32,117 bases of DNA, from NCBI GenBank assembly GCA_964413555.1, contig CAYPTK010000004.1, forward strand, positions 1-32,117, given 5' to 3'. Source of the stretch: an uncultured Bacteroidales bacterium. Its GTDB lineage: Bacteria; Bacteroidota; Bacteroidia; Bacteroidales; JBBRXJ01. The position numbers and the translations under genes were made by a program. The notes under the pieces are model-generated. The model saw only the letters and a program-made list of their open reading frames with translations, did not search any database and was not told the origin of the DNA. Positions 1-32,117 of this stretch are shown one piece after another (the first letter of the stretch is position 1; every line of letters starts with the position of its first letter).

Positions 1-636
1 ATACATGGGGTACAGTTCATCCCTGGCCTTTTCATAAAGTATGATATCTTTTTCATTGTAACGGGTTAACAGGTGCATGCTTTCATCATCATTCAGCAGT
101 TTTTGTTTTACATTATTTTTTTTGGCAACAATCCTTTTTTCATATTTCAAATCCAATGAACACGGGGAGATAATATCGAGTAATTTTAAAAACTCGTCGA
201 ATTGTTCTGTTAAGCCTGTTAACGCGTATTTTTGATTTAATAAATCAAATGCTTTACCTGGATCTGGTTCACCGGCAATCCGTTTTACCTGCATATTATG
301 GAATTTTTCATTTTTTATCCATTCAGTGAACGGGGTTTTAATATTTCCTCTTAACACGGCATCCTGGTAATACGAGGCACAGCGTTTTACAGGGTCACGC
401 AGAAGTGTAACAAACAATAAATTTTTATCTTTAAGATGTTTGGTGGGTTCAACCAAATTGTGGCCCGTCATACTTTTGATTCCCGGGAAAATTCTTTTTG
501 CAAAATCTAAATCCCTTTGTGTAAAAGGAGTTTTTTTAGTCTTTATGGTTTCACAATGGTGTATTGTATGACTGTTCCGGAGAATAAACTTAAGTGTTGT
601 CCCTGCTGTTTTTTCGATATGTACAAATACAATCAT
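1..636 (-). CDS. Sulfotransferase family-2-like protein, partial (N-terminal 212 codons; C-terminus lies beyond window start)
   Basis: Not in the ORF track because it runs off the window edge. My translation of the minus strand from ATG 636..634 gives MIVFVHIEKTAGTTLKFILRNSHTIHHCETIK...VTLLRDPVKRCASYYQD..., and the frame stays open to base 1. The HIxKTAGT loop matches the 5'-phosphosulfate (PAPS) binding loop of family-2 sulfotransferases. It lies 33 nt downstream of the glycosyltransferase gene on the same strand. Confidence 0.7.
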   Translation of the reverse strand, partial: MIVFVHIEKTAGTTLKFILRNSHTIHHCETIKTKKTPFTQRDLDFAKRIFPGIKSMTGHNLVEPTKHLKDKNLLFVTLLRDPVKRCASYYQDAVLRGNIKTPFTEWIKNEKFHNMQVKRIAGEPDPGKAFDLLNQKYALTGLTEQFDEFLKLLDIISPCSLDLKYEKRIVAKKNNVKQKLLNDDESMHLLTRYNEKDIILYEKARDELYPMY

Positions 637-669
637 TATATGGATGTAAAAAATGTTATAAATCGAGTG

Positions 670-1656
670 TTATTCTTCCATGAATAATTCTCCTTTTTGG
701 CTGGTGATAAGTGTTTTGGGTTGCTGTTTATTTAGTTTTTCGCCATTCATTATTTTTTCAAAAAGCAAAAGATATTGTTCTGTCATTTTACGGCCAGAAA
801 AAACATCGCGAATATATTCATGACATTTTTTTCGGTCGTATTGTCCAATGTATTGAATCGCGTTCACTAATTCATTTTTGCTGTTTGAGAGAAAGCCAAA
901 TTCAGAAGTTACGAGTTCTGGTAAAGATCCATATGGAGTTCCGAAGACAGGACAACCAAAATATAAACTCTCTAAAATAGCAAGGCCAAGGGGTTCATGC
1001 CATAAAACAGGGAATAATAACGCTTCGCCCTGTTGAAGGACCATGCTTTTTTTGGCACCGCCAATGAACCCGTGGTATTTAATGGATGGATTAAAATTTA
1101 ATTTTCGTCCCCCGATTACGGCAAGTTTTTTACCAGCCTTACCGGCAATTTCAATACACCCGGGGAGGTTTTTAACAGAACGGGATGCTTTGGCTAAAAA
1201 GATCAAATGTTTCCTGGGATAGTTGATCTCTACAGGGCCTAATTCTTCAAGGTCCAGGCCATTGTATACATATTGATCGGAATTATGTCGCTCCGCGTGG
1301 TTTTTTGAGACAAACACGGTGTTTAGATCAAAATGCTCCCCGGGTTTTCCATTTCCATGAACTGTTACCATGTATGGTTGTTTAATTTCAGGGTTGATTA
1401 CGGGGGAATGGAAGTGGACAAGATCAATATCCGCGGGTATTTGCCCGGCAAAAGGTTTTTTTTCATTATACGGGATTACTTGAGCAAAAGGACACGTTGA
1501 TCCTTTTTTCACCAGAAAAGAGACGGAATGACCCATATTCACCAGTTCTTTGCCCTGAATCCAAATATCCCGTTGTGTTCCGCCATAGTGCTTAACAGGT
1601 ATTTTCCCGTTTTTCTGAACAATAAGTATCTTCATTTGTTTATGTTTTCTGTTCAT
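670..1656 (-). CDS. GT-B fold glycosyltransferase (GT4/GT1-like)
   Basis: 328-aa ORF. The C-terminal segment HEPLGLAILESLYFGCPVFGTPYGSLPELV is the typical nucleotide-sugar-binding E-x7-E region of GT-B glycosyltransferases. The N-terminal MKILIVQ...GGTQR is typical of family 4. ATGA start/stop overlap with the upstream sulfotransferase at 1653..1656; alternative start (MKILIV) at 1635. Confidence 0.85.
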   Translation of the reverse strand: MNRKHKQMKILIVQKNGKIPVKHYGGTQRDIWIQGKELVNMGHSVSFLVKKGSTCPFAQVIPYNEKKPFAGQIPADIDLVHFHSPVINPEIKQPYMVTVHGNGKPGEHFDLNTVFVSKNHAERHNSDQYVYNGLDLEELGPVEINYPRKHLIFLAKASRSVKNLPGCIEIAGKAGKKLAVIGGRKLNFNPSIKYHGFIGGAKKSMVLQQGEALLFPVLWHEPLGLAILESLYFGCPVFGTPYGSLPELVTSEFGFLSNSKNELVNAIQYIGQYDRKKCHEYIRDVFSGRKMTEQYLLLFEKIMNGEKLNKQQPKTLITSQKGELFMEE

Positions 1657-2420
1657 GAATATCCCAATTCATAAAGCAATTGTTTAGCTTCTTCATTTTT
1701 CATGAATTCTTCTATTCTTTCAGTATTTTCTGGCAATTTCCATTTTCCAACCGAAGATTTAAAAAGGTCCTGAACAGACGACGACCATGCATTGCTTTTT
1801 CGGATTTTTGAATTTTGATGCCAGTTTATTAATTCTTCTGTTCGGGGTTCTCCTGTAAATGTACATATTTGATTTATTGTTTGTTGGAATTTAAATACCA
1901 GGTTTTCGTAATAAATGGTTAATACATTGGGGTGGCCTATATATTTTAATCCCATTTTAACATCATGTACCCATCTCTCGGGAGACACCCAATAATCATG
2001 ATGATCCGGGTGTTTAGAGAGGATAACATCTCTTCCGTCCCGGATAATATGTATGAATTTAACATGATTGGAATAGTATTTAAAAATCGTTTCAAGGTGT
2101 CTTACATTCCGGGGTGTTTTTTCGCACCACCTTTTGGCAGACGAGGGGATGCGGGACAAGAGGATACTCCGGTACAGGCGGTACAGGCGTATTGGCTCGG
2201 ATTCATTATTTTTGTTTTGCTTCCAATAATTGAAAACACCAAGCTCGTTAGGATAGCAAAAGATATGAGGGTGCGCGGACAAAATTGACAGGAGCAACGT
2301 GGTTCCTGATCGTGCACAACCACCTATTAATATTGGAGAAGATGAAAACGCTCTCGTTTCTTTTTTTTTGCCCAAATAGATGATTAAGGGAGAAATAATT
2401 TGTTTGTAACGAGCTACCAT
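1653..2420 (-). CDS. Sulfotransferase, TPST/RaxST-like (Sulfotransfer_3-type)
   Basis: 255-aa ORF. 5'-PSB loop GGCARSGTTLLLSILSAHPHI, 3'-PB segment IHIIRDGRDVILS, then YYENLV...SSVGKWK...LGYS. This is the same motif order I recall for tyrosylprotein sulfotransferases (GGVPRSGTTLM / VRDGRA / YYEQLV / SKW / LGY). Confidence 0.8.
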   Translation of the reverse strand: MVARYKQIISPLIIYLGKKKETRAFSSSPILIGGCARSGTTLLLSILSAHPHIFCYPNELGVFNYWKQNKNNESEPIRLYRLYRSILLSRIPSSAKRWCEKTPRNVRHLETIFKYYSNHVKFIHIIRDGRDVILSKHPDHHDYWVSPERWVHDVKMGLKYIGHPNVLTIYYENLVFKFQQTINQICTFTGEPRTEELINWHQNSKIRKSNAWSSSVQDLFKSSVGKWKLPENTERIEEFMKNEEAKQLLYELGYS

Positions 2421-2443
2421 TTATTATGTTTATGAATTAGTGA

Positions 2444-4252
2444 TCAATCAAATTGTTTGTCGTGTAAATGTTTAAATAAACCGTTTTGGTCTAATAATTC
2501 CTGGTATTTACCTCTTTCAACGATTTCCCCGTCCTTCATGACCAGGATCAGGTCTGCTTTCATGATAGTAGAAAGCCGGTGTGCAATGACAATAGAAGTC
2601 CGATGCTTCATTAGATTGAAAATAGCATTTTGAACGAGTTTTTCAGATTCACTGTCTAAAGAAGAGGTTGCTTCGTCCATGATAAGAATAGGTGGATTGT
2701 TAAGGATTGCCCGGGCGATGGTGACCCGTTGGCGTTGCCCCCCGGATAACTTAATGCCCCTGTCGCCAACATTGGTTTGGTATCCTCGTGCCATTTGAAC
2801 GATAAAATCATGTGCATTTGCTACTTTGGCCGCTTCAATAACATCAGATTCATTTACATCATTTAGTCCAAAAGCAATGTTATTGTACACTGTATCGTTA
2901 AATAATATAGCTTCCTGGCTGACAATGCCGATCATTTTTCTAATACAATGTTTTTTAAAATGTTGTAATGGAACCCCGTCAAAATAAATGGCCCCTCGTG
3001 TTACATCATAAAACCTGGGGAGCAGATCGGCAAGGGTTGACTTTCCTGCCCCTGAAGGGCCAACCAATGCAATGGTTTGGCCTTTATTAATTTCAAAATT
3101 TATATTTTTTAATACATCCGTATCCGTGTATTTAAAATACACTTGATCATATTTTATCGTGTGATGGAATTCTTTAATAGGCTTTGCATCGGGGATGTCT
3201 TTTATGGGATTTTCAATATCAAGGATTTCTTTGATCCTGTCGTATGAAGCAATGCCTTTTTGAATATCATAATACAATGTAGAAAGTCCTTTGGCAGGGT
3301 TCAGTACCTGTGAAAAGATTACCAGGTAACCTATCAATGCACCGGGTGTTAATGCTCCTGTACCTGACAATACTATTTTTCCTCCAAAATACATGATCAT
3401 TACAATCACGATTGTTCCAAGGAGTTCGCTGACAGGATGAGCTAAAATACGGCGACGCTCAATTTTTTTCATAAGCCTGGTAAACAAATGATTGTTTTTT
3501 TTAAAATGTCGAGTGGAATGTGTTTCTGCATTAAATGCTTTGATAATACGGATGCCAAACAATGTTTCTTCAATATAAGAGATGATAGTACCTAATACGC
3601 GTTGTCCTTTGAGTGATTTGCTTCTTAGTGTTTTCCCAATACGCCCGATGGTAAACCCGGCGACCGGTAACACGGCCAGGACAAACAATGTTAATCGTGT
3701 ACTCATGAAAAACAGGGAATACATGTAAACTATGATCATGATCGGGTTTTTGATCAGGGTATGGATGCTCCTGACAAGAAACATTTGAACTTGCTGAATA
3801 TCACCACTCATCCTGCTGATAATGTCCCCTTTTTTTTCTTCCGAGAAATAAGAAAGAGGAAGATAAATGATTTTGTGATACAACGTGTTTCGAATATCAC
3901 GGATGATGTTGAACTTCATGGAAGCCATTGTATATCGCGCGGTGTACATAAACCCGGATTTAAAAAGAACCATGACAACAACAACAATACTTACAAATAA
4001 AAGGGCTGCTTCTCCACCACGTTCTGTAATGATTTTGCTTAATAAATAGTAAAAATTGGTTTTTAATGCATCTACAGAGAGTTCAAAAGGAACGGGCTCG
4101 AGAATCATTTCCTGTTTTTTGAATAATATATTTAAAAAAGGAATGATCATGGTGATCGAAAACAATGAAAAAAGGGTACTGAATATATTGGATAAAATGC
4201 TCACCAATAGTTTTCCCCAGTACGGGACAATATATTTGAAAAAATCAATCAT
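2444..4252 (-). CDS. ABC exporter, fused permease/ATPase (MsbA-like)
   Basis: 602-aa ORF with an N-terminal multi-TM domain and a C-terminal NBD. Walker A GPSGAGKST, signature LSGGQRQR, Walker B ILIMDEATSSLD, H-loop IAHRLST. No N-terminal C39 peptidase domain. 23 nt upstream of the TPST-like gene and 20 nt downstream of purB. Confidence 0.9.
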   Translation of the reverse strand: MIDFFKYIVPYWGKLLVSILSNIFSTLFSLFSITMIIPFLNILFKKQEMILEPVPFELSVDALKTNFYYLLSKIITERGGEAALLFVSIVVVVMVLFKSGFMYTARYTMASMKFNIIRDIRNTLYHKIIYLPLSYFSEEKKGDIISRMSGDIQQVQMFLVRSIHTLIKNPIMIIVYMYSLFFMSTRLTLFVLAVLPVAGFTIGRIGKTLRSKSLKGQRVLGTIISYIEETLFGIRIIKAFNAETHSTRHFKKNNHLFTRLMKKIERRRILAHPVSELLGTIVIVMIMYFGGKIVLSGTGALTPGALIGYLVIFSQVLNPAKGLSTLYYDIQKGIASYDRIKEILDIENPIKDIPDAKPIKEFHHTIKYDQVYFKYTDTDVLKNINFEINKGQTIALVGPSGAGKSTLADLLPRFYDVTRGAIYFDGVPLQHFKKHCIRKMIGIVSQEAILFNDTVYNNIAFGLNDVNESDVIEAAKVANAHDFIVQMARGYQTNVGDRGIKLSGGQRQRVTIARAILNNPPILIMDEATSSLDSESEKLVQNAIFNLMKHRTSIVIAHRLSTIMKADLILVMKDGEIVERGKYQELLDQNGLFKHLHDKQFD

Positions 4253-4272
4253 TAATTAAAGCTGTTAAACGA

Positions 4273-5625
4273 CTAAGTAAGGTCTATTCCCGTGTAGTTG
4301 TGCGGTGTGAGTGATTTTAATTTATTTTTTGTTTCAGGGGATATATCGAGATTATCTATAAATTGGATAATGTTTTCTTTTGTAAATTTATTGTTTGTTC
4401 TGCTTATATTTTTAAGCATTTCATAGGGATTCGCGATCCCTTCTTTTCTTAGAATTGTTTGAATGGCTTCTGTTACAACCCCCCAGTTATCATTAAGGTC
4501 CTGGTCTATTTTTTCTTTATTGACCAGAAGTTTATCAAGTCCCTTTAATAAAGATTTGATAGCAAGCAGGGTGTGCGAAAAAGGAACGCCTATATTCCGC
4601 GATACTGTCGAATCAGTCAGATCACGTTGCAAACGTGAAATGGGGATTTTAGCAGAAATATGTTCAAACAAGCTGTTTGCAATACCAAGGTTGCCTTCTG
4701 AATTTTCAAAATCAATAGGATTCACTTTATGAGGCATGGTGGATGATCCTACTTCGTCTTTTTTAATTTTTTGTTTAAAATATTCCATGGATATATAGGT
4801 CCAGAAATCACGGTCTATGTCAATCAGTATATTATTAACCCGTTTCATGGCATCACAAATAGCTGCAAGATGGTCATAATGATCTATTTGGGTTGTTGTT
4901 TTCGATCTGGTCAAACCCAGGATATCGTTGACAAAATGATCTGCAAATTCAATCCAGTCTATTTCCGGGTAAGCAAAATGATGTGCATTGAAATTTCCAG
5001 TGGCACCACCGAATTTTGCTGAAACCGGTGTTTGTTTTAATAATTTTACCTGCTCTTCAATACGTTCACGGAATACTTTTATTTCCTTCCCTAATTTTGT
5101 GGGAGAAGCAGGTTGGCCATGAGTATGGGCCAGCATAGAAAATTCTTTCCAGGAATATATTTTATTGTTTAATACTTCTGTTAATTTTGAAATGGCAGGA
5201 TAATAGACTTCTTCCAGTGCATCTTTTAAAGACAATGGGATGGCCGTGTTATTGACATCCTGGGAAGTCAGGCCGAAATGGATAAATTCTTTGTATTGGC
5301 CAAAACCGGTTGCCTCAAATCGTGTTTTAAGATAATATTCAACAGCTTTTACATCATGGTTTGTTGTTTTTTCAATATCCTTTACTTTTCGTGCTTCTTC
5401 TGGAGTAAAATCCATGTAAATTTTCCTGAGTGTTTTTGTTTGATTTTCATCAAATTGAGACAATTGAGGTAATGGAATATTGCTCAAGGCAATAAAATAC
5501 TCTATCTCTATTTTAATCCTGTATTTGATTAAAGCAAATTCAGAAAAAAAATGTTCCAGTTCATTGACTTTGTTTCTGTATCTGCCGTCAATGGGAGAAA
5601 TTGCTGTTAAGTTACTCAATATCAT
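4273..5625 (-). CDS. purB: Adenylosuccinate lyase
   Basis: 450-aa ORF with the fumarate-lyase superfamily signature GSSTMPHKVNP. N-terminal LTAISPIDGRYRNK and overall length are typical of PurB. Confidence 0.95.
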   Translation of the reverse strand: MILSNLTAISPIDGRYRNKVNELEHFFSEFALIKYRIKIEIEYFIALSNIPLPQLSQFDENQTKTLRKIYMDFTPEEARKVKDIEKTTNHDVKAVEYYLKTRFEATGFGQYKEFIHFGLTSQDVNNTAIPLSLKDALEEVYYPAISKLTEVLNNKIYSWKEFSMLAHTHGQPASPTKLGKEIKVFRERIEEQVKLLKQTPVSAKFGGATGNFNAHHFAYPEIDWIEFADHFVNDILGLTRSKTTTQIDHYDHLAAICDAMKRVNNILIDIDRDFWTYISMEYFKQKIKKDEVGSSTMPHKVNPIDFENSEGNLGIANSLFEHISAKIPISRLQRDLTDSTVSRNIGVPFSHTLLAIKSLLKGLDKLLVNKEKIDQDLNDNWGVVTEAIQTILRKEGIANPYEMLKNISRTNNKFTKENIIQFIDNLDISPETKNKLKSLTPHNYTGIDLT

Positions 5626-5751
5626 TATACTGTTTTTTGGTAGTGAAAGGCAAAAGTAGAAAAAAAAGAGAATGAATATTTATAAATCGGGAATTTATTC
5701 CGGCTATAACAAGGAATAATTTTTTATCGTTATAATTTATCTTGGTGATGT

Positions 5752-6516
5752 TTAGAAGGGTAAAACCCCTACGCCTATCTTGAGCATTAGCCAATTCATG
5801 TATAATAACCGTTTAGCAGAAGCATGTCTGATTTTATCATCTTCATATGATTTAAAGCTTCCAATGGGAAGATGACTTCCAATGGAATAACGGAAAAATA
5901 CAGCATCTTTAATAATCCGTTGGTTTCCATATTCAAGCGTAAAAACAAAATCAGAATATGAATCTTCATATCTTATTTTATTGATAGATGTAGCTTCATC
6001 TTCAACATCCTCATAAATATCATTTACATTATCAATAATTGGCATATATGTTAATAGAGAAGCGCCTAATTTAAAATAAGTCCCCATTGGAGATAAATAT
6101 TTATCGAATATTTTTATACTAGGCCCTATTTCAAAAGCACTTACAGGAAAATAATAACTAGGATTAAATGATTCCCCATAATCATCTACCTTATAATATA
6201 AATAAGATTCAGAAAGGTCTACACCTGTTTTGTAGAAAACCGCATCTAACCCAATACTTGTTCTACGCGATATAGTATAAAAAATGTTGAATGAATGACG
6301 TTTATTTAAAGGCCATGATGTTTGGGTTATAGCATCATTATCATAAGAAGCTAAAGCCTGATACCCTTTGGCATTAGGATTGAATGCTGCTAGAAAAAAG
6401 CTCAGGTCATAATTTATTTCAAATCGTTTCCCTAAATAACCCGGAGGTTGTTGACTAAATATGGAAATTGGTATAACAAAGAAAAAACTTATTAAAATGA
6501 ATTGCTTTACTTTCAT
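5752..6516 (-). CDS. Hypothetical secreted protein, putative outer-membrane beta-barrel
   Basis: The ORF track starts at a GTG (6552). The ATG at 6516 gives MKVKQFILISFFFVIPISIFSQ, a clean signal peptide. The sequence shows alternating hydrophobic/aromatic-rich strands and a C-terminal ...IGVGVLPF (terminal Phe, common in OMP barrels). No recognisable family. Confidence 0.55.
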   Translation of the reverse strand: MKVKQFILISFFFVIPISIFSQQPPGYLGKRFEINYDLSFFLAAFNPNAKGYQALASYDNDAITQTSWPLNKRHSFNIFYTISRRTSIGLDAVFYKTGVDLSESYLYYKVDDYGESFNPSYYFPVSAFEIGPSIKIFDKYLSPMGTYFKLGASLLTYMPIIDNVNDIYEDVEDEATSINKIRYEDSYSDFVFTLEYGNQRIIKDAVFFRYSIGSHLPIGSFKSYEDDKIRHASAKRLLYMNWLMLKIGVGVLPF

Positions 6517-6551
6517 ATTTATGGTTTTTTTAATTTTTATATGATAATACA

Positions 6552-8516
6552 CTATCGAGTTGAAGATGTTTGATAAAAATAATCGTAAATAATGGATTTT
6601 AAATGATCATTTGCATCACTAGAACTTGAAAAGGAATTAAAATCTCTAAACAATTTACCATTATTTTCATCTTGATGAATATCATAAAGGAAATAAGCAA
6701 AATATAAATTATGCTGGGATTTAATAAAATCATCGATTAAAAAGGGGAGTGTAATCCCAAATGAAATAATAGCATAATAAACTTCCAGAGAAGACACATT
6801 ATTATCAATTTTATTATAATATGTTGTCCATAGGAAATGACTTGTATTATATGTATCTTCTAAATCAGAAATGAATGGTTTCTGGCTGGATAAGAATGTA
6901 ATATAAGGGCTACGTTGATTGTATAATTCATTATGCCATTGTTGCAAACGTGAATAATTATTATAATCGTTTACTTGTTCAGGTCTTAATGTAAGAGGAT
7001 GTATTGTTTCGATTGAAAATCCTTTAATTTTATTAGCGCAAAAATTCAATAATTCAAAAAATTCAAGACGGCGGTTTTCAGATTTATGGTATTTCAGTTT
7101 ATAATTATCATCATCCTTTATATCTAGTCGGTAATGAAAAGGATTTACAATAACTACTTTATTTATACCTAAAGCCTGTCCTTTCTTTTTGATTAATTTT
7201 TTTTCATTTTCTTTTTTCTCTTTTTCTTTTTGTAAGTTTTCACCTAAATTTTTTTTATCTTCTTCTGCTTCACTTTTTTTTCGTATTTCAACAAAGTTTT
7301 CAAACTTATTGGTAAATTCTTCATCTTTAAAAAGGCTCACGAAAGTAAATTTATGGAATGCTTTATTGGTCGTTAATTCTTCAATTTCTTTCTTTTTTGC
7401 AATTTTTTCATATTTGCTTAATGATTCTGAGGCAGTTTTTGAAGTATCAGTTGTCTCCAGCAGTTCTTTTTGTGTTTGTTTGAAATAATCGCCATCATCT
7501 ATTTTGTTATGCAATACCAATTCTTTTAAAGATGAATCTGCCAATTCTTGTAAATATTCATTTTCAGGATGTTCATTTGAAAGCTCCCAATTATATCGCA
7601 CAGCAATGCTGGCAAGTTCTACTGGTTCTAATTTATTGATAAAATAATATAATGGTTGTGATGAGCCTTCAATTTCATTATAATCTATAAATTCGAAAAG
7701 GTTCTTGTACTTTTTTTCTTCATATTTATGAGAACCATATGTATATTCATGTATGTTTTCGGCTGTATCTATGTTGTGGATAAAATTTTTATGCTTAGCC
7801 AAAGCATATAATGAGTATCCCAATGATCGTTGTAAATAATCATTATCCGGATCGTCCTGTAGTAACATATAAGCGCCATAAGCGCTTTTATAATAGTCTC
7901 TTTCAATGACATATAGGTTTATCAATTCATGTCTGGCAATTTTCCTTATGAGGTAAAAAGTTTCTTCACTAACAATAAATTCTTCACCGGATTTACCCTT
8001 TTTTTCTAATAAGCTTTCAAGGGATTCTATCCTTTTTCTAATGTTTGGATGAGTGCTTTTTGAGTCGTCATATTCTTCAACATTTATACTATTTATTTCT
8101 TCTAATTTGAGTTTATCCGGAAATTTGTAATCTTCTCTTTCCAAAAAGGATAAGTTAAATTCAATTTGATCAAACGGGAGGTAAGAATATTTTAAAATAT
8201 TCATTGCTCCAATAGATTCGAAGCTGGAATAGTTGGTTTTTAATATATCTTCAAGTGCTTTTTCATCGGCTTTTTTTTCTTGGATTTTGGAAAAACTAAA
8301 ATACGCTTTTTCCCTATCTGATGTGTTGATGTCTTCATAATCATCCTCACTTTCTATTATATCTTGTTTTTCAAGATAGGCATCAAGTAAGTGGTCATTT
8401 TTATAATGATTGATTTCATGAGCTAAGATATATGCCAATTGAGCTTCATTTTCAAGTTGAGCAATTAATCCAATATTGACAAAGATTTTGCCTCCGGGGT
8501 GAATAAATGTATTCAC
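6552..8516 (-). CDS. M48-family zinc metallopeptidase with long C-terminal extension (largest intact ORF of an interrupted gene)
   Basis: 654-aa ORF beginning at a GTG. NTFIHPGGKIFVNIGLIAQLENEAQLAYILAHEINHYKNDH matches the M48 pattern (NAF..PGG.I.V..GLL......ELA.VLAHE..H) including HExxH. As tracked it has no signal peptide; see the pseudogene entry. Confidence 0.8.
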   Translation of the reverse strand: MNTFIHPGGKIFVNIGLIAQLENEAQLAYILAHEINHYKNDHLLDAYLEKQDIIESEDDYEDINTSDREKAYFSFSKIQEKKADEKALEDILKTNYSSFESIGAMNILKYSYLPFDQIEFNLSFLEREDYKFPDKLKLEEINSINVEEYDDSKSTHPNIRKRIESLESLLEKKGKSGEEFIVSEETFYLIRKIARHELINLYVIERDYYKSAYGAYMLLQDDPDNDYLQRSLGYSLYALAKHKNFIHNIDTAENIHEYTYGSHKYEEKKYKNLFEFIDYNEIEGSSQPLYYFINKLEPVELASIAVRYNWELSNEHPENEYLQELADSSLKELVLHNKIDDGDYFKQTQKELLETTDTSKTASESLSKYEKIAKKKEIEELTTNKAFHKFTFVSLFKDEEFTNKFENFVEIRKKSEAEEDKKNLGENLQKEKEKKENEKKLIKKKGQALGINKVVIVNPFHYRLDIKDDDNYKLKYHKSENRRLEFFELLNFCANKIKGFSIETIHPLTLRPEQVNDYNNYSRLQQWHNELYNQRSPYITFLSSQKPFISDLEDTYNTSHFLWTTYYNKIDNNVSSLEVYYAIISFGITLPFLIDDFIKSQHNLYFAYFLYDIHQDENNGKLFRDFNSFSSSSDANDHLKSIIYDYFYQTSSTR

Positions 8517-8879
8517 TGAAGGGTCTTTTGAAGTATAAATAGATATTTTTTTTCTTAAAGAAGGGTCATTTTTGTAAATTTCGTCTGCTACTGCCCGTAT
8601 ATAATTGGTTACCTGATCGCCAAATACTACGTTACCGCCACAGAAAATCCGGTTTAAAAAATAGCTGCTTTTGTTATAGAATTCTTTTTCGTATTCTGCA
8701 TCCCTTCCACGTTAAAATTTGGGGTTGTACTTATTGACTTTTTTTTCGGCAGAAGTGTAAAATTCTTGGGGTATATTCCCTTTTGAAGCTAAAGGGGTAT
8801 AATTATTAAAATTTATTTCTTGTGATATAACAACAGCACAATAGATATGAACAATAGCTAATAATTTTATTTTTTTCAT
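6552..8879 (-). pseudogene. Full-length M48 peptidase reading frame (775 sense codons) interrupted by a single in-frame TAA at 8714..8712
   Basis: My translation upstream of the tracked ORF: ATG 8879..8877 gives MKKIKLLAIVHIYCAVVISQEINFNNYTPLASKGNIPQEFYTSAEKKVNKYNPKF, then TAA. It continues in the same frame as RGRDAEYEKEFYNKSSYFLNRIFCGGNVVFGDQVTNYIRAVADEIYKNDPSLRKKISIYTSKDPSVNTFIHPGG... Offsets 8879-8714=165 and 8714-8516=198 are both multiples of 3. 121 otherwise stop-free codons in AT-rich DNA argue for one gene. Confidence 0.7.
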
Positions 8880-9275
8880 ACAAGTAAATTTTTTCAGTTC
8901 ATTAAAAAAATATAACGATTTTATGATTTATTTACAAAAATATAAAAAAAATTAAAATTTCCTGAAATAAGCATAGGAATACGAATTTTATGGAGTCTCG
9001 TATCATTGATACAACCTGCTTATAATAAGCAAAAGGTTGACCTGACATTATTTTAATAAATATGGTAACACATAGTAAAATATGGGATGAACCGAGCTGT
9101 GACAAATACTTTGACACACTCACCAGATGATTATTTTAATGTCATTAAGTGCTATATAGTTAGAAAATTACAAGATCATGGCGCAATCTATCTGAACATT
9201 GAACTAAGCGAAGTATAAACGAAGGGAATAAAAAAAAATTTAATAAGAAGAATATGATGTGTTGTATTAAAGATA

Positions 9276-9659
9276 TTAGTTTTCGAGATATTTGAAGGGA
9301 AATCCTATCATTTCGGAAAATTCTTCACCAGCTTCTTTCATATCACAATCTTCTTTTTCATAATACCAATTGATGGTAACAGGGAGCCCTTTTTCACTAT
9401 ATTCTACAATAAGATATAAAATATCTGCTAAAAATTTAGCTGAAGAGGAATTAAAATATCCCATTTTAAATGATACAGTGAATGATTCATCTGACTGGTG
9501 TAACGAAACCAATATATCTTCAAGTTTTTCAATGATAGGCTGATAAAATGCCCGGACATCTTCAGGCCTGGAATTGCCTTCAATGAACATTTCTTTGTTT
9601 TCAGGGATAATTAAGACTTTAGGTGTTTTTTCTCCCGGGGAAATTTCAATTCGCTCCAT
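9276..9659 (-). CDS. SiaC-like regulatory phosphoprotein (DUF1987 family)
   Basis: 127-aa ORF. EKTPKV...IEGNSRPEDVRAFYQPII...MGYFNSSSAKFLADIL...INWYYEKEDCDMKEAGEEF follows the DUF1987/SiaC pattern as I remember it (TP.V, G.S.PE, YFN[TS]SS.K, WYYE..D.DM.E.GE). It lies 16 nt downstream of the SiaB-like ORF. Confidence 0.8.
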   Translation of the reverse strand: MERIEISPGEKTPKVLIIPENKEMFIEGNSRPEDVRAFYQPIIEKLEDILVSLHQSDESFTVSFKMGYFNSSSAKFLADILYLIVEYSEKGLPVTINWYYEKEDCDMKEAGEEFSEMIGFPFKYLEN

Positions 9660-9675
9660 ATTTATTTTTTAATGG

Positions 9676-10206
9676 TCAAACACATATTATTATTTTCATT
9701 GTAAAATAATAGCAATCTTTGCAAACATCTTCAAAGTGATAATGAATCTGATTTTCAGACATCCGTCCAATGGTGATAAGGCCGAGGTTTGCACCTCCTT
9801 TAGCTGAGAGGTTTTCTTCCCGGAGTCTTATCTGGTAAAGTTTTTTTATGGCAACTTTATCAGAATGATTTATGTAATCAAGAATATTTTCAAGCTTTTT
9901 TTTGTCTTCATTGCTTACAATGTTTCCACAACTAATTAATACTTCATTAGTATTGTTTTTTATTTCCATTTTAATAAATGAAGGATACTCATCCTCACCG
10001 GTTTGATGTGAAAAATTTTCAAAAGTATGTTTGTGAAGATTTGTCAGGCATTCTTCAATTACAGTATAAATACGTTTAGATATTTTGTAAGAGAATGGTT
10101 CTTTTTGTAAAATGTTTGAACATTCTTTAAGTATACTATCGTTTTTTTTATGATCAAATAGCCCCTTATAAAATATGCCTTTGTTTATCACTGTATCTTG
10201 CATCAA
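9676..10206 (-). CDS. SiaB-like Ser/Thr protein kinase (GHKL/anti-sigma-factor-kinase-like, DUF6272-type)
   Basis: 176-aa ORF directly upstream of the DUF1987 gene, with the same order and sizes as siaB-siaC. N-box-like IEECLTNLHKH and glycine-rich lid AKGGANLGLITIGR resemble SpoIIAB/RsbW-type kinases. Assignment is by motif memory and synteny only. Confidence 0.6.
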   Translation of the reverse strand: MMQDTVINKGIFYKGLFDHKKNDSILKECSNILQKEPFSYKISKRIYTVIEECLTNLHKHTFENFSHQTGEDEYPSFIKMEIKNNTNEVLISCGNIVSNEDKKKLENILDYINHSDKVAIKKLYQIRLREENLSAKGGANLGLITIGRMSENQIHYHFEDVCKDCYYFTMKIIICV

Positions 10207-10279
10207 TTGAACATTTATTAATGTTGGAATAAAAGTAATTGAAATTTTTTATAAATTAAAATAATATTTTTTAAAAAAC

Positions 10280-10287
10280 CAAAATTA
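10280..10287 (-). promoter_or_regulatory. Candidate -7 box (TAATTTTG on minus strand) for the SiaB-like/SiaC-like operon
   Basis: Plus-strand CAAAATTA equals minus-strand TAATTTTG, about 73 nt upstream of start 10206. Confidence 0.3.
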
Positions 10288-10342
10288 TTTTTATTAAATC
10301 TTTTAAAAATCAATAAAATAAGGTAAAAAAATGAAAAATCTG

Positions 10343-10350
10343 TAACTTTG
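10343..10350 (+). promoter_or_regulatory. Candidate -7 box (TAACTTTG) for the HprK-like/sulfotransferase operon
   Basis: Exact TAnnTTTG match 68 nt upstream of ATG 10419, in the 212-bp AT-rich divergent spacer. Confidence 0.3.
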
Positions 10351-10418
10351 TATCAGGGAAAAAATTACTGAAAAATAAAACACGTACAATTATACCGAAA
10401 ATTCAGTGTTTAATAATT

Positions 10419-11342
10419 ATGATAAATTACAAAAAATATTATTACAAAGCGTTTGGCATCAATATAGAGTCGGAGTTGCCGTTTAAAGAACTGGAAGAAG
10501 GGCAAGCCAATCCTCAAGTAAAAATTTGTTTTGCTCGTGTTCCCGGAACTCTTGAAAGCCCGCTGAGTAAAGGAGTACGATTCGAAGCAAAAAAAGGCCT
10601 TTTTCTTTTAAAAATAGATGATGTAGCAAACTATTTAGTGAAAGACGGGCAGGAGATACTCATTGAAAAAAATAATCCCTCTGTTGCTGAAAATGAAATA
10701 CGACTTTTTTTATTAGGGCCTGTAATGGGAGCCTTGTTATTTCAGCGGGGATTACTCCCCATACATGGAAGCGCCATCAAAAAATCCGGCAAAGCAATTA
10801 TTTTTTCAGGCATACCAGGTGCAGGAAAATCAACTTTGGCAACAGCCTATCTGAATAGAGGGGATAGTATCATTTCAGATGATATTAGTGTAATTAATAT
10901 AAATGCCAATAATGTTCCAATGATTTATCCCGGATTCCCACAAATGAAGTTATGGGCAGATACCTTACAGCAGTTTGGAAGCGAACAACAAACAAGACGT
11001 GTCCTTCGCGAGGGAATTCAGAAGTTTGGAATACCTGTTAAAAATGGATATTTTAACCAGCCTTTACCAGTGCAAAAAATTTATATCCTGGGCACGTGTA
11101 ATCAACCTGATTTTATATTCAATACATTGAAAGGGATAGACAAATTCAATGCATTGAAAAATAATACTTACAGGTGGCAGTTTATAAAAGGTTTAGGAAA
11201 AGCAGAAGAACATTTTTCTCTCGTGAGCAGACTGGCAGAACATGTTGATGTTGCCAGGATTACACGGCCCATTGATTCTTTCAGGGTAAAAGAGTTAATG
11301 GAATTGATAAATAATGACCTTAAACATTTACAGAAGGCATGA
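10419..11342 (+). CDS. HprK-like P-loop serine kinase (HPr kinase C-terminal-domain superfamily; lasso-peptide-kinase-like)
   Basis: 307-aa ORF. LLGPVMGALLFQRGLLPIHGSAIKKSGKAIIFSGIPGAGKSTLATAY (P-loop) is followed by SIISDDISVI (the ADD-type catalytic Asp segment of HprK/P). The N-terminal YKAFGINIESELPFKEL matches what I recall of HprK-related kinases in RiPP and exosortase-associated clusters. Confidence 0.7.
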   Translation: MINYKKYYYKAFGINIESELPFKELEEGQANPQVKICFARVPGTLESPLSKGVRFEAKKGLFLLKIDDVANYLVKDGQEILIEKNNPSVAENEIRLFLLGPVMGALLFQRGLLPIHGSAIKKSGKAIIFSGIPGAGKSTLATAYLNRGDSIISDDISVININANNVPMIYPGFPQMKLWADTLQQFGSEQQTRRVLREGIQKFGIPVKNGYFNQPLPVQKIYILGTCNQPDFIFNTLKGIDKFNALKNNTYRWQFIKGLGKAEEHFSLVSRLAEHVDVARITRPIDSFRVKELMELINNDLKHLQKA

Positions 11343-12229
11343 ACGGACCGGGAAAGATTTTTTGGTTGGCGTCATATCCAAAATCAGGGAATACATGGTT
11401 CAGGGTGTTTTTATCAAACCTGTTTTATCAGGATAACCAACCTGCTGATATTAATAATCTTACAATTAGTGTAATGGCGAGTAGCAGGAACGTATTTGAT
11501 GAGGTAACTGGTGTCCCTTCTTCAGAATTAAGCTTCAACGAAATCCTTAATTTACGTCCTGCCGTGTATAAACATCTTTCTTCGCGGGCGAAAGAACCTG
11601 TTTTCCAAAAAATACACGATGCTTATATCACGACTCCCCGGGAAGGCCCGTTAATCCCAAAAGAAGCAACCAAAGGAGTAATTTATTTTATCCGGAATCC
11701 CCTGGATATCGCGGTTTCTTTTGCTTATCATTCAGTGTGCTCATATGATAAGATGATACAGATAATGAATGACCCTGGATATTCATTTTGTGGGAATCCC
11801 CGGAAAATGCATAACCAACTTGAGCAAAAACTTCTTACATGGAGCGGGCATGTGAAAAGCTGGACAGAACAATCCAGCCTTCCTGTGCATATTATAAAAT
11901 ATGAAGATATGATCACCCGGCCATTTGAAACATTTAAAAAAGCCATACAAAAATTGAATTTGAACAAAACAGGCGAAGATATTTCACGTGCTATACAGTA
12001 TAGTAATATTAAGGAGCTTCAAAAGCAGGAAAGCGAAAAAGGGTTTTCGGAGAAATCACCCAAGTCCGGATCTTTTTTCAGAAAAGGTAAGACTGGATCA
12101 TGGAAAGAAGAATTGAGCCAAAGTCAGGTCAACCAAATCATTCGCGATCATCACGAGGTGATGCAACGATTCGGGTATCTGAATTTTAAGGGGGCTTCTA
12201 ATAATTCCTTTCTTTCAAAAAACAAATAG
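11339..12229 (+). CDS. PAPS-dependent sulfotransferase, cytosolic SULT type (Sulfotransfer_1)
   Basis: 296-aa ORF. 5'-PSB SYPKSGNTWFRVFL, 3'-PB YFIRNPLDIAVS, and C-terminal FFRKGKTGSWKEEL (the RKG..G.WK motif of SULT enzymes). ATGA overlap with the HprK-like gene at 11339..11342. Confidence 0.85.
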   Translation: MNGPGKIFWLASYPKSGNTWFRVFLSNLFYQDNQPADINNLTISVMASSRNVFDEVTGVPSSELSFNEILNLRPAVYKHLSSRAKEPVFQKIHDAYITTPREGPLIPKEATKGVIYFIRNPLDIAVSFAYHSVCSYDKMIQIMNDPGYSFCGNPRKMHNQLEQKLLTWSGHVKSWTEQSSLPVHIIKYEDMITRPFETFKKAIQKLNLNKTGEDISRAIQYSNIKELQKQESEKGFSEKSPKSGSFFRKGKTGSWKEELSQSQVNQIIRDHHEVMQRFGYLNFKGASNNSFLSKNK

Positions 12230-12236
12230 AATAAAT
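12185..12236. repeat. Direct repeat copy 1 (52 bp, exact)
   Basis: tttaagggggcttctaataattcctttctttcaaaaaacaaatagaataaat. It covers the last 14 sense codons and stop of the SULT-type sulfotransferase plus 7 nt. Identical base-for-base to 32066-32117; bases 12184 and 32065 differ. Confidence 0.9.
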
Positions 12237-12277
12237 AAGATGCAAGGCATAAATTTTTCATAATAGCCAAAGCTATA

Positions 12278-13102
12278 TTGAAAAATTTCAACAGAATTTT
12301 GTCCTGGCCAATGCTTTTATTGGTTTTGGTATTTTTAGTAGTTGCAAGTAGTTGCAAAAAAGAAGAAGAAGATAAACCGGCCCCGGATTTACCACCCGAA
12401 AGTGCTTTTGTCATGGATTTTTCAGATTTTGATGACGCGAGTGACACGGCAAAAAAATCCAATGGGACGTATCAATATTGGGGAACGGCATTTATTGACG
12501 TGGCAATATGGAACACGATTATTACCTTATCTGCCATTGTTCCGGTAGCTGCATATCAGCATGCCATTACCCAGGATGCAGAATACCTTGGTGACAATAA
12601 ATGGGAATGGAAATTTAATTTCAATGCCGGTGGAAGCAGGCATTCTGCAGTTTTAACCGGGGAACTCAGCAATGAACAGGTAAACTGGGAAATGAAAATT
12701 GATGATTTTACCTGGTATACAGGAACATCACGATATGACAGAACCTCAGGAAGTTGGATTTTATACAAAAGTCCAAGCAATGCATACCAGTTATTGGAAA
12801 TTACATGGCACAGGAACAGTGACGGGACTTCTGATATACGTTACGAAAACATTGTACCTGCAGGATATCCCCAAAATTCTGAAAACGGGGGATATATAGA
12901 ATATGGAATTGTAAATGACACGATTTTTGACGCGTATTACGAAATATATAATAAAGGAGCTGATAATCTGACAAATATTCAATGGAACAGGGAAACACGT
13001 GACGGGCGTATCAGTGATCCTGATGCATTTAATGACAGTGGAGAATGGCATTGCTGGGATTCGAATCTGCAAGACATGGATTCATGTTCTGTTTCTAAAT
13101 AG
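12278..13102 (+). CDS. Hypothetical lipoprotein
   Basis: 274-aa ORF. The TTG start at 12278 gives MKNFNRILSWPMLLLVLVFLVVASSC-KKEEEDKP: a charged n-region, an h-region and a lipobox Cys followed by an acidic/Pro linker. The alternative ATG at 12311 lacks an n-region. No recognisable family. Confidence 0.6.
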   Translation: MKNFNRILSWPMLLLVLVFLVVASSCKKEEEDKPAPDLPPESAFVMDFSDFDDASDTAKKSNGTYQYWGTAFIDVAIWNTIITLSAIVPVAAYQHAITQDAEYLGDNKWEWKFNFNAGGSRHSAVLTGELSNEQVNWEMKIDDFTWYTGTSRYDRTSGSWILYKSPSNAYQLLEITWHRNSDGTSDIRYENIVPAGYPQNSENGGYIEYGIVNDTIFDAYYEIYNKGADNLTNIQWNRETRDGRISDPDAFNDSGEWHCWDSNLQDMDSCSVSK

Positions 13103-13151
13103 TGTTTGTCCATAATGTCCGCTAACACCGGTACAGTCATTCTTCCTTACG

Positions 13152-13177
13152 GGGCATGCTTCGTTACGCATGCCCCA
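13152..13177. other. Perfect 9-bp GC-rich hairpin (ggggcatgc / 8-nt loop / gcatgcccc) inside a locally GC-richer noncoding stretch
   Basis: Read directly: 13152-13160 pairs with 13169-13177. It is not followed by a T-run on either strand, so it is not a canonical intrinsic terminator. Confidence 0.5.
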
Positions 13178-13284
13178 AAATTGCTCATTTACACCAGTAA
13201 ACTGAGCATTTTAGGGCTTCGTGATCCTCGTTATCGAGCTTGATGATCCAAAAACGATTAGTTGCCTGTCCATGGAAAAGAAAT

Positions 13285-13329
13285 AAAAAACCGGGACGTG
13301 TTTAAATAAAAAAACGTCCCGGTTTTTTT
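13285..13329 (+). terminator. Intrinsic (potentially bidirectional) terminator
   Basis: aaaaaa-CCGGGACG-(16-nt loop)-CGTCCCGG-ttttttt. The 8-bp GC-rich stem is 13291-13298 / 13315-13322, followed by a T7 run and preceded by an A6 run. It lies between the lipoprotein gene and typA. Confidence 0.7.
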
Positions 13330-13365
13330 ATGTTGTCAGCCCGGTATTATTATATTTCTTTTAAC

Positions 13366-13373
13366 TATTTTTG
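13366..13373 (+). promoter_or_regulatory. Candidate Bacteroidota -7 promoter box (TATTTTTG) upstream of typA
   Basis: Exact match to TAnnTTTG, 30 nt upstream of the typA ATG and just downstream of the terminator. No convincing -33 TTTG at canonical spacing. Confidence 0.35.
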
Positions 13374-13403
13374 CAGCTTTGAACAATAGCAGGAAATATA
13401 TTT

Positions 13404-15209
13404 ATGGAAATAAGGAACATCGCGATTATTGCACACGTGGATCATGGGAAGACCACTTTGGTTGACAGGATTTTGCACCAGGTAAAATTATTCAGGGAGA
13501 ACCAGGAAGTACAGGATTTAATCTTAGACTCTAACGATCTTGAAAGAGAACGCGGGATAACCATACTGTCAAAAAACGTCTCTGTACGGTACAAAGGAAC
13601 AAAAATAAATATTATAGATACCCCGGGGCACTCTGATTTTGGAGGGGAAGTAGAGCGGGTATTGAACATGGCAGACGGGGTATTGCTGATTGTAGATGCC
13701 TTTGAAGGCCCGATGCCACAGACACGATTTGTATTGCAAAAAGCATTGGAACTGGGATTAAAACCCATGGTCGTGATCAATAAAGTTGATAAACCCAACT
13801 GCAATCCTGAAGATGCAAATGAACAGGTATTTGAATTGATGTTTTCACTGGATGCCAATGAAGAACAACTTGAATACCCCACTATTTACGGATCTTCAAA
13901 AGAAGGATGGATGGGGCCTGACTGGAAAAATCCAACCAATGATGTTTCGTATTTGCTGGATCAAATATTGGATTATTTTGACCCTCCCAGGGAAAATCCC
14001 GGTATATTGCAGCTTCAAATAAGTTCAATTGACTACTCATCATATACCGGACGGATCGCCATTGGCAGAGTCCACAGGGGAACCATCAGGGCAGGAGAAC
14101 ATGTAGCCGTGGTTCAACGGAATGAGGAAATACATCATACATCGGTTAAAGAACTATATCTTTTTGAAGGATTAGGTAAAGAAAAAACAAAAGAAGAAAT
14201 TAAATCCGGAGAAATCGTGGCTCTTATGGGAGTGGATAATTTTGAAATAGGTGATACCATAACAGACGCTGAAAATCCCCAGGCATTAAAACCAATAACT
14301 GTTGACGAACCTACAATGAGCATGTTATTTACTATTAATAATTCGCCTTTTTTTGGGAAAGAAGGGAAATATGTTACATCAAGACACCTGAGAGAACGGT
14401 TATTTAAAGAAACAGAAAAAAACCTGGCATTAAGAGTTGAAGAAACCGAGTCACCGGAAAAACTAATGGTATACGGACGGGGAATCCTTCATTTGTCTAT
14501 CCTGGTTGAAACCATGCGAAGAGAAGGTTATGAGCTACAATTAGGCCAACCCAGGGTAGTTATAAAAGAAATTGACGGGTATAAGCACGAACCTGTTGAA
14601 CTCCTTTATATTGATGTTGACGAAACATTTTCCGGGAAAATCATAGAACTCGTGACCAAACGTAAAGGCGATTTATTGAGCATTAAGAATAAAAATGACA
14701 GGGCAAACCTTGAATTCAAAATACCGGCCAGGGGATTGATCGGGTTAACAAATTTGATTTTAACAGCCAGCGAAGGAGAAGCAGTGATATCTCACAGGTT
14801 TAAAGATTATGAACCCTGGAAAGGAGATATACTCGAAAAACGTAAAGGTGCTTTAATTGCAATGGAAACCGGGACATCTATCGCGTTTTCATTGGATAAA
14901 CTGCAAGACAGGGGAAGATTTTTTGTTAATCCTAATGAACAAATTTATGCGGGCCAGGTTATTGGAGAAAACACCCGGGAAGATGACCTGGTAGTGAACG
15001 TGATAAAAACCAAAAAGCTTACCAACATGCGTGCTGCCGGGTCAGATGAAAAAACATCCATCGCGCCGGCCGTGAAGTTTTCATTGGAAGAATCAATGGA
15101 ATACATTGCTGAAGATGAATATGTAGAGGTGACCCCTGAATCTATACGGATGAGAAAAATATTGCTCGATGAGAATGACCGGAAGAGAAAGAAAAGACAG
15201 GGACACTAA
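13404..15209 (+). CDS. typA: Translational GTPase TypA/BipA
   Basis: 601-aa ORF. N-terminal IRNIAIIAHVDHGKTTLVD (G1), DTPGHSDFGGEVER (G3), NKVDK (G4). Length and the C-terminal RKIL...R basic tail are typical of BipA. Confidence 0.95.
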   Translation: MEIRNIAIIAHVDHGKTTLVDRILHQVKLFRENQEVQDLILDSNDLERERGITILSKNVSVRYKGTKINIIDTPGHSDFGGEVERVLNMADGVLLIVDAFEGPMPQTRFVLQKALELGLKPMVVINKVDKPNCNPEDANEQVFELMFSLDANEEQLEYPTIYGSSKEGWMGPDWKNPTNDVSYLLDQILDYFDPPRENPGILQLQISSIDYSSYTGRIAIGRVHRGTIRAGEHVAVVQRNEEIHHTSVKELYLFEGLGKEKTKEEIKSGEIVALMGVDNFEIGDTITDAENPQALKPITVDEPTMSMLFTINNSPFFGKEGKYVTSRHLRERLFKETEKNLALRVEETESPEKLMVYGRGILHLSILVETMRREGYELQLGQPRVVIKEIDGYKHEPVELLYIDVDETFSGKIIELVTKRKGDLLSIKNKNDRANLEFKIPARGLIGLTNLILTASEGEAVISHRFKDYEPWKGDILEKRKGALIAMETGTSIAFSLDKLQDRGRFFVNPNEQIYAGQVIGENTREDDLVVNVIKTKKLTNMRAAGSDEKTSIAPAVKFSLEESMEYIAEDEYVEVTPESIRMRKILLDENDRKRKKRQGH

Positions 15210-15349
15210 ATAATCTTTTGGGTTGCTGATGTAAATTGTTTCCTGCCTTGGAAAAGCGATCGCGTTAAATTGATAGTTTTTTAACCTGATTATAATTTAA
15301 AGGCATAAAATTTTTATTATTTTTAAACCATTAATCAAATTATAAAAAA

Positions 15350-16045
15350 ATGAAAAAAATATTCACCACCATTATCAGTGCTATTTTATTTGCCGGGGCA
15401 AGTATATTAAATGCCCAGGAATGCACAGTTTATCTCCCTGAAAATGAAGGGACAGTGCTTGAATTTTATAATTATGATAAAAAAGATAAACTCACTGGTA
15501 TTACCAAAACGAAGATAACATCAGTAGAAATAAAAGGAGATACAACATATTATCATGTTCACCAGGAACTTTTGGATGAGAATAAAGAATTAATACATCA
15601 AAACAATTTACAATTTAAATGTTCAGGTGGTAAGTTTTATATTGACATGAATAGTTTATTAGGAAATCAGCAAATGGAAGCCTATCAAGACATGGAAATG
15701 GATATTGAAGTGGAAGAAATGTGGATACCGGGAAATTTAGAAAGCGGGCAGACTTTAGAAGATGGAAGCATTACCATAAATATTAAAGCAGGGCCTACCG
15801 TGATCTCCAATAAAACAAAAATAACAGACAGAAACGTGATGGCGATTGAAGACATTACAACACCTGCCGGGACATTTAATGCTGCTAAAATAACTTCTAA
15901 CATTGAAACCAAAGCAGGATTTGTTACCGTTAAATCCAAGTCAATTGACTGGTATGTTGAAGGGATTGGCATGGTAAGGTCAGAAACATATGATAAAAAA
16001 GATAATCTTACCGGGTACACGGTATTGAACAGCATATCTAAATAG
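15350..16045 (+). CDS. Hypothetical secreted protein
   Basis: 231-aa ORF with signal peptide MKKIFTTIISAILFAGASILNA-QE. Beta-rich composition, no motif I can place. 31 nt upstream of crcB. Confidence 0.6.
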   Translation: MKKIFTTIISAILFAGASILNAQECTVYLPENEGTVLEFYNYDKKDKLTGITKTKITSVEIKGDTTYYHVHQELLDENKELIHQNNLQFKCSGGKFYIDMNSLLGNQQMEAYQDMEMDIEVEEMWIPGNLESGQTLEDGSITINIKAGPTVISNKTKITDRNVMAIEDITTPAGTFNAAKITSNIETKAGFVTVKSKSIDWYVEGIGMVRSETYDKKDNLTGYTVLNSISK

Positions 16046-16076
16046 TAGTTTTGGTGTTTTTAAGGAATATTCAGGC

Positions 16077-16454
16077 ATGATCAGACATCTTATTTATATC
16101 GGGGCAGGCGGATTTATAGGGAGTGTATCGCGATATGTAGTATCTAAATTCATTGACAGGTTTGCCATATCTTCTTTTCCTTTTGGAACGTTAGCAGTGA
16201 ATATTGCCGGATGTTTTCTCATCGGGTTGATTTATGGTTTAACAGAAAAGGGATTTTTGCTTAATTCAGGATTGAGATTGTTTTTGGTTGTTGGCATATG
16301 TGGAGGGTTTACTACTTTTTCAACATTTGCTCATGAAAATATTATGCTCATGAAAAACTCTGCTTTTTTATATACTGCATTTTATATCAGTATGAGCGTG
16401 TTTTTTGGAATGTTGGCAGCTTATGCCGGGAATTTGCTTGTCAAAACATTCTGA
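16077..16454 (+). CDS. crcB: Fluoride ion channel CrcB/FluC
   Basis: 125-aa, 4-TM ORF with GAGGFIGSVSRY, GTLAVNIAGCFLIG and GGFTTFSTF motifs characteristic of CrcB. Confidence 0.9.
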   Translation: MIRHLIYIGAGGFIGSVSRYVVSKFIDRFAISSFPFGTLAVNIAGCFLIGLIYGLTEKGFLLNSGLRLFLVVGICGGFTTFSTFAHENIMLMKNSAFLYTAFYISMSVFFGMLAAYAGNLLVKTF

Positions 16455-16750
16455 TTAGTAGATAAAATGTCCATGATAATGAATTTACACCATATGAATT
16501 TTTAAAGAAAGGGATGTAGGATTTAGAAGTATAGGGATGTTTCCTTACCAAATACAATCCCACACCACCTGTATTACCCGTTTAAACTTATAAACATCCA
16601 ACAACGTTTTGTATTAAATGAAAATGAGTAATTTTTGGACAAACACTCAACCCAGTATTTTCTTAAACATGAGAGTTATATAATATATGGCATAGATTTT
16701 GATTATTTTTTTAAGTTGATTGATTTTAAAATAATAAAAAATAATGTGTC

Positions 16751-17341
16751 ATGAAAAAATATAACATTTTTATCGCATTCATATTAATCCTGTCGCCTGT
16801 TTTAGTTAATGCAGGAGACAGCATTAAATGGAATATTGACAAGGACCACAGCAAGGTTCAATTCAAGGTGGTTTACCTGGGGATTAATGATGTGTATGGA
16901 CAATTCAATGAATATGAAGGAACAGTTACTACAGAAGGCCAGGATTTTGAAGGTGCTGTAGTTAATATGGTCATTTATACAAACAGCATAGATACTGATA
17001 ATGAAAAGCGGGATAAACATTTGAAAAATGACAGGAACTTTCTTTATATTGAGCGATATCCCGAGATAAAGTTTCAATCTGCATCCTTCAAAAAAACAGG
17101 AGAAAATAAATACAAAATGGTTGGTAAACTAACCATAAAAGGAGAAACAAAGACAGAAGAATTTAATGTAGAATACAATGGATTGGTTGATACAGACGAT
17201 AAGACCAAAGTTGCATTTGTCGTTTCAGGGAGTATAAACAGGTTTGATTATAACGTGGATTGGGACAGGTCTTTCTCGGAAGGATTGGTTGTAAGCCAGG
17301 AAATAGATATAATATGTACTGTATTATTAGTTAAACAATAA
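16751..17341 (+). CDS. YceI-family periplasmic/lipid-binding protein
   Basis: 196-aa ORF with a signal peptide, then WNIDKDHSKVQFKV...VYGQF, SIDTDNEKRDKHLK...YPEIKF and GKLTIKGETK. This is the canonical YceI domain pattern. Confidence 0.85.
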   Translation: MKKYNIFIAFILILSPVLVNAGDSIKWNIDKDHSKVQFKVVYLGINDVYGQFNEYEGTVTTEGQDFEGAVVNMVIYTNSIDTDNEKRDKHLKNDRNFLYIERYPEIKFQSASFKKTGENKYKMVGKLTIKGETKTEEFNVEYNGLVDTDDKTKVAFVVSGSINRFDYNVDWDRSFSEGLVVSQEIDIICTVLLVKQ

Positions 17342-17358
17342 ACAAAATTCAACAATAG

Positions 17359-18000
17359 TTGAGAACCCTGCAGATAGATTTTAAAACAGCTTTTATGGCG
17401 ATTGCTATAATTATAGTGTCGTGCTCTAAAAGCATTATTGCAGGGGATACTGTTTATGTAGTTCAGCAGGCATGGCATACAGGTATTGTATTGAAAACAT
17501 CTGGTATATCGCCGGAAACGTGTCCCGGGATCGAGAAATATAAACAATACACTTATCTTGATATCAGTTGGGGAGATGAACGGTATTATCAACATATAGA
17601 CCCCGGTATCGGACTCGCCCTGAGAGCTGTTCTTTTCCCTACAACCGCCGTTATTAAATATACAGGAATACGATCTTCTGTAACGCGCTATTATAAGCAC
17701 TCGAATCTCGTGCAAATTGTACTGGACAGCACGCGTTTCAATTCACTTTGCATGTATATTTCAAAGAGTTTCCAGCGCGATTCATTAAACAGGATTATTC
17801 CTAGCACGGCATATGGAAAAGCAGAGCATTTTTACCTTGCAAAACAGGAATATCATCTTTTTCGCACGTGCAATACCTGGGTTATTGCAGCCTTTGAAAA
17901 AGCCGGGCTTAAAATAAATTCTTTTTTCGTTTTAACAGCCGGGCAATTGTTCCGCAGGCTAAAAAAGCTGGAACAAGCTGTATTTATACAAAAAGAATAA
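17359..18000 (+). CDS. DUF2459 / TIGR02117-like family protein (probable lipoprotein)
   Basis: 213-aa ORF (TTG 17359). The ATG at 17395 gives MAIAIIIVSCSKS with a lipobox-like Cys. VYVVQQAWHTGIVL, ISWGDERYYQ and FRTCNTWVIAAFEKAGLKI match my memory of this family. It lies 17 nt after the YceI gene. Confidence 0.7.
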   Translation: MRTLQIDFKTAFMAIAIIIVSCSKSIIAGDTVYVVQQAWHTGIVLKTSGISPETCPGIEKYKQYTYLDISWGDERYYQHIDPGIGLALRAVLFPTTAVIKYTGIRSSVTRYYKHSNLVQIVLDSTRFNSLCMYISKSFQRDSLNRIIPSTAYGKAEHFYLAKQEYHLFRTCNTWVIAAFEKAGLKINSFFVLTAGQLFRRLKKLEQAVFIQKE

Positions 18001-21000
18001 CTATTCCAATATAATTTTTCGCAGCACGTATCCTTTATCACTTGAAATAACAAGATAATAAAGCCCGCGTGATAAATGCCTCACGTCCAATTGTTCGGAA
18101 ATGTATCGTTTGTTCCTGTATTTAGATACATGAACAAGTTGGTTTCGCGTGTTATACATCTTGAGCACGAAACTCGTGTTGCTCTTCGCGTTCAGTTCAA
18201 TATTGAAAAATTCATGAGCCGGAACAGGGAAGATACCCAGGTCAAAATAATCGTTTGCTAATTCTTCTATGCCCACGGGAGCAACAAATATAGAGCTTTT
18301 TGCTTTGCATTGATTCATTGCTGTTACTGTTACACTATATAAGCCTTGTTGTGTAACCTCGAGGGTGGAAGCGGTAGAAGCATCATCCCAAAGATATGCC
18401 TGGTAAGTATTGGTTAAACTTAGTGTATGAGGGAATGAAGTTTCAAGTGTATCACTTGCTGTTTCCCATTGTATTTCAGGAGCGCCCAGGAGATGTGCAG
18501 AACCGTCAAGAGTATCATTCCGGGTGAATAAATCGCCTGAAAGATTCGTGATAACCTTTATATCTAAATTACCCGGGCCTTCGCGTTTGATCACGGAGTC
18601 AAATGTATAAACAAATGTTTCGTCAGGATAAATATTGGTTCCTCCCGGTATATTGTTTACCCTGAATTCTTCAGTTACTTTGTTACTTTGGTCATACATG
18701 TAACTAATTGTAACCAGGTTCGAGGTCAGTATATTGGTCCCTTTGTTTTTTAACGTCACCTCAAGCGGATACATATCTGTTATTCCACAAACAGTATCAT
18801 GTGCTAATGCAACCGGGGAGATATCATCATAATAAATTTCAATAAATATGGAATCATTGCTTGAACATCCTTTTGAATTGGTTACCGTGACAAAATAATG
18901 ATCCATTGCATTGGCAGTATATGTCGAATCCGTTGACCCGTCACCCCATGAATAGGAAGCATAACTTCCAGAAATGGTTATTTCATAAGGAAGGTCTGTT
19001 GTTATCGTATCACCATTCCAGCCAATATCAGGGATGCCATGTAAATATACATTTTTCGTGAGCGTATCATTATAGTAAATACTATCATTATCAGTTGATG
19101 ATATGATTTTGTACATGTACGATCCATTTTGAGAAAGTGCTATGGTTGAGTCAAATGCATAAGAGAATGTATCACCCGGGGCAACAGTATCGGTTATATC
19201 TGTAATCCTGAATGTTTCAGTTAAAATATCTCCACCATTAATGATATAACTCAACCGGATGTCATTCGTGTTTAATGTTTGGGTTCCCGTGTTGGTAAAT
19301 AACACGTTCATGTTATGTGATTGATGGATATTACAAGCGGTGTCCGGGAGTGTTATTGATGTGATTTCAACATCTGTAAATGATTCAATGATATGAATCG
19401 AATCATTGGCGCTGCAATTTGCTGTATTATAAACTGTTACATGATATGTTCCGCTTGCATTTACCTCAAAAGAAGGATTGGTTGATCCATCCTCCCAATG
19501 GTAAGCATCATACGCTTGTGCCAGGCCTAAATTATGAGGAAATGCAACATGTGCCGTATCTCGCGGGTAATTCCAAACCACTTCCGGCATTCCTTCTGAA
19601 TAAATGGTTTTACGGGCCGTGTCGTTCCCGGTTATAATATCATTGGATATTTTTGCTATGATTTCATAATCAAATGATCCCACGTTCTTATTCACGTATG
19701 TTGAATCAAATTGATAGACAAATGTATTTCCCGGGAAAATAGTATCGGAAATATCTGTTACCGGCAATGTTTCCTGAACCAGGTTGCCCTGATTAATGGA
19801 GTAGCTCACGGAGATATTTCCTGAAGTTAAAGGCCTGGTCCCAGTGTTTTTCATAAGCGACTCCACCGGGTCGTTCGGCGTAAGGCCGCAGGATGTGTCC
19901 GGCATTTGGATACTCAGGACTGAAATATCAGTATACACGAGTTTTATTTTAACCTGATCTGATGCCTGGCATCCGTTTGTATCGGTTACTGTTACAGAAT
20001 ACATATCATCACCTGTAAACGTTGAGGAATTCAAAACAAATGTTCGTGTTGTATCATTATTATGCCATTGATACCCGGGAAATTCTGATCCTGCATCAAG
20101 AGTATATTCTGCAATATCATAGTAGGTGGTATCGTCTTCTCCATAGTCTAAGTCAACCGTGGGTAATATATAAGTAGTTAATTGAGTGGTAAGGGTATCA
20201 TTGCTTTTCACGGAATCCCTGTCCATTGCAGTATACGATTTAAACGCGAACGTGCTACCGGCTGCAATGTTCAACGAGTCATTGAATGTAAATGTTAATG
20301 AATCGTTTGGATAGAAGTTACTTGCAAGCACGATTGTATCTTTCACAACAGGGCCTGAATTAACCTGGTATATGACCGGAATTGGTGTGACGGGGCGAAT
20401 GGTATCAGAACCCACGTTTGTTATTTCAACCTTTATTGGTTCACTGGTCATATCACCACATGTATTTCCCGGGGTAATTATTTCAGTGATACTAACATCG
20501 GGTATGACCAATGTAACCAACGATGAATCTACAGCAGGGCAATTATGGACATCGGCTACAGTAACTGTATAGTAATCCGGGTAACCAACCGTGTCTATTA
20601 ATAATGTAGAATCTGTTGATGCATCTTCCCATGTAAAATATTTATATGTCGTATCGCCCAGGCGTGCATTCAGGCGGAATGAGAATCCCACGTGTACAGT
20701 ATCCCGGGGGGTAATAGAAAATGTTGGATAACCCCATACATGCACATTCATATTAACAGTATCATTTGCCGTGGTATCATCTTCTTTGTATGTAGTCAGG
20801 ATGGTATCAATATAAGCCACGAAATTATAAGATTTTTCGACAAGCATATTTTCGGCCGAGTCGAAATAATGGATATATGTACTGTCAGGATACACGGTGT
20901 CTGCAATCATGAATGTATCGGAAACCGGCAAACCACCTTCAAATTGATATCCGGCAACAACATAATAGTTGGCACGGATGGTGTCAGTACCATAATTAGT

Positions 21001-24000
21001 AATTTCAATGGCAACGGGAACGCTGTCCCCGAGTTCACAGTCACTTTGAGGATTCGCTATATTGGAAACACCGATATCTGCTATAAGCCTTACGATTTCG
21101 ACAGTATCTTTAGCGATACACCCGGTTGATTTATCTGTTACAATTACATTGTATATTCCTTCTTCAGGCACATGATAAACAGAATCTTTGGAGATGGTAT
21201 CATTCGAGCCGGCTTTTTGCCATGCATACCTGTTATCAGGGCCAGGGTAAGCATCTAAAATAATTGTATCAGGATAACAAGTGTATTTTGTACCACCAAA
21301 TTCAACATAAGGTTTTCTTACCACGACTATTTTATTCACGGTATCATTGATAATATTCAAATCTGTTTTCGTAGTGTCTCCCTCCGATGCAGCCAAATTG
21401 AAAACAGGGTATGCAATCAATTCATAAATACCGGATTGATACATATCAAACGTGTTTTTTAATGTATAATGAAGCGTGTCTCCCTGCGCGAGGTCTTTGG
21501 ATAAGACAAACGTGTCAATTACTGTAGGCTCTCCATTGAAATCAACACCAATATGCAACGTGTCACCTGCATGCAACGTGTCAAAATAATAATTTGTAAT
21601 GGCTGTTTTAATTTTTTCAGCAGGAGATAATTCACATGCACTTTCAGGGTAAGTAATAGAATCAACACCAAAGGCAGGCACTTCATAGAGCATAAAGTCA
21701 TCAAAACCTATTCCTTCATTCACATTATTGGAGTTACTGGCGAATCGTATTCTGAATTGAACTTTGGATTGCCCGGTAATTTCGGGGGGAAGGATTTGTT
21801 TGATTGTTTTCCAATTGGAAAACGTTGTATCCCACCCTTTTATGCCGAGGCTTTCAATAGTGTCATTGTTATACCAGGGCCAAGTGGCCGGGCCGTCATC
21901 TTGTTTTTCTATTACTGACCAGGTATTACCCCCGTCAATAGAATAGTCCATTACAGCCCCGTCTTTATATTGCTCGAGATCTAATATATAGTCAAATTGA
22001 ATAATAGCATATCGTTGATCACTGAAATTAAAGCAGGGGCTTGTCAAAAATGAAGAATCATTGTTGTTGTGATTATAGTCAATATCCGTGGCCCATGCTT
22101 TGGTTCCGGAAGAAGCCTCGAAAATATGAAAGCCGGAAGGTTCACCGTACTCCCATGAATAATTTCTACCGGATGGAATCCAAAAACCGTCGGACGATTC
22201 AAAATCATCGGCATAGGGAAGATGATAAGTCGGGAAGACCAATAAATTTCTGAAAAGAGTATCATTTTCAGTATATTGATCTGTAGACATTAAAGTTGTT
22301 GCAAATAGTTGTGTTGAATCATAATTATAAGGATCTGAAAGGTCTACTGTTTCTGAAAAGACAAATAGTGTATCCTGTCCCGGCATCAGCGTTCCATAAA
22401 AAGTATCTATAGCTGTTCGTGTAGTGCTTCCTGTAAATGAATACATCAAAGGGATGGGGTTTTTGGTGGGTTTCCCGGCATAATTACTTATAATCACTTT
22501 TACCGTATCATTTGCTGTATGATTACAACCATGAGTCGGGGTGATCCATTTTTTAATGCCTACATCCCGTTTAATTTCTGTACCTCCTAATGCAAGGTTG
22601 TCTATGTTCCAACTACTTAGTTGTTTGGGTTGGAAATTATCTGTTGGCCCCACGCCAAATTTAATCCGGCATGAATCTTTTTTTGTAAATTGAGGGATGG
22701 AATATTGTTTGATGTCCCAATGTTTATCATGAACCACGTTTTTATCATTATTCCACAATTTTTGCCATGTATTTCCCCCATCATTGCTAACCAAAAGGTC
22801 TACTTTATCTCCATTGCCTTCATCGTACCAATCGGTATTCAATTTTCTATAAAAATGGATACCCACGTCTTTATAAAATTTGCAATTAAACACGGGACTC
22901 ACCGCCCAGTAGGTGGTATCCATATTTGCCTGGTAATTTCCGTCTCCTGTTAAGTCATAGCCCAAAATATTTGTCCCAATAATGCTATTTTCCGGGTCGG
23001 GATTGGCATACACTGTATCTCCAAGCCCAAGGGGAGCAGTTATTTCAAATTCTCCATTCATTGTCCACGGGATGCCCTGATCAAAATCATCATAAAAAAT
23101 CCCGGAGGTTATGGTTATTTCTCCAGCCGGTGAAATGTCATTTGACGGGGAATGATTTACAATGGGTACGCTATTCGTATCTCCACCGAAAACATAGTAA
23201 ATGCTGTCACCCTTCCTGTAAATATGCTCGTTAAACGTAATTGAATTGGTATCAATGATGGTTTTGATGCTTTTTTCACATAAAGCAGCATCGAGGATAC
23301 TTCCTTCAGCAGCCGCGGTGTCGCAATGATAAGTTAACCATAAATAAGTATACCCGGAAGGCAATGATAAGTTTAGATTTTTGAACATTGCTTTATTACC
23401 TGTAAACCCGTTTAACACGCCTATTTCAGTTTCAGGGCTGAATGTTGGATTTTTTGTAGTAAATAATTTAATGCCATCCGGGGAAACATGCTCATTGGTA
23501 TCATTTAAACTTTGAAAAGCAATTGAATCCAGTATTAAATCGCCACTGTTTCCATACGCGCCTAATTTTATTTTAACGAGTGGTATTTGTTTATAACCCG
23601 ATGGTATACTGCTCACAGGATATTGAGAAACATCCACGCTTTGAAGATGGATTGGGATGATGCCTGTTTCAATAACCGAAATACTATCTATGCAAGTGCC
23701 GTATCCCCAGCCTGTTATTCCTTCAAACCCAATATACGAGGTACTTGACAGTATGCTGTCAGGTAAAAAAATCTCTCGTTTTGTCCATTCATTTACAGCC
23801 TGATCATAATGTTTATTAAGATATACCCAATTACTATCCAAATGTTGTTTAAAATAAACTTTTAATTCATCCTGAAACCCTCCACTCGGCACCTGGGCAT
23901 GCCAAAACGTGAGCATGGGTTTTATAGCAAATTCAAGATCAATGGGTGTTGTAACCAATTTGGTGATTCGCGGTATTGAACTATTATAGTACAAAACAGC

Positions 24001-24222
24001 ATTATATTCCCCTTTATGAGCAGTGTCAGGAAAATTAAACGCCCCCCCGTAGCCTCCTTTTAAAAAACTCCAGTCTTCTCCAAATGTAACATATTCATTA
24101 AACCAGTTTAAGGGCTTATTGCCATCATGTTCAAATCCTTCTGTAAAATATGTTTGTGCCTGAATATTGATAGTAAACAAAAACAGGAACAGGATGTTGG
24201 TTAACCAGGAAATTGTTTTCAT
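18001..24222 (-). CDS. Giant T9SS-secreted multidomain surface protein (N-terminal MAM/choice-of-anchor-J-like domains, CARDB-like plus Cys-containing Ig-like module repeats, type-A Por_Secre_tail CTD)
   Basis: 2073-aa ORF. Signal peptide MKTISWLTNILFLFLFTINIQA-QT. Three FEGF/DDFD/DDFE-type domains: EGFEHDG...DSISV, YDDFDQG...NIDNLALGG and ADDFESSDGFW...WEYGEPSG...GFDDFMLYEV. Six Y.W.DGST......G.Y.VTV.....C...D modules. The last ~80 aa (LGIFPVPAHEFFNIEL...LDVRHLSRGLYYLVISSDKGYVLRKIILE) fit the type-A T9SS sorting domain. Confidence 0.9.
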   Translation of the reverse strand: MKTISWLTNILFLFLFTINIQAQTYFTEGFEHDGNKPLNWFNEYVTFGEDWSFLKGGYGGAFNFPDTAHKGEYNAVLYYNSSIPRITKLVTTPIDLEFAIKPMLTFWHAQVPSGGFQDELKVYFKQHLDSNWVYLNKHYDQAVNEWTKREIFLPDSILSSTSYIGFEGITGWGYGTCIDSISVIETGIIPIHLQSVDVSQYPVSSIPSGYKQIPLVKIKLGAYGNSGDLILDSIAFQSLNDTNEHVSPDGIKLFTTKNPTFSPETEIGVLNGFTGNKAMFKNLNLSLPSGYTYLWLTYHCDTAAAEGSILDAALCEKSIKTIIDTNSITFNEHIYRKGDSIYYVFGGDTNSVPIVNHSPSNDISPAGEITITSGIFYDDFDQGIPWTMNGEFEITAPLGLGDTVYANPDPENSIIGTNILGYDLTGDGNYQANMDTTYWAVSPVFNCKFYKDVGIHFYRKLNTDWYDEGNGDKVDLLVSNDGGNTWQKLWNNDKNVVHDKHWDIKQYSIPQFTKKDSCRIKFGVGPTDNFQPKQLSSWNIDNLALGGTEIKRDVGIKKWITPTHGCNHTANDTVKVIISNYAGKPTKNPIPLMYSFTGSTTRTAIDTFYGTLMPGQDTLFVFSETVDLSDPYNYDSTQLFATTLMSTDQYTENDTLFRNLLVFPTYHLPYADDFESSDGFWIPSGRNYSWEYGEPSGFHIFEASSGTKAWATDIDYNHNNNDSSFLTSPCFNFSDQRYAIIQFDYILDLEQYKDGAVMDYSIDGGNTWSVIEKQDDGPATWPWYNNDTIESLGIKGWDTTFSNWKTIKQILPPEITGQSKVQFRIRFASNSNNVNEGIGFDDFMLYEVPAFGVDSITYPESACELSPAEKIKTAITNYYFDTLHAGDTLHIGVDFNGEPTVIDTFVLSKDLAQGDTLHYTLKNTFDMYQSGIYELIAYPVFNLAASEGDTTKTDLNIINDTVNKIVVVRKPYVEFGGTKYTCYPDTIILDAYPGPDNRYAWQKAGSNDTISKDSVYHVPEEGIYNVIVTDKSTGCIAKDTVEIVRLIADIGVSNIANPQSDCELGDSVPVAIEITNYGTDTIRANYYVVAGYQFEGGLPVSDTFMIADTVYPDSTYIHYFDSAENMLVEKSYNFVAYIDTILTTYKEDDTTANDTVNMNVHVWGYPTFSITPRDTVHVGFSFRLNARLGDTTYKYFTWEDASTDSTLLIDTVGYPDYYTVTVADVHNCPAVDSSLVTLVIPDVSITEIITPGNTCGDMTSEPIKVEITNVGSDTIRPVTPIPVIYQVNSGPVVKDTIVLASNFYPNDSLTFTFNDSLNIAAGSTFAFKSYTAMDRDSVKSNDTLTTQLTTYILPTVDLDYGEDDTTYYDIAEYTLDAGSEFPGYQWHNNDTTRTFVLNSSTFTGDDMYSVTVTDTNGCQASDQVKIKLVYTDISVLSIQMPDTSCGLTPNDPVESLMKNTGTRPLTSGNISVSYSINQGNLVQETLPVTDISDTIFPGNTFVYQFDSTYVNKNVGSFDYEIIAKISNDIITGNDTARKTIYSEGMPEVVWNYPRDTAHVAFPHNLGLAQAYDAYHWEDGSTNPSFEVNASGTYHVTVYNTANCSANDSIHIIESFTDVEITSITLPDTACNIHQSHNMNVLFTNTGTQTLNTNDIRLSYIINGGDILTETFRITDITDTVAPGDTFSYAFDSTIALSQNGSYMYKIISSTDNDSIYYNDTLTKNVYLHGIPDIGWNGDTITTDLPYEITISGSYASYSWGDGSTDSTYTANAMDHYFVTVTNSKGCSSNDSIFIEIYYDDISPVALAHDTVCGITDMYPLEVTLKNKGTNILTSNLVTISYMYDQSNKVTEEFRVNNIPGGTNIYPDETFVYTFDSVIKREGPGNLDIKVITNLSGDLFTRNDTLDGSAHLLGAPEIQWETASDTLETSFPHTLSLTNTYQAYLWDDASTASTLEVTQQGLYSVTVTAMNQCKAKSSIFVAPVGIEELANDYFDLGIFPVPAHEFFNIELNAKSNTSFVLKMYNTRNQLVHVSKYRNKRYISEQLDVRHLSRGLYYLVISSDKGYVLRKIILE
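18300..21300 (-). repeat. Intragenic array of six divergent two-domain modules (CARDB-like domain + Y.W.DGST...G.Y.VTV...C Ig-like domain)
   Basis: The six module-closing motifs are YAWQKAGSNDT..GIYNVIVTDKSTGC, FTWEDASTDST..YYTVTVADVHNC, YQWHNNDTTRT..MYSVTVTDTNGC, YHWEDGSTNPS..GTYHVTVYNTANC, YSWGDGSTDST..HYFVTVTNSKGC and YLWDDASTAST..GLYSVTVTAMNQC. Boundaries are approximate. Confidence 0.65.
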
Positions 24223-24274
24223 GGATTTTAATGTTTAATGTTATTAAAATGAGGCTGTTATAATTCTACATGTA

Positions 24275-24282
24275 CAAAGATA
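24275..24282 (-). promoter_or_regulatory. Candidate -7 box (TATCTTTG on minus strand) for the 2073-aa T9SS cargo gene
   Basis: Plus-strand CAAAGATA equals minus-strand TATCTTTG, about 52 nt upstream of ATG 24222. Confidence 0.3.
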
Positions 24283-24410
24283 CATTTTTAAAATCATATT
24301 GTTAAAGTGACCTATATTACTACAAATAGTACGATATGGCAAAAAAAAAGTTTCATTTTACGAACTTTTTTTGTTTATATTCGTATTAATAAAAGTAATA
24401 ACAAAGAAAT

Positions 24411-27400
24411 TTGTATAAAAAATTGATTGATGTGAAAAGATCCCTGAAGTATATATATATATTATTTATTATCCTGGGCAGTTTAAATGTAAAAGGCCAA
24501 ACCGATACTGAATTCTGGTTTGTAGCACCCAATATTACCAGCGGGCATTGGTGGTGGCATGCCGGCACCCCGAGTGAACCGGGAGCTGTACCCATTTACC
24601 TTACATTAACCGCGATGGAACTCCCGGCGCAAGTCACCATTAACCAGCCGGCAAACCAATATGATGCTATTACAAACCCGGATGGATTTCAAACCATTAC
24701 GGTGAACCTTAATGCTAATGAATCAAAAACCATTACATTGGTTGACAATAACATGGATCATGCTGACAGCGTGATGCTCAAAAACCTGGAGAATTTTCCT
24801 TATATGACGGTTAATAATAAAGGGTTAAATATACAGTCAACCAACTTAATCACTGCATATTACGAGGTCGCTGAATATTTTAATACAGATATCTATGCAT
24901 TAAAAGGCAGAAATGCCCTGGGAACCGATTTTTATGCTTCATTTCAAACTGCCAAAAATCTTGGGAATTATTCTCCAACCCCTTATTCAGCCATTGATAT
25001 TGTAGCCACGGAAGACAATACAACAGTACATGTTTTCCCGACAAACCCTGTGATGGGGATGGGTGCTGCCCCGTTTGACATTACTTTGGACAAAGGTGAA
25101 ACTTATTCTGTCATCCCTGCAGACAAAAGGGATGTGGATGATAATCTCAGGGGAACCCGGATTACAACAGACGGGAAAAAAATTGCCGTAACCATTACCG
25201 AAGACTCTAAAATAGAAGAAGGCTGCCGGGATATGATCGGCGACCAGACCATCCCGTTAGAAGCAATGAACAGCAAAGGAGTTATGGCGCCTATAGTTGG
25301 GAAAGAGTATATTGTAATGAAAGGGAACCTGGAAGATGCCGGGTCTGCATATGACCAGATTTATATACTGGGAACTGTAAATAATACAAACCTTCAAATC
25401 ATTGATGTTACCAACGGGGATACGGTGACTACAACCATTCATCAACAAGGAACAGAACCATATATTATTAATGAAACGAATGATGGTGAAGCCATTACAT
25501 ATGTCAAAGCGGATGAGCCTGTTTATGTATGGCATATCACGGGAGGTGGTGATGGATGTGAAGAAGGAGCGGCAGTATTGCCTGCCATAGACAAATGCAC
25601 CGGATCATCGAAAGTAGGGTTTGCCCGGTATACAGATCACAGCAAGTTTATTTTGAATATTATGGTGCGTAATGGTGCCGAAGGTAATTTTGAACTCAAT
25701 GGCGACCCCACGCTTGTTCAGGCTGGAGATTTTACGGACATACCCGGGACTCCCTGGGCTGCTGCAAGTTTACATATGGAAGGGGATATTGCCGTGGGCA
25801 GTTCAAATATGTTAATAAATACAAAAGATATTTTTCACCTGGGTATTATGAATGGGGATGAACGGACTGGTGGATGTTACGGCTATTTTTCTGATTTCAA
25901 TGAAGTAGAGGCCGAAGGGATTGTAGCAGGTACAGGACAAACAGGGATAAAAAGCTGTTATGAGGAACCGGTTCAGCTGATTGCAACAGGAGGGACAAAT
26001 TATGAATGGAAACCCGTGACATATTTGAATGATCCATATATTTCTACTCCCATTTCTACTCCCAAAAAAAGTATTAATTATACAGTATATACTTATGGTG
26101 CTTGTAACCAGGTAGACTCGGCAGAGGTTAATCTCCTGGTCGGAAATCCTTTGGATGTTAATTTTGCTATTGACACGGTTCAGGGGTGTTCGCCCTTAAC
26201 AGTTAATATCACAAATACATCATACGGGATAGGAGGGATGATCACACAACTTTGGCAGATTGACGGGGTCAATTATACCAACCAATACGATCCTCCTCCC
26301 AAAACATTTACCAATACATCAGATACCGCCGAAGTACATACCATTATATTATATGGTTCCGACTCATCAGACCTGTGTATTGATTCCATGAGGCGCGAGG
26401 TGATTGTTTATCCTCAAATCAATGCAGATTTTCAGGCGAGTGATACAATAGGATGTGCTCCGTTGGATGTATCGTTTACCAATACATCAACAGGAGATAC
26501 AACAGGTTTATTTTACTGGGACTTTGGAGATGGAGGGACTTCAGGGCAGCTCAGCCCATCTCATGTGTATCAGAATTATACTTCAGATGATACCACTTTC
26601 AACGTGGAAATGATAGCTGTTTCGTCATATTTTTGCAGGGATACAGCCAACAAAGACTTCACGATACATCCTTATATACACACCGAGTTTGCTATTGATT
26701 CAACGTCATCGTGTGCAAGTTATACAGCTCATATTCATAATAATTCAATAGGTGTGGATACATTCTTCCTTGATTTTGGAGATGGAACAGACACTACATG
26801 TACATCATTTTCAACCATTACCCACTTGTATACCAATTCCGATACGGTACCGTATTTTTATACCATAAAGTTAACAGGCGTGAATGAAGAAGGGTGTGTA
26901 GATACTTCTGTTCGTCAGGTAAGGGTTTCGCCCCAGGTGAATGCAGATTTCAACCTGACTCCAACCCGGGGCTGTGATTCTGTGATGGTTCAGTTCACCA
27001 ATGCATCATCCGGGTACCAGCTTTCGTATTCATGGGACTTCGGGGATGGAAGCTCATCCAAGGCAAAGAATCCACAGCATCTTTATACCAATAAAACAGG
27101 CCAATTGATTATTGATACGGTCATGCTGGCCATCCAGTCTAAATATTTCTGCAGAGACACCATTTATGATACCGTGAACATTTATCCATACATTAAAGCT
27201 GATTTTGCGATGGATACTGTTTACAGCTGCCCTCCTTTTCAGGCAACAATTCATAACCAATCGGTTGGAGTGGATAATTATACATGGGATTTTGACGATG
27301 GAACCCAGTCTGCTACTTCTGATACTCTTTTTTCGCATACATATACCAATACCAGTTATACCAATGATTCGGTGTATGTATTAAAATTGGTTGCAAGCAA

Positions 27401-30400
27401 CACCTTTGGCTGTTCAGACAGTTTAACAAGAAATGTTACAGTCTATCCTGATATCGAAGCCGGGTTTACAGCAGATCAATACAATGCTTGTCATCCTGCA
27501 CGATTTAATTTTATCAGCACATCACAGGGAGCAAGCCAGTACTTATGGAATTTTGGAGACAATTCAACATCTGTCAGCCCTGATTCCACATTTCATCAAT
27601 ATGAAAAAAATAATACTGATACAGTAAAATCATTCAGGGTGAGTCTGTTTGTTACTTCCGGGACTAACGAATGTACGGATTTTATAGATACTGTTGTCAC
27701 GGTTAATCCATACCTCAAAGCCGTATTTTCTGTAGAAGATTATGTTGGATGCACCCCGTTTGATGCTGAATTTGACAACGGGTCCATAGGGAAAATTGAT
27801 ACCTGCAAGTGGTTTGTGAATGATATACATATGGATACATTTTATGATACAACAGATGTCTCGTATTCATTAACCAATCCTGATTCGACTGAACGCACCT
27901 ATGCAATACGCCTATACGTATCAAATACCGAAAATTGTTCAGATGTTTATTATGATACGGTAGCTGTATATCCTTACCTCGATGCGGATTTTAATATTTC
28001 ACCTGCTGACAGTGGATGCCATCCTTTACCTATACAATTTACCGATGTATCAGATGGAAGAGGAAGTTATTCATGGGACTTTGGGGATGATCATACATCA
28101 ATCCAACAACATCCTTCTCATACATTCCAGAATGCAAACAGTACAAATGATACCGTGTACACAGTTAAATTCAAAATAACAGCTGCAAATTGCAGTGATT
28201 CATTAAGTAAAGATGTAACTGTTTTCGCTGTACCCAGTGCACAGTTTAATATTGATTCTGTTGCCGGGTGCACCCCGTTTACTGTAACAATAGATAATAA
28301 CTCCATTGCCTCAAACCCCGCTTATTTTTGGACTTTTGGTGATGGGAACAGCCTGAATACTTCTTCAGACAGTATATTTTCACATGTTTATCAAAATACA
28401 AGTTACACGAATGACTCAGTTTACAGTTTAAAACTCAAGGTGGTGAACCCACGTCAATGTAAAGACAGTCTTTCACAAAATGTCACTATTTATCCACAGA
28501 TTGAATCAGAATTTAACCCTGATAAATATGTATCGTGTGCACCTGCTCAATTCAGATTTTATAATCAATCGTCGGGGGCGGCCACGTATTTATGGAATTT
28601 GGATGACGGGGCAACATCTGTATCACCGGATTCGGTGTTGCACGTGTACGAATGGAATAATTCCGACACGGTCAGAGAATATAATGTAAGTCTTTTCGTG
28701 ACAGCTCCAAACAAAGTATGCACGGATTTAAAAGATACGATAATCCGCGTGAATCCATACCTGGATGCTTCATTTACAGTTGAAGATTATATTGACTGCC
28801 CGCCATTCACGACCACGTTGGCAAACGCGTCAACAGGAAAAATTGACACTTCTTTTTGGTATGTTGAAGATACACTCCGGTATACAGGAAACAACAAGGC
28901 AGATTTCAATTATACATATCAAAACATGGATACCATTTCCAAAAAATATCCCGTGAGATTAAGAGTAACAAATGATGAAGGATGTCAGGAAGATTATTAT
29001 GATACTGTAGCTGTTTTCCCAAAAGTAATTGCAGGATTTGACGTGTCACCGGGATATAAAGGGTGTCATCCTTTTACAGTACAATTCACGGACACCAGCC
29101 AGGCAGCTTTAAATTATTACTGGGATTTCGGCGATCTGCAATCGTCAAAATCCAAACACCCATCTCATGAATTTATTAATATCAGCAATACAAGAGATAC
29201 TACATATACTGTTGAATTAAGGGTTAATTCATACAATTGTGCCGATACTATTTCTAAAACAATTAAAGTGTATGCTGCACCAAAGGCTAATTTAATTGTT
29301 GATAAATCTGCAGATTGCCATCCCTTTACAGTGACCGGGCTCAATTATTCCGAGGTCACGTCTGCGCGATATCAATGGGATTTTGGTGATTTAACATACA
29401 ATACTACCACGGATACCGGCAGTTTTTCACATACGTTTTATAATGATTCAACAAAGGTTCTGGATTACACGATTCAATTGGTTGCAGTAACGGATTCGGG
29501 GAGCTGTAAAGACAGCGTTTCTTCAACCATAAAAGTATTTCCGAACGTGACGGCAGATTTCCAGTATGATACCAGTGGTTGTGATCCTATTGAAGTAAGT
29601 TTTACAAATCAGTCCAGGAACGGGTATTTTTACCATTGGGAATTTGGAGACGGCATTTTCTCCTCGGAGTTCAATCCGGATCATTATTATGACAATACCA
29701 CCTGGCAAGACACTACATATACCGTGGAATTGGTTGCAAGATCAAAATACGGGTGTTTGGATACAATTCAGAAAGGTATTGATATTTACCCGACTCCCAA
29801 CCCACAGTTCACAGTAAAACCAGATTTCCAGGTGTTTGATGAGAACACGATGGTTACCATAAACAATTCAACCGAATTCAGGGAAAATTGGGATTACTCA
29901 TGGACGTTCGGTGACAATACAAATTCTACCAATGATTCGGCACAATTTGAAAAAGATTATGACGTATGGCCGGAAGCAAAAGACAATTATATATTCCAGG
30001 TAAAAGTGATCGCGTCCAATCCTTCTCATCCTGAATGCAATAATCAGGCTATTAAAGAAATCGTGATTGATCCTCCACAACCCATGGCACGGATTGTAAT
30101 CCCGGATTCAACAGGATGTACACCTCTCACCATTGATTTTGATGCATTATACAAATATGCTGACACGGTTATTTGGGAATTTGGTGACGGCACATCAGTA
30201 ACCGGAGAATTTACTCCAACGCATACATACGATACCGCGGGAGTATATATTGTAAAGCTTACAGTAAAAGGCGAAAAAACCAAAGAAGATTATGATTACC
30301 AGTACGTGGAAGCATACCAGGTACCTTTAGTGGATTTTTACCCGCGAAATGATACCATTTCATTGCCTGATGCTACAATTCAGTTTAATGACAGATCGCT

Positions 30401-30884
30401 TTATTCTGATTATAGTTATTGGGATTTTGGAGATGGCCATACATCTACCAAAAAGCGGCCGGTCCATTCATATTCAAAAGCAGGGGTTTATGATGTAATG
30501 CTCAAAGACTCAACCATAAACGGCTGTGTTGATTCATTGGTTGTTGAAAATGCCGTTTTTGTAACCGCTCCACTCAAATTGGAATTCCCTAATGCTTTTG
30601 TTCCTGACCAATCTGGGCCAACCAAAGGAGAATATGATACTTTAGATATTCAAAGCGGTATAAAAATATTTCATCCTTTGCATAACAATGTCAAAGAATA
30701 TCATTTGCAAATATTTAACAGGTGGGGAGAAAAACTCTTTGAAACCCGGAATCCAATGAAAGGCTGGGACGGTTATTATAATGGTACTTTATGTAAACAG
30801 GATGTTTACATTTACAAAGTAGAAGTGAAATATATAACCGGTAAAACAGAAGAACGGGTTGGGAGCGTGACACTGCTAAGATAA
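24411..30884 (+). CDS. Giant T9SS-secreted PKD-repeat protein (IgGFc-binding-N-terminal-like domain, ~17 PKD repeats, type-B gliding-motility-associated CTD)
   Basis: 2157-aa ORF. There is no in-frame ATG before codon 69 (24615). Candidate starts are TTG 24411, TTG 24423 and GTG 24432; the last gives MKRSLKYIYILFIILGSLNVKG-Q. N-terminal TEFWFVAPN...GGCYGYFSDF domain. About 17 repeats carry WDFGDG-type motifs. The C-terminal LEFPNAFVPDQSG...IFNRWGEKLFE...GWDGYYNG...QDVYIYKVEV fits the type-B (CHU_C) sorting domain. Confidence 0.9.
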   Translation: MYKKLIDVKRSLKYIYILFIILGSLNVKGQTDTEFWFVAPNITSGHWWWHAGTPSEPGAVPIYLTLTAMELPAQVTINQPANQYDAITNPDGFQTITVNLNANESKTITLVDNNMDHADSVMLKNLENFPYMTVNNKGLNIQSTNLITAYYEVAEYFNTDIYALKGRNALGTDFYASFQTAKNLGNYSPTPYSAIDIVATEDNTTVHVFPTNPVMGMGAAPFDITLDKGETYSVIPADKRDVDDNLRGTRITTDGKKIAVTITEDSKIEEGCRDMIGDQTIPLEAMNSKGVMAPIVGKEYIVMKGNLEDAGSAYDQIYILGTVNNTNLQIIDVTNGDTVTTTIHQQGTEPYIINETNDGEAITYVKADEPVYVWHITGGGDGCEEGAAVLPAIDKCTGSSKVGFARYTDHSKFILNIMVRNGAEGNFELNGDPTLVQAGDFTDIPGTPWAAASLHMEGDIAVGSSNMLINTKDIFHLGIMNGDERTGGCYGYFSDFNEVEAEGIVAGTGQTGIKSCYEEPVQLIATGGTNYEWKPVTYLNDPYISTPISTPKKSINYTVYTYGACNQVDSAEVNLLVGNPLDVNFAIDTVQGCSPLTVNITNTSYGIGGMITQLWQIDGVNYTNQYDPPPKTFTNTSDTAEVHTIILYGSDSSDLCIDSMRREVIVYPQINADFQASDTIGCAPLDVSFTNTSTGDTTGLFYWDFGDGGTSGQLSPSHVYQNYTSDDTTFNVEMIAVSSYFCRDTANKDFTIHPYIHTEFAIDSTSSCASYTAHIHNNSIGVDTFFLDFGDGTDTTCTSFSTITHLYTNSDTVPYFYTIKLTGVNEEGCVDTSVRQVRVSPQVNADFNLTPTRGCDSVMVQFTNASSGYQLSYSWDFGDGSSSKAKNPQHLYTNKTGQLIIDTVMLAIQSKYFCRDTIYDTVNIYPYIKADFAMDTVYSCPPFQATIHNQSVGVDNYTWDFDDGTQSATSDTLFSHTYTNTSYTNDSVYVLKLVASNTFGCSDSLTRNVTVYPDIEAGFTADQYNACHPARFNFISTSQGASQYLWNFGDNSTSVSPDSTFHQYEKNNTDTVKSFRVSLFVTSGTNECTDFIDTVVTVNPYLKAVFSVEDYVGCTPFDAEFDNGSIGKIDTCKWFVNDIHMDTFYDTTDVSYSLTNPDSTERTYAIRLYVSNTENCSDVYYDTVAVYPYLDADFNISPADSGCHPLPIQFTDVSDGRGSYSWDFGDDHTSIQQHPSHTFQNANSTNDTVYTVKFKITAANCSDSLSKDVTVFAVPSAQFNIDSVAGCTPFTVTIDNNSIASNPAYFWTFGDGNSLNTSSDSIFSHVYQNTSYTNDSVYSLKLKVVNPRQCKDSLSQNVTIYPQIESEFNPDKYVSCAPAQFRFYNQSSGAATYLWNLDDGATSVSPDSVLHVYEWNNSDTVREYNVSLFVTAPNKVCTDLKDTIIRVNPYLDASFTVEDYIDCPPFTTTLANASTGKIDTSFWYVEDTLRYTGNNKADFNYTYQNMDTISKKYPVRLRVTNDEGCQEDYYDTVAVFPKVIAGFDVSPGYKGCHPFTVQFTDTSQAALNYYWDFGDLQSSKSKHPSHEFINISNTRDTTYTVELRVNSYNCADTISKTIKVYAAPKANLIVDKSADCHPFTVTGLNYSEVTSARYQWDFGDLTYNTTTDTGSFSHTFYNDSTKVLDYTIQLVAVTDSGSCKDSVSSTIKVFPNVTADFQYDTSGCDPIEVSFTNQSRNGYFYHWEFGDGIFSSEFNPDHYYDNTTWQDTTYTVELVARSKYGCLDTIQKGIDIYPTPNPQFTVKPDFQVFDENTMVTINNSTEFRENWDYSWTFGDNTNSTNDSAQFEKDYDVWPEAKDNYIFQVKVIASNPSHPECNNQAIKEIVIDPPQPMARIVIPDSTGCTPLTIDFDALYKYADTVIWEFGDGTSVTGEFTPTHTYDTAGVYIVKLTVKGEKTKEDYDYQYVEAYQVPLVDFYPRNDTISLPDATIQFNDRSLYSDYSYWDFGDGHTSTKKRPVHSYSKAGVYDVMLKDSTINGCVDSLVVENAVFVTAPLKLEFPNAFVPDQSGPTKGEYDTLDIQSGIKIFHPLHNNVKEYHLQIFNRWGEKLFETRNPMKGWDGYYNGTLCKQDVYIYKVEVKYITGKTEERVGSVTLLR
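27183..29276 (+). repeat. Intragenic higher-order tandem duplication: two 349-codon units, each of four PKD-like domains
   Basis: FSHTYTNTSYTNDSVYVLKL (F codon at 27330) and FSHVYQNTSYTNDSVYSLKL (F codon at 28377) are exactly 1047 nt apart. The four domains that follow are collinear between the units, with roughly half the residues identical by eye. Confidence 0.8.
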
Positions 30885-30905
30885 CCGGCTATATAGAAAA
30901 TCAAT

Positions 30906-30913
30906 TATATTTG
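30906..30913 (+). promoter_or_regulatory. Candidate -7 box (TATATTTG) upstream of porP/sprF-like gene
   Basis: Exact TAnnTTTG match 40 nt upstream of TTG start 30954. It would allow expression independent of the giant upstream gene. Confidence 0.3.
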
Positions 30914-30953
30914 TGTTTTAAACTTTTATAAAGACAAAAATAAAATTTGACTA

Positions 30954-31934
30954 TTGAGATATATCATACACATATTAATATTGATCAGCATGCTTAATGA
31001 AATTCACGCGCAAGATCCTCATTTTTCCCAGTTTTACTCTACCCCTCTTTATCTTGCCCCTTCATTTGCAGGCACGTCTTCACAAAAATCCAGAGCGGCA
31101 TTTAATTATCGGAACCAATGGCCGGAAGTAAGCCAGGCATTCACAACAAGAGCGTTTTCATTTGATCATTTTTTTTCGGAAATAAAAAGTGGCATAGGAA
31201 TTCTTTTTGCAAATGACGTGGCTGGTGTCGGGAATTTAAGCACGATTAATATTGGAGCCCAATATTCATATGATTTCCAGGTAACACGGGAAATACACGT
31301 GAGGCCGGGGACACATATTTATTATACACAGCGGAAAGTAGATAATGATTTACTGCTTTTTTATGATGAAATTTCTGAAAATATAGATTATAGTGTTGCA
31401 CCCGAGCCTGATGAATTGAAATCTGATATTGATTTCGCGACGTCTGTTATCGTGTATAGTAAAACATATTGGGGAGGAATTACATTCGACCACCTTTTAA
31501 ATGCAAATCAATCATTATATGGCGACAAGGCATTGATTCCTTTAAAGATCTCATTATTTGGAGGATACAGGTTTCCCCTGAAAAGGAAGTTGTTGTTATC
31601 ATTTGAAGAAAGTTTAACGGTTGCATTTTTATATAATATACAAGGTGATTATAAACAGCTTCAACTGGGAAGTTACTATCATAAAAACCCCCTTGTTTTT
31701 GGGATGTGGTACAGGGGGATTCCTTTTTTTAAAGGAAATTTTCCGGGTAGTGATGCACTGATTTTTTTAATGGGATACAAAATTGAAAATGTAAATGTGG
31801 GATACAGCTATGATTTTTCAATATCAAAGCTTAGGAATTTAACAGGAGGCGCCCATGAAATTTCATTGGTGTTCAATTTTAAAATTAAAGAATGGCAAAA
31901 AAAGCCCACGTCCGTGCCGTGCCCGCATTTTTAA
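30954..31934 (+). CDS. PorP/SprF-family type IX secretion system membrane protein
   Basis: 326-aa ORF. The mature N-terminus QDPHFSQFYSTPLYLAPSFAG matches the PorP/SprF consensus. The TTG start (30954) is preceded two codons upstream by an in-frame TGA and gives signal peptide MRYIIHILILISMLNEIHA-QD; the only ATG (30990) would leave no signal peptide. It lies 69 nt downstream of the type-B CTD cargo gene. Confidence 0.85.
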   Translation: MRYIIHILILISMLNEIHAQDPHFSQFYSTPLYLAPSFAGTSSQKSRAAFNYRNQWPEVSQAFTTRAFSFDHFFSEIKSGIGILFANDVAGVGNLSTINIGAQYSYDFQVTREIHVRPGTHIYYTQRKVDNDLLLFYDEISENIDYSVAPEPDELKSDIDFATSVIVYSKTYWGGITFDHLLNANQSLYGDKALIPLKISLFGGYRFPLKRKLLLSFEESLTVAFLYNIQGDYKQLQLGSYYHKNPLVFGMWYRGIPFFKGNFPGSDALIFLMGYKIENVNVGYSYDFSISKLRNLTGGAHEISLVFNFKIKEWQKKPTSVPCPHF

Positions 31935-32065
31935 AAGATATATTATCCCGGGGTTACCCGTTTATAAAGTAATAAATATGAATAGCAGTTGTTTATTCAT
32001 TGAGTTAATTTAATATTACAATAACCCGGTATTACATTTATATTTTGTTGCATTATACAATATTA

Positions 32066-32117
32066 TTTAAGGGGGCTTCTAATAATTCCTTTCTTTCAAA
32101 AAACAAATAGAATAAAT
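32066..32117. repeat. Direct repeat copy 2 (52 bp, exact, truncated by window end)
   Basis: Identical to 12185-12236. Upstream of this copy the corresponding frame is closed by a TAA at 32006-32008, so it is a detached 3'-end fragment and not a second full gene. Confidence 0.9.

Follow-up and report, generated by a model that had tools for sequence, protein, structure and literature searches.

Organisation of the locus

The genes described here lie within a 32,117-nt stretch of DNA from an uncultured Bacteroidales bacterium, referred to below as the window, and they point away from a common spacer in two directions. On the minus strand, a SiaB-family (DUF6272) kinase gene (9676-10206, 175-176 aa) is followed after a gap of 16 nt by a SiaC-family (DUF1987) gene (9276-9659, 127 aa). 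On the plus strand, an HprK-like kinase gene (10419-11342, 307 aa) shares a 4-nt ATGA overlap with a PAPS-type sulfotransferase gene (Sulfotransfer_1; 11339-12229, 296 aa), and 48 nt further downstream comes the gene for a lipoprotein of an uncharacterised Bacteroidota family (12278-13102, 274 aa). The five ORFs and their divergent architecture had been proposed in an initial annotation and were confirmed at these coordinates; profile HMM searches likewise upheld its assignments to SiaC, SiaB-family kinase, HprK-like kinase and Sulfotransfer_1. The nearby M48 gene is interrupted, as reported, by one in-frame TAA (8712-8714) with no frameshift.

The AT-rich divergent spacer (10207-10418, 212 bp) is real, with a GC fraction of 0.23 in the surrounding 500-bp interval 10001-10500, and presumably holds both divergent promoters. 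TAnnTTTG boxes had been noted facing both ways, and there is indeed one per strand (10280-10287, minus; 10343-10350, plus), but the window as a whole contains no excess of the motif (37 observed against 45 expected) and neither box is conserved in the close relatives L002-L004, so the boxes are weak evidence for promoters. The spacer sequence itself is kept within this close clade, and in L004 an insertion of ~230 bp follows the spacer-homologous sequence just upstream of the kinase start. The window spacer could not be aligned with those of two other linked loci, L167 (112 bp) and L168 (151 bp), and no operator conserved among the three was found. At the far end, between the lipoprotein gene and typA, the predicted terminator was recovered as an intrinsic-terminator-like hairpin (13284-13329, plus strand) with an A-run and a T-run on its flanks, a 9-10 bp GC stem and a T7 tail (dG -24.8 kcal/mol, z -4.1). 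It escaped a consensus scan because its loop exceeds 8 nt, and L003 holds a near-identical hairpin.

The whole block had been described as self-contained, a view that the gene content does not sustain. There is no SiaA-type phosphatase or output protein among its genes, and no other effector or phosphatase adjoins SiaBC in the window. The lipoprotein matched no family in Pfam or NCBIfam; Cys26 is invariant among its relatives, and the AF2 model (pLDDT 89) has no significant fold match in the PDB. Only a C-terminal remnant of the gene survives in L003, L004 has none, and the 53 homologues (30-92% identity) lie in unrelated genomic contexts. The lipoprotein is therefore an unrelated, dispensable neighbour that stands outside the system.

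The SiaB and SiaC proteins

The SiaC protein matches PF09345 (9.2e-33) and the SiaC structures 6kko and 7e6g (2.6e-11), with YFNSSSAK aligned to YLNTSSIK and Ser71 falling in the phospho-acceptor region (N-T-S-S) of Pseudomonas aeruginosa SiaC. The SiaB protein matches PF19788 (DUF6272; 9e-26), NF038262 (94.6 bits, cutoff 85) and the P. aeruginosa SiaB chain 6kko_A (2.8e-7); its likelier start is the ATG at 10203, and it is called as 175 aa on a Logan contig. Across four relatives, dN/dS is 0.07-0.22 for SiaC and 0.09-0.17 for SiaB.

In the P. aeruginosa SiaABCD system, SiaB phosphorylates SiaC, and it is unphosphorylated SiaC that binds the effector SiaD (PMC8457831; bioRxiv 10.1101/674879). 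The window shares with it the adjacent genes for a SiaB-family kinase and a SiaC phosphoprotein, and, at the equivalent SiaC site, a residue that can be phosphorylated, whereas SiaABCD also has the SiaA PP2C phosphatase and the SiaD diguanylate cyclase. On NCBIfam equivalog scores (SiaC reaches 69.7 bits against NF038265, under the 150-bit cutoff), the window proteins are best regarded as members of these families and not as SiaABCD orthologues.

The kinase and the sulfotransferase

HprK/P, the HPr(Ser) kinase/phosphorylase of carbon catabolite control, has the same P-loop/PEPCK-like fold as the window kinase, and their His-Gly, Walker A and Asp-Asp motifs align (here His116-Gly117, G131-x4-GKS138 and Asp154-Asp155). 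The AF2 model (pLDDT 92) matched PEPCK and HprK/P folds at E values of 2e-9 to 1e-6, and a profile of the kinase matched the HprK/P P-loop region at 1.2e-5. That said, the sequence alignment spans only ~50 residues, the N-terminal domains differ, and there is no HPr context in the window. Matches to Hpr_kinase_C (4e-6), TIGR04352 HprK_rel_A (3e-10) and ScmC were all below cutoff, and the scores fall far short of those that define HprK/P families (26.8 against 33.3 bits; 25.8 against 240 bits). The protein is an HprK-like, PEPCK-fold P-loop member of a lasso/RiPP tailoring family, for which at least 975 homologues were found.

The sulfotransferase, which is translationally coupled to the kinase, matches PF00685 (Sulfotransfer_1) at 4.6e-25 and carries the motifs PKSGNTW (5'-PSB) and RKGxxGxW (3'-PB). 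Its nearest solved structures are the glycopeptide-antibiotic enzymes Teg12, Teg14 and StaL (4e-13), which use PAPS and have peptide natural products as their substrates. These enzymes have the PSB motifs in common with the window protein but are distant from it (E ~4e-13, with partial coverage), and they modify glycopeptides, whereas the substrate class of the window enzyme is at best a ribosomal peptide.

Relationship to lasso-peptide clusters

The initial annotation knew of no described system that couples a SiaBC-type switch to an HprK-family kinase and a sulfotransferase. The kinase-sulfotransferase pairing by itself is familiar from paeninodin-type lasso-peptide clusters, in which a putative sulfotransferase has been noted (PMC8498205), although according to the same 2021 review no cluster had yielded an experimental demonstration of sulfation by this enzyme family. 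Among homologues of the window kinase, the sulfotransferase lies directly downstream in 68 of 77 informative loci, at a median gap of ~14 nt, and this order extends over Bacteroidota, Chloroflexota, Desulfobacterota, Bacillota and other phyla. De novo clustering of the neighbours, confirmed with Pfam, recovered a PqqD-like RRE (58 loci), the leader peptidase Transglut_core3/B2 (49), the transferase NTP_transf_5 (44) and a cyclase of the Asn_synthase type (44). Precursors of one family turned up in 18 loci, all 18 with a WxxPxL leader, a T-E|G-G junction and a C-terminal Ser, the same pattern as the paeninodin-type leader motif and Ser phosphorylation (PMC13381572, PMC8498205); the kinases of that type phosphorylate the C-terminal Ser of the linear precursor (PMC8498205, PMC13381572).

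Paeninodin/pseudomycoidin-type clusters, as far as they are summarised in the review, combine the HprK-like kinases PadeK, ThcoK or PsmK with a nucleotidyltransferase and a putative sulfotransferase (Zhu et al. 2016, Zyubko et al. 2019, reviewed in PMC8498205). The window shares the kinase family and the pairing with them, but where those clusters carry an RRE, peptidase, cyclase, NTP transferase and precursor, it has the two tailoring genes only. None of these five components occurs in the 10 kb upstream of the pair or in the 20 kb downstream of it; tblastn found no core-gene remnants, and a six-frame HMM search no precursor-like peptide, in the window or L002-L004. The sole exporter gene in the window, for an MsbA-like ABC protein, is 6 kb from the pair and has no clear link to it. 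Judged by sequence and gene order, the two window genes are the tailoring genes of a paeninodin-type cluster, left behind without its core genes.

The kinase tree shows a stepwise reduction of the cluster, confirmed by additional locus look-ups. Three cyclase-less Bacteroidales loci (L006, L009, L012) retain kinase, sulfotransferase, PqqD, B2 and NTP_transf_5, and orphan pairs, for which no core gene lies within 10 kb, are frequent and make up large clades in Bacteroidales. The cyclase-less loci have a parallel in the LPP family of Bacillota, linear phosphorylated RiPPs made with an HprK-like LppK, the RRE protein LppB, a SpI-like peptidase, an NTP transferase as well as an MsbA-like exporter (PMC13381572), where an HprK-like RiPP kinase works outside cyclase-containing lasso clusters. 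LPP differs from the window in phylum, in having the SpI-type peptidase and RRE that the window lacks, and in a core set that does not include a sulfotransferase (PMC13381572).

Linkage of SiaBC to the pair

The adjacency of SiaC, with or without SiaB, to the kinase-sulfotransferase pair does recur in related genomes: it is kept in L002-L004, in L167 (63% kinase identity) and in L168/L169 (~50%), and these loci form one monophyletic clade (198/200 bootstraps). Outside this small Bacteroidales clade the two pairs occur independently. We favour, with a probability of roughly 0.55, the view that three independent units lie side by side here as a mosaic: the tailoring pair, the SiaBC switch and the lipoprotein.

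A clearly less probable alternative is that the SiaBC switch has been wired to the orphan pair as a lineage-specific, four-gene unit. Unphosphorylated SiaC might bind one of the two enzymes, kinase or sulfotransferase, and control it in the way that Pseudomonas SiaC does SiaD; alternatively, the Ser-specific HprK-like kinase might phosphorylate SiaC while the sulfotransferase acts on the same or a downstream target. The observations that fit a mosaic least well are those expected of such a functional neighbourhood. The junction between SiaC and the pair survives in three deep lineages, down to ~50% kinase identity, although both outer flanks differ from those of the window in L168/L169; L167 (purB identity 70%) keeps SiaC 112 bp from the kinase despite having lost SiaB; and in a second, independent clade (L055, L056, L060) SiaB-SiaC lies 3.7-9 kb from a complete lasso cluster. 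The lack of any other effector or phosphatase gene beside SiaBC in the window also suits this reading, as does the variety of genes that SiaBC adjoins elsewhere, like a portable regulatory cassette.

Against it, the adjacency arose only once, and the linked clade accounts for 6 of the best 120 kinase clusters in a database of 5.8 billion proteins. SiaBC is absent beside the pair in ~70 other kinase-sulfotransferase loci and in the sister clades of orphan pairs, which are much larger. Conversely, neither kinase nor sulfotransferase was found at any of the 80 nearest SiaC loci (0/80, 670 kb). There, SiaC is usually accompanied by SpoIIE/PP2C phosphatases that have REC or PAS/GAF domains, or else by a TerB-ABC fusion; the closest SiaC outside the linked clade (L082) sits beside an SDR and a glyoxalase. 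The failure of the spacers to share an operator tells in the same direction. Ser at the SiaC phosphosite is not diagnostic, since 34 of 75 homologues without the linkage also have it, and characterised members of this kinase family modify peptide precursors and not folded proteins (PMC8498205, PMC13381572). The initial annotation envisaged a switch protein on which phosphorylation and sulfation compete; this has no direct support. Its families and divergence stand, as does the adjacency, which recurs in relatives, while the single system and the membership of the lipoprotein do not, and the known pairing of kinase and sulfotransferase was missed.

Fate of the orphan pair

Purifying selection still acts on both genes, with dN/dS of 0.12-0.19 for the kinase and 0.12-0.16 for the sulfotransferase (four relatives; dS 0.4-1.0), and the catalytic motifs of both are intact. 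Selection of this kind would also be expected if, independently of SiaBC, the pair had gained a non-RiPP substrate (an envelope protein, secreted peptide or small molecule) after loss of the core and now served as a stand-alone modification module under whatever regulator is nearby. The abundance of core-less pairs agrees with this. So does a sister clade with variable upstream flanks: downstream of the pair, its loci invariably carry genes for a LiaF-TM protein, a histidine kinase of the LytS type and a LytTR regulator. We nevertheless consider such repurposing rather unlikely. The window offers no candidate substrate, and the kinase has kept its catalytic and family-invariant residues. It is also simpler to assume that the pair acts in trans on an ordinary RiPP precursor, because split clusters exist: L014, L031 and L034 retain a precursor, PqqD and B2, while no cyclase lies within 10 kb. 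That the pair is a non-functional, decaying relic in a meaningless position, as the missing core genes and precursor and the nonsense codon in the adjoining M48 gene might suggest, is very improbable and largely refuted by the selection analysis, the ORFs being intact in five genomes as well as L167 and L168 and the active-site motifs invariant.

Under the mosaic reading, the ancestral lasso cluster would have used the kinase to phosphorylate the C-terminal Ser of a WxxPxL-leader precursor. In the Bacteroidales subclade that includes the window, the cyclase would have been lost from the locus first and the remaining core genes next, leaving the coupled pair. SiaBC would have arrived beside it once, in the ancestor of the small clade, and stayed; by analogy with SiaABCD, SiaB would phosphorylate SiaC, here at Ser71, and unphosphorylated SiaC would bind an effector. 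Given the purifying selection on it, the orphan pair has most likely kept the role of phosphorylating, and probably of sulfating, a Ser-bearing peptide whose gene lies in another part of the genome.

Layout and flanks of the divergent block

The genes of interest diverge from a 212-bp intergenic spacer (10207-10418), and the 500-bp stretch around it (10001-10500) has a GC content of 0.23. On the minus strand, ORF calls place a SiaB-like kinase gene (9676-10206) upstream of the gene for SiaC (DUF1987; 9276-9659), with 16 nt between the two. On the plus strand, the gene for a 307-aa HprK-like kinase (10419-11342) overlaps that for a PAPS sulfotransferase (11339-12229) by 4 nt (ATGA), and a gene for a 274-aa lipoprotein (12278-13102) starts 48 nt past the sulfotransferase. 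A hairpin with a GC stem and a T7 run follows at 13284-13329 (dG -24.8 kcal/mol, z -4.1). The ORFs, both junctions, the spacer and the hairpin had all been listed in the initial annotation, and all were found. Profile searches also upheld its family calls for SiaC, the SiaB-family kinase and Sulfotransfer_1; the 307-aa protein drew sub-threshold matches only (Hpr_kinase_C, HprK_rel_A/B and ScmC). The TAnnTTTG boxes described as facing both ways from the spacer are indeed present in opposite orientations (10280-10287 on the minus strand, 10343-10350 on the plus strand), but the octamer shows no enrichment (37 copies in the window against 45 expected), and neither box is kept in the close relatives of the locus.

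Several features of the surrounding sequence deserve mention. In L004, one of these close relatives (L002-L004), an insertion of about 230 bp (roughly 9780-10000) follows the spacer-homologous sequence directly 5' of the kinase start, giving the L004 kinase another start codon and another N-terminus. The 300-bp region between the lipoprotein gene and typA (13103-13403) is relatively GC-rich and holds a second perfect 9-bp hairpin, GGGGCATGC/GCATGCCCC, at 13151-13176, 5' of the terminator; the region is largely kept in L002 and L003 and replaced in L004. Rfam models at gathering thresholds matched nothing anywhere in the window, this region included. The peptidase gene of the M48 family (6552-8879, minus strand), previously noted as interrupted, does contain a stop codon, but the break amounts to one in-frame TAA (8712-8714) in place of a Ser in L002, the remainder being colinear with the 793-aa L002 orthologue at 87% identity. 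The TAA could reflect a recent pseudogene, a sequencing error or read-through.

A kinase and sulfotransferase of the lasso-peptide type

The P-loop core of the plus-strand kinase carries His-Gly, GxxGxGKS and Asp-Asp motifs that are invariant among its homologues, of which there are at least 975. A single-chain AF2 model (pLDDT 92) matches PEPCK and HprK/P folds with E values of 2e-9 to 1e-6. The protein has the PEPCK-like P-loop fold and motifs of HprK/P but fails the curated cutoffs for that family, scoring 26.8 bits against a cutoff of 33.3 for PF07475 and 25.8 against 240 for TIGR00679. The sulfotransferase is of the cytosolic PAPS type and scores 88.9 bits with PF00685, whose gathering cutoff is 22 (Sulfotransfer_1, E 5e-25). 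Its 5'-PSB (PKSGxTW) and 3'-PB (RKGxxGxW) are both evident on direct reading of the sequence and in an alignment with Teg12, which with Teg14 and StaL, all sulfotransferases of glycopeptide antibiotics, makes up the set of closest solved relatives.

The setting in which this pair usually occurs was determined by scanning 185,579 species-representative genomes for the kinase, which yielded 80 loci (L002-L081) in Bacteroidota, Chloroflexota, Desulfobacterota, Bacillota, Verrucomicrobiota and other phyla. A sulfotransferase gene directly follows the kinase gene in 68 of the 77 informative loci, at a median gap of about 14 nt. When neighbouring ORFs were clustered de novo and the clusters then identified with Pfam, a PqqD-like RRE (lasso B1) appeared in 58 loci, a Transglut_core3 leader peptidase (B2) in 49, and an NTP_transf_5 nucleotidyltransferase and an Asn_synthase/GATase cyclase (C) in 44 each. 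This is the neighbourhood of a paeninodin-type lasso-peptide cluster. Over its full length the window kinase shares 38-46% identity with kinases inside complete lasso clusters, and the invariant catalytic columns are common to both. Further homologue contexts give the ancestral Bacteroidales arrangement as TMEM260-like, polysaccharide deacetylase, NTP_transf_5 and cyclase (the last two on the opposite strand), then kinase, sulfotransferase, PqqD and B2.

Precursor ORFs follow B2 in 18 Bacteroidales loci (L014, L018-L020, L023, L027-L035, L039 and L041-L043), about +2.5 to +3.8 kb from the kinase start. In all 18 the leader contains W-x-x-P-x-L, the junction reads T-E|G-G and the last residue is Ser; the common leader is L-x-W-E-x-P-K-L-x-x-L-D-K-x-x-T-E, and each core opens with G-G/N-G and closes in Ser. 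This terminal Ser is where the kinase is predicted to act. Among paeninodin-type clusters the WxxPxL leader hardly varies, and HprK-like RiPP kinases are used independently of a cyclase in Bacillota (PMC13381572). In paeninodin-type clusters the HPr-kinase homologue acts on the linear precursor, adding a phosphate to its C-terminal Ser; in pseudomycoidin the phosphate is glycosylated by the nucleotidyltransferase, and earlier work mentions a putative, uncharacterised sulfotransferase gene in clusters of this kind (PMC8498205).

Loss of the core genes and persistence of the pair

The window and its close relatives lack these partners. A tblastn search of the four loci with 44 cyclase sequences returned nothing credible, the best match (E 0.01) lying inside typA. 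The PqqD-like RRE and B2 gave no tblastn match below E 0.1 in the window clade, and there is no trace of NTP_transf_5 in the window or L002-L004. An HMM of the 18 precursors, run with --max at E <= 10 against six-frame translations, likewise matched nothing in the window or L002-L004, and neither a lasso precursor nor a conserved small ORF was found between the sulfotransferase gene and typA or in the other intergenic regions of these loci. The cyclase-less loci L006, L009, L012 and L015 also contain no recognisable precursor.

The kinase tree nests the window clade in a Bacteroidales subclade that has no cyclase within 10 kb. Within this subclade a reduction series is seen, from kinase, sulfotransferase, PqqD, B2 and NTP_transf_5 (L006, L009, L012, L013, L015, L026 and L037), through kinase, sulfotransferase and NTP_transf_5 (L010 and L021), to the pair alone (L005, L007, L008 and L051) and the kinase alone (L016 and L040). 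The pair in the window is not decaying, as judged from the low dN/dS among the window and L002-L004, whose kinases are 79-85% identical to that of the window: at dS values of 0.4-1.0, kinase ratios span 0.12-0.19 and sulfotransferase ratios 0.12-0.16, resembling those of SiaB, SiaC and the M48 gene.

Three loci (L014, L031 and L034) keep the precursor, PqqD and B2 with no cyclase within 10 kb. Split clusters thus exist, and action of the pair on an unlinked precursor becomes the simplest interpretation. Many Bacteroidales loci keep the kinase, sulfotransferase, PqqD and B2 without a cyclase within 10 kb, NTP_transf_5 or the precursor being variable. Such cyclase-less loci may be either split clusters or sources of linear (non-lasso) phosphorylated peptides, for which the Bacillota LPP family, whose products are linear phosphorylated peptides, offers an analogue.

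The SiaBC switch and its usual partners

The minus-strand SiaB-like protein passes the subfamily model for SiaB-family kinases (NF038262, 94.6 bits against a cutoff of 85) and fails the equivalog model (NF038264, 38.6 against 225). SiaC scores 112.9 bits with PF09345 (cutoff 24.5; E 9e-33), and its Ser71 aligns with the N-T-S-S phospho-acceptor site of PaSiaC. A SiaB-family kinase and SiaC are what the window shares with the SiaABCD system; among the window ORFs scanned there is no SpoIIE/PP2C domain of a SiaA-type phosphatase and no GGDEF domain of a SiaD-type output, so that counterparts of SiaA and SiaD are absent from the window.

SiaC loci were gathered by scanning metagenome contigs with a SiaC alignment, and the best 80 by similarity (670 kb) were compared. 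None contains a homologue of the kinase or the sulfotransferase. Genes for SpoIIE/PP2C phosphatases carrying REC or PAS/GAF domains recur beside SiaC, as does one for a TerB-ABC fusion; the ABC fusion accompanies SiaC in 13 of these 80 unrelated loci, the TerB domain being detected in one representative. The nearest outside SiaC, that of L082, lies next to SDR and glyoxalase genes.

How old is the SiaC junction?

The initial annotation had proposed surveying gene neighbourhoods for the two halves of the block. SiaBC adjoins the pair in none of about 70 other kinase loci, and from the species-representative kinase loci and the 80 SiaC loci alone, the two halves look independent. The neighbourhoods of the nearest kinase homologues beyond the species-representative genomes change this picture, for there the adjacency is kept. 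L167, whose kinase (P0005) is 63% identical to that of the window, reads ABC, purB, SiaC and then, divergently, kinase, sulfotransferase and UDG. Its SiaC (6008-6400) and pair (6513-8330) are separated by a 112-bp spacer, and the purB and ABC of the window are matched there at 70-72% identity. No SiaB gene occurs anywhere on this 15-kb locus, and orf266 and M48 are also gone from the purB-SiaC interval. In L168 and L169, which carry a kinase (P0006) of 50% identity, SiaC and SiaB diverge from the kinase and sulfotransferase genes as in the window, with TMEM260 further off on the SiaC side and different flanks on both sides.

A neighbour-joining tree of concatenated kinase and sulfotransferase sequences unites the window clade with L167 and L168 in 198 of 200 bootstraps. 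Its sister group consists of orphan pairs without SiaBC (L170, L005, L010, L051, L007 and L008), and the SiaC tree is compatible though weakly resolved (71/100 and 28/100). Together, the trees and the L167 and L168 contexts indicate that SiaC adjacency arose once and has persisted across divergence at the family level, even as the genes on the outer sides were exchanged. The linked clade accounts for only 6 of the best 120 kinase clusters in a large protein database. Ser instead of Thr at the phosphosite of SiaC was considered as a marker of this clade and rejected, Ser being found in 34 of 75 unlinked homologues.

SiaB and SiaC also lie 3.7-9 kb upstream of the kinase in L055, L056 and L060, a second, separate Bacteroidales clade with complete lasso clusters; in L055 and L060 they are followed by an ABC fusion protein of about 1020 aa (TerB-ABC type). 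Two origins of SiaC within 10 kb of the kinase are observed, against roughly 0.2-0.4 expected, a rough estimate that is only suggestive. The retained junction could reflect a functional neighbourhood, and it is also compatible with plain inheritance of one junction in three, two having broken and one having stayed intact. The divergent spacers of the window, L167 and L168 show no conservation of a shared operator.

The sister clade (L005, L007, L010, L016, L040, L051 and L170) has a neighbourhood of its own. A LiaF-TM protein always follows the orphan pair, or the kinase alone in L016 and L040, and where the flank extends far enough it is joined by a LytS-type histidine kinase (PF06580) and a response regulator of the LytTR type. 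The upstream flanks differ (frdCAB, TMEM260-PDA or others).

The lipoprotein and other neighbours

The lipoprotein is a neighbour of the block and not a component. Both the window and L002 have the gene, L003 retains a C-terminal remnant of 43 aa, and L004 has no copy. Its family (about 270 aa, 53 homologues detected, no Pfam model) adjoins EF-G, RadA-like, Hanks-kinase and other unrelated genes. In these proteins the lipobox Cys is invariant, two C-terminal Cys are conserved, and a long helix precedes a beta-meander; a confident single-chain AF2 model (pLDDT 89) found no significant fold match in the PDB.

Four minus-strand genes in a row occupy the left end of the window. The first, a sulfotransferase-like ORF with a HIEKTAGTT motif, runs off the window start; next to it come genes for a GT4 glycosyltransferase (670-1656), a Sulfotransfer_3 protein (1653-2420) and an ABC exporter of MsbA-like type (2444-4252). 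L004 retains the genes for the GT4 enzyme, the Sulfotransfer_3 protein and the exporter, and ABC-purB synteny reaches L167. Being 48% identical to an ABC protein inside the L050 lasso cluster, the exporter was considered a candidate for serving the lasso cluster; however, both score simply as MsbA-like, and purB, orf266, M48 and SiaBC lie between its gene and the pair. At the other end, genes for two giant secreted proteins, one of 2073 aa with a Por_Secre_tail (18001-24222, minus strand) and one of 2157 aa with about ten PKD domains and CHU_C (24411-30884, plus strand), are followed by PorP/SprF (30954-31934, plus strand). Type IX secretion cargo of this kind places the organism in Bacteroidota.

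Possible mechanism and significance

By homology to published relatives, the kinase would phosphorylate a Ser of a ribosomal precursor peptide, SiaB would phosphorylate SiaC, and unphosphorylated SiaC would bind an effector. The sulfotransferase may O-sulfate the peptide on which the kinase acts, and this peptide is probably encoded elsewhere in the genome. The initial annotation had envisaged a self-contained five-gene system of hydroxyl modification. This central idea finds partial support only: its parts and families stand, and SiaC adjacency extends across a clade, but the lipoprotein does not belong and the pair is of a known lasso tailoring type. A defence role finds no support, as PADLOC models gave no match to the five proteins at E <= 0.001.

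Each part is of a known kind, and the kinase-sulfotransferase pairing is already in the lasso-peptide literature. Should the tailoring pair, the SiaBC switch and the lipoprotein be three independent units, the locus would be mostly ordinary, its lasso-peptide tailoring pair and its type of partner switch both being known already. A more ambitious reading, to which we give roughly one chance in five, is that in one Bacteroidales clade a RiPP tailoring pair outlived its lasso cluster and was captured by a SiaC-type switch, with SiaC gating both enzymes or the Ser-specific HprK-like kinase taking SiaC as a substrate, and that orphan pairs of Bacteroidales more broadly may be modification modules under signalling control. 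A kinase that acts on SiaC would fit L167, where SiaB was lost and SiaC still lies 112 bp from the kinase. The signalling modules meant for orphan Bacteroidales pairs may be SiaBC here and the LiaF-TM protein, LytS-type kinase and LytTR regulator in the sister clade.

The literature searched contains no description of abundant, fully orphan, selected kinase-sulfotransferase pairs in Bacteroidales, nor of their clade-specific signalling neighbourhoods (SiaBC, or LiaF-TM with a LytS-type kinase and LytTR). Pairs without any lasso core gene are widespread in Bacteroidales. Since these stripped pairs are still under selection, the enzymes would act on unlinked precursors or have a second job. Genome mining for RiPPs would overlook or mis-score such loci, which also bear on the role of the uncharacterised sulfotransferase. 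With SiaC kept beside the pair in one clade, the possibility of a SiaC switch whose effector is not a cyclase can be tested at little cost.
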